Below are positions 1 through 64,000 of a stretch of 64,000 bases of DNA, in pieces (position 1 is the first letter of the stretch; every line of letters begins with the position of its first letter). The notes beneath the pieces are model-generated. The model searched no databases. It was not told where the DNA came from and saw nothing but the letters and a program-made list of their open reading frames with translations. This stretch comes from Deltaproteobacteria bacterium (lineage in GTDB: Bacteria; Desulfobacterota; Syntrophia; Syntrophales; UBA5619). Location of the stretch: the NCBI GenBank assembly GCA_021817825.1, contig JAKAFS010000006.1, forward strand, positions 1,596-65,595. Direction: 5' to 3'. Both the position numbers and the translations under genes were made by a program.

Positions 1-2
1 GG

Positions 3-269
3 ATCGTCTACGCCCTGGGAGAGGCGGGAGAGGATTCGGCGTCGCTGCGCGCGGTACTCCGCTCCCAGTACTCTCCCCTGGTGGCCTTCTGCATCATGCT
101 TTTTTGTTTGATCAGCGCCCCCTGCATGGCGACCATCGCCGTCTGCTGGCGGGAGAGCCAATCCTGGAAATGGGCGCTCTTTCAGCTGGGCGGGCTGACC
201 CTCTTGGCCTACGGGATCACCGTTTTGGTCTACCAGAGCGGCCGCCTGCTGGGTATCGGTTTGGGATAG
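3..269 (+). CDS. feoB: Ferrous iron transporter FeoB, C-terminal end (5'-truncated by window edge)
   Basis: Frame is open from position 3 (IVYALGEAGEDSASLR...) and includes F-C-L-I-S-A-P-C-M-A-T-I-A-V-C-W-R-E-S-Q-S-W-K-W, the FeoB C-terminal PC-x-AT...RE...W motif. Confidence 0.9.
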   Translation: MVYALGEAGEDSASLRAVLRSQYSPLVAFCIMLFCLISAPCMATIAVCWRESQSWKWALFQLGGLTLLAYGITVLVYQSGRLLGIGLG

Positions 270-279
270 GAGGAAGGCC

Positions 280-501
280 ATGAACGAAGATATCGTTGTT
301 GCCCTCATCGTGGCGGTGGTGCTGCTTCTCGCCCTCCGCTCTCTCTATCGGACTGTGCGCGGGAAGGGGGTGGGATGCCGCTGTGGGGGAGGCTGCCGGG
401 CGGCCGGCCCCTTGTCTCCGGGGGGCGACACTGGTGATGCAAAGGAGGCGCGAGGCGCAAAGATCGTCTGCAAAGGAACTTGTCGGGGTCTTGGTCATTA
501 A
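280..501 (+). CDS. FeoB-associated Cys-rich small membrane protein
   Basis: N-terminal TM helix then GCRCGGGC; directly after feoB; RBS AGGAGG. Confidence 0.75.
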   Translation: MNEDIVVALIVAVVLLLALRSLYRTVRGKGVGCRCGGGCRAAGPLSPGGDTGDAKEARGAKIVCKGTCRGLGH

Positions 502-554
502 TTGGAATATTACTGTTGTGTTAATAATATAGGAGATATGGAAAGGAGAGGTTT

Positions 555-1757
555 ATGAAAAAGAAGAAATGGTTGGGTGCAGTAGCGTTGCTTTTTCTGC
601 TGGCTTCCGAGCCGGCTATGGCTGACCAGGCGGTCTCGCGGGAAGAAATCGAGACCTTGAAGGAAAAACTGAAGGTGCTGGAGGAGACGGTCGGCAAGGA
701 TGCCGAGCCGCACTGGTACGACAAGATCGATCTTTCCCTCGATGCGACGGGCGTGGTCCAGGGCACCGTGGGCGTCAAGGACCGCCTCCGTTCGGGAGGC
801 GATCTTGCCAGCGGTACGCTGAATGTGGATCTGGAAGCGACGGCGCCGATCGTTCCTCGGGGATCGCTGTTCGTTCACTTCAAAGCCGGGGCCGGTAAAG
901 GGCTGGACGGCGACATCCCCTCTCTGAACGGTTTCAACAACCTGGCCGTGGACAACGACAATGCCCGGCTCTGGGAAGTGTGGTACGAGCACCGATGGCT
1001 GGATGAGAAGCTCCGGTTCCGGGTGGGAAAGGTCGATCTCACGACCGATTTCGATACGAACCGGGTGGCCAATGACGACATGGAACAGTTTCTCTCCAAG
1101 GGGTTCGTGAACAATTCGGGGGTGGAATTTCCCGATCAGAACGGTCCGGGGGCCATGCTCTGGCTGGCCCCCCATCCCCTGATCGACTTAGGCGTCGGGG
1201 TGGCCGACGCCGGCGGGAACTGGGAGAATATCGACAGGCAACCCTTCGTCATTGCCGAAATCGATTTCAAGCCGCGCCTTGGCGAACGGCAGGGCAACTA
1301 TCGCTTCTATGGCTGGTTCAACGGCAAGGACCACAGGGAACACAAGGATGCGGCGAAAACCCAGGAACCCAATGCCGGCTTCGGGTTCTCCTTCGACCAG
1401 GAACTGACCGAAGCGGTCACCGCTTTTGCCCGCTATGCCCGGCAGACGGACCGGGTGGCGACGGTGAGCGACGCCTGGAGCACGGGACTTGAAGTGAGCG
1501 GAAAATGGTATGGCCGGGAGAACGACGCCCTGGGCGCGGCCTACGGCATGGCCCTTTTAGGAAAGGATTTTGAAGCGGTCTCCCTGGCCTCGGGCATCGA
1601 TACCGGCCACGAGCAGCATGCCGAGGTCTATTACCGCTGGCGGATTCACGAACACCTGGACCTGTCCCCCCATGTGCAATGGGTGAAAAGCATCAACGGC
1701 GACCGCGACAATGCCGATGTCTGGGCCTTCGGCCTGCGGGCTCATCTGGATTTTTGA
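555..1757 (+). CDS. OprB-family (carbohydrate-selective) porin, possibly an iron-uptake porin
   Basis: Signal peptide, short coiled coil, RFRVGKVD...FD.N..AND...QF motif, C-terminal GLRAHLDF beta-strand ending in Phe. Confidence 0.85.
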   Translation: MKKKKWLGAVALLFLLASEPAMADQAVSREEIETLKEKLKVLEETVGKDAEPHWYDKIDLSLDATGVVQGTVGVKDRLRSGGDLASGTLNVDLEATAPIVPRGSLFVHFKAGAGKGLDGDIPSLNGFNNLAVDNDNARLWEVWYEHRWLDEKLRFRVGKVDLTTDFDTNRVANDDMEQFLSKGFVNNSGVEFPDQNGPGAMLWLAPHPLIDLGVGVADAGGNWENIDRQPFVIAEIDFKPRLGERQGNYRFYGWFNGKDHREHKDAAKTQEPNAGFGFSFDQELTEAVTAFARYARQTDRVATVSDAWSTGLEVSGKWYGRENDALGAAYGMALLGKDFEAVSLASGIDTGHEQHAEVYYRWRIHEHLDLSPHVQWVKSINGDRDNADVWAFGLRAHLDF

Positions 1758-1813
1758 TGGCCCTCCAGCACCCGGGGCCCCCGTCGTTGCGGGGAGAGAT
1801 GCGTTTTAGAACG

Positions 1814-1847
1814 GACAAAGGGGTATCTCCCGGGATGCCCCTTTGTC
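1814..1847 (+). terminator. Stem-loop downstream of porin gene
   Basis: GACAAAGGGGTATC-tcccgg-GATGCCCCTTTGTC inverted repeat; no strong U-tract. Confidence 0.55.
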
Positions 1848-2054
1848 GTCTCAGCATGGCCGCATCAAAGCAACCGATGGGCAAAGGCGATCGGCGAATT
1901 GCCGTTTTGCCCGATGCTAGCTAACCCGACGACCATGCGGACAGGTTGTCGCGCCGCTGCGGAAAGGATATCTGGGCAAGCAAGGACCGGCATTGCGATG
2001 GCTGCCCGTGGGGAGCGGACAAAGGGGCGCGGGATTGGCGGAGCCCTTTTTTTC

Positions 2055-2083
2055 TTGACAAATTAAACAAGGTAAAATATTAT
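2055..2083 (+). promoter_or_regulatory. Sigma-70 promoter for the riboswitch/TerC transcript
   Basis: TTGACA (2055-2060), 17-bp spacer, TATTAT (2078-2083), immediately upstream of the riboswitch. Confidence 0.8.
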
Positions 2084-2090
2084 ATAAATT

Positions 2091-2194
2091 ATAAAGGGGA
2101 GTAGTTATCGGTCAGTGGAAAACCGACCCGGATTCCGTCAAGACGGTCGAAAGACCCGGACCCGGGGCAGATTTCTTGCCAACAAGACCTTTAT
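2091..2194 (+). ncRNA. yybP-ykoY manganese riboswitch aptamer
   Basis: P1 ATAAAGG...CCTTTAT flanking the hallmark GGGGAGTAG, CGTCA and CAAGACC segments; precedes a TerC-family gene, the typical target. Confidence 0.88.
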
Positions 2195-2227
2195 CCAGGC
2201 AACGGTGCCACGGGTAAAGGTTTTTTA
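2188..2227 (+). terminator. Riboswitch-controlled intrinsic terminator (expression platform)
   Basis: CCTTTATCC...GGGTAAAGG stem followed by TTTTTT; its 5' arm is shared with the 3' strand of aptamer P1. Confidence 0.8.
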
Positions 2228-2262
2228 TTGCCCGGCGGCGCCCAAATCAAGGAGGGAGTCTT

Positions 2263-2997
2263 GTGATCGATTTAGGCTGGCTGGGGCAGATTGCGTTGAC
2301 AGGGGAATTTCTTACGGCGGTGATGAGCATCGTCCTCATCGATCTGGTGCTGGCGGGCGACAATGCCGTGGTGATCGCCATGGCAGTCAAAAACCTTCCC
2401 GGCAGGCAGCGCCTCTGGGGGATCGCCCTGGGATCGGGAGGCGCCGTCCTGATTCGGGTGGCCTGCACTTTCCTGGTGGCCCAGCTGCTGAACATGCAGT
2501 TCATCAAGCTGGTAGGCGGGGTGGTGATCATCTGGATTGCGGTCAAGCTTCTGACCGAAGGAGCCAAGGAAAAGGGTTCTTGCCGGGAGTGCGGAAGCCT
2601 CTGGCAGGCATTATGGATCATCATCGTGGCGGACATGAGCATGGGTATCGACAACATGCTCGCCGTCGGCGCTGCCAGCAAGGGCAATCTCTTCCTGCTC
2701 CTCTTTGGCCTCATGCTCTCGATCCCCCTGGTGGTGTTCATGAGCAACCTGCTTTCCAGACTGATGGATCGGTATCCGCTCATCCTCTGGGCCGGTGCGG
2801 CGATTCTGGGAAAAGTGGGCGGGGAGATGATCATTACCGATCCCTGGGTTCGCAGCCTACTGAACCCGCCCCTGTGGGTCGAGTATGCCGTGATGGCCCT
2901 CTTTGTCGCCTTTGTCTGCGGGCTGAGCAAGTGGATCGCCACTCGCTCCCGGGGCTCCCTTCCGGAACAGGACGCTGCCGTGGAGGAGGGGGCTTGA
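2263..2997 (+). CDS. TerC-family (YjbE/Alx-like) membrane protein, putative Mn exporter
   Basis: IDLVLAGDNAVVIA and IIVADMSMGIDNMLAV motifs; multiple TM helices; GTG start with AGGAGG RBS. Confidence 0.92.
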   Translation: MIDLGWLGQIALTGEFLTAVMSIVLIDLVLAGDNAVVIAMAVKNLPGRQRLWGIALGSGGAVLIRVACTFLVAQLLNMQFIKLVGGVVIIWIAVKLLTEGAKEKGSCRECGSLWQALWIIIVADMSMGIDNMLAVGAASKGNLFLLLFGLMLSIPLVVFMSNLLSRLMDRYPLILWAGAAILGKVGGEMIITDPWVRSLLNPPLWVEYAVMALFVAFVCGLSKWIATRSRGSLPEQDAAVEEGA

Positions 2998-3094
2998 TGA
3001 TCCCGAAGGGCTGAGAAGGACAAAAAAGGGATTCGCGCGCTATTTTGCAAGGGTGATGGAGAAATGAACGATATTTTTTAACGGAGGCAGCGGA

Positions 3095-3523
3095 ATGAAA
3101 AGACAGATGGTCAAGGTACTTGCGGTCATGGCGGTTGTGATGTTGATGGGCATGACCGTCCTGGAGTTGAGCGCCCAGGCAAGGGTCGGAGGCGGACGGT
3201 CTTTCGGCAGCCGTGGTTCGCGCAGCTATTCGACTCCGGCCGGCCCTTCTGCCCAGCAGAGCCAGTCGCGGCAGCCGTACGCGGCACCGAACGCCGCCCA
3301 GCCGCGAACCGGCGGAGGCTTTATGAGCGGCATTGCCGGCGGGATGATGGGCGGTATGCTGGGAAGCATGCTGTTTAGCGGCGTTGCCGGCGCCGGCAAT
3401 ACCCCGGGAGCCGCTTCCGGCTCCGGGATCGGCCTGCTGGAAATAGTGCTCCTGGCAGGCGCAGGCTATCTTCTCTACAGGGTTATCAGGAAAAAAAGGG
3501 CGGACGATTCCTCCCTGCGATAG
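3095..3523 (+). CDS. Gly-rich exported/membrane protein resembling the N-terminal half of bacterial Tim44-domain proteins (Tim44 domain absent)
   Basis: Signal peptide, ARVGGGRSFGSRGSRSYS, GG-rich segment, TM helix GLLEIVLLAGAGYLLYR, then stop. Confidence 0.65.
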   Translation: MKRQMVKVLAVMAVVMLMGMTVLELSAQARVGGGRSFGSRGSRSYSTPAGPSAQQSQSRQPYAAPNAAQPRTGGGFMSGIAGGMMGGMLGSMLFSGVAGAGNTPGAASGSGIGLLEIVLLAGAGYLLYRVIRKKRADDSSLR

Positions 3524-3824
3524 AGGCCGAGTACCGCCGGTGCGAGAGGGCCCGCATTCCCACCCCCCTGGGGGTGTGGGCCTCCTTGCCCCGGCGTCGA
3601 ACCTTCCCGCATCGATCTTGCGGGTCCCTTCCCTCCCGGCAGTGCCTCCCGTAAAAGCGGCCTGCCGCCACCATCCCGATGAACCTCTCAGTGAGAGCCG
3701 ATCAACCGGCCGCCGGCAGGGGTTATTGAACGTCGGCAGGCGATATGCTATGGGTATTCGCTCAGAAGATAACGGGGTCGCCGGGCCAGTAAATCGGTTA
3801 TTTACGGATCAGCGGAGATATCGG

Positions 3825-4169
3825 ATGAAGAAGAGGATTTCGCTCATGTTGCCCATCGTCCTTACGGCTGCGGTTGTCGCCTGCGAAGCCTCAGCGGCCA
3901 CGCTCGACGTGCGGAGCGGTTGCGGGGCAGCGGTTCCGGTCTCCGTCTATGGGGAATCTTACAGTACCCCGCTCGTGACGCAGCAGGTCTGGATGAACCA
4001 GCCGTGGCAAACCACCGTGAATCCCTGTCCCAGCCGCATCGGCGTGGATGTCTCGAAGTCAGCGTCAGCGAGCAGCGTCCGGTTTTTCTATCCTTCAGTC
4101 TGCAAGACCATGCTGGTCACCATCAAGGACGGCTCTCCCGATTGCTCGGTGGAGTTCTCGGAGAAATAG
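3825..4169 (+). CDS. Small secreted Cys-containing protein (114 aa), unknown function
   Basis: GGAG RBS, MKKR signal peptide ending ASA; 4 Cys in the mature part. Confidence 0.75.
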   Translation: MKKRISLMLPIVLTAAVVACEASAATLDVRSGCGAAVPVSVYGESYSTPLVTQQVWMNQPWQTTVNPCPSRIGVDVSKSASASSVRFFYPSVCKTMLVTIKDGSPDCSVEFSEK

Positions 4170-4454
4170 ACGACGACGACGAGAGCTTCCTGAACCATCT
4201 GCCCGGCAATGCCTCAACCCTTCCCTTTGCCAGTGGGACAGGGTGCCAACGTTTGTTGGCACCCTGTCCACCCAGTGGGCGGGCCGGAAGCAGAGAGGAA
4301 AAAGAATATCCTTGCAAAATCCTTTAGATACAATATATCTTCCCTGGCACGATTGCTGAATAGGATATCGTCAGTGTGACTCATTCCGGGCTGCGTCACG
4401 CCGGAAGGAAGGGCGGGAAAAGCGCGGAAGAGGTCTTGAAAAAAGGAGCGAACG

Positions 4455-4910
4455 ATGAAAAAAGCATTGAAAGTGTTCATGATGGTGGGATTAGGCGCCG
4501 TTATTCTGCTGGGTAAGGGCAGTCTGCCGGGCGGCACCGACCGTTGGTTCGGTCTTTTTTCCGCCAGTTCCGCTCATGCCGGGGGCATTTGCTTCAATTA
4601 TACGGCAGAAAAAAGAAATGCGGTGACCACGTGGTGCCGGGACAGCCAGTGCAGTTCCGAATGCTCGGGACAGGCAGCCGGTTGCCTTGCGGACTGCCAA
4701 AAAGGGTGTAACCGGTTTGTCGAAAATTTGCCCAAAGGCCCCTGGCTCGCAGGTCAATGCCATCTCGACGAGGACCAACTCGACACTGCGGATACGGCCT
4801 GTAGCGCCTCGTGCCAAACCGGCTACCCCGGTTCCGTTGCCAACGTGAAGAATTGCCAGCGCGGGTGCGAAGCTTACCGGCTCGGGTTATTCCAGAAGCG
4901 CGGCTTATAG
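4455..4910 (+). CDS. Small secreted Cys-rich protein (151 aa, 12 Cys) with repeated CxxxC motifs
   Basis: AAGGAG RBS, MKKALKVFMM leader ending AHA; CSSEC, CLADCQKGC, CSASC, CQRGC. Confidence 0.8.
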   Translation: MKKALKVFMMVGLGAVILLGKGSLPGGTDRWFGLFSASSAHAGGICFNYTAEKRNAVTTWCRDSQCSSECSGQAAGCLADCQKGCNRFVENLPKGPWLAGQCHLDEDQLDTADTACSASCQTGYPGSVANVKNCQRGCEAYRLGLFQKRGL

Positions 4911-5029
4911 AAGGGATCGGAAGAGTTGGCCCCCGGTCCGCTCGGGATAAGCGTTTATTCAGGTGCCCTATGCCGGTGAATGAGACCCGGTCGGCCCGCT
5001 GTTCATGGAAAAAGAAGGGAGAAATCGAC

Positions 5030-5347
5030 ATGCCCATCACGAAACCGATTAGAATGGTCTTGATCCTGGCCGCCGCCCTTTTCGGATTGACCGTCGCCCC
5101 GCCGCAACCCCACGCGGCCGTCAACCAGGGGTACATCGCCTATTTCAACACCGGCTGTGCAGCCGCCACCGGGGGGGTGAGCGACCCCCAGTACCTTTCC
5201 TGCGGCGGCGTGGCCTGGGCCCTGTCCAGCGGCGGCAAATGGAAAGCGCCTTTCCAGGAGGACTGCAACGCCGCCTGCGCAAAGACCTATACGAACGAGA
5301 CCCAGCGGACCAAATGCACGAACGCCTGTTTCCGGCTGACCTTGTAA
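5030..5347 (+). CDS. Small secreted Cys-rich protein (105 aa, 6 Cys)
   Basis: GGGAG RBS, signal peptide ending PHA; YFNTGC...CNAAC-x12-CTNAC. Confidence 0.8.
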   Translation: MPITKPIRMVLILAAALFGLTVAPPQPHAAVNQGYIAYFNTGCAAATGGVSDPQYLSCGGVAWALSSGGKWKAPFQEDCNAACAKTYTNETQRTKCTNACFRLTL

Positions 5348-5427
5348 ATCGCTCCGCCCAAGGATGGGGAAACGTTGCGCCATCCCCGGGCCAGCCGGAA
5401 ACGAGGAGATCCAGAGGAGAGAGGGAG

Positions 5428-5751
5428 ATGGAGATGACGAAAAAGCAACTGAAGGTATTCCTGATGGGGGCGGCAGCCCTTTTCTGCCTGATCGCCGGTC
5501 CCCTGCCGGCCTCTGCGGCAGTCACCAACAGCGCGGCCTATTATTTCAACACGATCTGTGAAAGCGCCGCCGCGGGGCCTGAGGAAAAGACCGCCTGCCG
5601 TTCGCTCGCCCAGAGCATCGAGGCCAATAAAGCCTCCTTCACACCGATCTGTAACGACATGTGCAAGGCCTTCTACGGACAACCGACCCAAATCAACGCT
5701 TTTAACACATGCCAGAGCGGCTGCCTCGCCCTGACCGGGACCGCCTATTGA
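5428..5751 (+). CDS. Small secreted Cys-rich protein (107 aa, 6 Cys in mature part), paralog of 5030-5347
   Basis: GGAG RBS, signal peptide ending ASA; YFNTIC...CNDMC-x15-CQSGC. Confidence 0.8.
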   Translation: MEMTKKQLKVFLMGAAALFCLIAGPLPASAAVTNSAAYYFNTICESAAAGPEEKTACRSLAQSIEANKASFTPICNDMCKAFYGQPTQINAFNTCQSGCLALTGTAY

Positions 5752-5826
5752 GCTTCGGGCAGCAATGGGGCATTTCCCCGGTATAATGCCGAAAAGGGAT
5801 GATATGCATACTTTATGGAGGAAAGG

Positions 5827-6258
5827 ATGATGAAAAAAGTCTGGCTCACGACGTTGCTTTGGGGGGCGCTTCTGCTTGCAGCTGCCACCGCGTCGGCGGC
5901 GGATCATACCTGGAAGGTGACCCTGCCCGCTGATCTGCCCTTCAACCACTGCCACATCTTTTTTGAAAACGACGGCGGTTCCGATGTGGGCGAAAAAGAG
6001 ATCGCCACCGGGAGTTCGGCAAGCTGGGGAGCCAAGACCCCCCTCAGCTATATCAGCGGCAATTGCAATGTTCTCAATCCGGGCGGAAATCAAGTATGGC
6101 GATTGCAGAGCCGGACCTGCACCGGCGTCGATTTTACCAGCGGCGTAGAGGGCGGGATTCGTTGCGAAACAAAGCTTCTGAGGCTGAAGATCTGCCCCAA
6201 GGTAGCGCTGCCCGTTGCCTTTCCCCGTGATTACCAGTATGGTTTCTGTGATGAATGA
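5827..6258 (+). CDS. Small secreted Cys-rich protein (6 Cys, beta-rich), unknown function
   Basis: GGAGG RBS, MMKKVW signal peptide ending ASA; alternative start 5815. Confidence 0.8.
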   Translation: MMKKVWLTTLLWGALLLAAATASAADHTWKVTLPADLPFNHCHIFFENDGGSDVGEKEIATGSSASWGAKTPLSYISGNCNVLNPGGNQVWRLQSRTCTGVDFTSGVEGGIRCETKLLRLKICPKVALPVAFPRDYQYGFCDE

Positions 6259-6418
6259 AAGCGGTTGCCAAACCCGGCGCCGGGTAAACGGCCCGGGCCT
6301 GACGGCTGGTGGTTGGCACCGGCGGCGATTCATCGCGCTTTACATGGTTGTTGAGAATCTCAGATGGTCATCCTGAGGTTCGGCTATTCTTTAACGATTA
6401 AGATTCAGGAGGATCCAC

Positions 6419-6721
6419 ATGGTCATCGTCATCGCCAAGATCGCAGTCCAACCGGGGAAGAAGCAGGAAGTCTTTGCCCTTGCCCAAACCATCATCGCCG
6501 CCACCCGAACCGAGGAGGGGTGCATCAGCTATGAACTTCTCGACGATCCCCAGGACGCCGGCGCCTGCTCCTTTGTGGAGCGCTGGACGGACATGGACGC
6601 CCTGAAGCGCCACATGAAAACCGATCACTTCCTGAAGTGGCGCGAGGCCTCGCAGGGCCTGCTCATTGCCGGCCGGGACCAGGTCGGGATTTACCAGGCC
6701 GAAGCGTTGAAGCGGGGTTAG
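6419..6721 (+). CDS. Antibiotic biosynthesis monooxygenase (ABM)/putative quinol monooxygenase
   Basis: TRTEEGCISYEL...FVERW...ALKRHMKTDHF; 100 aa; AGGAGG RBS. Confidence 0.88.
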   Translation: MVIVIAKIAVQPGKKQEVFALAQTIIAATRTEEGCISYELLDDPQDAGACSFVERWTDMDALKRHMKTDHFLKWREASQGLLIAGRDQVGIYQAEALKRG

Positions 6722-6874
6722 GCCAGCCCTTCCGGGATGGGGCCGGTGGGCGGGCCGTTCAACCGGCGCTCCCGCCCCGCCGCCGACTCTGTGAGCCGGC
6801 AGTGCAATCGGTATTTGACAGGGATGCCCGATCTGCATATACTCCGCCATCAAATTTGTTGCGATGGTTCCCTG

Positions 6875-8044
6875 ATGTCCATTTATTTTACGCTGCTCCA
6901 GGCGTTCCTGTTAGGCACCGGCATGAAGACCGGCCGGGTGGTTTTTACCTTATATGCATTGAAGATGGGGGCGCAGCCCTTTACCGTCGGCCTCCTGATG
7001 GCGATGTCCGAGGTGCTGCCCACATTGCTGGCCTGGCATGCCGGCCGCTTGGCCGACCGCTTCGGCTGCCGCTGGCTGCTCATGGTCAGCGCCGGCGCCG
7101 GGGCGTTGGGGATGCTGATCTCCTATCTCATCCCCAGTCTGGCCGCCCTTTTTGCCACCGCGGTTCTCTATGGCTTGATGTCGGCCTTTTACGGGGCTCC
7201 CGTGCAAAACCTGGTGGGCCTACAGAGCGGGCCGCAGGACAGGGCCCGGAATTTCAGCAATTTCAGTTTGGTGACCTCTTGCACCGGCTTGCTGGGACCG
7301 CTCCTGGCCGGTTTCACGCTGGACCATGCCGGTCCGGAGGTGGCCTGCCTAGGGCTGGTGCTGCTCTTTCTGGCGGCAATCGTGGTGCTCGTCGTCTGGG
7401 GGGGGAAGCTGCCCAGCGGCACACGGACCACCAAGCCCACGGGAAGCGTCCGCGTCCTGCTTTCCGAATCGGGTCTCTGGCGGGTGATGGCCACGAGCAG
7501 CCTGGTGATTACCGGCGTCGACCTCTTCCAGGTCTTCATGCCGATCTACGGCCACAGCATCGGACTGTCCGCGTCGGCGATCGGCATCATCCTGGCGATA
7601 TACGCCTCGGCGGCCTTCGTGGTCCGCTTCTTTATGCCCACCCTGATCAGGCGATTGACCATCGAACGGCTGCTGGCCTACTCTTTTCTCATCGGAGCGG
7701 CAGGCTTCCTGCTCGTGCCCTTTTTCAAAAGCATCGTCGTTCTTTCGCTGGTTTCCTTCTTCTTCGGACTCGGGATGGGGCTCGGCCAGCCGCTGACCAT
7801 CATGATGACCTTCAGCAATTCCAGCCAGGGACGCTCCGGAGAGGCGATGGGATTGCGGGTGACGGTCAACAACATCACCCGCATGGCCAGTCAGGTCTTG
7901 TTCGGATCGATCGGTTCCGCCTTCGGCGTCTTTCCCGTATTTTGGGTCAATGCGCTCCTGCTGGCCTCGGGATGGGCGGTCAGCCATCCGCGTGCCGCCG
8001 CCCCCGCCGCCGTCGCTGACAAGGACGAGCAGAAGGATTCCTGA
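6875..8044 (+). CDS. MFS transporter
   Basis: About 12 TM segments; motif A GRLADRFGCR; start uncertain. Confidence 0.88.
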   Translation: MSIYFTLLQAFLLGTGMKTGRVVFTLYALKMGAQPFTVGLLMAMSEVLPTLLAWHAGRLADRFGCRWLLMVSAGAGALGMLISYLIPSLAALFATAVLYGLMSAFYGAPVQNLVGLQSGPQDRARNFSNFSLVTSCTGLLGPLLAGFTLDHAGPEVACLGLVLLFLAAIVVLVVWGGKLPSGTRTTKPTGSVRVLLSESGLWRVMATSSLVITGVDLFQVFMPIYGHSIGLSASAIGIILAIYASAAFVVRFFMPTLIRRLTIERLLAYSFLIGAAGFLLVPFFKSIVVLSLVSFFFGLGMGLGQPLTIMMTFSNSSQGRSGEAMGLRVTVNNITRMASQVLFGSIGSAFGVFPVFWVNALLLASGWAVSHPRAAAPAAVADKDEQKDS

Positions 8045-8157
8045 CCCGCTCCCGGTTTGGGTCGGGGGAGGGGGCCGGCTCCCGGGGGTGCCGAATGGGC
8101 ATTCAGGGTTGCCGTGCCGGCGTGATCCTGCGAATGGGTCACCGCCGTGGGGCTTCT

Positions 8158-8937
8158 CTAGTTGAACAGGTAGCGGATCCCGGCAAAGACCCCCTGGAAG
8201 CGGAGGGGCGCCCAGGTCTGGTCGACATCGAACCCCGCAGGGACATTGTTTGCGGAGGCCCGGCCCGCATCGGCAGAGACGCGGCCGAGGTCCGCATACC
8301 GGTAGGAGAGGTCCAGGACGGTCCGTTCCGACAATGCGATCCCCATTCCGATGCCGGCCATCCAGGCGATATCGGTCTTGTTTCCGCCCGGGGTGATGGT
8401 CACCTTGTGCGCTCCGGGGTTGCCGGGAAAGAGATAGGTGACATCGCCCAGTTGGTTGTAGCTGGCCCCGATGCCTCCTCCCAGGTAAGGCTGGAAGCGG
8501 CCGCTGTTCAGACCGAACAACGGCGCCACATCGCAAAAGAGATTGACCATTCCCGTCAGCGCATCGGCGCGGGCCGACACCGGCTGATCGCCCGGCACGC
8601 CCCGGAAATTCGCCTGGCCGCGATACTGCATGTCGGGCCGGTAGTGGACGGCAAATTCGGTTCGCAGCCAGGGAAGAAGCTGCTTGCCCGCAGCCGCCTC
8701 GATGGAGGGAAAACGGCCGAAATCGCCGTAGGCGCCGATCTGGCGTCCGTCGCGTCCGGGACCGGTGCCGAAGAGGGCCGGCGGGTTCTGGGCGGTGGAT
8801 TCCCGGTCGGAAAAGTCGCCGGCCAGGGACCATTCGAATCCCAGTCCTCCGCGCATATACCAGCCGGCGGCGCCGGCGGGGGCGGCGGAACTGGAGAGGA
8901 AGAGCACGGCCAAGAGCAGGAGAAGTAATTTTTTCAT
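8158..8937 (-). CDS. Outer-membrane beta-barrel protein (opacity/OmpA-like porin family)
   Basis: MKKLLLLL signal peptide; FQPYLGGGIG, LDLSYRYADLG, C-terminal GIRYLFN. Confidence 0.82.
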   Translation of the reverse strand: MKKLLLLLLAVLFLSSSAAPAGAAGWYMRGGLGFEWSLAGDFSDRESTAQNPPALFGTGPGRDGRQIGAYGDFGRFPSIEAAAGKQLLPWLRTEFAVHYRPDMQYRGQANFRGVPGDQPVSARADALTGMVNLFCDVAPLFGLNSGRFQPYLGGGIGASYNQLGDVTYLFPGNPGAHKVTITPGGNKTDIAWMAGIGMGIALSERTVLDLSYRYADLGRVSADAGRASANNVPAGFDVDQTWAPLRFQGVFAGIRYLFN

Positions 8938-9037
8938 CGGTTTTGTCACATTCCTTTCAGTTGGAATCCCTCGATCCGTTTTGCTGGTCCTGCCGGTCAG
9001 AATGGAAATGGCGCCTTGGCAGAAGAAGGGACGTCCT

Positions 9038-9691
9038 CTAGCGGTTCCCGTAGAGGTTGTTTTTGACGATGTAATGGCGGACCGCCTCGGGGACGAGGTA
9101 GTGGATCGATTTCCCTTCGCCGGCCCGCTTGCGGATGTTGCTCGACGAAATGTCGAGGAAGGTGACTTCGCGGAAATAGAGGCAGTGGCCCGTTGTGCTG
9201 CGGTATCCCTGCGCCTCTTCGTCATAGGTAAAGTGTGCGGCGAACTCGGGGGGCAGGATGTCAGTGAGCCCCCGGCTGACGTAGCCCGGACGGGTCATGA
9301 CGGCGAAGTTGCAGAGCAGCAGCAGCCGCTCCCAGTCCTTCCAGGATCGGATGGCATGGAAGGCGTCCTGGCCGAGAATGAAGTAGAGTTCGAGATCTTC
9401 CAGCCGGTACTTGTCCAGCAGGTACTCGACGGTTTCCACCGAGTAGGAGGTTCCGCCCCGCCGGTTCTCCACGTCGGAGAAGGAAAAGGCCGGATTGTCC
9501 TCGATGGCCTGGCGGATCATCTGTTCGCGATGGTAGAAGGGGGTCACGGCCGCATCGATCTTGTGGGGCGGCTTGGCTGCGGGAACGAAGATGATCCGGT
9601 TGAGATCGAAGAGCTCCATCACTTCTTGGGCGCAGCGCAGATGCCCGATGTGGATCGGATCGAAGGTGCCCCCGAACAGCCCCCACTTCAT
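9038..9691 (-). CDS. nadD: Nicotinate-nucleotide adenylyltransferase
   Basis: [15 protein letters not shown] (HIGH), [13 protein letters not shown]. Confidence 0.96.
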
Positions 9692-10962
9692 GTGCGTACC
9701 TGACCGTTTCCGTAGATGATGAACTTCGTGGTCGTCAGCTCTTCGAGCCCCATGGGGCCGAAGGCGTGAAGCTTGGTCGTGCTGATGCCGATCTCCGCCC
9801 CGAGCCCGAGCTCGAAGCCGTCGTTGAACCGCGTCGAGGCGTTGACCAGGACGGCCGAGGAGTTGACCTCCCTAAGGAAGCGCTGGGCCCGCTCGTAATG
9901 CTCCGTGACGATCGCCTCGGTGTGGAGGGAGCTGTAGCGTTCGATGTGGGCGATCGCCTCGTCGAGATCCCGGACCACCCGGACCGCCAGGATCAGCGCC
10001 AGATATTCCCGGCCCCAGTCCTCCTCGGTGGCCGCTTCGGCCTGGGGCAAAATCGCCCGCGTCCGCTCGCAGCCTCTCAAAACCACCCCGGCTTTGCCCA
10101 GCGCCTCGGCCACGACGGGCAGGAAGGCCGGCGCGACCGCCTCATGGACGAGCAGCGTCTCCATGGCGTTGCAGACGCCGGGGCGCTGCGTCTTGGCATT
10201 CAGGCAGATCTTGACGGCCTTGGCGAAATCCGCCGTTTCATCCACGAAGGTATGGCAGATCCCTTTGTAGTGCTTGATCACCGGGATCTTCGAGTCCCGG
10301 ACCACGGCGCGGATCAGCTCCTCCCCGCCGCGGGGGATGATGACGTCAATGAATTCCTCCAACTGGAGCAGCGCGTGGATCGCCTCGCGGTCGGTGATCG
10401 GGATCAGTTGGATCGCCTGCTCCGGGATCGCCAGCTCCCGGAGGACCTGCTGGAGGATGGCGGCCAGCGTGCGATTGGAATGGATCGCCTCGGAGCCGCC
10501 CCGGAGGATGACGGCATTGCCCGATTTGAGACACAACGCCGCCGCGTCCACGGTGACGTTGGGTCGCGATTCGTAGATGATGCCGATGACGCCGAGGGGA
10601 ATCCGCATCCGGCCGACGACGAGGCCGTTGGGCCGTTGCGAAAGCCCCAGCACCCGGCCCACCGGATCGGGCAGGGCGGCCACTTCGGCGAGCCCCCGGG
10701 CCATCCCTTGGATGGTGGCCTCGGTCAGCGTGAGCCGGTCGAGCATCGCCGGGGAAAGGCCGTTCCGGCGCGCCTGATCGAGGTCCCGGCTGTTTTCCGC
10801 GATGAGCAGCGCTTGATTGGCCAAAAGGGCCTCCGCCATAGTGCCCAATGCCCGGTTCTTGAGGTCCGTGGAGACCCGGGACAGGAGCGCCGAAGCCTGC
10901 CGGGCCTGGCGGCCTATCTGGGCGATCTGTGCAGCGATATCGGTCATCCGTTCCATCCTCAT
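9688..10962 (-). CDS. proA: Gamma-glutamyl phosphate reductase
   Basis: [49 protein letters not shown]; start may be 10947. Confidence 0.97.
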
Positions 10963-11204
10963 TTTGCAGCCGGGCGAAGGGTCGCGAGGCCCGCCTCCTT
11001 TTGCAAAGTAACTATTGACAAATCCAATGGGTTTCGTATAAGAACGCCCATCATTCCGGGGCGAGCGGCGTCAATTTACAGGACTCGGGGAAGCCTGTCA
11101 AGGCCATTCGCCGGGCCTTTTGCACCGGGGAAGGGCTCCGGGGCGCGCCATTTCACGTTCCCGGACCAGCGCGGCGGGAGATTTCACCCCAAAGGAAACA
11201 AACG

Positions 11205-12272
11205 ATGGACGCCATCCGTGTCAAGGCGGGCCGACGGGCCTATGAACTCATCCGCGCAGGCGGTTTCACCCTGGACCAGATCGGGACCTATTTCGGTCCG
11301 GCAGGAGGCCCGCGGTGGCTGGTGGCCAGCGGCTTCGATCTGACTCTATTGGAAGGCGGCCTGCTGGGGAACCGGTATCCCGTCTGGCTCGTCGGCGCGT
11401 CTGCCGGGGCCTGGCGTTTCGCGGCCTGGCTGCAACCGGGGGCGGCCGAGAGCTACCGCGCCTTGCGGGAAGCATACATCACCAGCGTCTACACTCGCAA
11501 AGACACACCGCAGACGATCCGGCAGTCCCTCGTCGATATCGTCAACACCTATGTCGAGGATGACGCGCTTCCCTTTGCCCTGGCCAACAAGAAGTACCGT
11601 CTGGCGATCCTGACCAGCCGGGTCGGCCACCTGATGGCCTCCGAACGCCCCTGGGTGCAGAAGGCGGGATTTGCCTTCTGCTTTCTGGCAAACGCGCTGC
11701 ACCCGGCGCTGATCCATCGGCTGGCCGAGCGGGTCGTCTTCTACTACGGTCCCAAGCCGCCCGATTTCTGCCTGCGGCCGGGATTCAAGGGCAGCTACAT
11801 CCCCCTTTCGGAGATCAATTTCAAAGCCGCGGTCATCGCCTCCGGGGCGATTCCCATTGCGATCGAAGGGGTGCCGGACATCTTCGGCGCGCCGCGCGGC
11901 GTCTATCGGGACGGCGGGCTCATCGACTACCATCTTCGGGAGAACTACGAGACGCGCAACGGCGGGCTGACCCTCTTTTTTCACCATCAGGAACGGATCA
12001 TTCCCGGCTGGATGGATAAAAGGCTCAAGAAACGTCGTCCTCCCGAGTCGGCGCTGGAATCGGTCGTCATGGTCACTCCGTCCGAGGAATTCGTTGCCCG
12101 GCTTCCCGGCGGCCGGATACCGGACCGCACCGATTTTACGACCTTCATGGACGATCCGGCGACCCGGATCGCCCAGTGGCGAAAAGCGGTCGAGTTGTCC
12201 GCCCCGCTCGGCGAGGCGTTTCTGGAATTGATCGCCAGCGGTCGCATCAAGGACGTGGTTGCCAAACTGTAA
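11205..12272 (+). CDS. Patatin-like phospholipase/esterase
   Basis: Gly-rich GPAGGPRW, nucleophile elbow GASAG, DGG motif (YRDGGLIDYH). Confidence 0.82.
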   Translation: MDAIRVKAGRRAYELIRAGGFTLDQIGTYFGPAGGPRWLVASGFDLTLLEGGLLGNRYPVWLVGASAGAWRFAAWLQPGAAESYRALREAYITSVYTRKDTPQTIRQSLVDIVNTYVEDDALPFALANKKYRLAILTSRVGHLMASERPWVQKAGFAFCFLANALHPALIHRLAERVVFYYGPKPPDFCLRPGFKGSYIPLSEINFKAAVIASGAIPIAIEGVPDIFGAPRGVYRDGGLIDYHLRENYETRNGGLTLFFHHQERIIPGWMDKRLKKRRPPESALESVVMVTPSEEFVARLPGGRIPDRTDFTTFMDDPATRIAQWRKAVELSAPLGEAFLELIASGRIKDVVAKL

Positions 12273-12291
12273 GGCCTGAAAGGGGAAAGAG

Positions 12292-12516
12292 ATGTCCGAC
12301 TTCACCGGCCTGGGGAAAATACTGCTCGTGATCGGCCTGGTCGTTGCGGGACTCGGGCTCCTCCTGCTGCTGGCCGGAAAGATCCCCTGGGTCGGGAGAC
12401 TGCCCGGCGACTTTCTTTTCAAGGGCAAGCATGTCACCTTCTATTTCCCCTTGATGACCTCGCTGGTCGTCAGCATCATCCTGACCATCGTCCTTTGGTT
12501 CATCAACCGCCGCTAA
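12292..12516 (+). CDS. DUF2905 family small membrane protein
   Basis: GRLPGDF...FYFPLMTSLVVSIILT signature. Confidence 0.88.
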   Translation: MSDFTGLGKILLVIGLVVAGLGLLLLLAGKIPWVGRLPGDFLFKGKHVTFYFPLMTSLVVSIILTIVLWFINRR

Positions 12517-12566
12517 GGACCGCCGAGGGCTGCGTCACCGGCCATTTTTCAAAAGGAGGCAACCCG

Positions 12567-15308
12567 ATGAAACGATGGCTTGTTATGGTTCCGATCTTAG
12601 GCCTCCTGTTCATGCCGCCGGGGATCGCCTCCGCCGCCGTTCTCAGCCCGACCTACGCCGAATCCCTGCCACTGGCCATCGACCATGCCGCCAACCCCGC
12701 CGGTTGGACCACTGCCTCGCTCTTCGTCATTCCCGACGGGGGCGGGGCCGAAGGGCTGGTCTATGACGGCGGAAAACTGGTCGTCCGGACGGCAACGAAA
12801 TCCAGGAATTTCAAAACGAACTATGTGGGCCAGGCGGGCTACAAGATCTACGGGCCGGCGACGTCCGAGGCGGCCTGGGTGACCACCGGCAACGACGCCA
12901 CCCGCTTTCTGCTCGCCAACGGCGTCACGGGCGCCAATGTGACGACTCTTCTGGAGCGGGGCCTCGGGATGGACGCCACGGGGACCCACGACGCCATCGT
13001 CGAATATGCCGTCGATCCGCAGTATCTCCTGCGGCCGACGCGCAACCCCGACATCACCCAGGTCTTGCCGGCGCAGTACGGGACGAATCTGCCCTTCGTC
13101 AAGCCGGCCGGGATGAGCGATGCGGCCTTCGCCAACTTCAAGGCCTACTATGCCCACTGGCTGGCCGGCGCCTACGGTCCCTACGCCTTTCCCTGGACCC
13201 AGCTCGGTTACACCTTCTTCTGGGGAAACGGCACCTCGCTTACCCAGATCAACGGGATGAGCGAGTTCATCATCCTGGGGCAGAGCCCTGTGGACATCAC
13301 CGGCATCTATGCCACCGGCTCCTATATCTACACCCGGAACAACGGCACGGCCTTCAGCACCGCCGCCGGCGCCTCCTACGGCAACGGCTTTGCCAGCTTC
13401 AAGATCGACGGGACCTGCGACACCCTCTGGGCGGGCCACCGGTTCCAGAAAAACGTCCGGACGGCCAGCGGGACGCCCAACCAGGTGATCATCGAAAGCA
13501 ACGGGAGCCTCTCCGGCGGCCAGGGACTCCTGATCTGGTCGCTCAACTACGACGTCGTCAACAACGGCACGATCAGCGGCGCAACGGTTGACAAATACGG
13601 TCTCGCCGGGACGGCGAACATCGCCGTTCTTTTCAAGGGCGATACGAGCGGCGCTTACGGGACTCCCATTACCACCGCCGGCGCAGTCAACCGCCTCACC
13701 AACAGCGGGACCCTCTCCAGCCCCGGAACGGCGGTCAAGGCCGAGGCGGGAAACACCGTCGTCATCAACAACGCCGGCGGCCTCATCTCCGGCGGGGTCT
13801 ATGCGATCCAGACCGGGGCCGGCGACGATACGGTGACCCTCAACGGCGGCGAGATCGCCGGGCGCACCGATCTGGGGGCGGGGACCGATGCGCTCACGGT
13901 CACGGGAGCGAACCACGCCCGTTTTTCTTTTACCCTGGATACGGACAACGCCTCTTTGCCCCAGGTCGTCAACACCGAGACAGTCACGATCGCCGATAAC
14001 AGCGCGACCCTGGCCGTGCAAGCGACCGGTCGGCGGAACGTCCGGAGCAACGACCGGTTCCTCATCGTCGATGCGACCACCCTTTTTGTCGATCCGGCGA
14101 AACTGACGATCGACAGCGCCCTGCCCATGGTCGCCTTTGCGGCCCAAAAGACGGGAAACCAGCTGGCCCTTGTGGCGGCGCGCAACGCGACCTACTATGG
14201 CCGGAACGCGACGAATCCCTCCTTGGGCGCGGTCCTCGACGCCCTGGGCAACACCGCCTCGGGGGACATGGCTTTGGCCCTCGGGGCCCTCGACCGTTCC
14301 GGCGATCCGGCCGGCAACGCCGCCAAGCTGGAGCCGGTCGTCAACGGGGGAATGGTTCAGACTGGGTTCGGGACGGCCGGACGGTTCACCCAATCCATCG
14401 TCAACCGGATCGGCCAGGTCCTGGCGAGCCATGATACGGGGAGCGGTGTGACGGGCATCGCGGCCGGCGACGAGCCGGCCCGGGAAGGGGTCTGGGGGCA
14501 GGGGTTCGGCGCCGCCTTGCGCCAGGAGCCGCGAGAGGGGAGCGACGGCTATCGGGCGAGCCTCTGGGGCAGCTCCTTCGGCTACGACCGGTTCGTCTTT
14601 CCCCGCCTGCTTCTGGGGTTCGGCGGCGGCTATGGCCGCACGGCCATCACGACCGGCGACCGTCGGACGAGGACCGATGTGGACCACTATCAGGGGAGTC
14701 TCTACGGGAGCCTGACGGGGGAGGGCTATTATCTCGACGGTCTCCTTTCCGTTGCCTACAGCCAGTATGACGCCGCGCGGCATATCGCATTCGACGCGAT
14801 CGACCGGGTCGCAAAAGGGGATTATGCGGGACGGCAGGTGAACGGCTATCTGGAAGGGGGCTATACTTTCGAAAAGGGCGGCTTTGCCGTCACCCCGCTC
14901 CTTTCGCTCCAGGCCCTGCGGCTCCATGTCAACGACTACCGGGAAACGGGGGCCGTCGACCTCGACCTGACCGTGGAAGCCCAGGACTATAACCTTTTTC
15001 AAACGGGCCTCGGGGCCAAGGTGGCCTATCCGATCCAGGGGCGCGAGTTGAGGATCACCCCGGAATTCCATGCCCGGTGGCTCCACGACTTCGCCGGCGA
15101 CCGCCAGCAAACGACCGCCCGGTTTGCCGGCGGCGGCACGGCCTTCGCGACCCAGGGTTGCGAGCCGGCCCGGGACAGCTTCAACGTCGGCGTGAAGCTG
15201 ACCCTGATGACCAAAGACCGGGTGACGGTCTCGCTGAACTATGACTTGGAAAGAAAAACGGACTTCTCCGGCCACAGCGGCACCGTTCATCTCCGCTATG
15301 CCTTCTAG
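12567..15308 (+). CDS. Autotransporter with uncharacterised N-terminal passenger domain
   Basis: AGGAGG RBS, signal peptide, Gly/Asn/Thr-rich beta-helix-like region, C-terminal beta-barrel (VWGQGFG...LRYAF). Confidence 0.9.
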   Translation: MKRWLVMVPILGLLFMPPGIASAAVLSPTYAESLPLAIDHAANPAGWTTASLFVIPDGGGAEGLVYDGGKLVVRTATKSRNFKTNYVGQAGYKIYGPATSEAAWVTTGNDATRFLLANGVTGANVTTLLERGLGMDATGTHDAIVEYAVDPQYLLRPTRNPDITQVLPAQYGTNLPFVKPAGMSDAAFANFKAYYAHWLAGAYGPYAFPWTQLGYTFFWGNGTSLTQINGMSEFIILGQSPVDITGIYATGSYIYTRNNGTAFSTAAGASYGNGFASFKIDGTCDTLWAGHRFQKNVRTASGTPNQVIIESNGSLSGGQGLLIWSLNYDVVNNGTISGATVDKYGLAGTANIAVLFKGDTSGAYGTPITTAGAVNRLTNSGTLSSPGTAVKAEAGNTVVINNAGGLISGGVYAIQTGAGDDTVTLNGGEIAGRTDLGAGTDALTVTGANHARFSFTLDTDNASLPQVVNTETVTIADNSATLAVQATGRRNVRSNDRFLIVDATTLFVDPAKLTIDSALPMVAFAAQKTGNQLALVAARNATYYGRNATNPSLGAVLDALGNTASGDMALALGALDRSGDPAGNAAKLEPVVNGGMVQTGFGTAGRFTQSIVNRIGQVLASHDTGSGVTGIAAGDEPAREGVWGQGFGAALRQEPREGSDGYRASLWGSSFGYDRFVFPRLLLGFGGGYGRTAITTGDRRTRTDVDHYQGSLYGSLTGEGYYLDGLLSVAYSQYDAARHIAFDAIDRVAKGDYAGRQVNGYLEGGYTFEKGGFAVTPLLSLQALRLHVNDYRETGAVDLDLTVEAQDYNLFQTGLGAKVAYPIQGRELRITPEFHARWLHDFAGDRQQTTARFAGGGTAFATQGCEPARDSFNVGVKLTLMTKDRVTVSLNYDLERKTDFSGHSGTVHLRYAF

Positions 15309-15542
15309 AAGAGAGTTCCTGATTCCCCTGGTGAAATACGCTGCCCACGCCGAGGGCTGGCGCGATCGGCGGCGATCGCTCCTGGCGCTGCCGTTCTGTT
15401 CGTCACCGTAAAGGGCAAACAGGGTTCGGCGGCTCGACGGTCGCTGTTAACGCCCTCTTCGGAGAGGACCGCCGGGTATAGGAAGGAAGAGATCAAGCCG
15501 ACGGAGGGACCGGAGCGGATCCGGAAGGCAACGGAAAGGGGG

Positions 15543-16493
15543 ATGGGAATGAAAGAGGTGGATGAAAGCGGACGGGTGGCAATTCTCCAAAGGGGTCGGG
15601 AGCGGTGCGTCCTTTGCCCCCATCTGTGCCGGACGGACCGGGCGGCGGGTGAAAAGGGGTTCTGCCGGCTCGGCGCCGAAATGGTGATCCATTCGGCCCT
15701 GCCCCACCACGGCGAAGAGCCGCCCCTTTCGGGAAGCCGGGGCGCCGGGACGATCTTCTTTTCCTCCTGCAACCTCAGATGCCGCTACTGCCAGAACCAC
15801 CAGATCAGCCACTTCCCGGCGGGGCAGACCGTCTCCGTGGAGGAACTGACCGGGATCATGCTGGCCCTTGCGGCCAAAGGCTGCCACAACATCGAGCCCG
15901 TGACGCCGACCCCTCACCTGCCGGGCATCATGGCGGCCACTCTTGCCGCCCGCAGGCAGGGGCTCCGCCTGCCTCTCGTCTTTAACTGCGGCGGGTACGA
16001 ACGCGAGAAGATCATCGGCCTCCTTGCGGGCATGGTGGACATCTATCTTCCCGATTTCAAATACGGCATTGCCGAGGCGGGCCGGCTCTTCTCCGGGGTG
16101 CGCGACTATCCCCGCCATGCCCTGGCTTCCCTCAAGGAGATGGTCCGCCAGGTCGGCGACGAGCTTTCGACTGAAGAGGGGATCGCCCAGCGCGGCATTC
16201 TGGTCCGCCATCTCGTCCTGCCGGGGCATGTCGACAACAGCCTGGCGGTCCTCAAGCTGATCCGGGAGGTCTCGCCTTATGTCCCCTTGAGCCTCATGTC
16301 CCAGTACACGCCGATCCCGGCGGTCGCTCGCCATCCCCAGCTGGGACGGCGGGTGAGCCGCAAGGAGTACGAGCAGGTGGTCAATGCCGCCTGCGACATG
16401 GGATTCGAGGAGCTCTACACCCAGGAGGTCGACGACCGGGAACTGGTTCCCGATTTTGACCGCGACAGGCCCTTCGACTGGGACGGAAAATAA
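15543..16493 (+). CDS. Radical SAM protein, PflX-like
   Basis: CVLCPHLC N-terminus, HHGEEPPLSG..GAGTIFFSSCNLRCRYCQN, DIYLPDFKY, LVRHLVLPG. Confidence 0.9.
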   Translation: MGMKEVDESGRVAILQRGRERCVLCPHLCRTDRAAGEKGFCRLGAEMVIHSALPHHGEEPPLSGSRGAGTIFFSSCNLRCRYCQNHQISHFPAGQTVSVEELTGIMLALAAKGCHNIEPVTPTPHLPGIMAATLAARRQGLRLPLVFNCGGYEREKIIGLLAGMVDIYLPDFKYGIAEAGRLFSGVRDYPRHALASLKEMVRQVGDELSTEEGIAQRGILVRHLVLPGHVDNSLAVLKLIREVSPYVPLSLMSQYTPIPAVARHPQLGRRVSRKEYEQVVNAACDMGFEELYTQEVDDRELVPDFDRDRPFDWDGK

Positions 16494-16511
16494 AGGCGCG
16501 AAGGAGAGGGG

Positions 16512-17174
16512 TTACCGATCGAGGATCGGACCGTCCAGATCGCCTGCCTGGCTGTAGCCCGACCGTTCCCAGTAGCCCCGGTAGTTTGTGTTCCTGGACA
16601 GCTCGATCCGCACGATCCAGCGCGCCCACTTGTAGCCCCATTTGTCCTGCGCCACGAGAATGAACGGATAGCCCTGCTCTTTCGGCAGGGTGAGGCCGTT
16701 GATCCGATCGGCGATGATCAGGTCCCGTGCCAGGACCTCCTTGAGCGGCAGCGAGGTGTCGTAGCCGTCGGCGCAGTGGAAGACGACGGTGACGGCTTCG
16801 GGTTTGGGCGGCGCCGCCTTGAGGAGTTCTCTGAGGGGGATCCCTTCCCAGAGGGCCTTGACGGTCCAGCCCTCGACGCAGTTGAGCTCGATCAGCCGCT
16901 TTGTGTGCGGCATTTTCTGGAGTTCGCCGTAGCTGAAGGCCGCTTTTTTTTCCGTCAGCCCATCGATCAACAGGCGATACTTTCCGATATCGACGGCCGG
17001 GGCGCCTTGGATCGAGTTCTCGTGGAAGTCGGTAACGGAACCGAGCTTTTGCCCCTCGTATTCCCTGATTTCGACAGCCTTCAACGGTTGGGGCGCGGCG
17101 GCCAACAGGGGTGCGGGTCCGGCGGCGCTGACCATCGTTCCCAGCAGCAGGCAGAGCCAGTGTTTTGCAGTCAT
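16512..17174 (-). CDS. Molybdopterin-dependent oxidoreductase (sulfite oxidase family, MsrP/YuiH-like)
   Basis: LNCVEGW Mo-ligating Cys motif, QGYPFILV, KWGYKWARWI, GYWERSGY; alternative start 17192. Confidence 0.88.
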   Translation of the reverse strand: MTAKHWLCLLLGTMVSAAGPAPLLAAAPQPLKAVEIREYEGQKLGSVTDFHENSIQGAPAVDIGKYRLLIDGLTEKKAAFSYGELQKMPHTKRLIELNCVEGWTVKALWEGIPLRELLKAAPPKPEAVTVVFHCADGYDTSLPLKEVLARDLIIADRINGLTLPKEQGYPFILVAQDKWGYKWARWIVRIELSRNTNYRGYWERSGYSQAGDLDGPILDR

Positions 17175-17353
17175 CCTTTCCTCCTTGCCCAAGGGGATTT
17201 TGCTTCATCCCCTAGTCGCAGTGTACCTCTTCCCGGCGGCACAAGCCAATACAATTTGAACCTTTTCACCGGCAGGGAAAAGCCTTTTTCCGATTGACAG
17301 GACTTTCGCTTCATCCTATTGTTTATAAAACGAAACAGGGAGGGAGAATCACC

Positions 17354-18121
17354 ATGCAGATCAAAGATGTGAACGCAGTCATCACAGGGGGCGCCTCCGG
17401 CCTGGGAGAAGCGACCACCCGCAGTTTGGTGTCCATGGGCGCCAAGGTGGCGATCTTCGACATCGCCGTGGAACGCGGCGAGAAGCTGGCCGCCGAACTG
17501 GGCCGGAACTGTCTGTATGCGAACGCCGACGTGACGAACGACGAGGCCAGCCGGGCGGGCATCGCCCGGACCATGGCCGCCTTCGGAAAGATCAACCTGG
17601 CGGTCAACTGCGCCGGCGTTGCCGATCCCGGCAAGATTCTCTCGAAGAAAGGGCCCCTGTCGCTCGAACTCTTCAACCGCGTGGTTCAGATCAATCTCGT
17701 CGGGACGCTGAATATCATCCGTCTGGCCGTCGAACAGATGGTCAAGAACGAACCGAACGAAGAGGGGGAAAAGGGGGTCATCGTCAATACCTCTTCCGCT
17801 GCGGCCTTCGACGGTCAGGTCGGTCAGGCGGCCTACGCGGCCTCCAAGGCCGGGGTCGTCGGAATGACGCTGCCCATCGCCCGGGAGTGCGCCGACTATG
17901 GGATTCGGGTCATGACCATCGCCCCGGGGCTTTTCGACACGCCGATGATGGCGGGACTTCCCGAGAGCGTCCGGGTAGGGCTGGCCCAGACGGTGCCCTT
18001 TCCGAAGCGGCTGGGAAAACCGTCGGAGTTCGCCCTGCTCGTCCGCCAGATCATCGAAAATCCGATGCTCAACGGCGAGTGCATCCGGCTCGACGGTTCG
18101 GTCCGCATGGCGGCAAAATAA
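17354..18121 (+). CDS. SDR-family 3-hydroxyacyl-CoA dehydrogenase (HSD10/type II-like)
   Basis: [43 protein letters not shown]. Confidence 0.92.
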
Positions 18122-18147
18122 TAAGGCCATTTTCCCGGGAGGAGGCC

Positions 18148-20145
18148 ATGGGCAAGATGCTCAATATGGTGGTCGATGAATCGGGGATCGGTGTCGTCAC
18201 GATCGACTCACCGGGGTCGAAGGTCAACATCTGGTCCTTGGAGGCCTTTGAAGACTTTCGCCGGCTGCTTTCGGAATTGGAGATTGCCAAGGGGATCCGC
18301 GGGGTCGTTTTCATTTCCGGCAAGGCCGATAATTTTCTGGCCGGCGCCGATCTGAAAATGATCGCTCAGATCGAAGACGAGGCGGAGGCGCAAAAGGTCC
18401 TCGAACTCTTCCATCGCGCCTTCGAGCGGCTCCTTGCCATGGGGCTTCCGACCGTCGCGGCGATTCACGGTCACTGCCTCGGCGGCGGTCTGGAGTTCGC
18501 CCTGGCCTGCACGGCCCGGATCGCCAGGGAAGGAAAGGCCACGTGCTTCAACTTTCCGGAGGGCAGTCTCGGACTTTTGCCGGGCGGCGGCGGGACCCAG
18601 CGGCTGCCCCGCCTGATCGGCGCCGGCGCTGTCGAACTGATCCTGAAGGGGACGTCGCTCACGGCGGCGCAGGCCCTGGAATTGGGAATCATCGACCGCC
18701 TCGTTCCCGCCGAAGGCGACCTCCTCGGCGAGGCCCGCGCCTTTTGCGAGGCGATCGGCGCCGGGACGGCGGAATTGAAGCGGCCCGTTCATGACTTTTC
18801 CGGGATCGACGCCGTCGCCGAGGCGGCCCGGAGCGAATTTCTCAAGGGGACGCGCGGTCGCGAGATTCCGGGACCTTTGCTGGCTCTCCAGGCGATCGGC
18901 GAGGGGGTGAAGCTGCCGCTGCGCGAGGGGCTCGAGCTGGAAAAACAGCTTTTCGTGAAGGCGGTTTTGACCCCCGAGGCGAAGGGAAGCATCCACAGCT
19001 TTTTCCTCAAAGGGATGACGGATCGGCCGCAGGCGATGATGAGCGAAGGATTCGTCCCTCTGCCCCTGGAGAAGGTTGCGGTCCTGGGGTTCGGGACGAT
19101 GGGCCGGGGGATCGTCATCGACATCCTCCGCAACACCCGCCTGCCGGTCCTGGTCAAGGACGTCCCCGAGGCCCTGGAGCCGGGGAAGGCCTTCGTCCGG
19201 AAGATCCTCGCTGGGATGGCCGAGAAAAATCGGCTCCGGGAGCCCGTGGATACGGTATTGGGGCGGTTGACGATGACTTCCGAGTACGCACCGGTCTTCG
19301 GGGAACTGGACCTCGTGATCGAAGCGGTCTTCGAAGATCTGACCGTGAAAAAGCAGGTCTACGGGGAGTTGAGCCGGGTCATCAGGGAGGACTGCATCGT
19401 GGCGAGCAACACCTCCTCGATTCCGATCACCGCCATGGCCCCTTTCGTGACCGCTCCTGCGCGGTTCGGCGGGACCCATTTTTTCTCCCCCGTCTGGCTC
19501 ATGCAGCTGGTGGAGGTGATCCGGGGCGAAACGACCGCAGCGGCGACGATCGATCAGCTCCTCCACTTCGCATCGCTGATCCGCAAACGCCCCATTGTCT
19601 GTAGCGACAATGCGGGCTTCGTCGTCAACGCCATGCTCTTTCCCCATCTTCTCAATGCCCTTCAGTACATCGAGGAGGGAAATGCCATCGAGGAGGTGGA
19701 CCGGGCCATGACCCGCTTCGGGATGCCCGTGGGGCCGATCCGGCTGACCGACGAGGTGGGCATCGACGTTCCCTACAAGGCCCTGGTCGGGATGGGGATT
19801 CCCCAGGAGACCTTGAAAAAGGTCGTCGCGGCCGGGCGCTTCGGCCTCAAGAAGTCGGGCAAGGGTTTTTTTCTCAAGGACGGGACCGTCGATCCCGAGG
19901 TCCTGCCGCTCATTGCCAGGCGGGAGCCCCATCCGCGCAGCGAAGAGGAAATCCAACTGGGCATCCTGACGGCCATGGTCCGGATGGGGAAGGACCTGCT
20001 CGACCGGCAGATCGTCGCGGACGTCCGGATGATCGATGCGGGGATGATCTGGGGAATCGGCTTTCCTGCCGACAAGGGCGGGCCCATGAAGTGGGCCGAT
20101 CTGATCGGCCTGAGCCGAAAGCTTTTCGGGCGGAATTTTTACTGA
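18148..20145 (+). CDS. Multifunctional enoyl-CoA hydratase/3-hydroxyacyl-CoA dehydrogenase (FadB/FadJ-like)
   Basis: FLAGADL, GGGLEFAL, PEGSLGLLPG; VLGFGTMGRGI, EAVFED, ASNTSS, HFFSPV. Confidence 0.92.
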   Translation: MGKMLNMVVDESGIGVVTIDSPGSKVNIWSLEAFEDFRRLLSELEIAKGIRGVVFISGKADNFLAGADLKMIAQIEDEAEAQKVLELFHRAFERLLAMGLPTVAAIHGHCLGGGLEFALACTARIAREGKATCFNFPEGSLGLLPGGGGTQRLPRLIGAGAVELILKGTSLTAAQALELGIIDRLVPAEGDLLGEARAFCEAIGAGTAELKRPVHDFSGIDAVAEAARSEFLKGTRGREIPGPLLALQAIGEGVKLPLREGLELEKQLFVKAVLTPEAKGSIHSFFLKGMTDRPQAMMSEGFVPLPLEKVAVLGFGTMGRGIVIDILRNTRLPVLVKDVPEALEPGKAFVRKILAGMAEKNRLREPVDTVLGRLTMTSEYAPVFGELDLVIEAVFEDLTVKKQVYGELSRVIREDCIVASNTSSIPITAMAPFVTAPARFGGTHFFSPVWLMQLVEVIRGETTAAATIDQLLHFASLIRKRPIVCSDNAGFVVNAMLFPHLLNALQYIEEGNAIEEVDRAMTRFGMPVGPIRLTDEVGIDVPYKALVGMGIPQETLKKVVAAGRFGLKKSGKGFFLKDGTVDPEVLPLIARREPHPRSEEEIQLGILTAMVRMGKDLLDRQIVADVRMIDAGMIWGIGFPADKGGPMKWADLIGLSRKLFGRNFY

Positions 20146-20299
20146 AAAGCCGGGGAAACGATCCCCGGTCCGCTGCTCCGCATCACCCCGTCCGTCCTTC
20201 CGCCTGGCAGCCCGGGTCACATCCCCGCTTGCGAAGAGGGTGCGATCTTCGAACCAGGTCATGGCGGATGCCTCATGAACACTTTTCCGGGAAGGAGAG

Positions 20300-21070
20300 T
20301 TATTTCAGGATCAGGTGCTGCGGATCGACCTCCTCGCGCAGGATGCGCAGTTCCTGCGCCGTGGGCGGCGTCGCTTCGGTTGCCTGGGTGCAGTCGATGG
20401 CAAATCCGGTATGCTCCTGGACCGTGGCCGCGGTGACCCCGGGATAGGTTTCGGCCAGAAACATCTCCTTCGTCTCGGGGTGGAATTTCATCACCCCGAG
20501 CTCCGAAACGACGGCCAAAGGTCCGCCCCGCGTGAGCCCCGCGCGCTGGCGCGCATCGCCGCCGGTCAGCCATCCCGGAGAGGTCCGGTAAGCGAGTTTC
20601 TCCACGAAGCGCCGCTTTTCATGTTCCATAAAGACGATGACCGCCGAGGCAAGGGACGCCGCGTCGCAGGCCCCGCCGCTTCCCGAGAAACGGACCCGGG
20701 GCCGTTCGTAGGGGCCGATGCAGGTCGAGTTGATGTTGCCGAACTTGTCGATCTGCGCCGCCCCCAGGAAGGCGACGGTATGCAGCCGCCGGTGCGCCAC
20801 GATGGAAAAGGCCTCGATCAGCCCCGAGTTCAGGCAGGCGCCGGCCATGACCCGGGGGTCCGCCACGGCCAGAGGGAGCTCTTCCATGGCCGGATCGACG
20901 CCGCCGGTCTCGAAGAAGACCACGGCGTCCGGGGCGTGAATCCTTTTGGCCGCCGTCGCCGCCAGCATCGAGATTCCCGTTCCGGCAAAGAGGATATCCC
21001 CGTTCTGGACGAGGCGGCCGGCGCTGATGGTCATCATCTCGTGGTGGGTGTAGTTCCTGGTTGCTTCCAT
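20300..21070 (-). CDS. CoA transferase subunit B (glutaconate CoA-transferase GctB-like)
   Basis: FAGTGI, FETGG (catalytic Glu), FLGAAQIDKFGNINST, GSGGACD. Confidence 0.9.
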   Translation of the reverse strand: MEATRNYTHHEMMTISAGRLVQNGDILFAGTGISMLAATAAKRIHAPDAVVFFETGGVDPAMEELPLAVADPRVMAGACLNSGLIEAFSIVAHRRLHTVAFLGAAQIDKFGNINSTCIGPYERPRVRFSGSGGACDAASLASAVIVFMEHEKRRFVEKLAYRTSPGWLTGGDARQRAGLTRGGPLAVVSELGVMKFHPETKEMFLAETYPGVTAATVQEHTGFAIDCTQATEATPPTAQELRILREEVDPQHLILK

Positions 21071-21071
21071 C

Positions 21072-22034
21072 TCAGCTCCTTTTGAGCCCCTTCTTGTACA
21101 AGGAAACGCCGTCGGTGCGGATCGCGGCGAGGCCTTCCCGGCCCACCTTTTTAAGGTACGCGGCGTGGTCCGGAACCCCGTAGACCCAGTCGTCCAGGTA
21201 CTGCCTGAAGAGCCCGTCGTCCTTGGCCATCCCCTTGTAGAGGTTCAGATGGGCCGCGTCGTAGTCGTAACAGTAAGGGCAGGCGGTAGGGTGGGCGCCG
21301 AAGGGGGCAGGGACGACGGCATCGACGAGAAAGGGGGGGATCGCGTTGCGCTCCGGTTCAGCGCGGAGCGAGGCCGCCGGGACCACCTCTTCGCAGGAGA
21401 CGATGACCGCGTCGGCCGCCTTGGCCAGTTCGATGTCGGCGAAACTCAATCCCCGAATCCGCACCGTGCCGTCGTCGCCCGCCTGCTGGCAGTGGATCAA
21501 GGCCACATCGGGGTTCAGCGCCGGGAGGAGGACGACGGGATCGGCCTGATCGGCAAAGGGGTTCTGGAGGAGGATCGTCTTTTTTGGGGCCGTCTTTCTT
21601 GCCTTGCGGAGCTCGGGCGAAAAGCCCTCCTTCTGTAGGATGTCCGTTCCCAGGCCCGATTTGGCGGGGATGAAGGGGATCCCCAGCGACCCCGCCAGGA
21701 ATCGGAGGCTCATCTGGAAGTTCGAGTAATCCTCCAGGGCGATCTCGCCCCGCTCGGCGGCCAGGCGGAAGCGGATGCAGGTCGGGGCGAAACGACCGTT
21801 CCCCGAATAAGCGATCTCGAGCTTCGCCACGCAGCCGGCGCCGATGAGCAGATCCAGCCCCTGGCCGTTGGAATGGCAGACCAGGTGCAGATTGCGGCGC
21901 CGCTGGCGGATCAGCTCGTGAATGATGACCATGGCGTTGCGGGCGATGGTGAAGCCGCCCAGGGTGATCTGCGCCCCATCGCCGATGAACCGCCGTACGG
22001 CCTCTGCGGAGGACATGATCTTCGTTGCCGCCAT
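21072..22034 (-). CDS. CoA transferase subunit A (GctA-like)
   Basis: LGGFTIARN..IIHELIRQ, DLLIGAGCV, PDVALIH, PFGAHPT; abuts subunit B. Confidence 0.9.
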   Translation of the reverse strand: MAATKIMSSAEAVRRFIGDGAQITLGGFTIARNAMVIIHELIRQRRRNLHLVCHSNGQGLDLLIGAGCVAKLEIAYSGNGRFAPTCIRFRLAAERGEIALEDYSNFQMSLRFLAGSLGIPFIPAKSGLGTDILQKEGFSPELRKARKTAPKKTILLQNPFADQADPVVLLPALNPDVALIHCQQAGDDGTVRIRGLSFADIELAKAADAVIVSCEEVVPAASLRAEPERNAIPPFLVDAVVPAPFGAHPTACPYCYDYDAAHLNLYKGMAKDDGLFRQYLDDWVYGVPDHAAYLKKVGREGLAAIRTDGVSLYKKGLKRS

Positions 22035-22185
22035 GCGGGCCTCCTTGTTTCCTTCCCTCTTTGCCAGACGTTGTTCTGGATCGTTTTGCCGCGTTCCAGA
22101 AGCCAGTCCTCGCCTCACTGAAAGTCAAAGAAAAAATGGCTGATGAGGCCTTCCGCGTCGCGTGGGGATAAAGAGGACCCGGCGG

Positions 22186-25100
22186 TCATTGCGCTTTCCT
22201 CCCCGCCCCGTCTCCGGTCGCCTGTTGCGGGCCCAGCACGCCGTTCACGGCGCGGGCCAGTCTGGCCAGGGAAAGGGGCTTCATGATGAATTCCCGGACT
22301 CCGATCCGCGCCGCCTCCTCGCCGTTCATCCGCTCGCTGAATCCGGAGGTGATGATGACGGGCAGTTCCGGGCGAATCCTGAGCAGTTCCTTGGCCAGTT
22401 CGCTGCCGGTCATGTTCGGCATGGTCATGTCCGTGATCACCAGATCGAAGCGGCCCGGATTGGCCCGGAAGGCTTCCAGGGCGTCGAGGCTGCTGAACCG
22501 GACCGTGACTTCGTAGCCCAGAAAGGAGAGCATCTCCTTGCCGAGGGAAGCGAGCAGTTCCTCGTCGTCGACGAGCAGAATGCATCCCTGCCCGCCGGGG
22601 ATCTCTTCCCTTTCCCCTTCCGGCGGCTTTCCTTCGCTGTCGAGCAGCGGCAGGCAGATGGTGAAGGCGGTGCCTTCCCCGGGGCGGCTCGCCACGGAAA
22701 CGGCGCCGCCGTGGTTCTTGACGATCCCGTAGACCATGGACAGTCCCAGACCCGTTCCCTCCCCGGGGCCTTTGGTCGTGTAGAAGGGATCGAAAATCCT
22801 GTCCAGGACCGCCGGATCGATGCCGTGACCCGTGTCCCGGACGACCAGCTGCAAATAGGGCCCTTGGGCCAACGGACCGTCTGCGGACCTCTCGCCGGTG
22901 ATGTCCAATCGGCTAAGCGCGATGTCGAGCACCCCGCCTCGCTCGCGCATGGCGTGCGCCGCATTGGCGCACAGGTTGATCAGGACCTGGTGGATCTGGG
23001 TCGCGTTGGCCAGGATCGTGTCGGGGATATTTTCCTGATGCAGGCGGATCTCGATGGTGGCCGGCAGGGAGGAGCGGAGCAGCTTCAGGGCTTCCTTGAC
23101 CACGGGCGTGACAGAGAGGGGCTTTTTCTCGAGATCCCTCTGGCGGCTGAAGGTGAGGATCTGGGTGACCAGGTCCTTTGCCCGGTCGCAGGCCCGGAGG
23201 ATCTGCTCCAGATAGGGCTTGATCGGGCCGTCGCAGGTTTTGAGCTGGGCCAGCCCCGCATAACCGACGATACCGCCGAGGATATTGTTGAAATCATGGG
23301 CGATGCCTCCCGCCAGGGTCCCGATGGCTTCCATCTTTTGCGCCTGATGGAGTTGCGCCTCCATGGACCTTTCATAGGTGATGTCGATGGCCGTTCCGCA
23401 GAGGGCCATTCTTTCCCGGTAGGTGATGAGGGCGCCCAAAACCTTGACCGTGACGATCCGGCCGTCCTTGCGGAGCACCCGGAAGCTGTATTCGATCTGC
23501 GGTTCCTGCCCGATCAGCCGTCTTGTCATATTTTCGGCCGCCAACGGCCGGTCGTCGGGGTGGATCATCTCCAGGGGGCTCATCAGGTCCACGATTTCTT
23601 CGTAGGCGTAGCCGGTGACATCGCAGAAGTGCTGATTCACGAACCGCAGGAGGCCGTCCTGGATGATATAGAACCCCACCAGGGAATTTTCCACGACGCT
23701 GCGATACTTCGCCTCCGACTCCAGGAGCGCCTGTTCGGCCTGCCTGCGCCGGGTGATGTCCTGAACGGCTCCTTCATAATAGACCAGCGTTCCCTGTCCG
23801 TCGCGGACCATGCGGGCGTTGATGGTCGTCCAGATAAGGCTCCCGTCCTTCCGGCAGAGTTCGGTCTCGAACTTCTCCACGGCCCCCGCCTCCTGGAGAC
23901 GGGAAAGCAGGCGAATCCTCTCTTGGGGATGGCGATAGACCTGCCGGCCGATGTCGTTGACGGCGCTGAGCATCTCCTGGGGCGAAGCGTAGCCCGCCAT
24001 CTGTGCCAGCGCCGGGTTGACGCTGATGAACCGTCCCTCGGGGGTGGTTTGAAAGATGCCTTCGATGGCGTTTTCGAAAATGTTGCGGTACTTTGCCTCG
24101 CTTTCCTGTAGGGCCGTCTGGGCCCGCTTCTGTTCCGTGATGTCCGTCGAGACGCCCAGCGTGGCCTTGACTTGCTGCCCGGAGAGGGTGAAGGGGATCT
24201 TGACGGTCCTGAGGATCCGGGTGCGGCCTTGGGCGTCGGTCATGCTTTCCTCGGGGATCTCCAGGGGGACCCCACTGTTTATCACCGCCAGGTCGTCCTT
24301 ACGGAAATGGTCCACTTCCGTGGGGTCGGGGCTGAAGTCCGCATCGGTCTTGCCCGTCAGTTCTTCGACGGTGGTGCCGTAGGCCTCGGCCACGGTCCGG
24401 TTGACCAGGATGAAGCGGCCGGCCAGATCCTTGGCGAAGATGTAGTGGGGCACGAGGTCGATGACCTGTCTGAGCCTCGCCTCGCTCTGGCGCAGCGCCT
24501 CTTCGGCCTGCCTCCGGTCGGTGACGTCCAGAAGCGTGCCGATGACGGCGGGATTGCCCCGATAGAGGGTGCGGGAACTGTAGACCTCGACGCGCCGGAC
24601 TTCGCCGCTCTTCTTCCGTCCCCGGAATTCATAATGGAGCGATTCCAGCGTCCCCTCGATCCGCTTCCGGAGGTTCGCCCGGACCAGGGGCCAGTCGTCG
24701 GGGAAGATCAATGTTTCCACCGGGGCGCCGGCCAGTTCCTCGACGGTGAAGCCGAGGGTTTCGGCGAACCTCCCGTTGACATACTGGAAGACGCCGTCCT
24801 GGATCAGGTAGATGCCGGCGACGGAGTTTTCCGCCAGATGGCGAAATTTGCTTTCCGATTCCCTAAGCACGCATTCCGCTTGCCGGCGTTCGGTGATGTC
24901 GGTCAGCGTGCCCCGGAAACCCGTCACCCGATTGTCGCGAAGAATCGGACCGGCATAGACGATGGCCGGGAAGGTGCTGCCGTCTTTGCGCCGGAACGTG
25001 AATTCCAGGGGGCCGATCTTCCGGCCTTCCTTGAGCGTTTCCAGCACGGTGACGATTCGCCCCCGCTCCTCGGGCAGGAAGACCCGATCGATGCTCCTGT

Positions 25101-25917
25101 CGCCCCGTCCGAGATCGGCGATGGAATAGCCGAAGACTTCCGACGTGGTCCTGTTGGCGAAGGTCAGGTTTCCCCGCGCGTCGCATTCGAAGACCGGCTG
25201 CGGCAGCAGGTCGGTCAGATCGCGGAATCGCCGTTCACTGGCCCGCAGCGCGTCGTCGGCCTGGGCCCTCAGGACCGCGGCCCCGATCTGCGGCGCGATG
25301 TTTTCCAAGGCGTCGCGGCTCTCGGGTGGAATCCCGTCCCGCCGGTGAGAGGCGATATTCAGAATGCCGATGGCCCGCTCCCGGTCGCTGAAGGGGATCA
25401 TGGCGGCCGCCGTGAGCCCCTCCTTGCGGCAATAGAGGTATTCCTCGGCCCGGAAGCTTTCCAGATCGAAATAGGCGGGCCGGTTCAGCCGCGCCATACG
25501 GACCCACTCGGAATCGTCGGAGGCCTCGCGAACCTGGTCGGCGAAGGTTTCAGAAACGCCTGTGACGCAGATCAGACGGAAGGTATTGGAAAAAGAGTCG
25601 AGCAGGTAGATGCCGCCGCAGTCCAGATCGGACAGGCGGATGGCGGTTTCCAGACTGAGGCGCAGGGCCTCTGAGGCCGAAGAAGCGGCGGCGAGCTGGA
25701 AACCCAGGTCGCGCTGGGCGGTGATGATTCGCTCCGACTGCTTGAGTCGGGCGATCTGCGCCTCGAGAGCCCGATTCGCGGCCAGCAAATCATCGCTGGA
25801 GCTTCGGGCTTTCTCGGGCGGTTCGGCAGGGGGTTTTCGGTCCCTGTCAGCACTCCGGCTCTGGGTCGTCACGCTGTCTCTCCTGGGGCTCTGACCTACT
25901 CGTGCTCCTGTTCTCAA
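22186..25917 (-). CDS. Hybrid sensor histidine kinase (GAF, multiple PAS/PAC, HisKA, HATPase, receiver)
   Basis: Repeated ESExKYR/DIT PAS linkers, QKMEAIGTLAGGIAHDFNN, NLCANA, GTGLGL, ILLVDDE...ITDMTMP...KP; start uncertain. Confidence 0.95.
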   Translation of the reverse strand: MRTGARVGQSPRRDSVTTQSRSADRDRKPPAEPPEKARSSSDDLLAANRALEAQIARLKQSERIITAQRDLGFQLAAASSASEALRLSLETAIRLSDLDCGGIYLLDSFSNTFRLICVTGVSETFADQVREASDDSEWVRMARLNRPAYFDLESFRAEEYLYCRKEGLTAAAMIPFSDRERAIGILNIASHRRDGIPPESRDALENIAPQIGAAVLRAQADDALRASERRFRDLTDLLPQPVFECDARGNLTFANRTTSEVFGYSIADLGRGDRSIDRVFLPEERGRIVTVLETLKEGRKIGPLEFTFRRKDGSTFPAIVYAGPILRDNRVTGFRGTLTDITERRQAECVLRESESKFRHLAENSVAGIYLIQDGVFQYVNGRFAETLGFTVEELAGAPVETLIFPDDWPLVRANLRKRIEGTLESLHYEFRGRKKSGEVRRVEVYSSRTLYRGNPAVIGTLLDVTDRRQAEEALRQSEARLRQVIDLVPHYIFAKDLAGRFILVNRTVAEAYGTTVEELTGKTDADFSPDPTEVDHFRKDDLAVINSGVPLEIPEESMTDAQGRTRILRTVKIPFTLSGQQVKATLGVSTDITEQKRAQTALQESEAKYRNIFENAIEGIFQTTPEGRFISVNPALAQMAGYASPQEMLSAVNDIGRQVYRHPQERIRLLSRLQEAGAVEKFETELCRKDGSLIWTTINARMVRDGQGTLVYYEGAVQDITRRRQAEQALLESEAKYRSVVENSLVGFYIIQDGLLRFVNQHFCDVTGYAYEEIVDLMSPLEMIHPDDRPLAAENMTRRLIGQEPQIEYSFRVLRKDGRIVTVKVLGALITYRERMALCGTAIDITYERSMEAQLHQAQKMEAIGTLAGGIAHDFNNILGGIVGYAGLAQLKTCDGPIKPYLEQILRACDRAKDLVTQILTFSRQRDLEKKPLSVTPVVKEALKLLRSSLPATIEIRLHQENIPDTILANATQIHQVLINLCANAAHAMRERGGVLDIALSRLDITGERSADGPLAQGPYLQLVVRDTGHGIDPAVLDRIFDPFYTTKGPGEGTGLGLSMVYGIVKNHGGAVSVASRPGEGTAFTICLPLLDSEGKPPEGEREEIPGGQGCILLVDDEELLASLGKEMLSFLGYEVTVRFSSLDALEAFRANPGRFDLVITDMTMPNMTGSELAKELLRIRPELPVIITSGFSERMNGEEAARIGVREFIMKPLSLARLARAVNGVLGPQQATGDGAGRKAQ

Positions 25918-25978
25918 ACGACTTTGCTCTTATAGGGCAACGGCCGTGACTTGTCAATCCGGCCGCCGGGAAGAGCGC

Positions 25979-27724
25979 TTAGGAGAGGGAACGGGCCGTT
26001 GCGGCCGTTTTTCCGAACTGCCAGGAACCGTCGGTATCCAGAGCCAGGTGCAGGTCGTGCCGGTCCAGGATCGTGCTGCGATGGCCGACGCTGACCAGGA
26101 CCGTGTCCGGGAGGCGCTCCTTGAGCGCTCCATAGAGAAAGGCCTCCATCGTTTCGTCCAGGGAGGCCGTCGCCTCGTCGAGAAAGACGTGGGTCGGTTT
26201 GAGGAGGAAGACCCGAGCGAAGGCGATCCGCTGCTGTTCGCCCGGAGAGAGCATCTGCGACCAGTTGCCCGGTTCGTCGAGGTGTCCTTCCAGGTGGGTG
26301 AGATTGCAGAGTTGCAAAAGCGCCCCGATCTCCCGGTCGTCGGGACGGACGGCGCCCGGGTAATAGAGGGCCTCGCGTAGCGTCCCCAGGGGCAGGTAGG
26401 GCTTCTGGGAGAGGAACATCAGGTTCTTGGCTTCCGGGATCGCGACTGCTCCGTCGCCGTAGGGCCAGATGCCTGCCAGGACCCTAAGCAGGGTGCTTTT
26501 CCCGCATCCCGAGGGGCCGGTGACGACGAGGGAATCACCCCGCTTCAGGATGAAGCTGAGTTTCCGGGAGAGGACCTTTCCGTCGGGCAGTTGGACGTTG
26601 AGCCCTTCGATCTCAAGCCGGCCTTCGGGAGTCTCTGTCCGCCGGATTTTCTCCAGAGAACGCAGGGACTGGACGCGGTCCATCGTCTCCGTGAATCCCA
26701 GGAGCCGCTCCACGACGGCCTTCCATTCGGCGATTCCCACGAAGCTGTCGACGATGAAGGAAAGGGACCTGTGGACCTCGCCGAAGGCGTTGGAGATCTG
26801 CATCAGTCCTCCGAGCTGGATCTGGCCGGCGAAAAAGCGGGGCGAGGCGACGAGGAGCGGAAAGATGACCGAGAGCTGGTTGTAGCCGCTCGTCAGCCAG
26901 GTGAGGCGCTTCTGGCGGAGCATGATCTGGCGGAAGTTGGCCACGACGGCCATGAACCGCTCCCTGAACCCCGCCTTTTCCCGGGATTCGCCGCCATAGA
27001 TGGCCACGCTTTCACTGTTCTCCCGGAGTCGCACGAGGCTGTACCGAAAATCGGCCTCCAGCCGCTGCTGGTTGAAATTGAGCATGATGAGCGGACCTCC
27101 GACGCGCATCGTCAACCAGGTGCCGACGATGGCATAGAGGAGGGCCGCCCAGACCATGTACCCGGGGATCACGATCTGGGTCCCGTTCAGGGGGATCGTC
27201 AGGGGGCCGGAGATGCCCCAGAGGATGAAGATGAAGGAGCCCAGGGTGACGACGGCCCGCAGCAGTCCCAGCCCCAGATTCAAGGTCAGATTGACGAGGG
27301 CGTTGATGTCCTCGCTGATGCGCTGGTCGGGGTTGTCCGTGGTCTGCTCGAAAATCTGGATCCGGTAGTAGGTCTGCCGGGCAAGCCATTCGTTCAGGTA
27401 CCGTTCCGTCAGCCAGGTCCGCCAGCGGATCTGTAGCAGTTGGTTGAGATAGAGCATGTAGACGGCCACGGCGATAAAGGCGGCGGCGATCCAGGTGAAG
27501 TCATAGAGGGCCTTGATGAAACCGGCCTTGTCGAGATTCTGGATGGCATTGTAGAACCCGTTCATCCAGCGGTTGAAAAGAACGCTGATATAGACGATGC
27601 CCAGGTTCAGGCCGACGACGACGGCCAGAAGCCCCCAGGCCGCGGCCCGTTGATCCGATGTCCAGTAGGGGGTGATGAGCGCCCAGAAACCGCGGAAGAA
27701 AGCCCTGTCGAATTTTTTCATCAT
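25979..27724 (-). CDS. Fused ABC transporter permease/ATPase (YddA/ABCD-like)
   Basis: DNPDQRISED, EADFRYSLVRLRENSE, GPSGCGKST, LSPGEQQR, FLDEAT. Confidence 0.92.
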   Translation of the reverse strand: MMKKFDRAFFRGFWALITPYWTSDQRAAAWGLLAVVVGLNLGIVYISVLFNRWMNGFYNAIQNLDKAGFIKALYDFTWIAAAFIAVAVYMLYLNQLLQIRWRTWLTERYLNEWLARQTYYRIQIFEQTTDNPDQRISEDINALVNLTLNLGLGLLRAVVTLGSFIFILWGISGPLTIPLNGTQIVIPGYMVWAALLYAIVGTWLTMRVGGPLIMLNFNQQRLEADFRYSLVRLRENSESVAIYGGESREKAGFRERFMAVVANFRQIMLRQKRLTWLTSGYNQLSVIFPLLVASPRFFAGQIQLGGLMQISNAFGEVHRSLSFIVDSFVGIAEWKAVVERLLGFTETMDRVQSLRSLEKIRRTETPEGRLEIEGLNVQLPDGKVLSRKLSFILKRGDSLVVTGPSGCGKSTLLRVLAGIWPYGDGAVAIPEAKNLMFLSQKPYLPLGTLREALYYPGAVRPDDREIGALLQLCNLTHLEGHLDEPGNWSQMLSPGEQQRIAFARVFLLKPTHVFLDEATASLDETMEAFLYGALKERLPDTVLVSVGHRSTILDRHDLHLALDTDGSWQFGKTAATARSLS

Positions 27725-27831
27725 GGGGATGGTTCGCTCCGATATGTCCGTTTGTCCAAGCTGTCCGGTCGGCAGTGACGGATTCCCTTGTTAATTGATT
27801 TTCCGGAAACTGACAAGCGGAAAATGTCCTG

Positions 27832-29490
27832 TTACAGGGTCAGGAGGATGAGGATCTGGGCCAGGAAGACCCGCAGGAACATGGTGAGCGGATAGACCGT
27901 GGCGTAGGAGGTGGCCTGGGCCTGGACCGGGGCGATCGCGTTGGCGAATTCGAGGGCCGGCGGATCGGTCATGGCGCCTGCCAGCACCCCGCAGAGCTTG
28001 AGGTAGTTGTAGCCGAAGCAGCGAAGGAGCGAGCCGATGACGAGCGGCGGGACCAACGTGATGACCGCCCCGTAGAGCATCCAGAGATAGCCGCCGGAAA
28101 GGAGGGTCTTGACGAACTGGCCGCCGGAAAGGAGACCGACGCAGGCCAGAAAGAGGACGATGCCCACCTCGCGGAGCATCATGTTCGCTCCCGGGGTCAT
28201 GTAGAAATCGAACTTGCCGATCCGGCCCTGGTAGCCGATCAGGATGGCGACCAGAAGGGGACCGCCGGCGAGTCCCAGTTTCGCCGGCGCCGGCAGCCCG
28301 GGAAACTGAATGGGAATGCTGCCGACGATGACGCCCAGGAAGATGCCGACGAAGATCGGGACCGTGTTGGGGATGGCCAGTTCCTTGACGGAGTTGCCCA
28401 ATTCCTTGCGGATCTCGTCCAGATCGTCGTGCCTGCCCACGATCCGCACCGTGTCCCCCAACTCCACCGTCGTTTCCAGGGCAGGGAGGATCTCGGTGCC
28501 GGCGCGGATGATCCGGGTGATATTGGCCTCGAAACGGCGGGCGATGCCGAGTTGCTCGATCGTCTTGCCGGCCAGGCGGCGGTTGGTGACCAGGATCTGT
28601 TCGAGCGTCATCTCTCCGCCGATCTCGCGCCGCTCCGACAGGGCCACCTCCCCCATTTTCGACTGTAGGCTTGCGATCTGTTCGAGCTCCGAGACGCCGT
28701 AGAGTTCGTCCCCCTGCTGCAGAACCTCGTCTTCGGAGGCCAGGAGAAATCGGCCGTTGCGCCGGATCCGGGAGACGGCCAGCTCTCTGTCGAAGCTCTT
28801 CTTGATTTCGCCGATCCGCTTTCCCAGAAGGCCGGGGTTGGTGACGGTGACGACGACGCCCTGTAGCTTGTGCTGCCGGTTGAGAAGGCTGTTGTCGTAG
28901 TCCACGATCTCCTGTTCCAGATGGATGCGGAAGAACCAGCGAATCAGCCCCATGGTGAGGATGACGCCCAGGACGCCGAAGGGGTAGGCCAGGGCGTAGC
29001 CCATCGTCGTCACGGCGACGCTCTCTCCGGCCGCCCCCTGGCCGATCAGGGCTTCCTGGGCCGCGCCGAGGCTGGGCGTGTTGGTGACCGACCCGCAGAG
29101 GATTCCGGTGATGACGGCCCCCGGGACCCCTCCGAAGCGGTGAAAGGCATAGGCGATGACGAAACCGAGCAGCACGATGGCGACGGCGATCAGGTTCTGA
29201 TGAAGCCCCTCGTTGCGAAAGGCGTGGAAGAAACGGGGACCCACTTCGATGCCGATCGAATAGACGAAGAGGATAAGGCCGAACTCCCGGACGAAATGGA
29301 GAACCTCGTGGTTGATTTCAGCCCCGAGATGGGCGATGAACAGGCCGGAGAAGAGGACCCCGGCGATTCCCAGCTTGACCTTTCTGATCTCGATCTTGCC
29401 CAAAAGCACGCCCAGCAGGGCGACCAGACTCAGGTAGAGCATGGTGGTGGCCGTGCCTCGGCCGGTGAACAGCTCGGTGATTGCATCCAT
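27832..29490 (-). CDS. YidE/YbjL (AspT) family transporter with TrkA-C domains
   Basis: LGIAGVLFSGL, REFGLILFVYSIG, TNTPSLGAA, GAMTDPPAL, YATVYP. Confidence 0.92.
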   Translation of the reverse strand: MDAITELFTGRGTATTMLYLSLVALLGVLLGKIEIRKVKLGIAGVLFSGLFIAHLGAEINHEVLHFVREFGLILFVYSIGIEVGPRFFHAFRNEGLHQNLIAVAIVLLGFVIAYAFHRFGGVPGAVITGILCGSVTNTPSLGAAQEALIGQGAAGESVAVTTMGYALAYPFGVLGVILTMGLIRWFFRIHLEQEIVDYDNSLLNRQHKLQGVVVTVTNPGLLGKRIGEIKKSFDRELAVSRIRRNGRFLLASEDEVLQQGDELYGVSELEQIASLQSKMGEVALSERREIGGEMTLEQILVTNRRLAGKTIEQLGIARRFEANITRIIRAGTEILPALETTVELGDTVRIVGRHDDLDEIRKELGNSVKELAIPNTVPIFVGIFLGVIVGSIPIQFPGLPAPAKLGLAGGPLLVAILIGYQGRIGKFDFYMTPGANMMLREVGIVLFLACVGLLSGGQFVKTLLSGGYLWMLYGAVITLVPPLVIGSLLRCFGYNYLKLCGVLAGAMTDPPALEFANAIAPVQAQATSYATVYPLTMFLRVFLAQILILLTL

Positions 29491-29645
29491 GAAAGTGAAT
29501 CCTCAACGGTCCTTGTGCCGGATGGGTTCCGCGAATGCCTGCGATATAGGCAAAGACGGGTCCGATGTCAATAGATATCACGCAGGGAAGGCCCGGGAAA
29601 GGCTGATCGGTCCGAGAGGGCGGGTGACAAACCGCCCTGAAGTGG

Positions 29646-30878
29646 TTACATCCGGTTGCCGTAGGTCAGGGCGGTGCGGTCGAGGGCGACGCGCAGCTCG
29701 GCATGGAGGAGCTCCTTGCGGTCCAGAAGGAAGGGGTGGTATTCCAGGCAGGCTTCCTCCAGCCTCACCTCCAGTCCGGCGAGTTTCGGGTAGAGCCGTC
29801 GCTTGTCGGTGAGCAGTTGGGCGAGGGTGACGGCGATCCCTTCGGTCGCCTCGGAAAGCGGGAGGGTGACCGGGTAGAGGGGTGGCGCGGGAAAACGGTT
29901 TTCCCTCTCGCCGAGGGGGCGAAAGACGGTCATCTGCCTTGCCCAGCGGCTGTAGAGAGCCGGATTGACCTTGAAGGCCGGCGACCAAAAATAGAGGGAC
30001 GCTGCCTCGAAGGCCGGGGTGATTGCCTTGGAGAGGTTGGCCAGGCGGATCAGATCGGCATAGGAGGAAAGATCCAGTCCTGCGATCCGGGGCTTCATCC
30101 GCCAAAAGGGGAGGTAGAGGGCGATCTGGGTCGTACCGGCAGGCGGTTTCAGAACGGCGAAGGCGACCCGCTGGAATTCGTTGCCCCGGCATTCCCAGGC
30201 GGAGTCGCAGTTCCGGCAGAGCAGAACGAGGGAATCCTTTTCCCCTTCCAGATCCCGGCCGCAATGCGGGCAGAGGGCGGGGACGAAGCGGACCTCTTTT
30301 GCCGGCGGCGATGAAGATTTTTCAAAAAATTCCCGTCTGTCCGTTCGGCAGTCACAAACGGGCCGGCCGAGAACGGCGTCGAAGAGCCGGTCGCCCCGGA
30401 GGAAGAAAGGGGCGTGGATCAGACTCACCGCGTCGCCGATGAACGCCCGGTGGAAGAGGTCCGGCGACGATGCCGCAAGCTCCGGAATGGCCTGTTTTAC
30501 CGGGAGCTCCGGCGCGATGAACCGTCCCTCCCGGTTGGGGATGGTAAAACGGAGTTTTAGAACCTGCGGGCGAAGTCCCAGCGAGGCGGGAAGTTCCGGA
30601 AGGGGCAAGGCCAGGGCGTTGGCATCGACGAAACGGTGAGTGACCTCGGAATCCCGGACGGAGAAGCAAGAGCCCCGGAGACGCCAGTAAGGGAGGAAGA
30701 GGAGCTGCCCTTCGCCTCCCGCTGCCGGGGGGAGGTAGTAGTGAAAGGGGCCGTCGGCCGCGATGCAGAGGCGCGTCCGGCAGAAGGGACAGGCCAGGAG
30801 CCGGTCCGTTTCGTCGAGCGTCGTCGGCGCCCCGCACTGGGGGCAGCCCTGTTCGATTTGCCAGTTCGCGCCGTTCAC
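29646..30878 (-). CDS. Hypothetical protein with two zinc-ribbon motifs
   Basis: CPQCG...CPFC and CPHCG...CRNC; internally repeated LPYW/LPFW segments. Confidence 0.75.
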   Translation of the reverse strand: MNGANWQIEQGCPQCGAPTTLDETDRLLACPFCRTRLCIAADGPFHYYLPPAAGGEGQLLFLPYWRLRGSCFSVRDSEVTHRFVDANALALPLPELPASLGLRPQVLKLRFTIPNREGRFIAPELPVKQAIPELAASSPDLFHRAFIGDAVSLIHAPFFLRGDRLFDAVLGRPVCDCRTDRREFFEKSSSPPAKEVRFVPALCPHCGRDLEGEKDSLVLLCRNCDSAWECRGNEFQRVAFAVLKPPAGTTQIALYLPFWRMKPRIAGLDLSSYADLIRLANLSKAITPAFEAASLYFWSPAFKVNPALYSRWARQMTVFRPLGERENRFPAPPLYPVTLPLSEATEGIAVTLAQLLTDKRRLYPKLAGLEVRLEEACLEYHPFLLDRKELLHAELRVALDRTALTYGNRM

Positions 30879-30897
30879 CGCAGCCTTTGTGAAAAGT

Positions 30898-31494
30898 TCA
30901 TTCCATGGCCGTCAGGGCCGATTTTTCGGGGAACTTCCCCATGATGCCCCTATAGAAGCCGCGGATCTTCTCCATATCGGCCTCGATATTGCCGGTGGGA
31001 TGGAAGGTCTGGCCGATCCCGCCGACCTTGTGACAGTAATCCAGAAAGCCCATCACGATGGGCACCTTGGCGCCGTCGGCGATTCGGTAAAACCCCGTCT
31101 TCCAGACGGCGACCTTTTCGCGGGTCCCCTCCGGGGAGATGACCATGACCATCCGCTTCATCTCCTGGAAGGCATGGATGGATTGGGCGACCACATTGTT
31201 GGCCTTCGACCGGTCGATGGGGATGCCTCCCAGCCAGCGGAAGAAACCATGGAGCGGCCAGCGGAAGAGGGCGGCCTTTCCCATCCAGCAGATCTTCATC
31301 CGATAGGAGAAGACCAGGGCCATCGTGAGGGGAAAATCCCAATTGGAGGTGTGCGGCGCGGCGATGAGGACGAACTTGTCGATGGCGGGCGGATGGCCGG
31401 ACCTTCGCCAACCCGACAGCTTCAGGAAGAGCAGGGATGCCACCTGCAATAGATATTTGAGCAACGGGACATCAAAGATGGTCGATTGTTTCAT
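30898..31494 (-). CDS. Lysophospholipid/glycerol acyltransferase (PlsC-like)
   Basis: PHTSNWD, ISPEGTR, WKTGFYRIA. Confidence 0.92.
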   Translation of the reverse strand: MKQSTIFDVPLLKYLLQVASLLFLKLSGWRRSGHPPAIDKFVLIAAPHTSNWDFPLTMALVFSYRMKICWMGKAALFRWPLHGFFRWLGGIPIDRSKANNVVAQSIHAFQEMKRMVMVISPEGTREKVAVWKTGFYRIADGAKVPIVMGFLDYCHKVGGIGQTFHPTGNIEADMEKIRGFYRGIMGKFPEKSALTAME

Positions 31495-31708
31495 TGAACA
31501 TTTTGCCTTCGATTGTATTTGATGATTTCCGGATTATCGATCAAAAGAGGTGGGCGCAAGATCATCGCAAAAAACATCGCAGGGACATTATCGGAAATAC
31601 CGGCGAACCGCAAGCGCTATTATCTCGGTTGGCCTTCGGGCAGGGGGAGGACGACTGGGAGGAGAAGCGGGCAAAGGAGGCCTGACCGGTTTTTCGCGTG
31701 ACCCGTTA

Positions 31709-31738
31709 AGGAGCCGGGGGCGACCGCCCCCGGCTCCT
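31709..31738 (-). terminator. GC-rich hairpin ending the ybhJ-dehydrogenase operon
   Basis: AGGAGCCGGGGGCG-ac-CGCCCCCGGCTCCT perfect inverted repeat just downstream of the stop at 31751. Confidence 0.65.
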
Positions 31739-31750
31739 GTCGGCGGAGTT

Positions 31751-32710
31751 TTAATCTTCTTCCGCGATGGCGAGCGAAAGGGGCTTTTGCCCTGCGGCGA
31801 CCCGCTGGATGTTCTCCCAGGCAAACTGGGATCTCCGAAACCAGCCCTCATAGGAATGGCCGGCCGAATGGGGGGTCAGCAGCACATTTTCCAGTTCGAG
31901 CAGCGGGTTGTCGGGAGCGATGGGTTCCTTTTCGAACACATCCAGGCCGGCCCCGGCGATTTGCTTCGCCTTCAGCGCCTCGACCAATGCTTTTTCGTCC
32001 ACAATCGGTCCGCGGCTCGCATTCAGAAGGATGGCATTGGGCTTCATCAGCGACAGCGCCTGCTTCCCGATCAGGCCGCGGGTTTCTTTGAGCAGCGGGA
32101 GGTGGAGCGAGATGATGTCCGCTTTTTGCAGCAGTTCCTCAAGCGAGACCCGGCGGGCGCCCAGCTCTTTTTCGATTTCGGCGGACGGAAAAACATCATA
32201 ATAGAGGATGTCGGTTTCAAAAGATTTGAAACGCCTGGCCACCTTCCGGCCGATGTTGCCCGCTCCGATCAGCCCCAGCGTCTTTCCCGCCACTTCGAAG
32301 GTATTGAAGCCCGTGATCGGCTTGCGCCAAGTGCCTTTGCGAACCGACTGGTCGCTTTCCCGCAGGCGTCTGTAGAGGGCCAGCAGCATCGCCACGCTGT
32401 GCTCGGCCACTGCCCAGCCATTGACGCCGCCGTTGGTAGCGACGGGAATTCCCAGCTCCGCCGCCAGCTTGAGATCGATCTCGTCATAGCCGGCGGTCAA
32501 AAGCTGGAGCAGCCGCAGCGACTTGGCCTCTTTCATGATTTCCTGGGAAACCGCTGCCGGGTGAAGGACGAGAAACTCGACCTCCTTGAGCAGGGTTTTA
32601 TCCTGCAAAGGGTAGGGCTGCCAGGAAACCGCAAAGCCTTCCGGCGCTTTTCCGCAGAAGATCTTGGCGACCTCTTCGCGTTGCCCGGTGATAAAAAGAA
32701 CTTTTTTCAT
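31751..32710 (-). CDS. D-isomer-specific 2-hydroxyacid dehydrogenase
   Basis: AVAEH, GLIGAGNIG, NASRG, EKEP, TPHSAG; AGGAGG RBS. Confidence 0.93.
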   Translation of the reverse strand: MKKVLFITGQREEVAKIFCGKAPEGFAVSWQPYPLQDKTLLKEVEFLVLHPAAVSQEIMKEAKSLRLLQLLTAGYDEIDLKLAAELGIPVATNGGVNGWAVAEHSVAMLLALYRRLRESDQSVRKGTWRKPITGFNTFEVAGKTLGLIGAGNIGRKVARRFKSFETDILYYDVFPSAEIEKELGARRVSLEELLQKADIISLHLPLLKETRGLIGKQALSLMKPNAILLNASRGPIVDEKALVEALKAKQIAGAGLDVFEKEPIAPDNPLLELENVLLTPHSAGHSYEGWFRRSQFAWENIQRVAAGQKPLSLAIAEED

Positions 32711-32763
32711 GTGCACCTCCTTAATGTCGATGTAAGTGGCGAACTCCCAATTCCGGTTATGGG

Positions 32764-35103
32764 TCACTGGGCATAGTAATTGATCAGGCAGCCGGACAGC
32801 AGAATCGCCCGATCGTCCCGGGAGAGCCCCTCCAGATTGAGGGCGATGGGTTTCCGGATGCCGTCGTGGATCAAAAAGGCGGCGATCTTCTCGGCGCCCT
32901 CCTGCACGGCCTTGCGAATCCCGGGAACATAGAGGAGATCGCTGACGGCCAGCTCCGCAGTCTCTCCCGGGGCTACCGTGAAAGGCAGGAGTCCCCAGTT
33001 GATCAGGTTGCTCCGGTAACGCTTCGTGGCGTATTCGACGGCGATATTGGCCTGACCGCCGAGGACCTTCTGGCACGACGCCGCCTGCTCGCGGGCCGAG
33101 CCGTCCCCCGGTTTGATCGCGAAGACCAGGCTGCCCAACCCCGTGCGCGACAGCCAATCGCGCAGAGTCTCCGGCGTCGGTTTTACCTCGGCGGGCAGGG
33201 AGGCGAGAAACTGCGTCAGCTCGGGCGACTCGCTGCCCCCGGCGAGAAAGGCCAGTCGCTGGGATTCCAGTTTGTTTGCCGCCTTGGCCCGGGCCACATA
33301 ACCGGGGTCTTTACGCGACAGGGTGAATTCGGCCAGTTTCAACGGGTCGGAGCGATAGGACGAGGTTTCTCCCGAGGGGATCAACTCGTCCGTGGTCGTG
33401 ACCGGGTCGCGGATCACCGAGGCCAGGGTCAGCAGCATGTCCTCCGCCAGCGGCTGCATCCGCGGCCAGTCGGCGATGTTCGGTCCCAATTGCAGCGGCT
33501 CTTCGCCTTTGGCCTTTCCGAATCCCTGGTAGACCCGCGTTTGGTAGATCGATCCGTCGAAGACATATTCGGCCGACGCCGTGGGGCAATCCACCTCCGT
33601 GGCCGGTGTGAGCAGTCCGTTGTTGAGCGCCGTGGCGGCGATCGACCGGGCGTCCATCAGGGCCACCGAGGCGATCTGGCCGCTGGACGGTTTCGATCCC
33701 TCCCGGTTCGGAAAGTTGCGCGTCGCATGGCGGATGCACAGGCCGTTGTTGCCCGGCGTATCGCCGGCGCCGAAGCAGGGGCCGCAGAAGGCCGTGCGGA
33801 TCGTCACCCCGGCGTTCATCAGCGTTGCCATCGACCCGTTGCGGGTCAAGGCCAGTCCGACCGGCTGGCTCGCCGGGTAGACGCTCAGCGAAAAGGCCCC
33901 ATCGCCGATCGACTTTCCGCCCATGATGCCCGCCACCGCCGCCAGGTTGTCGAAGGTCCCGCCGGCGCAGCCGCCGACCACCCCCTGGTCCACCCGGAGA
34001 CGGCCGCCGACGAGTTTCTCGGTCAGACGCAGTTTCAGGTTGGGATTCTCGATCATCTTGTTTCCCGCCTCTTCCACCTCTTTGAGGATCTCCGCGGCAT
34101 GGCGGTTGAACTCGGCGATCGGCCAGGCGTTGCTGGGGTGGAAGGGCAGGGCGATCATCGGCTCCACCCGGCCAAGGTTGATCTCGATGATCCTGTCGTA
34201 CCAGCAGAGGTCGCCGGGTTCCAGGAGGCGATAATCCTCCGGACGCCCGTGGTTTCTGTACCACGCCTCCACCTTGTCATCGGTCCGCCAGATCGAGGAG
34301 AGGCAGGTCGATTCGGTGGTCATCACGTCGATCCCGTTGCGGAAGTCCATCGGCAGATTGCCGATCCCCGGACCGATGAACTCCAGGACCTTGTTTTTCA
34401 CGAGCCCCTTGGGAAACACGGCCCTAAGGAGCGCCAAAGAGACGTCCTGAGGTCCTACCCCGGGAAGCGGCTGTCCCGTGAGGAGAACGGCCACCACCTC
34501 GGGACGGGGCAGTTCGTAAGGCTTGGAAAGGAGCTGCTTGACGAGTTCGGGTCCCCCCTCGCCGATTCCCATCGTTCCCAGGGCCCCGTAGCGGGTGTGG
34601 CTGTCCGAGGCCAGGATCATCCGGCCGCAACCGGCCATCATCTCCCGGAGATACTGGTGGATCACCGCCATATGGGCGGGAACGAAGATCCCCCCGTACT
34701 TGCGGGCCGCCGACAGGCCGAAGAGATGGTCGTCCCGGTTGATCGTCCCGCCGACGGCGCAGAGGCTGTTATGACAGTTCGTCAGCACATAGGGGACGGG
34801 AAAAACCTCCATCCCGCTGGCCCGGGCCGATTGGATGATCCCCACATAGGTGATGTCATGCGACGCCAGCGAATCGAACTTAAGCTTCAGGGTCTGCGGG
34901 TCTTCCGAATGATCGTGGGCGGCAAGAATTTGATAGGCAAGGGTTCCGCGACGGGCCGACTCCCGGTCGATCGCCCCTTTCCAGGGCTCAAGGCCCGCCG
35001 ACTCCAGGCGGCGATTGAGCTGCGCGGGAGAACCTGTTTCCGCCTCCTCGACGACCAAGCGCCCCTGAAATACAAATGCCGCCTTTTCCGATACTTTTAC
35101 CAT
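32764..35103 (-). CDS. ybhJ: Aconitase-family hydratase, YbhJ-like
   Basis: KFDSLASHDITYVGII, LTNCHNSLCAVGGTIN.DDH, SDSHTRYGALG, GGCAGG, FCGPCFG, TTTDELIPSGETSSYRS. Confidence 0.9.
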   Translation of the reverse strand: MVKVSEKAAFVFQGRLVVEEAETGSPAQLNRRLESAGLEPWKGAIDRESARRGTLAYQILAAHDHSEDPQTLKLKFDSLASHDITYVGIIQSARASGMEVFPVPYVLTNCHNSLCAVGGTINRDDHLFGLSAARKYGGIFVPAHMAVIHQYLREMMAGCGRMILASDSHTRYGALGTMGIGEGGPELVKQLLSKPYELPRPEVVAVLLTGQPLPGVGPQDVSLALLRAVFPKGLVKNKVLEFIGPGIGNLPMDFRNGIDVMTTESTCLSSIWRTDDKVEAWYRNHGRPEDYRLLEPGDLCWYDRIIEINLGRVEPMIALPFHPSNAWPIAEFNRHAAEILKEVEEAGNKMIENPNLKLRLTEKLVGGRLRVDQGVVGGCAGGTFDNLAAVAGIMGGKSIGDGAFSLSVYPASQPVGLALTRNGSMATLMNAGVTIRTAFCGPCFGAGDTPGNNGLCIRHATRNFPNREGSKPSSGQIASVALMDARSIAATALNNGLLTPATEVDCPTASAEYVFDGSIYQTRVYQGFGKAKGEEPLQLGPNIADWPRMQPLAEDMLLTLASVIRDPVTTTDELIPSGETSSYRSDPLKLAEFTLSRKDPGYVARAKAANKLESQRLAFLAGGSESPELTQFLASLPAEVKPTPETLRDWLSRTGLGSLVFAIKPGDGSAREQAASCQKVLGGQANIAVEYATKRYRSNLINWGLLPFTVAPGETAELAVSDLLYVPGIRKAVQEGAEKIAAFLIHDGIRKPIALNLEGLSRDDRAILLSGCLINYYAQ

Positions 35104-35159
35104 TGCTGTTTTACCCCCTTATTTCAGATTTATAGCAGGGACTGTTTTGAAAAGGGGAT

Positions 35160-35175
35160 AGCATGTTTCGTGCCA
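35160..35175 (-). promoter_or_regulatory. Sigma-54 (-24/-12) promoter for the ybhJ operon
   Basis: Minus strand reads TGGCACGAAACATGCT (GG-N10-GC), about 57 bp upstream of the ybhJ start and adjacent to a bEBP gene. Confidence 0.78.
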
Positions 35176-35429
35176 TGAAAATTACCTTCGCCGGAAGGGC
35201 AAAGGGCGGGGACGGATGGGAAAGTCGCCCGGCCGCGAGAGTCCCGGTCTGCCCTCGGGATTCTGGCTCGCCGCGCTTTTTCTCCCGCCGCCCCATTGCG
35301 CATGTCTCCCGCGAATTCATCAAGACAAAGGGCCGCTTGGCGCCCTTCTTTCTAATTTGCTTGACAATGTGTAACAAATATATAACAGACAGATGCATAA
35401 TTGAAATACCTGATGCCGGAGGGCAAACC

Positions 35430-37412
35430 ATGCAGGACAAACCATATCAGATTGGCGTGCTTGTTTCCAGTATGCCGCTTATCGAGAAAATTCAAGAGCT
35501 GGCTAAGAAAGAGGGACACATCATCCATAGTTCCCGGGCCGCTTTCGAGGAGGCGGTGGCTGACGGCAAAAAGATGGAGGCCAGTGGCGTAGAGGTGATT
35601 ATCAGCCGCCGGGGGCTGGCCCAAATGCTCCGCACCAACCTGCGGATTCCGGTGTTGTCGATTCCCTATGCCTCCGTCGATGCCCTTAAAAGCCTCAAGC
35701 AGGCCTCCGAGCTGGGCCGCAAGATCCTGCTGGCATCCTTTATGGAAAAGATAGACCGCATTGAGGTGATCGCAGAATTTCTCAATGTGGAGATCAAACA
35801 GTTCGTGTATGCGGATATTGCTTCCCTGGACGAAGGGCTTCGGTCCGCGGAAAGCCAGGGCTATGAGGTGGTTGTGGGCGGCCGTTGGACCATGCGCACC
35901 GCGGAGAAGCTGCGGACCATGAAGTATGTGCAATTGAGATCGATCGATATCGATGAGGATATTGCGGCGACCATCGAAAGCGCGACATCGGTCGCCCAGG
36001 TCAACCGGGAAGAGAAAAAAAGGACCTATCGGTACCAGTGCATCATCGATGCCACGACGGAAGGGATCATCGCCGTCGACAATAAAGGCCGGGTCAACGC
36101 CATCAACAAGGCGGCGAAGAACTTCATGAATATCACGGCCGCGAATATCATGGGGCAGCCGATCAGTTCGTTCATCAACAGCCCTTCGGTGTTGGATTTT
36201 CTCAATGCCAAAGCGCCCATCTGGAACAAGCTCGAGAAAATCAATGATGAAATGTTCGTGTTCAACCACCTCCCGGTCGAGATGAGTAAGGAGATCATCG
36301 GAGGGGTATCGACCTTCAAGGACGTCAACAATGTGATGGTGGCGGAAAATGCCGTCCGGCAATCGTTGACCAAAGGATTTGTGGCCAAGTATTCCATCGC
36401 TGATCTCGTTCATGCCGACCCGGCGATGCGGAACGTGGTCACCAAGGCCCGGCAGTTTGCCAAGACGGATTCGACCATCCTGCTGGTCGGTGCGACCGGG
36501 ACCGGGAAGGAGATCCTGGCGCAAAGCATCCACAATCTCAGCCCCAGAGCGGAAAATCCCTTCGTCAGTTTGCATTGCGGAGCGCTTCCCGAATCGCTGC
36601 TCGAAAGTGAACTCTTCGGATACGAAGAAGGCGCCTTTACGGGCTCCAAGAAGCGAGGCAGCGCCGGCCGGTTTGAAATGGCCCATACCGGGACTCTCTT
36701 TCTCGACGAAATCGACACCACGCCGCTCAATGTCCAGACCCGTTTGCTCCGGGTTCTTCAGGAAAAAGAAGTGATGCGGTTGGGCGGAGGGCACAAAATT
36801 CCCGTCAACATCCGGATCATTGCGGCGGCCGGCCGGGATTTGGCGTCCGCCCTCCAGGAGGGGCGTTTCCGGGAGGATCTTTTTTTCCGGCTGAATGTGC
36901 TGCGGATCAATATCCCGCCTTTGAAGGACCGCGCGAAAGACATTCCGGTTCTTCTTAAGCATTACATCGGCCAGCTGTCGGCAAAAAACGGACTGGAGCC
37001 GATCTCGCTGCCTTCTGCCTATGTGCAAAAGCTGATGGCCTATTCGTGGCCCGGTAACGTTCGCCAACTGCGCAATTTCGTGGAGTGTCTGGTGCTCAAT
37101 TCCCATCTGCGCTCCCACACGACCCCGCTTGAGGAGCTCTATGAAGAATTTTATGAGGAGCTGATGCAGTACGGTCCGGAAAATAAGATCGCTGAATCTG
37201 TAAAAGAGGCGAAGTCGATCAAAAAGGGGATGAAAGAACGAAAGCGGGATCAGGAATCGATCATCATTTGGGAGGCCCTGGAGGAGGCCAAATTCAACAA
37301 AACCAGGGCGGCGAAGGCGTTGGGCATCACCAGAACAACCCTTTGGCGTAAAATGAAAGAAGCGGGATACGACCTTCTTCCTCAAGACTCGGCAAATAGG
37401 CAGGAAAATTAG
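35430..37412 (+). CDS. Sigma-54-dependent activator, PrpR-like (PrpR_N, PAS, AAA+, HTH)
   Basis: VEVIISRRG N-terminal domain, PAS, GATGTGKE, ESELFGYEEGAFTGS, LFLDEI, FREDLFFRLN, WPGNVRQL, AAKALGITRTTLWRKM. Confidence 0.93.
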   Translation: MQDKPYQIGVLVSSMPLIEKIQELAKKEGHIIHSSRAAFEEAVADGKKMEASGVEVIISRRGLAQMLRTNLRIPVLSIPYASVDALKSLKQASELGRKILLASFMEKIDRIEVIAEFLNVEIKQFVYADIASLDEGLRSAESQGYEVVVGGRWTMRTAEKLRTMKYVQLRSIDIDEDIAATIESATSVAQVNREEKKRTYRYQCIIDATTEGIIAVDNKGRVNAINKAAKNFMNITAANIMGQPISSFINSPSVLDFLNAKAPIWNKLEKINDEMFVFNHLPVEMSKEIIGGVSTFKDVNNVMVAENAVRQSLTKGFVAKYSIADLVHADPAMRNVVTKARQFAKTDSTILLVGATGTGKEILAQSIHNLSPRAENPFVSLHCGALPESLLESELFGYEEGAFTGSKKRGSAGRFEMAHTGTLFLDEIDTTPLNVQTRLLRVLQEKEVMRLGGGHKIPVNIRIIAAAGRDLASALQEGRFREDLFFRLNVLRINIPPLKDRAKDIPVLLKHYIGQLSAKNGLEPISLPSAYVQKLMAYSWPGNVRQLRNFVECLVLNSHLRSHTTPLEELYEEFYEELMQYGPENKIAESVKEAKSIKKGMKERKRDQESIIIWEALEEAKFNKTRAAKALGITRTTLWRKMKEAGYDLLPQDSANRQEN

Positions 37413-37674
37413 CGGTCCTCGGGTCTTGGAGCCCTTGGGCAATGGGTCGGTTTGGCTCGCAGATGCCTCATGAGATGCGTCTGCACGCGCCAAGTCGACT
37501 CACTCATTGTCGGCCCTTGATTGGGGTAGGCTTGTGGCGTCGGATGTGGTATGCCGTCTGTGCAATGGCCCTTTCGCTCTCTCTTCTGCACCCTGCTTTG
37601 ATCTGTAGAAACTGTCTTGAAGCGTTTCGTCATCGGAAGGAAGCCTGCATTGTCGATGGTTGTCGTAGGGCTTC

Positions 37675-37725
37675 TGTTACATTCTGCTTAAATAAGTAAA
37701 CAGTCCCCTGAACAAAAATGTAACA
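37675..37725 (+). promoter_or_regulatory. Putative bEBP upstream activator sequence, copy 1
   Basis: TGTTACATT-N33-AATGTAACA perfect 9-bp inverted repeat; 42/51 identical, ungapped, to 57096-57146. Confidence 0.75.
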
Positions 37726-37800
37726 TAGCGATGAGGCTCTCGGGCCCTCGAATAGCGTCCGATCCCGGTCTGTAGGCGATTAAACGTAACGTCGGTGTCC

Positions 37801-37816
37801 TGGCATCTGTCTTGCT
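37801..37816 (+). promoter_or_regulatory. Sigma-54 promoter for citDEF
   Basis: TGGCATCTGTCTTGCT, near-consensus TGGCAC-N5-TTGCW. Confidence 0.88.
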
Positions 37817-37863
37817 TTGACTAGGTAAGACGCAGAGCTGCGCTGCAAAAAAGCACTCAGGAG

Positions 37864-38169
37864 ATGATGAAGCGTATGGCACGTCAAGCGACCAGAATTC
37901 GTCGTGAATCCAAAGCCGGCCTTGATGAAAAAGGTGATATCGTCGTTTGCCTTTCCCCGGGGAAGAAGAACAGCGGCATCGAGATGGAGATTGAGAGCAC
38001 CGTCAAGTCCCTCTTTGGCGAGCAGATCCGCGCCTCGATCCGGGAAATTATCGAAGAATACGGCATTGCGGATTTGAAGATTGCGGTCCGCGACCAGGGG
38101 GCGTTGGATTATGCGATCCGGGCTCGGGTGCAAACCGCCATCGAGAGGGCCCTAAAGGAGTGTGAATAA
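37864..38169 (+). CDS. citD: Citrate lyase acyl carrier protein-like (gamma) subunit; attachment Ser replaced by Lys
   Basis: ESTVKSLFGEQIR, DQGALDYAIRARV; AGLDEKGD in place of AGTLESGD; start may be 37876. Confidence 0.85.
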   Translation: MMKRMARQATRIRRESKAGLDEKGDIVVCLSPGKKNSGIEMEIESTVKSLFGEQIRASIREIIEEYGIADLKIAVRDQGALDYAIRARVQTAIERALKECE

Positions 38170-39044
38170 TGGCAAAACTCAGACGTTCACGCATCTATCT
38201 GCCGGGCAACCGACCCCGGGTGATCCAGAAAGGCACCCTGCTGGGCGCCGATGTGGTGATCCTGGATTTGGAAGACTCGGTGGCCCCGGACGAGAAGGAT
38301 GCGGCGCGGATTCTGGTGACCAATGCGATTAAATCCGTGAACTTCGGCGCCGCCGAGGTCATGGTGAGAATCAATCCCCTGACCACCTGCGGGCGGGAGG
38401 ACCTGGCCGCCGTGTTGCCCGTGGAACCCGATGCGATTGTGGTTCCCAAGTCGGAAAACCGTGAGGGGGTTCAGGTGGTGGAGCGGGCCATTCTGGAAAG
38501 CAAGCTCGGAAAACGGGTCGCGATCCTGCCGCTGATCGAATCGGCAAAGGGGATTCTGAACGCCTACGATATCGCCAGCGCCTCGACGCTGGTGGAGGCG
38601 ATCACCTTCGGCGGCGAAGACTTCACCAAGGACATCGGGGCGACGCGCACCCGCGAGGGACAGGAGATTTTTGTCGGTCGGAGCCTGCTCGTGATTGCCG
38701 CCAAGGCCGCCGGCGTCCAGGCCCTCGATACGGTCTTCTCGGATTTCAACGATATGGAGGGGCTGCGCAAAGACACCCTGGCCGTCAAACAGATGGGATT
38801 CGACGGCCGGGCGGCGATTCATCCTTCCCAGATCGAAGTGATCCACGAAGTATTTACCCCGACGGAAAAGGAAATCCAAGCCGCCGTCAATGTGATCCGG
38901 GCTGCGGAAATCGCCCGCAAAAAAGGCAGCGGCGTGGCGGTCGTCAAGGGAAAGATGATTGACAAGCCGGTCATCGAGCGGGCCGAAAAGGTCATCTGCA
39001 TCGCCGAACGGTTGAGCCTGCCGATTCCCGAGCCCGAAGGATAA
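38169..39044 (+). CDS. citE: Citrate lyase beta subunit/citryl-CoA lyase family
   Basis: LRRSRIYLPGN, ILDLEDSVAPDEKDAAR, VRIN, LIESAKG, FGGEDF, IHPSQI; TAATG coupling with citD. Confidence 0.92.
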   Translation: MAKLRRSRIYLPGNRPRVIQKGTLLGADVVILDLEDSVAPDEKDAARILVTNAIKSVNFGAAEVMVRINPLTTCGREDLAAVLPVEPDAIVVPKSENREGVQVVERAILESKLGKRVAILPLIESAKGILNAYDIASASTLVEAITFGGEDFTKDIGATRTREGQEIFVGRSLLVIAAKAAGVQALDTVFSDFNDMEGLRKDTLAVKQMGFDGRAAIHPSQIEVIHEVFTPTEKEIQAAVNVIRAAEIARKKGSGVAVVKGKMIDKPVIERAEKVICIAERLSLPIPEPEG

Positions 39045-39073
39045 GCAGGGTATTGAAAAACACATTGCTTTGG

Positions 39074-39196
39074 AGGCTGTTCAAAAACGGTTAGCTGCAA
39101 GGCGCGCAAAACCTGAGGAATGAGGCGTACTTTTACGTACGCCGCAGTGACGAAGGTTGCAGTGCAACGCAGCAGATGAACGTTTTTCAACAGCCT
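39074..39196. mobile_element. MITE-like miniature inverted-repeat element (123 bp)
   Basis: Terminal inverted repeats AGGCTGTTCAAAAACG / CGTTTTTCAACAGCCT (15/16 match), internal palindrome GGCGTAC-tttta-CGTACGCC, no coding capacity. Confidence 0.75.
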
Positions 39197-39214
39197 ATAA
39201 GAGGAGAATGCCCC

Positions 39215-40786
39215 ATGTCGAAAGCAAATGAGGCCGTCAATGCCGTCGGGAGGAAAGTGCCCCTGCAAATCGACGGCAGGCGCTATCGTCCCTTTTCGGG
39301 CGCCTTTGCCGAACCCCCCAAGGAGGACAAAAGACGCGTCGGACCGCGGCTCGGAACCATCTTGCATCCCGGCGAGGACAAGGTGGTCGCCACCCTGCGC
39401 AAGGCGATCGAACGGACGGAGCTGAAAGACGGCATGACCGTCTCCTTCCATCACCATTTCCGGGAGGGAGACAAGGTCCTCAACATGGTCATGGCGGAGA
39501 TTGCCGCCATGGGATTCAAGAACATGACCATCGCCCCTTCCTCTCTGTTCCCGGTCCACGAACCGCTGCTCGAACACATCAAAAACGGCGTGGTCACCTG
39601 CATCGAAGGGGGCAGCGCCCAGGGGAAGATCGGCCGGGCGATTTCCCGGGGCGTGATGGAGCGCCCCATGGTCATCCGCTCCCACGGCGGCCGGGTGCGG
39701 GCCATCGAAAGAGGGGATCTGCACATCGACGCGGCCTTTATCGGCGCCCCCTGCGCCGATGCCATCGGAAACTGCAACGGCGTGAAAGGACCCTCGGCCT
39801 GCGGTCCCCTCGCCTATGCCCTGGCCGACGCCATCTACAGCGAAAAGACGGTGGCCGTGACCGATTACCTGGAAGAAACGCCGGTCGTTCCCATCAGCAT
39901 CACCCAGGAGTTCGTGGGAACGGTCGTCAAGGTGGACAACATCGGCGACCCCGCGAAAATCGTCTCCACTTCCCTGCGCATCACCAGGGACACGGTCAAT
40001 CTCGGGATTGCCAGGAACGCCGTGCGCGTCATCGAGGCCTCCGAGGTCTTTCGCAACGGCATCCGCTTCCAGACCGGGGCCGGCGGGACCTCTCTGGCGG
40101 TGACCCAGTTCCTCGGCGAACGGATGAGAGAGCGGGGCATCGTGGGCAGCTTCGGCATGGGGGGGACGACGGAGGGGCTGGTCCGATTGCTCGAACAGGG
40201 ACTCCTCAAAAAGATCCTGACCGTCCAGGCCTTCGATCAGTACGCGATCCAATCGCTCCTGAACGACGTGAACCACATCGAAATCGGGGCCGGCTTCTAT
40301 GCCAACCCGCATAACCGCGGCACGGCGGTCAATCTGCTGGACGCCGTGGTTCTGGGCGCCACCGAAATCGACGTCCACTTCAACGTCAACGTGAACACCC
40401 ACTCCGACGGGTTGCTCCAGTATGCGACGGGGGGCCATGCGGACACCGCGGCGGGCGCCAAACTCACCATCATCACCACCCCTCTCATTCGGGGGCGCAT
40501 TCCGGTCGTCGTGGACGACGTGGTCGTGGTGTCCACGCCCGGCGAATCGGTGGACGTTCTCGTGACGGACTACGGCATCGCCGTGAATCCGCGGAGGCCC
40601 GATCTGATCGATCAGATGAAGGCCGCGAACGTTCCTTTGAAGACGATCGAAGAATTGCGGGACTTGGCTTACAGCATCACCGGAAAACCGCAGAAGCCCG
40701 TGTTTACCGATAAGGTCGTCGCCCTCATCGAGTACCGGGACGGCACGCTGATCGATGTCTTGCGGCAAATCGCGCCGGAACGTTGA
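39215..40786 (+). CDS. citF: Citrate lyase alpha subunit (citrate CoA/ACP transferase)
   Basis: LKDGMTVSFHHHFREGD, IRSHGGRVRAI, SACGPLAYA, FQTGAGG, LGATEID..FNVNV, TPGESVDVLVTDYGIAVNP. Confidence 0.95.
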   Translation: MSKANEAVNAVGRKVPLQIDGRRYRPFSGAFAEPPKEDKRRVGPRLGTILHPGEDKVVATLRKAIERTELKDGMTVSFHHHFREGDKVLNMVMAEIAAMGFKNMTIAPSSLFPVHEPLLEHIKNGVVTCIEGGSAQGKIGRAISRGVMERPMVIRSHGGRVRAIERGDLHIDAAFIGAPCADAIGNCNGVKGPSACGPLAYALADAIYSEKTVAVTDYLEETPVVPISITQEFVGTVVKVDNIGDPAKIVSTSLRITRDTVNLGIARNAVRVIEASEVFRNGIRFQTGAGGTSLAVTQFLGERMRERGIVGSFGMGGTTEGLVRLLEQGLLKKILTVQAFDQYAIQSLLNDVNHIEIGAGFYANPHNRGTAVNLLDAVVLGATEIDVHFNVNVNTHSDGLLQYATGGHADTAAGAKLTIITTPLIRGRIPVVVDDVVVVSTPGESVDVLVTDYGIAVNPRRPDLIDQMKAANVPLKTIEELRDLAYSITGKPQKPVFTDKVVALIEYRDGTLIDVLRQIAPER

Positions 40787-40819
40787 ACCCTGAAGCGGCA
40801 TCGGAACGGGGCGTCTTTC

Positions 40820-40850
40820 CCGATCCTTAGGACTGACGGATAAGGATCGG
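40820..40850 (+). terminator. Hairpin after citF
   Basis: CCGATCCTTA-N11-TAAGGATCGG. Confidence 0.5.
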
Positions 40851-41033
40851 CAGACAAATGATTTGACAAAAAACCTGGGCAGTGTTTTTTTATTCTTACC
40901 TTAACTGATCGTTCTGGCCCGCCTGATGGGCACGTTTGCATCGAAGTCGGTTTTCGATCGGTCGATCGGGAACCCTTTGACTCGGTTTTCAATTTTGAAC
41001 TGCTGTAGTTCACACAAACATGAAGGAGACAAT

Positions 41034-42284
41034 ATGAAGGAATCATCTAAGACACCTTGGGACATCGAAGGAAAGTGGTCTGTTTCGCCTTATGGATGGG
41101 CAGAAGAGGTGCGCAAGGAATTTCCCCTGATGCCTAAAAAGATCCTCATCCGCGACGACACCTTCCGGGAAGGCGACCATTGCATCGGATATCGCATGAG
41201 TTTCGAAGACAAGATCGAGCTCCTGCGCCTCGCCGTGGAAATGGGGGTCGAGGAGATCGACATCGGCGGTCCCACGCTGCACCAGACCGAATACAATCTG
41301 ACCGGCGCCCTGAAGTCTTCCGGTATCAAAGTTCGCAAGACGGCCCGCATCTTCGGTAACAAAAACGCTGATTTTCGGCGGGAAATCGATATGTGCATGG
41401 AAGCCGGCGCCGACAACCTGCGCATCGTTCTGATGTATCTCAACGAGCAGAAGGTTCTCGACGAGCTCAAGAACCTTCCCGCCCTCTTCGACTACGTTCA
41501 CAGCCAGCACAAGACCACCATCAGCTGGGCGATCTCGGACACTCCCCGGGCCCCCATGCATCTGATCCGGAAGGTCTACGAAGACGGCCTGGCCGCCGGC
41601 GGAGACAAGGCGGGAGTCAACGACACCTTCGGGATCGCGACCCCGACGGTGATGCGCTATCTGACCCGCGTGATTCGGGAGATCATTCCGCCGACGATGG
41701 ACCTCAAGGCCCATTGCCACAATACCTACGGCTTGGCCACGGCCAACACCCTGGCCTGTGCCGAGGGAGGGGCCACGGAACTTGATTGCTGCATCAACGG
41801 CTACGGCGACGAGGCGGGCAATGCCTCTCTTGAGGAGGTGGCCGTGAGCCTTGAGGCGCTCTATGGTGTCGATACGGGGCTTGACCTCACGATGATGAAC
41901 AAGTATTCGCAGTTGGCCGTCGAGAAGGGAAAGATGCCGATCCAGGCCTTCAAGGCCGTCGTCGGTGAAAACGCCTTCCTGCGGCCGATGTTGATCTGGT
42001 CGGGCGTCAACATGGCCAAAGAGTCCTGGATGCTCCATGAACCGCTGGATCCGGACTGCGTGGGAGCGACCTCGACGGTGGTCTTCGGTCCGGCCCAGAG
42101 CCTGGAAGACGAACCGATCGAAGTGAAGTTCAAGGAAATGGGGATTCCCTGCACGCCGGAGAAGATCGTCAAGGCCCGAGCCGAGGCGGAGAAGATGCTC
42201 GCCGAAGAGAGGACGGTCAAGATCCGCGCCCACAAGTACGTGACCGAGGCGGAGTTCGAGGACATTCTGAAGAAGATCGGCTGA
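41034..42284 (+). CDS. LeuA/homocitrate/citramalate synthase family (DRE-TIM) acyltransferase without C-terminal regulatory domain
   Basis: IRDDTFREGDH, DTFGIATP, HCHNTYGLATANTL, NGYGDEAGNASLEE, KAVVGENAF; AAGGAG RBS. Confidence 0.88.
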   Translation: MKESSKTPWDIEGKWSVSPYGWAEEVRKEFPLMPKKILIRDDTFREGDHCIGYRMSFEDKIELLRLAVEMGVEEIDIGGPTLHQTEYNLTGALKSSGIKVRKTARIFGNKNADFRREIDMCMEAGADNLRIVLMYLNEQKVLDELKNLPALFDYVHSQHKTTISWAISDTPRAPMHLIRKVYEDGLAAGGDKAGVNDTFGIATPTVMRYLTRVIREIIPPTMDLKAHCHNTYGLATANTLACAEGGATELDCCINGYGDEAGNASLEEVAVSLEALYGVDTGLDLTMMNKYSQLAVEKGKMPIQAFKAVVGENAFLRPMLIWSGVNMAKESWMLHEPLDPDCVGATSTVVFGPAQSLEDEPIEVKFKEMGIPCTPEKIVKARAEAEKMLAEERTVKIRAHKYVTEAEFEDILKKIG

Positions 42285-42356
42285 TGGAGAGCTTTCCTTG
42301 CAAGCTGAGAAGGTGAAGAAGTTTAGAAGTTTGGATACCAAAACTAACAAAGGAGG

Positions 42357-42797
42357 ATGAAGATTATGGCGGACGTAGTGACAGTATACAAGTTGACCTT
42401 GGAGGGAGCGCACAAGATCATGGATGCCGTCTATAAAGCGGCCGGGGAAAAGGCAAAGAAGATGAGCGTGGCCATCGTGGACGACGGGGGGAACCTGATT
42501 CTCTTCTCCCGGTCGGACAATGCCGGCCTCACGACCCAGAGCGTCGCCCTCACCAAGGCACGCGCCGCGGCGATGACCCGCATGCCCTCGGGCAAGAAGA
42601 GCGGCTCCGGCAAGGAGAGAAGCGATCACCACGCCCTGGCGATCACGATGGCCTCCGGATTCGATCGCTTCTGCACCATGGAAGGCGGGATTCCCATCAA
42701 GGTGAAGGGCCAGGTGATCGGCGGGGTGGCCGTCAGCGGCGTGGGCGACAATGACCCGGATATCGCCGCGGCCGGGGCCAATATCCTCGACGTGTAG
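42357..42797 (+). CDS. GlcG/HbpS (heme-binding, PduO C-terminal-like) family protein
   Basis: SVAIVDDGGNL, A.TKARAAA, GGIPIKVKGQVIGGVAVSG. Confidence 0.88.
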   Translation: MKIMADVVTVYKLTLEGAHKIMDAVYKAAGEKAKKMSVAIVDDGGNLILFSRSDNAGLTTQSVALTKARAAAMTRMPSGKKSGSGKERSDHHALAITMASGFDRFCTMEGGIPIKVKGQVIGGVAVSGVGDNDPDIAAAGANILDV

Positions 42798-43076
42798 GAA
42801 AAACCCAAGCCCTCTCCGACGCCAACAGGCATCAGGAGAAGAGGACAGGCGATTGGGAAGACGGCCCCGGCAGATCTGGACCGATCTGCCGGGCCGCCAT
42901 CATGCGGCGGCGAAGGCCGGACCAAGTGAAGATTCAATGGAAGCGCTCCACAGCACCGTAGGCTGCGGCGAATCTTCGCCTCCCTTTAAAGAGGGATAAA
43001 TAATGTCATTTTGCTCGCTTGCCCCTACGGACAAGCCGCGGGGAGTGCGTTCGCGGGCGGATTCATGGAGGATGAA

Positions 43077-44204
43077 ATGGACCAAAAGGTTATTGGGGCC
43101 GAGACAGTGTTTCAGATCGCAAAAATACGCACCTGGCGAGCGATCCTGAAGAGAAAGCAGGTCTGGAAGACGGCGCGTTATACGAAGGGGGACATCGAGT
43201 CCCTGATCGTCGGGTTGGAAGACAAGGAAGGCAACATCGGCTACGGTTATGTGCCGTCCATGTTCCTGGAAGGCGAATCCGCCCCCTCGGCCGAGGCGAT
43301 CCTGTATACGGTTCTGGCCAAGGTGCTTGTGGGCCGGGAGTATGCGGGACCCCAGATGGTGATGAGGGAAGTGGAGTCCTCGCTCTACCACAACCACCAG
43401 ATCAAGTTCGCCGTCGAAGAGGCCATGCTCGATCTCATGGCCAAGAAGCTCAACACCCCGCTGTTCAATCTGCTCGGCGGGCTCTGTTTCCCGGAAATGC
43501 CGGTCATGAAGGCCCTGACCCTGAAAACGCCCGAGGAAGTGGCGGCCGACGCCCTGAAGCTCAAGGAGAGGGGCTTCACCCATTGCAAGCTGAAGGTCGG
43601 CATCGACCCCAAGCGTGATGTGGCGGCCGTGAAGGCGGTCCGCGCGGCCGTGGGTCCCGAATTCTTCATCTCCATCGACGCCAACCAGTCCTACACGCCC
43701 ATGCAGGCGATCAACGTGATCAACGGCTGCGCCGATGCGGACCTCAATCTGGCCGAGCAGCCGATCCGGCGGGACGATCCCAAGCAGATGGCCTTTGTCC
43801 GGCAGCGGGTTTCCGTCCCGATCATGGCGGACGAAGGATGCCGGACCCCGATGGATGTGATGCGGCTGATCGAGGCGAACGCCGTCGACGCCGTGAGCAT
43901 CAAGCTCTGGAACGTGGGCGGTTTCTTCAAGGGCAAGGAGATCGCCGCACTGGCGAGCGCGAACAACATCCTGACCCACATCGCCAGCACGCCGGCGAGC
44001 CGGCTCATGGAGGCCGGACAGCTCCACTTTGCCGCCTCCACGCCCACCATGTTCGGCGGCTGCGAGCTCGGCGAATTCGATCCCTTGCTCGAAGATCCGG
44101 CCTCGGGGCTGGATATCGTCGACGGCAAGCTCAAGGTGCCGATGGGACCCGGCTTGGGGATCAAGCTTGACCTCAGCAATGCCCGCGAGACGACACCTGC
44201 GTAA
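43077..44204 (+). CDS. Enolase superfamily, mandelate racemase/muconate lactonizing enzyme subgroup
   Basis: KLKVG, IDANQ, EQP, IMADE, SIKL, PGLG; GGAGGA RBS. Confidence 0.9.
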   Translation: MDQKVIGAETVFQIAKIRTWRAILKRKQVWKTARYTKGDIESLIVGLEDKEGNIGYGYVPSMFLEGESAPSAEAILYTVLAKVLVGREYAGPQMVMREVESSLYHNHQIKFAVEEAMLDLMAKKLNTPLFNLLGGLCFPEMPVMKALTLKTPEEVAADALKLKERGFTHCKLKVGIDPKRDVAAVKAVRAAVGPEFFISIDANQSYTPMQAINVINGCADADLNLAEQPIRRDDPKQMAFVRQRVSVPIMADEGCRTPMDVMRLIEANAVDAVSIKLWNVGGFFKGKEIAALASANNILTHIASTPASRLMEAGQLHFAASTPTMFGGCELGEFDPLLEDPASGLDIVDGKLKVPMGPGLGIKLDLSNARETTPA

Positions 44205-44317
44205 CAAAACAGAGTCCCGGATTCCGGCTCTCCCGCTCCTTGTGACCGGGAGAGCCGGGTCCGCTCCGGTTTGGGAACATCTTTAACTGAATACGGTTTT
44301 TTGATAGGAGGACCAGG

Positions 44318-45754
44318 ATGCACAAACAGAGTGATTCCGCGCCAGAGGAAGCGACCCGCACCCTCTCCCGATTCATCGCCGAAGCCGATTATGCCCAGCT
44401 TCCCGCCGTCGTCACCGAAAGGGTCAAGCACAGCATCCTGGATACCCTCGGCATCATCATGCCGGCGAGCGTCTTGATGCCCGATCTTACGGCCGCCATC
44501 GATCTGCGCATCGAAGCGGGCGGCAAGGAGGAAAGCAGCATCCTGGCCTACGGCGTCAAGGCGCCCTGCTGGGAGGCGGCCTTCGCCAACGGCGTCCGGG
44601 GCCACGCGCTCGATTACGCGGACGGCCATCTGGAAGCGGTCTTCCGGATCGGGATCAGCGTCATCCCCGGGGCCTTGGCCATTGCCGAAAGGATCGGCGG
44701 GGTCAGCGGCAAGGCGTTCATCACCGCCGTTGCCACGGGCGAAGAGATTCTCTGTCGTCTCGGCATCTCCGTCGCCCGCAAACGCAAGACCATGGGCCCC
44801 TGGCATTCCGGCATCCTGCTGGGGAATTTCGGGGCCACCGCCTCGGCCGCCAAAGTCCTGGGCTTGAACGCCGATCAGACCGACCGGGCCTTCGGCATCG
44901 CCTTTCTGCAAACCGGCGGCACGGAAACCACCACGGCGCCGGATTCCAATATCCGCGGGATGTATGGCGGTTTTGTCTCCCAGACCGGCGTCCTGGCCGC
45001 CCTGATGTCGCAACGGGGCATCCTCGGCCCCAAGGGTTGCCTGGAGTCGCCCGAGAATGGGTTGTTTGACGCCTATTATCGCGGCCTCTACGACCGGGAA
45101 GCCCTTATCGACCAACTGGGGGCGCGGTACGAAGTGGAGAACCTCAGCTTCAAGCCCTGGCCGGCCTGCGCCTTCACCCACCCCTATATCGGCGCGATGC
45201 TGGATCTTCTGGCGGAAAACAAGCTCAGCGGCGAGGATATCGAAGAAATCGATGTCTATGTCGGGAAAATCAACTGGGCGCTCTGCGAGCCCATCGACCC
45301 GGACCAGGGAAAGGTGCCGACCACCACCAATGACGCCAAGCGCAGCATTCCTTTCAACGTGGCCGTCGCTGCCGCCCGGGGAAAGGTCTCCTTCGGCGAT
45401 TTCACCGCCGAAGGGCTTCGCGATCCCGAGTTGTTGAAGATGGCCAAAAAAGTCCGCCGCCTATCGGATCCGGAACTCGACGCCGACAATTTTGCGAAAG
45501 AGGGCAGTCAGCTCCCTCCCGGCAAGGTGGGGGTGAAGGTCAAGGGCGGGAAGCGCTACATCAAACAGGTCAGCGTGCCCTACGGCCATCACCTCAACCC
45601 CGTCAAGGGCCCCGACATCGTGGAGAAATTCCGGGACTGTGTGGCCTTTTCTCCGCGGCCGATTCCCGCCGCCGACCGGGAGCGGGTGATCGACATGATT
45701 CTCCATCTGGAAGAGGTTCCCGATATTCGGGAGATCATCCGGTTGCTGGCCTGA
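44318..45754 (+). CDS. MmgE/PrpD family protein
   Basis: ILDTLG, AAFANG..GHALDYADGH, FKPWPACAFTH, EKFRDC. Confidence 0.9.
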   Translation: MHKQSDSAPEEATRTLSRFIAEADYAQLPAVVTERVKHSILDTLGIIMPASVLMPDLTAAIDLRIEAGGKEESSILAYGVKAPCWEAAFANGVRGHALDYADGHLEAVFRIGISVIPGALAIAERIGGVSGKAFITAVATGEEILCRLGISVARKRKTMGPWHSGILLGNFGATASAAKVLGLNADQTDRAFGIAFLQTGGTETTTAPDSNIRGMYGGFVSQTGVLAALMSQRGILGPKGCLESPENGLFDAYYRGLYDREALIDQLGARYEVENLSFKPWPACAFTHPYIGAMLDLLAENKLSGEDIEEIDVYVGKINWALCEPIDPDQGKVPTTTNDAKRSIPFNVAVAAARGKVSFGDFTAEGLRDPELLKMAKKVRRLSDPELDADNFAKEGSQLPPGKVGVKVKGGKRYIKQVSVPYGHHLNPVKGPDIVEKFRDCVAFSPRPIPAADRERVIDMILHLEEVPDIREIIRLLA

Positions 45755-45778
45755 TTTTGATATAAAGAGCGAGGGACC

Positions 45779-47638
45779 ATGCCGTACGGATACACGGGCA
45801 GAATTCTCTGGATCGACCTGACCGAAGGGTCGATCCGGGAAGAAACCCCCGATGAGAGCTTCTACCGCAGGTATGTCGGAGGACGCGGCATCGGCGCCTG
45901 GGCGTTGCTGAAATATCAGTCGGCCCGGGTGGATGCCTTCGGTCCCGACAACATCCTCGGATTTACCGCGGGCCTCCTGGTCGGCTTCCTGCCCGGAGCG
46001 ACCCGCTGCTCCATCGTGACCAAGTCGCCGCTCACGGACGGCTGGGGGGATGCGAGCGTCGGCGGCCCCCTGGCCACGAAGCTCAAACAGGCGGGATTCG
46101 ACGCCGTCTTCCTCAAAGGCATCGCTCCCCATCCCGTTTACCTCACCCTGATCGACGGCCAGGCCGAGTTGCACGATGCCCGACCCCTCTGGGGAAAAGG
46201 GACTCGCGAGACCCTTGATTTGCTGGCCGCCGAGACCCCGGGAATCCGTCCCGGCATCGCCTGCATCGGCCCGGCCGGCGAAAACCGCTCCTTGATCGCG
46301 GCGATCGTTTCGACCCAGGGGGTGGCGGCCCGGGGCGGGTTGGGGGCGGTCATGGGGGCAAAGCAGCTCAAGGCGATCGTCGTGCAAGGGGCGGCCAAGC
46401 CCGAGGCGGCGGACGCCGCGCGGGCCAAGGCGCTACAGAAAGAGATCTTCAAACATCTCAGCACGAGCCCGATGATGCCCTTGGCGAAATTTCGCGGTCA
46501 GGGCACCTGTGCGGGCTTTGAGGACAATGTCGTTTCCGGCGGCGCCCCCATCAAAAACTGGCAACTTTCCGGCGCCGAGGCCATGCCGACGTACACAAAT
46601 CTCGGCAAGGTCCTGCAATACCGGACCAAGGAAACGGCCTGCCCCGGCTGTCCGATCGCCTGCAAGGGCCGGGTGCGCATCGCGGAGGGGCCTTTCCAGG
46701 GGGCGGAGATGGAAAAGCCCGAGTATGAAAGCCTCAATGCGCTAGGTCCCATGTGCCTCAACGACAACCTCGAAGGGGTGATGAAGGCCAACGATCTGTG
46801 CAACCACTACGGCCTGGATACCATCTCCGCGGGAACGACCGTTGCCTTTGCGATGGAGTGTTACGAGCGGGGTCTCATCACCCAAAGGGATACCGGCGGC
46901 GTGGCGCTGACCTGGGGCAATATCGAGGCCACCCTGACCCTGATCGAACAAATGGCCCTCCGGCAGGGTTTCGGCGCGATCCTGGCCGACGGGACGCGCA
47001 AGGCCGCCGAGCGGATCGGGCGGGGCAGCGAGCGCTATGCGGTCCAGGTCCATGGTCGCGAAGTGCCGATGCACAACCCCCGCCAGTTTCCCGGAACGGC
47101 CCATATCGTCGCCTACAGCTGCGAACCCAACCCTTCCAACCACGTCCCCAGCAAAGGGATCGGCAACATCGAACTCGCCAAGGACCTGGGGCCCTATCCC
47201 GAACTCAAAGGCGTGAAAGCGGAGATGGACGATTTTCAGGCCAAGCTGGACATCTACCGAAGGGGCCACTCCTGGTTCCACTTCGTCGAGGCCTGCGGCC
47301 TGTGCTCCTTCGTGATGAATACGGGCCTGCCGATCGTGGATGTGGTGCAGGCCGTCACGGGTTGGGACTTCACCGCCGAGGAATTGCTGTTGACCGGGGA
47401 ACGGATCCAGACGCTGCGGCAACTCTTCAATTTCCGGGAAGGGATCAGGCCCGCCGATTTCCAGCTGCCCGAGCGCGTCGTAGAACCGCCGCCCACGGGT
47501 CCCCACAAGGAAAAAAGGTATCCCATCGATGACATAAGACGCACCTATTTTCAGGCGATGAGTTGGGACCCGGTGACCGGGCAACCTTCGCCGCAGCGGC
47601 TGCGTGAACTCGGTTTGGAGGGGATGATCGAAAAATAG
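45779..47638 (+). CDS. Aldehyde:ferredoxin oxidoreductase (AOR family, W/Mo-pterin)
   Basis: GYTGRILWIDL, KSPLT, CIGPAGE, RGGLGAVMGAKQLKAI, CPGCPIAC, EYES, GLDTIS, CGLC. Confidence 0.93.
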   Translation: MPYGYTGRILWIDLTEGSIREETPDESFYRRYVGGRGIGAWALLKYQSARVDAFGPDNILGFTAGLLVGFLPGATRCSIVTKSPLTDGWGDASVGGPLATKLKQAGFDAVFLKGIAPHPVYLTLIDGQAELHDARPLWGKGTRETLDLLAAETPGIRPGIACIGPAGENRSLIAAIVSTQGVAARGGLGAVMGAKQLKAIVVQGAAKPEAADAARAKALQKEIFKHLSTSPMMPLAKFRGQGTCAGFEDNVVSGGAPIKNWQLSGAEAMPTYTNLGKVLQYRTKETACPGCPIACKGRVRIAEGPFQGAEMEKPEYESLNALGPMCLNDNLEGVMKANDLCNHYGLDTISAGTTVAFAMECYERGLITQRDTGGVALTWGNIEATLTLIEQMALRQGFGAILADGTRKAAERIGRGSERYAVQVHGREVPMHNPRQFPGTAHIVAYSCEPNPSNHVPSKGIGNIELAKDLGPYPELKGVKAEMDDFQAKLDIYRRGHSWFHFVEACGLCSFVMNTGLPIVDVVQAVTGWDFTAEELLLTGERIQTLRQLFNFREGIRPADFQLPERVVEPPPTGPHKEKRYPIDDIRRTYFQAMSWDPVTGQPSPQRLRELGLEGMIEK

Positions 47639-47677
47639 TTTTAACTTAAGTAGCCAAATAACGAATAAGAGGTGCTC

Positions 47678-49315
47678 ATGACTCAGATGACTGGCGGTAA
47701 AGCAATCGTTAAATCGTTGATACTGAACGGTATCGATACTCTGTTTTGCATCCCGGGAAAGGAACTGGACCAATTCTTCGTCGCCCTTTACGACGAGCGC
47801 GAGGCCATCCGGGTGATCGCGAACCGCCATGAACAGGGCTGCGGCTACATGGCCTTCGGTTACGCCCAGTCCACAGGCAGGGTCGGGGCCTACGCCGTGG
47901 TTCCGGGTCCGGGCTTCCTCAACGCCTCGGCTGCCCTTTGCACGGCCTATGCAGGCAACGCGCCGGTGCTTTGCGTGACCGGCCAGGTTCCCTCGAAGCA
48001 GATCGGCCGCGGGGCCGGCGCCCATCACGAGATCAACGACCAGTTGGGGATCATGCGCAACCTGACCAAGTTCGCGACGCGCATCGAACACCCGGCCCTG
48101 GCGCCCGAGGCGGTGGAGCAGGCCTTCCGCGCCCTTTCCAGCGGCCGCCGAAAGCCGGCCGGAATCGAAATGGCGCCGGACATTCTGGCGATGTCGGCGC
48201 CGGTGACGTTGCGCGCCCCCGTGCCGGCTCCCGCGCCGGTCGAACCGGACCCCGAGTTGGTCGACCAGGCCGCTGCCCTGCTGGGAGAGGCCCAGAATCC
48301 GATCATTGTCGCCGGCGGGGGCATCTTCGGCGCCGAGGAGGCGCTGTTGGCCGTGGCCGAAACGGTACAGGCGCCGGTGTCGATGTCGCGGAACGCCAAG
48401 GGAGCGGTCAGCTTCCGCCACTATCTCGGCGTGCCCGAAACGGTCGGCCACAAGCTCTGGCCCGACGTCGATGTGGTCCTGGCGGTCGGCACCCGGCTCG
48501 ATGATCAGTACAAGCGTTGGGGCATCGGCAAGGAGGTCAAGGTGATCCGTGTCGACGTCGATCCGGCGGAGCTGGAACGGAACGGAAAGCCGGCGGTAGG
48601 CCTGCTGGCGGATGCCAAATTGACGCTGGTCGCTCTGGCGAACGCTTTGGGACGTCATAACCGCAAGCGGCCGTCGCGTAAAGAAGCGTTGGAAGGTCTG
48701 AAGGTCCAACTGCAAAAGGAATACGATCACCTATCCCCCCAAATCGACTACATCAAGGTGATTCGCGCGGAACTTCCCGACGACGGCATCTTCGTCGGCG
48801 AGGCCACCCAGATCGCCTACGCCGCCCGCGTGGCCATGCCCTTCTACCTGCCGCGCACCTTCATCACCCCCGGTTATCAGGGAACGCTCGGTTATGGCTT
48901 CACGACCGCCCTGGGCGCCAAGGTGGGCAATCCCGACAAACAGGTCATCTCGATCACCGGCGACGGCGGCTTCCTGTTCGGCGCCTCGGAACTGGCAACG
49001 GCTGTGCAGCATCGGATCGCGACGGTCACCTTGGTCTTCAACAACAATGCCTACGGGAACGTCAAGCGTGAGCAGATTGAAAAATACGGCGGGAGAGTGA
49101 TCGCCACGGACCTGAAGAATCCTGATTTCGTCAAACTCGCCGAGGCTTACGGGGCGCAGGGGCTCCGTGCGGAAACGCCGGAAGCCTTGGCAAAAGCCAT
49201 TCGGCGGGGATTCGACCACGACGGTCCGACGATCATCGAGATCCCGGTTCCCGACGATATGCCCAGCCCCTGGCATCTCATCGACATGCCGAAGGCCGGC
49301 AAGGGCAAACATTGA
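47678..49315 (+). CDS. Thiamine-diphosphate-dependent enzyme (acetolactate synthase-like family)
   Basis: RHEQGCGYMA, PGPGFLN, ITGDGGFLF...VFNNNAYG ThDP motif. Confidence 0.92.
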   Translation: MTQMTGGKAIVKSLILNGIDTLFCIPGKELDQFFVALYDEREAIRVIANRHEQGCGYMAFGYAQSTGRVGAYAVVPGPGFLNASAALCTAYAGNAPVLCVTGQVPSKQIGRGAGAHHEINDQLGIMRNLTKFATRIEHPALAPEAVEQAFRALSSGRRKPAGIEMAPDILAMSAPVTLRAPVPAPAPVEPDPELVDQAAALLGEAQNPIIVAGGGIFGAEEALLAVAETVQAPVSMSRNAKGAVSFRHYLGVPETVGHKLWPDVDVVLAVGTRLDDQYKRWGIGKEVKVIRVDVDPAELERNGKPAVGLLADAKLTLVALANALGRHNRKRPSRKEALEGLKVQLQKEYDHLSPQIDYIKVIRAELPDDGIFVGEATQIAYAARVAMPFYLPRTFITPGYQGTLGYGFTTALGAKVGNPDKQVISITGDGGFLFGASELATAVQHRIATVTLVFNNNAYGNVKREQIEKYGGRVIATDLKNPDFVKLAEAYGAQGLRAETPEALAKAIRRGFDHDGPTIIEIPVPDDMPSPWHLIDMPKAGKGKH

Positions 49316-49343
49316 TCCAAAAATCGAAAGGAGATTGAAAACA

Positions 49344-50204
49344 ATGAAGACGAAGATTGTTGACATCCATCCCCATATCGTTTCTACCGATACGGAACGA
49401 TACCCGATCACTCCCCTGGAGGGAAAGCAGTCGGAATGGTCCAAAAAACGGTCCGTAACCTTTGAAGAGATGATCGCCGCCATGGACGACGCAGGTGTGG
49501 ACAAGTCCGCCCTGGTTCATTCGTCAACGACCTACGGCTATGACTGCTCCTATGTGGCCGACAGCATCGCCAAATTCCCCCAGCGGGTCACGGGGATTGC
49601 GTCGCCGAACATGATGGCCGACGATGCCGTCGAAAAGATCCGCTATTGGGTGAAGGAAAGAAATTTCGCCGGCCTGCGGTTGTATACGGCGGGGGGAACC
49701 CATGAAAAGCAGTCGGGTTGGATGGCGGATCCCAAGATTTTCCCCGGCCTGGAATATGCGCAGGAGCTCGGGCTCGCGGTCTGTGTTTCTTTGAAACCGG
49801 CAGGCATCCCACAGCTGTTGGTGATTATCAAGAAATTCCCCAAGATACGCTTCGTCATCGACCATATGATGGAGCCGCCCATCGCCGAGGGGATGCCCTA
49901 TGCGGGGTCGGAGTTCCTGTTCGATTTGGCGCAATACGGGAACGTGGTTCTCAAGATGACCACCCTCAACATCCGGGCCTCCCGCAAAGAGAAAGGATCT
50001 CCCGAGACCTTCTTCCCCCTGCTGGTGAAGAAGTTTGGCGCGTCCCGGATCGCCTGGGGTTCAAACTATCCCTCGGCGCAGGGGTCCCTGAAAGAGATGG
50101 TGGAAGAGGCGAAGGCGGCTCTGGCCTGTCTGTCGGAGCAGGATCGGGAATGGATCTTTGCCCGGACGGCTCAGTCGCTCTATCCCGCCCTGGCGGACAA
50201 ATGA
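49344..50204 (+). CDS. Amidohydrolase_2 family metallo-hydrolase/decarboxylase
   Basis: VDIHPH, MDDAGVDK, FVIDHM, RIAWGSNYP; AAGGAG RBS. Confidence 0.88.
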   Translation: MKTKIVDIHPHIVSTDTERYPITPLEGKQSEWSKKRSVTFEEMIAAMDDAGVDKSALVHSSTTYGYDCSYVADSIAKFPQRVTGIASPNMMADDAVEKIRYWVKERNFAGLRLYTAGGTHEKQSGWMADPKIFPGLEYAQELGLAVCVSLKPAGIPQLLVIIKKFPKIRFVIDHMMEPPIAEGMPYAGSEFLFDLAQYGNVVLKMTTLNIRASRKEKGSPETFFPLLVKKFGASRIAWGSNYPSAQGSLKEMVEEAKAALACLSEQDREWIFARTAQSLYPALADK

Positions 50205-50308
50205 TCCGTAGTGCAGATGCATGTCCTCAGGGATATCCTTTCCGGTATCCCTGAGGGCCACGGAAACAGAACTGCTGGATACAGAAGACAAGGATAGGCG
50301 GATTAGAT

Positions 50309-51268
50309 ATGACATCTTTGATTTTTCGCAGATTGATTCAATCCATCATGGTTGTTTTCCTGGTCAGCATCATGGTGTTTTTCGTGATGCGCTTTTTACC
50401 CGGCGATCCGGTGCTGGTCTATGTCAGTCAGAACGAGGTGAGCTTCGCCACGCCGGAACGGATCGCAGAAATCAGACACAAGTTCGGGCTCGATAAACCC
50501 GTTATCGTGCAATATCTCTACTGGTTGGGCGATATTGTCCGCGGCAATTTGGGCCATTCGATCATCAACAACACGACGGTGAACGAGGAGATCGGCCGGG
50601 CCCTGCCGAAGACCATGTTTCTGGGATCTTGCTCCTTCACCCTCTCCATCCTCTTGGGAATTCCCTTAGGGATTATCGCCGCGATCCGGCGCGGCAAATG
50701 GGCCGATACCTTCTGCACCTTGGTTGCCAACCTGGGAGTCACCGCCCCCGTCTTTTGGGTCGGCATCGTGTTGATCCTGATCTTCGGCTATTACCTGAAA
50801 TGGCTGCCCATCTCGGGCTGGGTTTCTCCCACTGAAAACTTCGGGCAGAGTCTCCTCCACATCATCATGCCGGTCCTCTGTCTCACGGTTTATCCGATGG
50901 CGGCCGTCGCCCGCCAGACCCGCTCCTCGATGCTGGAGGTGATCCGCCAGGATTACATCCGGACGGCCTGGGCCAAGGGCTTGAACGAACGGCAAGTCAT
51001 CCTGAAGCATGCCGTCCGCAACGCCCTGATTCCCGTGATCACCTTGATCGGGATCAATATCCGCCAGATTTTCGGCGGCGCGGTGCTCATCGAAACGGTT
51101 TTCAGCATCTACGGCATGGGAAAGTTATCGGTCGACGCCCTGTTCAGCTCTGATTATGCGATCGTTCAGGGCGTGATCCTGGTGATCGGGGTTGTGGTGG
51201 TGTTCAGCAATCTGATTGTTGATCTATCTTACGGCTGGATTGATCCTCGGATACGATACGACGATTAA
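50309..51268 (+). CDS. Peptide/nickel-type ABC transporter permease (DppB-like)
   Basis: LPGDPV, FGLDKP, TRSSMLEVIRQDYIRTAWAKGL, IDPRIRY. Confidence 0.94.
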   Translation: MTSLIFRRLIQSIMVVFLVSIMVFFVMRFLPGDPVLVYVSQNEVSFATPERIAEIRHKFGLDKPVIVQYLYWLGDIVRGNLGHSIINNTTVNEEIGRALPKTMFLGSCSFTLSILLGIPLGIIAAIRRGKWADTFCTLVANLGVTAPVFWVGIVLILIFGYYLKWLPISGWVSPTENFGQSLLHIIMPVLCLTVYPMAAVARQTRSSMLEVIRQDYIRTAWAKGLNERQVILKHAVRNALIPVITLIGINIRQIFGGAVLIETVFSIYGMGKLSVDALFSSDYAIVQGVILVIGVVVVFSNLIVDLSYGWIDPRIRYDD

Positions 51269-51278
51269 GGAGAATGGA

Positions 51279-52181
51279 ATGATGGCAGCGGTAAACGGAA
51301 CCACCTTGGAACAATTTGAAGAAGCACCCCCCCGCGTAAGCGATTTGAGGCGTTTTCTCCGCGTCTTTCTGGGACGGAAGATCGTCGTGTTCGGGATGAT
51401 CGTCATCGGCATGTTGCTGCTCACCGCTCTTTTTGCACCCTGGCTGGCGCCCTATGATCCGAATGAGCCTTCGCTGACAAACACCTTAGCCCCCCCCAGC
51501 AGCGCCCATCTTCTGGGGACGGATTCTCTGGGCAGAGACACCCTGAGTCGCATCATTTACGGCTCCCGGCTGGCGCTGGCCGTGGGCTTTATCGCCGTCA
51601 GCATCGCTGCGCTCATCGGCATGACGCTGGGGTTGCTGGCCGGGTTCTACGGTAAATTTGTCAACGCGATCATCATGCGATCGATGGATGCCATCATGTC
51701 CGTTCCCATGATTCTGCTCGCGGTCACCATTTCGGCGCTGCTGGGCGGCGGCTTGAAGAATGTGCTGATCGCCCTGGGGATCGCGCTGATCCCTCCCTAT
51801 GCCAGGCAGATGTGCAGCCAGGTCCTGACGGTGAAGCAAAACGACTATATCACCGCCGCCCGGGCCGGCGGAGCCAGCGACCTGCGGATCATGCTGGCCC
51901 ATATGCTGCCTAACTGCTTTCCCCCCTTGATTGTCCTGATGACCATGCAAATCGGTACGGCCATCCTTTCCGAGGCCAGCCTCAGCTTCCTGGGAATCGG
52001 CATCAAGCCGCCGGACGCGGCCTGGGGTTCCATGGTCAGCGAGGGCTACCAGAACATGCTGCGGGCTCCCGTCCTTTCCATTGCGCCCGGCATTGCCATC
52101 ATGCTGGTGGTCTTTGCCTTCAACATGGTGGGCGATGGGTTGAGAGATGCACTCGATCCCAAGCTGCGGGGAACATTATAG
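51279..52181 (+). CDS. Peptide/nickel-type ABC transporter permease (DppC-like)
   Basis: HLLGTDSLGRDTLSRIIYG, EASLSFLGIG, GDGLRDALDP. Confidence 0.94.
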   Translation: MMAAVNGTTLEQFEEAPPRVSDLRRFLRVFLGRKIVVFGMIVIGMLLLTALFAPWLAPYDPNEPSLTNTLAPPSSAHLLGTDSLGRDTLSRIIYGSRLALAVGFIAVSIAALIGMTLGLLAGFYGKFVNAIIMRSMDAIMSVPMILLAVTISALLGGGLKNVLIALGIALIPPYARQMCSQVLTVKQNDYITAARAGGASDLRIMLAHMLPNCFPPLIVLMTMQIGTAILSEASLSFLGIGIKPPDAAWGSMVSEGYQNMLRAPVLSIAPGIAIMLVVFAFNMVGDGLRDALDPKLRGTL

Positions 52182-52218
52182 GATCGGTACTCATTAAAGT
52201 CGGGCCAAGGGAGAGATT

Positions 52219-53226
52219 ATGGGAGTCCTACTGGAAGTTAAAAATTTACAGACACAATTTAAAACGGAAGCCGGGTTGGTGAAGGCGGTTGACGGCGTTT
52301 CCTATCATATCAATGAACATGAAATTGTGGGCATGGTCGGGGAAAGCGGATGCGGCAAATCGGTCAGCCAGCTGTCCGTCATGCAGCTCATCGCCTCTCC
52401 GCCCGGGAAAATTGCCGGCGGCGAAGTCTGGTTCGAAGGAAAGGACTTGCTGAAGTACGCCGCTCATGGTGCGGAGATGAACCATATCCGGGGATCGAAG
52501 ATATCCATGATTTTTCAGGAGCCGATGACCTCACTGAATCCCGTGCTGAGCGTCAATCAACAGCTTTCCGAGTCCATGCAGATGCATCTGGGCCTCAGCA
52601 AAGAGGATGCCCGGAAAAGAGCCATCGAGCTGCTGAAAATGGTCGGCATCCCGGCCGCCGAAAGCCGAATTGATGATTACCCCCATCAGTTCAGCGGCGG
52701 TATGCGGCAGCGGGTGATGATCGCCATGGGGCTGTCCTGTAATCCCCGGCTCATCATTGCCGATGAACCGACCACGGCCTTGGATGTCACGATCCAGGCC
52801 CTCTTGCTGGAACTGATGAAAGATCTGGTTACCCGGTTCAATACTTCGCTGGTGCTGGTGACTCATAACCTGGGCGTGGTCGCCCGGTATGCCCAACGGA
52901 TTTATGTCATGTATGCCGGCCGGATCGTGGAGTCCGGCACCACCAAGGAGATCTTTGCCCATCCCCGGCACCCCTATACCGTCGGGCTCTTGAAATGCGT
53001 GCCCCGTCTGGATGAACCCAGGAATCGAAAGCTGGTCCCCATCGAGGGCTTGCCCCCCAACCTGGTCAGGATGCCGCCCACCTGCGCCTTTTTGCCCAGG
53101 TGTCCTTATCATACTGAACAGTGCAAGCAGGAGCCCTGGCCGTCGTTGACAACCGTCCGGGATGAACATCAGGCCGCCTGTTTCGTGAATTTGGAGGAAA
53201 AAAACCTTGGAATCAACGCAAAATAA
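52219..53226 (+). CDS. ABC transporter ATP-binding protein (DppD-like)
   Basis: [41 protein letters not shown]-terminal Cys cluster. Confidence 0.95.
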
Positions 53227-54202
53227 TCCCCTGTTGGATGTGAGACATCTGAAACTGTATTTCCCGGTGACCAGGGGAATATTGAGAAGGCAAGTGGCTG
53301 AGGTCAAGGCGGTGGACGATGTCAGCTTCAAGGTTGATGCCGGCGAGACCATGGGACTGGTAGGCGAAAGCGGTTGCGGAAAAACCACGGTCGGACGCGG
53401 CATCTTAAGGCTTTGCGAACCCACCGCCGGCGAGGTTTTTTTCGAAGGGCAGGATATCCGCAAAATATCAAAGGATAAAATGCGCCAGCTGCGCCGCAAG
53501 ATGTCCTTGATCTTTCAGGATCCCTATGGCTCGCTTGATCCCCGGCAAAGCGCGGGAAGCATTGTCGGCGAGTTGTTGACGATTCACCATATGATCAACA
53601 ACAAGTCGGAATATGAGGACCGGATTGCGCAGCTCTTTCGTCGCGTCGGCCTGGATCCGGCGATGACCACGCGGGTCCCCCATGAATTCAGCGGCGGGCA
53701 AAGACAGCGCCTCGGCATCGCCCGGGCGCTGGCCTGCGAACCTTCCTTGATCATCTGCGACGAGCCGATTTCCGCCCTGGACGTTTCCATTCAAGCTCAG
53801 ATCATCAACCTGCTACAGGAATTGCAGCAGGGCATCAAAGGCCTGTCTTACCTTTTCATCGCCCACGATCTTTCGGTGGTGAAACATATCAGCGACCGGA
53901 TCGCCGTAATGTACCTGGGCCATATTGTCGAAATAACGGATTCCGATTCCCTCTATCAAAACCCCCTCCATCCTTACACCAGGGCTCTGTTGTCGGCGGT
54001 CCCCATCGCCGATCCTTTCGTCGAAGAAAACCGGGAGCACATCCTTCTCAAGGGGGAAGTTCCCAGCCCGCTGAACCCGCCTTCGGGCTGCACTTTTCAT
54101 CCGCGCTGTACCGAGGCGATCCCGGAATGCAGCAAAGTGGCCCCGCAACTCGTAGAAGTCGGCAACCGCCATCAGGTCGCTTGCATCCGCGTTAAAGTTT
54201 AA
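53207..54202 (+). CDS. ABC transporter ATP-binding protein (DppF-like)
   Basis: GESGCGKT, PHEFSGGQRQR, CDEPISALD, PPSGCTFHPRC. Confidence 0.95.
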   Translation: MESTQNNPLLDVRHLKLYFPVTRGILRRQVAEVKAVDDVSFKVDAGETMGLVGESGCGKTTVGRGILRLCEPTAGEVFFEGQDIRKISKDKMRQLRRKMSLIFQDPYGSLDPRQSAGSIVGELLTIHHMINNKSEYEDRIAQLFRRVGLDPAMTTRVPHEFSGGQRQRLGIARALACEPSLIICDEPISALDVSIQAQIINLLQELQQGIKGLSYLFIAHDLSVVKHISDRIAVMYLGHIVEITDSDSLYQNPLHPYTRALLSAVPIADPFVEENREHILLKGEVPSPLNPPSGCTFHPRCTEAIPECSKVAPQLVEVGNRHQVACIRVKV

Positions 54203-54398
54203 AAAAAGACTTTACTAATAGATTGAAATGCGCCAGGCAAATAAAATCTTTCTTATGTCCAAAAGGGAAACTCCCTTGGCAGGAGCCAGGGGCATCTTTG
54301 GGCTGCAAGCGAAGCTTGCTTGAGCCCTCCGGCCTGCCGCCACATCTCCGGACGAGGGTCAGGAGTTTTATGCGGCCGAATAAAAAGGAGGAGAGAGT

Positions 54399-55958
54399 AT
54401 GAAAAGATGGTTTATTGCATGCGTAGTCGCTCTATCAATGGTCTTTCTGCTGAGCCCTTGCACCCCTCAGGCGGCCAGCCCGGCCGCTAAACAGGATGCC
54501 GTAAAATCTTCCAAGGACGGCGGGGTCATGACCATCCTCATCACCCGGCCGGCCACCCGCTTCGGTTATCCGCCCGCGATTGCCGGTCCCGATAGAGACT
54601 ATGCGCCGCCTTTTTTTAACCGGCTGCTGTACATCGGAGATGATGGCAAGTACAAACCGGAATTGGCGCTGAGCTGGAATGTCTCTGCGGATGGGAAGGC
54701 CATCACCTTCAAACTCCGACAGGGCGTCAAATTCCATGACGGCACCGATTTCAACGCCGCGGCGGTCAAGTTCAACTTCGATAAACTCATTGCCCCCAAT
54801 CCCATTATTATCGACGGCATCGCTTCCGTCGATATCGTCGACAGCTACACGGTGAGGGTCAGTCTCACCAACTACAACAACCTCATTCTCTATCAAATCG
54901 CTTCCAGCTACGCCTGCTACATGTATTCCCCGACGGCGTTGCAAAAGAACGGTCCCGATTGGGCCAATACCCATCCGGTGGGAACCGGTCCTTTCATGCT
55001 GAAGGAATTTCAGCCGACCACTTCCATGACCTATGCGAAGAATCCCAATTATTGGGATAAGGGATTGCCCCATCTGGACCAGATCAGAATCGCTTCAATC
55101 CAGAATCCCATGACCCAGTTGGTCACTTTCAAGGCCGGCCAGGCCAATGCCATTTATGATGCCGTCCCCACCACGGCCGCTCAATTGAGGGATGCCGGGT
55201 TCAAGTTGCTGAACGCGCCGGGAGCGCTTTATACCCTCTCGTTCGACGCCAAGAACTCTGAAGCGTTCGGCAAAGTCAAAGTCCGTCAGGCGATTGAATA
55301 CGCCGTTGACAAAGAAGCGATCTGCAATGGCCCCGGCCTCGGTTTGTACAAACCCATCTACCAGATCGTCACCAGCAATTCTCCCGACTACAACAAGTCC
55401 CTGACGCCGCGCAAATACAATCCCGAAATGGCCAAGAAATTGCTGGCCGAGGCGGGATATCCGAACGGGTTCAGCTTCCGGGGCTTCTTTCAGGACAACA
55501 CCTGGAAAGACGGCGTCGTCGCCGTACAGAGCTACCTGGCCAAAGTCGGCATCAAAATGGAGATTATCTATATCAACTCCGCCGCCTATTCCGCGATTCG
55601 GGCGCTCGGCAAAATCGAGAAGGGGGCTGCCGCCCAGGCAACCATGAACGTCTTTTCCAACAACCTTTTCCTGATGGATTTTTATTTCCGGTCCGACTCG
55701 GCAATTTTTCAGTATATGACCAGACCGGCGGGCAGCGACAAGCTGATCGACCAGGCCAAATTGGCCAAAGATCAGGCCTCGGCGACCAAGATCAACCAGC
55801 AGATTGCCAAGTTGGTTTATGATGATGCGACCGTGGTGCCGCTCTGGTTGAATCCCCGGATTGTCGTCCTCGACAAAACCGTGCAGGATCCCGGTTGGTT
55901 CCTCAACGACGATTCCAACAACAACATGTTCGGATTCGAAACGTGGCTGAAGAAATAA
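54399..55958 (+). CDS. ABC transporter substrate-binding protein, family 5
   Basis: Signal peptide, FKLRQGVKFHDGTDFNAAAVKFN, PVGTGPF, AKKLLAEAGYPNG. Confidence 0.93.
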   Translation: MKRWFIACVVALSMVFLLSPCTPQAASPAAKQDAVKSSKDGGVMTILITRPATRFGYPPAIAGPDRDYAPPFFNRLLYIGDDGKYKPELALSWNVSADGKAITFKLRQGVKFHDGTDFNAAAVKFNFDKLIAPNPIIIDGIASVDIVDSYTVRVSLTNYNNLILYQIASSYACYMYSPTALQKNGPDWANTHPVGTGPFMLKEFQPTTSMTYAKNPNYWDKGLPHLDQIRIASIQNPMTQLVTFKAGQANAIYDAVPTTAAQLRDAGFKLLNAPGALYTLSFDAKNSEAFGKVKVRQAIEYAVDKEAICNGPGLGLYKPIYQIVTSNSPDYNKSLTPRKYNPEMAKKLLAEAGYPNGFSFRGFFQDNTWKDGVVAVQSYLAKVGIKMEIIYINSAAYSAIRALGKIEKGAAAQATMNVFSNNLFLMDFYFRSDSAIFQYMTRPAGSDKLIDQAKLAKDQASATKINQQIAKLVYDDATVVPLWLNPRIVVLDKTVQDPGWFLNDDSNNNMFGFETWLKK

Positions 55959-55968
55959 GGATTTTCTC

Positions 55969-57057
55969 TTGAACGACCGCCGACGGGGTCGACGGTCGTT
56001 CCTGCTTGGCTTGTTTAAGGAGTGCGGGGTCTTTGGACCCCGCACTCCACCCCTGGCGGTCTCGTTGGTCGCCGATTCAACCCACAAAGAAAGGTCGTAC
56101 CCCTTGGCAAATGGATTTTCCGCAAGTTCAATGCCTTTGCCTCCCAGCGAGGCGCTCCTGCCGCAAATCCCGGCCGATCCCTGGCTGAGAATCGATGCCG
56201 GAGATGTTTTTCTCAAAGGGATGGCCTTTGATCGCATGGATCAGCTGATTTTGATGGCCGCTTATCCTGGGGCGGTCAAAGGGATGGCCGGCCGGACCGA
56301 GAGAAGCATCTTGCGGGTCGCGCCCGGAAAAAAGATCACCACCGTCATTGCCCAGCACGGCGTCAGGATGGGAGGCTTGGCCATCCATAAAGACGGCAGG
56401 ATATTTATCGCCTGCCTCACCGGAGAGCTTCTGGTGATGAATCCCGACGGCAGCGACCTGCGGCCGATCACGGCAAGATGGAAGGGGAAGCCGGAACGAT
56501 TGAGCGATGTGGCCTTCGATTCCGCCGGGAATCTTTACGCCGCCGATTTTACAGGTCATACGGGAAATCCCACCGGGGGGATCTACCGCTGGTCCCCCGA
56601 TTGCCGTTCGGTGGAGCCCTTTATCGCAAATCTGACGACTCCCAACGGCATGGCTTTTACGGTTGATGAAAAATCGCTCTGGGTGGGTTGTTCCTTGGCC
56701 AACGAGATCTTTCACCTCACCCTACAGGAGCATTGCCAGTCGGTGCAAAAGGCCGCGGTATGGTATCGATTGACCGGACATGACGGAGCGGACGGCATTG
56801 CCGTCGATCTCCAGGGGAACATGTATCTGGCCGTGAATGATCATGGCCGGGTTCTGATCTTCAACAAGCAGGGAATCCCCATCGCCGGCGTGCTGATGCC
56901 CGGACGTGAGCGCGGCGAATTGCTCAGAACCACCAATGTGGTTTTCAAGCCCGGCACCGATGAGGTGTACGTCGCCGCATCGGGAGAGACCGGCGGCGCC
57001 TGGATTTACAAATTCCGGGGGCTGGCCGAGGGCGCGCCTCTTTTTTCCCATCAATAG
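55969..57057 (+). CDS. SMP-30/gluconolactonase (Drp35-like) beta-propeller protein
   Basis: LAIHKDGRIF, FDSAGNLY..DFTG, PNGMAF, ADGIAVD..GNMY; start unresolved (55969 to 56131). Confidence 0.85.
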   Translation: MNDRRRGRRSFLLGLFKECGVFGPRTPPLAVSLVADSTHKERSYPLANGFSASSMPLPPSEALLPQIPADPWLRIDAGDVFLKGMAFDRMDQLILMAAYPGAVKGMAGRTERSILRVAPGKKITTVIAQHGVRMGGLAIHKDGRIFIACLTGELLVMNPDGSDLRPITARWKGKPERLSDVAFDSAGNLYAADFTGHTGNPTGGIYRWSPDCRSVEPFIANLTTPNGMAFTVDEKSLWVGCSLANEIFHLTLQEHCQSVQKAAVWYRLTGHDGADGIAVDLQGNMYLAVNDHGRVLIFNKQGIPIAGVLMPGRERGELLRTTNVVFKPGTDEVYVAASGETGGAWIYKFRGLAEGAPLFSHQ

Positions 57058-57095
57058 GTATTGAAAAATCCGAGAACCTGCTTCCTGAGGATCTC

Positions 57096-57146
57096 TGTAA
57101 CATTATGCTAAAATAAATAAACGCTATCCTGAACAAAAATGAAACA
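57096..57146 (+). promoter_or_regulatory. Putative bEBP upstream activator sequence, copy 2
   Basis: 42/51 identical to 37675-37725; starts 127 bp before a sigma-54 site (126 bp for copy 1). Confidence 0.75.
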
Positions 57147-57222
57147 GGTGCGCCGGGTCTTCAGGTTTTCGAACCGCACATGATTCCCGGTTTGCAAGCC
57201 TTCAGGGGCGACGCCGTCGTCC

Positions 57223-57238
57223 TGGCACCTGTCTTGCT
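57223..57238 (+). promoter_or_regulatory. Sigma-54 promoter for the dehydrogenase-tctCAB-AOR operon
   Basis: TGGCACCTGTCTTGCT, consensus match and 15/16 identical to 37801-37816. Confidence 0.9.
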
Positions 57239-57411
57239 TCGGTGGCAAGCCAGACAAATGCGGCCAATGATGAAAAAAGGAAATGGATTCACATGTAAAT
57301 ACCCCGCGGTGAAAGGGTAATGTAGTTGATTTTGTAATATTAACCGGTACAAAGCGCTTGACAATATCTTAATCTTTGATACGAAAACAAACAAGAAGAG
57401 GAGCACCATTC

Positions 57412-58476
57412 ATGTCGAAACCCAGGATTTTTATTTTCGCTCCCGTCCACAGGATGGGCGCATCCGCCAATGCCTACGACCCGCTGGAAGAAGCCGCCGA
57501 GGTCATCTATGGCGACGCTTCGTGGCAGACGCCCCAGGGCAACAGCGAAGAGGAGATGTGCAGCATTGCCAAAAACGCTGATGCCCTGACCGGCGGTTCC
57601 ATCAAGAGCAGCCCCATTACCGGCAAAATCATGGACAGCGCGCCGAATCTGCGGATCGTTGCCAAATGCTCCATCGGCGTCGATGACGTCGATGTGGAAG
57701 CAGCCACCCGGCGGGGAATCCTGGTGACCCATGGCCCCACGGAATCCAACTGGTCGGGCGTCGCCGAAGGCGCCATGGCCATGATGCTGACGCTGCTTAA
57801 AAAGATTCGTGAAAGGGATGAATTCGTCAAGGCCGGCAAGTGGCGCGATCCCTCGCTCCAGGGCTGCTCTCTCAGCAGACACCAGGACGGTTATGCCGGC
57901 ATCACCGTCGGCATCATCGGCCTGGGCAGGATCGGCCGCCGTTTCGCCGACCTGCTGGCGCCTTGGCGGGTCCGGATCCTCGCCTATGATCCCTACGTGG
58001 AGGAGTCCTTCTTTATTCTCCACAATGTGGAACGGGTCGATCTTGCGACACTGCTGCAAGAATCCGATGTGGTCAGCCTCCATGTGGTCCACACCAAGGA
58101 AACCGAGCAGATGCTGGGCGCGAAGGAATTCGCCCTCATGAAGAAAGGGGCGGTGCTCGTCAATACGGCCCGCGGGATGTGCGTGAACGAAAAGGCGCTG
58201 GTGGCAGCGTTGCAAAGCGACCACCTCGCCGCCGCGGCGCTGGATAGCTTCATGGAGGAACCGCTGCCTGCCGATTCGCCGTTGCTCAAGCTGGGACATA
58301 AAGTGCTGTTGTCACCCCATATGGCCTCCTCCAATCTGGACGGCGGCCTGAGGCAGGGGATCATCTGGGCAAACCGCGCGGTCTTGGCGGCCTTCAAGGG
58401 CGAGGTGCCCGAGGGGGTCTACAACAAAGAGGTCATTCCCCGCTGGAAGGAACGGTTCGGCGGGCGCAAGCTGTAG
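57412..58476 (+). CDS. D-isomer-specific 2-hydroxyacid dehydrogenase
   Basis: GVDDVDVEAATRRGI, GIIGLGRIG, NTARG, EEP, SPHMAS. Confidence 0.92.
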   Translation: MSKPRIFIFAPVHRMGASANAYDPLEEAAEVIYGDASWQTPQGNSEEEMCSIAKNADALTGGSIKSSPITGKIMDSAPNLRIVAKCSIGVDDVDVEAATRRGILVTHGPTESNWSGVAEGAMAMMLTLLKKIRERDEFVKAGKWRDPSLQGCSLSRHQDGYAGITVGIIGLGRIGRRFADLLAPWRVRILAYDPYVEESFFILHNVERVDLATLLQESDVVSLHVVHTKETEQMLGAKEFALMKKGAVLVNTARGMCVNEKALVAALQSDHLAAAALDSFMEEPLPADSPLLKLGHKVLLSPHMASSNLDGGLRQGIIWANRAVLAAFKGEVPEGVYNKEVIPRWKERFGGRKL

Positions 58477-58593
58477 TCGTTTTCGTTGTCGGCAAAATAA
58501 GAGGTGTGGCAGATCGGGTCGAAATATCCGGTTGTTTTTGGATACGGGTCCGGTTATGTTGTCAGTCCCATAACTACTAAAAAGGGGGTCTCT

Positions 58594-59589
58594 ATGAAAC
58601 GAAAAGTGCTTTTGGTCGCGTTTTGCATGATGATGGGTTTTCTCTTGACGAGTCAGTGTCTGGCCGCTGAAGATGCGGCAACCTTTTACAAGGGAAAGAC
58701 GCTCAACATCCTCATTCCCAGCTCTCCGGGCGGCACCTTTGACCTGCTTTCCCGCGCCCTGGGTCCCTATCTCGAAAAGTATACGGGCGCCCGGCCGCTC
58801 ATGCAGAACAGCCGGAATATCCAAGTGCAGAATATGCTTTTTAGGAGCAAGCCGGACGGCTTGACGCTCGTTCTGGCCGGCCATGGACCGAAGGAAATCA
58901 CGGCCCAGATGTTCAAGCAGGAAGGGGTCGTCTTCGACTGGACCAAATTCACCCTCCTGGGACGGCTGCCCTCCAGCTCGACCGCCTTTGCCGTCGACAA
59001 AAAGATGGGCGTGAAAAAGCCGGCCGACCTGCGGGGCAAGGCCTTCTTCGCCGGCGCCAGCAGCCCCTTCTTCGAGCCCCTCTTTGCCGAGGCCTTGGGC
59101 TGGGATAAGATGATCGTCATTCCCGGCATGTCCGGCGGGGAAAGGTCCCTGGCAATGCGCCGGGGCGAAATTCAGGGCTGCTCCGGCGGCGCCGCCCAGA
59201 TGTCGAAGGATGCCGACCTGATGATGCCCATCGTCGTGTCGACCAAGGATCCCAAGGGGTTCCCCGGCATCCCGACCGCCGAGGAAGCGGCCGTCAAGGG
59301 CAAGGAAAAATGGGGTCGTTTGGCAGGCGCCTGGGACGAACTCATGTACTGGTCCTATGCGACCCCGGGTATCCCGCAGGATCGGGCGGCCTTCCTGGAA
59401 AGCGCACTACAGAAGGCGTACAATGACCCGGCCTACCGCGCCGACTTGGTGAAACTGAAGATCGACCTGTCGGAGCACTTTGTGGGGTCGAAGGAATTGA
59501 AGTCCTTGACCAAGGAAATCGAAGGCATGTCGGAAAAGGAAATCAAGGAGATGGAAACGATCATCGAAACGAAATACCTGAAAAAATAG
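58594..59589 (+). CDS. tctC: Tripartite tricarboxylate transporter substrate-binding protein
   Basis: Signal peptide, FYKGKTLNILIPSSPGGTFDLLSR, SKPDGLTL, PGIPT, PGIPQDR. Confidence 0.85.
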   Translation: MKRKVLLVAFCMMMGFLLTSQCLAAEDAATFYKGKTLNILIPSSPGGTFDLLSRALGPYLEKYTGARPLMQNSRNIQVQNMLFRSKPDGLTLVLAGHGPKEITAQMFKQEGVVFDWTKFTLLGRLPSSSTAFAVDKKMGVKKPADLRGKAFFAGASSPFFEPLFAEALGWDKMIVIPGMSGGERSLAMRRGEIQGCSGGAAQMSKDADLMMPIVVSTKDPKGFPGIPTAEEAAVKGKEKWGRLAGAWDELMYWSYATPGIPQDRAAFLESALQKAYNDPAYRADLVKLKIDLSEHFVGSKELKSLTKEIEGMSEKEIKEMETIIETKYLKK

Positions 59590-59610
59590 AAAAGACGGAC
59601 AGAATGGTCT

Positions 59611-59647
59611 TGGCTGGTTCCCGGGGGGGTGCCCCGGGAACCAGCCA
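59611..59647 (+). repeat. 16-bp-stem hairpin between tctC and tctA
   Basis: TGGCTGGTTCCCGGGG-gggtg-CCCCGGGAACCAGCCA. Confidence 0.7.
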
Positions 59648-59736
59648 GCGAGTTTGAACTTCCGGGCTCGGCCGGAGGCGATGTGATTTCTATTTTGTGT
59701 CGAGAAGTGGCTTAACTTCTGGAAGGAGGTACGCGC

Positions 59737-61218
59737 ATGCTTGAAGCTGCCGCAAGCGCATTGTTGCAACTGTTTACACCGTACTATTTTATGTTGTTCA
59801 TGATCGGGATTTTCTTGGGCCTCATCACGGGAATCATCCCCGGCGTCGGCGGGACCGTCGCCCTGGCCCTGATCCTTCCCTTCGTCATGAAGCTCGATGC
59901 TGCCGCGGCGCTGCCCCTGGTGATCGGTTTGATCTCCCCTGTGCTCACCTCGGACTCCATTCCCGCGATCCTCATCGGGGCGCCCGGTTCGGCGAGTGCC
60001 GCGGCCACGATGATGGACGGCTTTCCCATGGCCAAACGGGGGGAAGCCGGCCGGGCCTTGGGCATCGCCTTTACGGCCTCGGCCATCGGCGGCGTCTTCG
60101 GCGCAGTGCTGATCGCCGTTTCCATCCCGGTCCTGAAACCCCTGGTGCTCTTCTTTGAAACGCCGGAATTTCTGGCCATGAGCGTCCTGGCCATCTCCGC
60201 GGTGGCCATTCTCAGCGGCGGCAGCATTCTGAAGGGCGTCGGCGCCGCCGGGATCGGCCTTTTGCTGGCCATGGTCGGGGAGGATCCCATCCGCTTCGTG
60301 CCCCGCTGGAATTTCGGCGTCGAATATCTGGTCAACAGCATCCATATCATTCCCGTGGCCATGGGGCTCTTCGCGATCCCCGAGATGCTGGAAACCTGCA
60401 TCGGCGGCGCCGCCATTGCGGATGTCTCGGCAGAATCGATGAAGGGTAGACGGGTCGGGCTGATGGATGTGCTGCGGGAGTGGAAATTGGTATTGAGCTC
60501 CTCGGCCATTGCCTCGGTCATCGGATTTTTGCCCGGCTTGGGCAGCACGGTGTCGACCTGGATCTGCTACACCTGGGCGATGCTCACCAGCAAGGACAAA
60601 ACCGCTTTCGGCAAGGGCGACATCCGGGGCGTCATCGGCTGCGAAGCCGCCAACAACGCCAGCGCCGGCGGCGCCATGATTCCCACGATCGCCTTCGGCG
60701 TGCCGGGATCGACGATTACCGCTCTCGTCCTGGTCGTCTTCTGGGCGGTGGATATCAACCCGGGGCCGAAGTTGCTGACCGAACATCTGGATCTGGTCTA
60801 TTTGATCGTCTGGTCCATTGCCCTGGCCAACATCATCGGCGCCGCCATCTGCTATCTGGCGACCAATAAATTGGCCCTGCTCACCAAGGTGCCGGCCCAT
60901 ATCCTGGCCCCCCTGGTGATGACGGTGCTGGTGGCCGGCACCCTCTATGCCACGGCTTCCGTGGGCGGCGTCGTGGTCCTCATTGCCTTCGGGATTCTCG
61001 GTTGGTTCATGAAATCCCTCGGCTGGCCGCGCCCGGCCTTTTTGCTGGCCTTTATTCTGGGTCCGGTCATCGAGCGGTTCTACTTCCATTCGGTCATGAT
61101 GTACGGCAGCGGCTGGGTCGCCCGTCCCGCGGTGATCATCATCCTCCTTTTGGCCGTCGCCCTCATCTATACGGGATGGAAAATACAAGGTAAAGCCGAG
61201 CATCAGGGAGGAGCCTAA
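59737..61218 (+). CDS. tctA: Tripartite tricarboxylate transporter large permease
   Basis: GIIPGVGG, IPAILIGAPG, DGFPMAKRGEAGRAL, EAANNA, IPTIAFGVPGS. Confidence 0.93.
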   Translation: MLEAAASALLQLFTPYYFMLFMIGIFLGLITGIIPGVGGTVALALILPFVMKLDAAAALPLVIGLISPVLTSDSIPAILIGAPGSASAAATMMDGFPMAKRGEAGRALGIAFTASAIGGVFGAVLIAVSIPVLKPLVLFFETPEFLAMSVLAISAVAILSGGSILKGVGAAGIGLLLAMVGEDPIRFVPRWNFGVEYLVNSIHIIPVAMGLFAIPEMLETCIGGAAIADVSAESMKGRRVGLMDVLREWKLVLSSSAIASVIGFLPGLGSTVSTWICYTWAMLTSKDKTAFGKGDIRGVIGCEAANNASAGGAMIPTIAFGVPGSTITALVLVVFWAVDINPGPKLLTEHLDLVYLIVWSIALANIIGAAICYLATNKLALLTKVPAHILAPLVMTVLVAGTLYATASVGGVVVLIAFGILGWFMKSLGWPRPAFLLAFILGPVIERFYFHSVMMYGSGWVARPAVIIILLLAVALIYTGWKIQGKAEHQGGA

Positions 61219-61221
61219 ACC

Positions 61222-61689
61222 ATGAAAAACATCTTGCAATATACTTTTACATCCCTCTGGATCGTCGGCGTGGCGATTGCCCTTTATGTGGCCAGAAACT
61301 GGAATTCCACCACGGCCCTTTTCCCGAAATCGGTAGGATATCCGATGCTGGCCTTGTTGATTGCCATCCTGGTGATCGATATCCTCAAAGGCCTGCGCCG
61401 GAAAGAGAAGGGGAAAGGGGCTGAGGAAGACGATTTTTCCGCCAAGAACCGCTGCATGGTCGTTTATTTAAGCTGGCTGGTCGGGTTTGCGCTTCTCGTT
61501 TGGGCCATCAGTATTCAATATGCCATTCCGATCTACATCTTCGCCTATATGAAGATCCAGGGGAAATATAGCTGGCTCAAATCGGCTCTCTATGCAGCAG
61601 CCGCGACGGCCTTCGTTTTTCTCCTCTTTCAATATGCATTCAGCGTCTCCTGGCCCGATGGGGAGATCCAAACCCTGTTGGGTTTATAG
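61222..61689 (+). CDS. tctB: Tripartite tricarboxylate transporter small permease
   Basis: 155 aa, 4 TM helices, LFP near the N-terminus, F...F.V.WP.G C-terminus; follows tctA. Confidence 0.8.
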   Translation: MKNILQYTFTSLWIVGVAIALYVARNWNSTTALFPKSVGYPMLALLIAILVIDILKGLRRKEKGKGAEEDDFSAKNRCMVVYLSWLVGFALLVWAISIQYAIPIYIFAYMKIQGKYSWLKSALYAAAATAFVFLLFQYAFSVSWPDGEIQTLLGL

Positions 61690-61910
61690 ATCCCCAGGTC
61701 CTGCCATCACGCTGAGGCATGGAAAATTAAAAAGGTTTCTGAAGGCATTCAGAAACCTTTTTTTTCAGTCCCGGCCCCCCCGGATCGGCCTTGGCCGCCT
61801 TGAAGGGTCTGTGAAGATGTGGTACATGCCTGAGTCACAGGTCAGTCAGCCACTCATCGGTAAGAAAGCGAAACCGGGCAATGCAACCTTTTTAGCGATC
61901 AACGAAAGGG

Positions 61911-62960
61911 ATGAAAACCTTGAATGCCGTCAATGTGATATTGGGTTATAAACTTGCGGAGGGCTTCCGGCGCCGGATTGCCGAGCTGGACGGCCGGGTG
62001 AGGGTATGGGACCTGTCCGGTCTGCTCCAGAAAGAACTCCAGTGGACGGATCAGCCCCGGATATCCGGTGGGGAAAGGGCGGAACTCTACGGCCTGCTGC
62101 ACGATGCCGAAGTCTTTATCTTACCCAGGCCTCCCAAAAAAATGCCGTCCGGGTCGCCGAAAATTTCCGATATATTCTCTGAATCCTCAGGCTTGAAATG
62201 GATCCATTACGTCGGCGCCGGCCTGAACTGCTTCGATGAGATGGGGATCTGGGAAACGAAAGCGATCGTCACCAATTCTTCGGGGGTCGCGGCAATTCCC
62301 ATCTCGGAGCATGTTCTGTACATGATGCTGGTCTTTGCCCGCAAGGCCCTGGTCAACTTTGCGAACAAGACCGATAAACGCTGGGTGAGGATCAAGTCTT
62401 GCGAGCTGAGAGGAAAAACGTTGGGAATCCTGGGCTTCGGCCATATCGGTCAGGAGACTGCCCGGCTGGCCAAAGCCTTGGGCATGCGGGTCATCGTCAC
62501 CCGGCGGTCAGCCGTTCCGGAGTTGCCGACACCGAATGTGGACCAGGTCTATCCCCTCGATGACTTACTGGCGCTGCTGGCCGAGTGCGATTTTCTGCTG
62601 CTCGCCTTGCCGCTGACCCGAAAGACCGCGAAAATCATCGGCGCCGCCGAACTGCGGGCGATGAAACCCACGGCCTATCTGATCAACATCGCCCGCGGCA
62701 AGCTGATCGATGAACCGGCGCTGATCCAGGCGCTGGAGGAAGGATGGATTGCCGGGGCGGGACTCGACGTCTTTGCCGAAGAGCCGTTGCCGCCCGAGAA
62801 CCCACTCTGGGAGCTGCCGAACACGATCATCACCTGCCACGATTCCAATTCTACCGGAATGGCTGATGAGCGGATTGTCGAGCTCTTCTGCACCAATCTG
62901 AAAAAATACCTGAACAATGAACCGCTGCTCAATGTGGTGGATAAAGAAAAAGGATATTGA
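61911..62960 (+). CDS. D-2-hydroxyacid dehydrogenase family protein
   Basis: LKWIH..GAG, ISEH, GILGFGHIG, NIARG, EEPLP, NVVDKEKGY. Confidence 0.92.
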   Translation: MKTLNAVNVILGYKLAEGFRRRIAELDGRVRVWDLSGLLQKELQWTDQPRISGGERAELYGLLHDAEVFILPRPPKKMPSGSPKISDIFSESSGLKWIHYVGAGLNCFDEMGIWETKAIVTNSSGVAAIPISEHVLYMMLVFARKALVNFANKTDKRWVRIKSCELRGKTLGILGFGHIGQETARLAKALGMRVIVTRRSAVPELPTPNVDQVYPLDDLLALLAECDFLLLALPLTRKTAKIIGAAELRAMKPTAYLINIARGKLIDEPALIQALEEGWIAGAGLDVFAEEPLPPENPLWELPNTIITCHDSNSTGMADERIVELFCTNLKKYLNNEPLLNVVDKEKGY

Positions 62961-62966
62961 ATTGAA

Positions 62967-63037
62967 AGGCTGTTGAAAAACGCTCAGCTGCTGCGTTTTT
63001 GCAAACTCCTTAAGGACGGGCGGTGCTGTCGTACGTA
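62967..63037. repeat. Degenerate partial copy of the 39074-39196 MITE-like element
   Basis: AGGCTGTTGAAAAACGCTCAGCTGCTGCGTT matches the reverse complement of the element's right end at 29/31; CGTACGTA core remnant follows. Confidence 0.65.
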
Positions 63038-63060
63038 GGATGCAAAGAGGGGGTGTGGGA

Positions 63061-64000
63061 ATGAACTACGTTGCCAAACTGGCCAGGATCGACCTCGATA
63101 AAGGGAGCGGCGAGATTCTCGAGGTTGAAGCCGATGACCTGAGAAAATATATCGGCGGCTCGGGGCTGGGCGCAAAGATCCTCTGGGAGGAAACGTCGGC
63201 CGCCACCGGGCCTTTTTCGCCCGAGAACCGCCTGATGTTCATGAACGGCCCGCTTACGGGACAGGTGCCGCAGAGCAGCCGTACCGCCGTCTGTGGCCTG
63301 TCGCCGGCCAACGACGGCTGGGGTGAGGCCTTCGTGGGCGGTTCCTGGGGGGCGGAGTTCAGCCGGACCGGTCTTCTGGGGATCGTGATCGCAGGGCGGG
63401 CCAGCAGTCCCGTTTACATCAATATCAAGAACCAGGAGGTCCGGATCGAAGCGGCCGGCCATCTCTGGGGCAAGGACAGCTACGAGACCGACGACCTGTT
63501 GCACCGGGAAGTGGATGGCAAGGCCAGCGTCGCCGCCATCGGACGGGCCGGCGAGCGGCTGGTGCGCTTTGCCGGGATCGTCGTCGACGGCCGCCTGGGC
63601 CGGGTCGCGGCCCGGTGCGGTCTGGGGGCCGTCATGGGCTCCAAGAACCTCAAAGCCGTCGTGGTCCGCGGGACGCTTTTGCCTGCGGCCTGCGACGGGG
63701 CCGCTGTAAAGGCGATCAACAGGGAGGTCAACCGCCGCCTCGTCGAAAAGGCGCGCGGCCCGGGGGTCATGGAGACCAGGGAAGGGGTCAACGAGGCCTA
63801 CGAGTGGGGCGCCTTCGGGGTGCGGAACGGGACCCGGGGCCGCTGGGAGGCTTTCAAGGATAAATTCGCGGACGCGGGCCCGAGCGAGCATTACCATTGC
63901 CGTCTCTGTCCGACGAGTTGCCTGGAATCGCATGTGAAGGACGGGACAAGGCTTCCGGTCATGCATATGCTCATGTCCGCCGGCTCCAACTGTCTCATCG
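63061..64000 (+). CDS. Second aldehyde:ferredoxin oxidoreductase (AOR family), 3'-truncated by window edge
   Basis: Absent from the ORF track because it has no stop in the window; translates MNYVAKLARIDL...YIGGSGLGAKILW...GPLTG...IGRAGE...AARCGLGAVMGSKNLKAVVVRG...CRLCPTSC. Confidence 0.92.
   Translation, partial: MNYVAKLARIDLDKGSGEILEVEADDLRKYIGGSGLGAKILWEETSAATGPFSPENRLMFMNGPLTGQVPQSSRTAVCGLSPANDGWGEAFVGGSWGAEFSRTGLLGIVIAGRASSPVYINIKNQEVRIEAAGHLWGKDSYETDDLLHREVDGKASVAAIGRAGERLVRFAGIVVDGRLGRVAARCGLGAVMGSKNLKAVVVRGTLLPAACDGAAVKAINREVNRRLVEKARGPGVMETREGVNEAYEWGAFGVRNGTRGRWEAFKDKFADAGPSEHYHCRLCPTSCLESHVKDGTRLPVMHMLMSAGSNCLI

Follow-up and report, generated by a model that had tools for sequence, protein, structure and literature searches.

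Five neighbouring open reading frames lie on the forward strand of the window (the whole stretch of 64,000 nucleotides that was analysed), with starts at 3825, 4455, 5030, 5428 and 5827. We designate them P1 to P5. They are listed here with an inverted repeat found by a repeat search and with the gene directly downstream of the array, recognized by a domain search.

3825..4169, + strand: P1 (P0001), ORF with translation, 114 aa, best of six frames
4236..4269, + strand: inverted repeat (I3), perfect 15 bp arms and a 4-nt loop
4455..4910, + strand: P2 (P0002), ORF with translation, 151 aa
5030..5347, + strand: P3 (P0003), ORF with translation, 105 aa
5428..5751, + strand: P4 (P0004), ORF with translation, 107 aa
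5827..6258, + strand: P5 (P0005), 143 aa, alternative start at 5815
6419-6721, + strand: ABM-domain protein

The five ORFs are real genes. A Shine-Dalgarno-like motif of the GGAG, AGGAG or GGGAG type is located 5-12 nt upstream of each of the five ATGs, and all five were the top-scoring ORFs among their own six frames in a codon-usage model for which 728 long ORFs from this genome served as training set, so that the five + strand genes with individual ribosome binding sites described in an earlier, sequence-only reading of this DNA were confirmed. The in-frame log-likelihood ratios per codon were 0.09, 0.06, 0.31, 0.30 and 0.19 from P1 to P5, with a genome reference of 0.37 +/- 0.20, and GC3 ranged from 0.64 to 0.84. 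The values of P1 and P2 make their codon use atypical, and this would fit the idea that some of the ORFs are chance ORFs in GC-rich intergenic DNA or decaying remnants, as would the lack of close relatives of P4 in 5.8 billion clusters, the solitary position of P3 in its own 90% cluster, and a 348 aa antisense ORF covering 5287-6333. However, each of the five is still the best frame while the antisense ORFs scored -0.03 and -0.20, P2 and P5 have conserved homologs, and full-length paralogs of P1, P3 and P4 retain the signal peptide and the Cys pattern, making this idea extremely improbable. Two metatranscriptome runs of the same study contained none of the stretch and are uninformative on expression either way.

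All five products carry an N-terminal export signal, judged by eye and with a crude script, and read as Sec-type. Inspection of the five N-termini revealed no twin-arginine motif, and therefore export through Sec as an unfolded chain is to be expected. A recount gave 4, 12, 6, 6 and 6 mature Cys from P1 to P5, the same even numbers reported before. The mature proteins are close to neutral (pI 5.0-8.3), not amphipathic-cationic, and have few His and Met. There is no CxxCH motif in the five sequences, which leaves them outside the multihaem cytochromes c, and neither Pfam nor NCBIfam had a match above cut-off for any of them, in agreement with the previous statement that heme motifs and recognizable domains were missing.

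P1 has the cleavage site ASA|A and a mature part of about 90 aa with 4 Cys. The bacterial lipobox follows the pattern [LVI][ASTVI][GAS]C after the signal h-region, and in P1 a lipobox-like VVAC (residues 17-20) precedes EASA|A; that lipobox Cys is missing from the three aligned relatives, which retain the AxA site. Two paralogs were found in the same genome, at C83:4520-4864 (38% identity, E 4e-16, 4 Cys conserved) and at C173:45860-46240 (E 2.7e-11, 2 Cys), and none in 400 other genomes sampled from the phylum (E<=1e-4). The structural neighbours of the Atlas model (pTM 0.61) are small beta-sandwich hypothetical proteins, and the mature part is probably a small beta-sandwich as well. The inverted repeat begins 67 nt past the P1 stop, between P1 and P2. 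The predicted fold of 4225-4290 has -38.7 kcal/mol (z -4.1), and 0 of 200 shuffles were as stable. The hairpin was missed by the terminator scan because it has no T tail, being devoid of a T-run, and it may act as a transcript end or as a stabiliser between both genes.

The N-terminus of P2 is long and atypical. Its AHA|GG site is found 42 residues in, about 20 residues beyond the hydrophobic core, and the N-termini of its homologs are longer still, so that P2 could be membrane-anchored instead of cleaved. The AxA-type sites that had been proposed for all five proteins stand for P1, P3, P4 and P5, but are doubtful for P2. The C-terminal domain (about 109 aa) contains the 12 Cys, arranged as C..C, CX3C, CX3CX3C, C, CX3C, CX3C. 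P2 is single-copy in its own genome and has two metagenome homologs, P0006 (59%) and P0007 (49%), in which 12 of 12 Cys are invariant; the motif C116xxxC120 ... C134xxxC138 is likewise invariant in the three family members. The domain is predicted to be all-helical. Structurally, the Atlas model (pTM 0.65) came nearest to TMEM59-like/BSMAP, with a TM of 0.47 by query, and residues 97-140 matched BSMAP (PF12280) with E 0.004 and 17.7 bits, below the cut-off of 25. This was the sole sub-threshold Pfam match among the five proteins, found in one of the three P2-family members at E<=0.1. The domain concerned is the Cys-rich helical N-terminal domain of BSMAP/TMEM59, an animal membrane protein family, and a TM below 0.5 is weak. 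With a score below the gathering cut-off, a single matching member and a TM of 0.47, the resemblance most likely reflects a common pattern of Cys-stapled hairpins and not homology.

P3 and P4, judged by their sequences, are tandem paralogs (33% identity, E 3e-11). At the DNA level a 36-nt repeat (5141-5176 and 5542-5577, 78% identical) coincides with a YFNTxC motif. P3 has the site PHA|A and a mature part of 76 aa with 6 Cys as C, C, CX3C, CX3C, and P4 the site ASA|A and 77 aa, also with 6 Cys. In the AF2 model of P4, built on a 4-sequence alignment with a mean pLDDT of 61, there are helices at 28-47, 51-66, 68-83 and 86-105, with C75xxxC79 on the third and C95xxxC99 on the fourth, a predicted arrangement of four helices in two disulfide-stapled hairpins. 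The CX3C - loop - CX3C motif is invariant in the four P3/P4-family sequences. The genome contains four copies of this family, P3, P4, C40:26352-26651 and C110:8976-9275, the last with 7 mature Cys, the sole odd count among the relatives checked. A profile search of 1.84 billion representatives retrieved only P0003, P0004 and P0012, i.e. one outside relative, which is a solo gene; a word-based search of 5.8 billion matched P4 only to itself, and a search of 40 relatives did not yield P4 in any of them. The C40 paralog aligns with P0012 ungapped over 99 codons with 6 of 6 Cys kept, and the dN/dS between this paralog and its only outside relative was 0.52.

Helical hairpins of the twin CX3C or alpha-hairpinin type are known from the mitochondrial small Tim proteins and the plant alpha-hairpinin peptides, and in the twin CX3C hairpins the disulfides are C1-C4 and C2-C3. 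P3, P4 and the C-terminal half of P2 have the same CX3C - loop - CX3C on consecutive helices, which can form a two-rung disulfide ladder. However, P2-P4 are bacterial proteins with apparent Sec-type signals, and their chains are longer, comprising at least four helices plus an additional stapled hairpin. Homology to either family was rejected, there being no detectable sequence relation, and the similarity is one of design only because no Pfam family scored above cut-off.

P5 has the site ASA|A and a mature part of 119 aa with 6 Cys. Its homologs P0008-P0011 have 49-73% identity, a survey of 300 other genomes of the order detected the family in 10, and there are two paralogs in its own genome (C47:13808 and C110:4925). 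Of the six Cys columns in a 14-sequence alignment, four show no variation and two are at least 90% conserved. The AF2 model (pLDDT 83, pTM 0.74) is a beta-sandwich, and the mature part is predicted to be Ig-like. Its structural matches were those of a generic beta-sandwich, the best being a VIA Z of 7.7 (rmsd 2.8, 95 aligned) and a Foldseek E of 3.9e-3, no match being outstanding. Ig-like and transthyretin-like domains such as PDB 2mca, TssJ and domain 4 of the cholesterol-dependent cytolysins are beta-sandwiches of similar size, but they have nothing equivalent to the GFCP motif at the C-terminus of the P5 family or to its six conserved Cys. PDB 2mca is an uncharacterised protein of Eubacterium rectale and TssJ belongs to the T6SS. 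With a generic fold, 4-12% identity and no match above the rest, we did not transfer any function to P5. Nine other loci of this family lie beside uvrB, acyl-CoA and other unrelated genes, and in other Syntrophales the P5 relatives are single.

By sequence and predicted fold the array is composed of three unrelated groups, namely P1, P2-P4 and P5. P1 compared with P5 gave E 2.0, P2 and P3 produced no alignment, and comparing the profiles of the P3/P4 and P2 families with each other gave a probability of 5.7%. The proposal of one diversifying cassette was thus abandoned, the groups being unrelated and the array not conserved; diversification as such would fit the fast evolution of the helical family (dN/dS 0.52). 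The suggested genome-wide count of paralogs yielded further scattered copies for P1, P3/P4 and P5 and none for P2. The five look like accessory genes that evolve fast, and not like components of a pathway, and, if our reading is right, their families are narrowly distributed, lineage-restricted and previously undescribed.

We also analyzed how such genes are distributed in the genome. With a crude caller, 91 of 3407 genes were small, exported and soluble with at least 2 Cys. Runs of at least three of them were observed 3 times against 0.05 expected, and runs of at least five did not appear in 2000 shuffles, the caller having wrongly counted the ABM gene into the run of the array. Genes for small exported Cys proteins therefore cluster in at least three islands, far beyond chance. 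On contig C110 there are one paralog of P5 and one of the CX3C family, along with several tandem gene pairs for further small Cys proteins. Within 1-12000 the neighbours of the array are FeoB, a porin, TerC, a Gly-rich membrane protein, ABM, MFS, an OMP, NadD and ProA. No immunity gene, dedicated ABC/peptidase exporter or modifying enzyme was found in that interval, as had been noted before, but the absence of adjacent genes cannot be taken literally, since the ABM-domain gene is followed on the same strand by an MFS transporter. The latter has five other copies in the genome, none of which adjoins an exported small Cys-rich gene. At the inspected loci the other family members are standalone in unrelated contexts, and metal-related genes are found at this locus only, in line with the earlier caution that the metal-homeostasis neighbours might be coincidental.

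Regarding the cysteines, disulfides with a structural role appear to be their better-supported use. They are conserved in the alignments of the P2, P3/P4 and P5 homologs (two P5 columns at 90% or above). In the P4 model (pLDDT 61) C44/C57 are symmetric about the turn between helices 1 and 2 (residues 48-50), and C75/C99 and C79/C95 are centred on residue 87, adjoining the turn between helices 3 and 4, from which we infer the disulfide connectivity in P2-P4. The genome has an adjacent gene pair coding for a CPPC thioredoxin-fold DsbA-like protein (39.2 bits) and a VKOR-like membrane protein (26.6 bits, just below the Pfam cut-off of 27.5); DsbB was not found in the genome. Among exported proteins with 2-7 Cys, leaving out the five array genes, 48 had an even and 13 an odd number, compared with 690 even and 553 odd among the non-exported (Fisher p 3e-4), figures obtained with a home-made signal-peptide rule and a cut of at least 2 Cys picked after seeing the data. 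When all non-zero Cys numbers were counted the exported proteins were 57 even and 59 odd, and with a looser first export predictor 284 even and 339 odd. A section of (PMC12453122) associates an even-Cys bias with DsbA plus DsbB/VKOR. Against the disulfide reading, obligate anaerobes often make few disulfides, a subject also taken up in that paper. We read the cysteines as structural disulfides because of the DsbA-like/VKOR-like pair and the even-Cys preference of the exported proteins. Disulfide stabilisation, one of the options in the sequence-only reading, is hence the one favoured, with the conserved Cys and their symmetry around the turns pointing in the same direction.

Taken as a whole, it is reasonably probable that the array codes for exported disulfide proteins of three unrelated lineage-restricted families, grouped in one of several islands. 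The small proteins would be exported unfolded through Sec and acquire their disulfides from the organism's own DsbA-like/VKOR-like pair. P1 and P5 would fold as compact beta-sandwich modules, and P2, P3 and P4 as bundles of helices assembled from helix-turn-helix hairpins. Each hairpin would be locked across its turn, some with a single Cys pair and others with a two-rung CX3C...CX3C ladder. The fold class would be compatible with stable non-enzymatic binding or scaffold modules in the periplasm or at the cell surface, the likeliest working principle of the helical members being a small disulfide-locked helical box that might carry or shield a ligand. The structural matches of the models were all within the range expected for common folds.

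A different use of the same cysteines would make P2-P4 exported Cys-lined helical bundles that bind Cu(I), Cd, Zn and Hg, as miniature Sec-exported analogues of the Csps, the copper storage proteins. In the latter, according to a portion of (PMC5171941), CXXXC motifs on the same helix bind Cu(I), 13-19 Cys line the whole core, and the exported members carry predicted Tat signals. The low-confidence P4 model (pLDDT 61) may resemble them, as it shows four bundled helices, each bearing Cys, together with two CX3C motifs. Moreover, 8 of its 10 top Foldseek rows were Csp1/Csp3/Ccsp or the related PA2107 (all with E >= 0.89, the value for Csp3 being 0.89), and VIA gave Z 6.2 against Csp1, but such E values, and a Z of about 6, lie within the noise for helical bundles. 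P2, with 12 Cys in 109 residues, comes near the 13 of MtCsp1, whereas in P3 and P4 the count is only 6, with a single Cys on helix 1 and another on helix 2, and the Cys would pair across the turns. DUF326/Csp (PF03860) was unmatched by P2, P3 and P4 even at E<=1, the A2 and A4 family profiles found no Csp among PDB sequences at E<=10, and there is no RR motif of the Tat type that exported Csps possess. Even Cys numbers in the array and in all relatives checked except C110:8976-9275, and mature proteins poor in His and Met, are also contrary to metal binding. The run containing this DNA is labelled mine drainage metagenome, and FeoB, a FeoB-associated Cys-rich protein and a TerC/YjbE-type putative metal transporter are nearby, but other family members are not next to metal genes. 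We consider this reading unlikely, and it would be quite improbable that P2-P4 are new Sec-exported metal buffers, convergent with Csp, that sequester soft metals in the periplasm of an anaerobic, mine-drainage syntroph; the hints that had led to the metal-chelator suggestion are weak. If it were true, the islands would make up a broader extracellular repertoire directed at metals or partners.

Small, exported, disulfide-rich and fast-evolving proteins (dN/dS 0.52 in the CX3C family), belonging to lineage-restricted families and in the case of P3 and P4 arisen by tandem duplication, might also be toxins, bacteriocin-like peptides or enzyme inhibitors acting on competitors or foreign hydrolases. 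Plant invertase and pectin methylesterase inhibitors are, like the modelled P4, small secreted four-helix bundles with structural disulfides, and VIA retrieved PDB 1rj1, 1xg2_B and 1x8z with Z 7.0, 6.5 and 6.1, values that unrelated bundles can reach; yet they have another Cys pattern and no sequence similarity to P4. Sec-type signals instead of double-glycine leaders, the near-neutral pI and the missing exporter, immunity and modifying genes within 1-12000 all argue against antagonism, which had been among the functions first proposed, as do paralogs and homologs that stand solo beside housekeeping genes. We rate it as rather improbable, and a bacteriocin/RiPP cassette was discarded on the N-termini and the same missing genes. 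As for one co-functioning envelope assembly, in which the five products would be subunits or partners of a periplasmic or surface structure encoded in one operon, the common strand, the gaps of 75-119 nt between P2, P3, P4 and P5, and the presence on C110 of CX3C-family and P5-family members within about 4 kb would be in its favour. However, a strong hairpin divides P1 from P2, elsewhere the families occur independently of one another, and the array is not found in relatives (P4 in 0 of 40), so we regard it as very improbable.

No new pathway or defence system emerges from the array, and the undescribed system that had been anticipated here is reduced to three narrow families, no dedicated system being evidenced. 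If exported disulfide proteins of three families is the right reading, an uncultured Syntrophales lineage would possess three undescribed narrow families of them, one of which would be a bacterial, signal-peptide-bearing version of the CX3C-stapled hairpin better known from mitochondria and plants. It would also suggest that a strict anaerobe folds envelope proteins oxidatively, and that small exported proteins are kept in a few fast-evolving genomic islands. These data could help to annotate the "hypothetical" secretome that syntrophs encode and to select stable miniprotein scaffolds for study. The GC content of the islands, 0.546-0.581, is slightly low compared with the 0.598 of the genome.

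The five small genes P1-P5 are a mixed set belonging to three lineage-restricted families of exported small proteins and not a dedicated system; this Syntrophales genome has several islands of the kind, their array among them. The ORFs match exactly those listed by the sequence-only reading, which had placed five genes on the + strand:

P1, 3825-4169, + strand, ORF of 114 aa
P2, 4455-4910, + strand, ORF of 151 aa
P3, 5030-5347, + strand, ORF of 105 aa
P4, 5428-5751, + strand, ORF of 107 aa
P5, 5827-6258, + strand, ORF of 143 aa

We have scored them with a codon model whose training set was 728 long ORFs from this genome. Each of the five had the top score among the six frames, with per-codon values from P1 to P5 of 0.09, 0.06, 0.31, 0.30 and 0.19 (the genome value being 0.37 +/- 0.20), and long antisense ORFs scored below 0 in the same model. 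A GGAG-type motif is found 5' of every start, in line with an RBS for each gene. The intergenic gaps across P2-P5 are 75-119 nt, and a perfect hairpin of 15 bp (4236-4269, -38.7 kcal/mol, z -4.1) is located between P1 and P2. Promoter and terminator counts over 3000-7000 were not above those of shuffled sequences. No RNA run was found to contain the stretch. The only sequencing run containing this DNA has mine drainage as its habitat label and may be the source sample; metatranscriptome contigs from two runs of the same study contained nothing matching 3500-6800, which is uninformative on expression either way.

The array is bordered on the left by a TerC/YjbE-type membrane protein and a Gly-rich membrane protein (2263-3523) and on the right by an ABM-domain protein and an MFS transporter (6419-8044). 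None of five same-genus TerC loci shared any other gene from the first 12 kb of the window, so that no insertion site could be placed. The MFS gene has five further copies in the genome (59-72% identity), none of them beside an exported small Cys-rich gene, and a link between transporter and array was rejected as coincidence. On these two grounds we treat the flanking genes as unrelated to the array. The six MFS copies mostly adjoin catabolic and TctC-like transport genes. The copy in the window (6737-8044) probably starts at 6875 (MSIYFTLL...), as the other five do, and just 5' of this start there is an 11/12 sigma-70 promoter match (TTGACA-17-TATACT, 6815-6843). At the other side, a metal-related run occupies 1-3000. 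To it belong the C-terminus of FeoB, a FeoB-associated Cys-rich membrane protein of 73 aa (280-501), the OprB-family porin at 555-1757 and the TerC/YjbE-type protein (2263-2997). For the latter, the name in NCBIfam implies a riboswitch, yet Rfam gave zero matches at gathering score over 1-12000, yybP-ykoY included.

The export signals were read by eye. AxA-type signal peptides had been claimed for all five, and the candidate sites are ASA↓A in P1, P4 and P5 and PHA↓A in P3; P1 has in addition a lipobox-like VVAC absent from its relatives. P2 is atypical. Its AHA↓GG site is some 20 residues downstream of the hydrophobic core and the N-termini of its homologs are longer still, so this protein may be membrane-anchored. 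The signals carry no twin-arginine motif, and the chains should therefore traverse the membrane unfolded. The even numbers of mature Cys (4, 12, 6, 6 and 6) were as first reported, and so was the lack of CxxCH motifs in the five sequences.

The reading of P1-P5 as one diversifying cassette of disulfide-stabilised or metal-binding secreted miniproteins had to be given up as regards the single cassette, since P1, P2-P4 and P5 are unrelated in sequence. P3 is paralogous to P4 (33% identity, E 3e-11), and the two share a 36-nt DNA repeat spanning the YFNTxC motif. Pairwise comparison found no similarity between P1 and P5 or between P2 and P3. The profiles of the P2 and P3/P4 families aligned with an hhalign probability of 5.7% and only over the last CX3C hairpin; we treat this likeness as a matter of design, without claiming homology. 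The predicted structures agree with this separation into families. P5 gave a confident beta-sandwich (14-sequence alignment, pLDDT 83, pTM 0.74) and P4 a four-helix model of low confidence (4-sequence alignment, pLDDT 61), while the Atlas models were helical for P2 (pTM 0.65) and beta for P1 (pTM 0.61). That no domain is recognised was borne out: Pfam and NCBIfam gave nothing over cut-off for P1-P5 or for any member of the P5 and P2 alignments, nor did PDB sequences searched with four family profiles give anything meaningful at E<=10. Residues 97-140 of P2 matched BSMAP (PF12280) below threshold in one of three family members, and the nearest structural neighbour of its Atlas model was a TMEM59-like cluster (TM 0.47). 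We read this likeness as a common Cys-hairpin pattern. The structure matches of P5 were generic Ig-like sandwiches (best Z 7.7 with VIA, 2mca; best Foldseek E 3.9e-3). Among the papers listed in literature searches there was nothing on bacterial CX3C periplasmic four-helix families, nothing on such families of cysteine-rich small secreted proteins from Syntrophus, Smithella or other Syntrophales, and nothing useful on TMEM59.

The families are narrowly distributed. When 5.8 billion clusters were searched by words, P4 alone was recovered, and it was found in none of 40 relatives, of which 14 belong to the genus, 10 to the family and 16 to the order. Against 1.84 billion representatives, the P3/P4 profile retrieved three proteins, P3, P4 and P0012, the latter encoded by a solo gene on one 2.3-kb contig. 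Within the genome an HMM detected four members: P3, P4, C40:26352-26651 and C110:8976-9275 (E 2e-8). The C40 paralog and P0012 are 67% identical, aligned without gaps and with all six Cys kept; their dN/dS is 0.52 and the differences are even across codon positions. By this comparison, the family appears to evolve fast. P2 is single copy in its own genome; its two homologs from metagenomes are 59% and 49% identical to it, with 12 of 12 Cys invariant. P0016, of the P2 family, is encoded on a 21.7-kb contig, and a metagenome scan for P2-family loci gave 408 pattern matches, of which none was confirmed. Two paralogs of P1 exist in the genome, one with 38% identity and E 4e-16, the other with E 2.7e-11, and the order contains one protein that is likely a distant relative; a sample of 400 other genomes of the phylum gave no match to P1 at E<=1e-4. 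P5 has four homologs (49-73% identity, with P0008 and P0009 at 71-73%) and two clear paralogs in its own genome. Of the 300 other genomes searched in the order, 10 contained relatives, eight of them within one family of 78, and those named come from Smithellaceae and Syntrophaceae MAGs, which belong to the Syntrophales. Four of the six Cys columns are invariant in the P5 family, the other two are at least 90% conserved, and there is a C-terminal GFCP motif. A scan for related loci gave five with the Smithellaceae-type P5 subgroup and none with the close one. Nine other P5-family loci, three paralog loci of the same genome and the P0012 contig showed unrelated contexts in which the gene is usually solo. 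This pattern, together with the absence of P4 from the 40 relatives, speaks against the candidate dedicated system first proposed.

Disulfide stabilisation is the favoured use of the cysteines. In the P4 model C44 and C57 are symmetric around the turn between helices 1 and 2, and C75/C99 and C79/C95 have a common centre beside the turn between helices 3 and 4, suggesting three staples, a single one joining helices 1 and 2 and a two-rung ladder joining helices 3 and 4. Read from its sequence in like manner, P2 would have six Cys pairs, placed symmetrically on either side of likely turns, for instance PKGP or the GYPGS stretch. The genome also codes for a CPPC protein of thioredoxin fold (Thioredoxin_4, 39.2 bits). 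Its immediate neighbour is a VKOR-like membrane protein that, with 26.6 bits, falls slightly short of the cut-off of 27.5; the two are probably an oxidative-folding pair in a strict anaerobe. DsbB was not found in the genome. The two genes lie in a row with a CDF cation-efflux transporter on one strand (C161:44908-46900), the CPPC protein being exported. An even-Cys signature accompanies DsbA plus DsbB/VKOR, according to PMC12453122. The counts for this genome were mixed.

Proteins with even and odd numbers of Cys
Exported, 2-7 Cys, without P1-P5: even 48, odd 13
Non-exported, 2-7 Cys: even 690, odd 553
Exported, all non-zero Cys numbers, strict signal rule: even 57, odd 59
Exported, first and looser signal rule: even 284, odd 339

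At 2-7 Cys the exported proteins had an even-Cys excess over the non-exported ones (Fisher p 3e-4), with a cut of at least 2 Cys picked post hoc, once single-Cys proteins were seen to dominate the odd class. The bias was absent under the loose signal rule and in the all-non-zero counts. Given the post hoc cut and these two tallies, the support from this count is moderate. Most likely P1-P5 are disulfide-stabilised.

As for their role, P1-P5 may be stable, non-enzymatic binding modules of the envelope or surface, the reading that we favour. P2-P4 could instead be thiolate metal buffers similar to the Csp copper storage proteins, which head the Foldseek list of the P4 model and fill most of its rows, although at E 0.89 or worse. 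The VIA match of this model to Csp1 (Z 6.2) is equalled by many unrelated bundles. The mine drainage label and the metal-related Feo/TerC neighbours leave this idea a small probability; the neighbours had been called suggestive but maybe coincidental, and while their relation to metals holds, other family members do not adjoin metal genes. Csps have 13-19 Cys along the core with CXXXC Cu(I) sites, and exported ones have predicted Tat signals, as described in PMC5171941. In contrast, P3 and P4 have only six mature Cys, too few for a Csp, none of the proteins matches DUF326 or carries a Tat motif, and the mature chains are almost without His or Met. We consider metal buffering improbable. Secreted inhibitors are a minority alternative, the P4 model matching plant invertase/pectin methylesterase inhibitors with VIA at Z 6.1-7.0, the same level as unrelated bundles. 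Among the antagonistic peptides first suggested, bacteriocin-like ones are argued against by the near neutral mature proteins (pI 5.0-8.3) and by the lack of any exporter, immunity or modifying gene nearby, a lack already remarked on at the outset.

P5 and CX3C (P3/P4 family) paralogs recur together only on contig C110, about 4 kb apart, surrounded by some ten further small exported Cys-containing ORFs, two tandem pairs included.

Other islands and runs of small exported Cys-protein genes in the genome
C110, about 4900-17100: second, larger island of small exported Cys ORFs
C110:4925-5368: P5-family paralog
C110:8976-9275: CX3C-family paralog, 7 Cys
C110:14235-14543 and 14645-14953: tandem pair, proteins of about 100 aa
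C110:16228-16533 and 16684-17013: tandem pair, proteins of about 100 aa
C127, 7916-11279: small exported proteins with 4-8 Cys, both strands
C187, 4461-8832: small exported proteins with 4-8 Cys, both strands

The islands are slightly GC-poor (0.546-0.581, with 0.546 for C110, vs 0.598 for the genome). With a crude gene caller, which wrongly put the ABM gene into the P1-P5 run, and a crude signal rule, 91 of 3407 genes coded for small, exported, soluble proteins with at least 2 Cys. Runs of at least three such genes numbered three (the P1-P5 array, C110 and C127) vs 0.05 expected, and runs of at least five never appeared in 2000 shuffles. The clustering is not due to chance. In another genome of the order (G209:C53, 45-2940) a P5-family gene is grouped with three further small exported ORFs, two carrying 8 Cys, and from this grouping such islands may be a wider habit of the Syntrophales. 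At C177:47427-47726, 5' of one MFS paralog, there is a 99-aa ORF that has 10 Cys and lacks a signal peptide.
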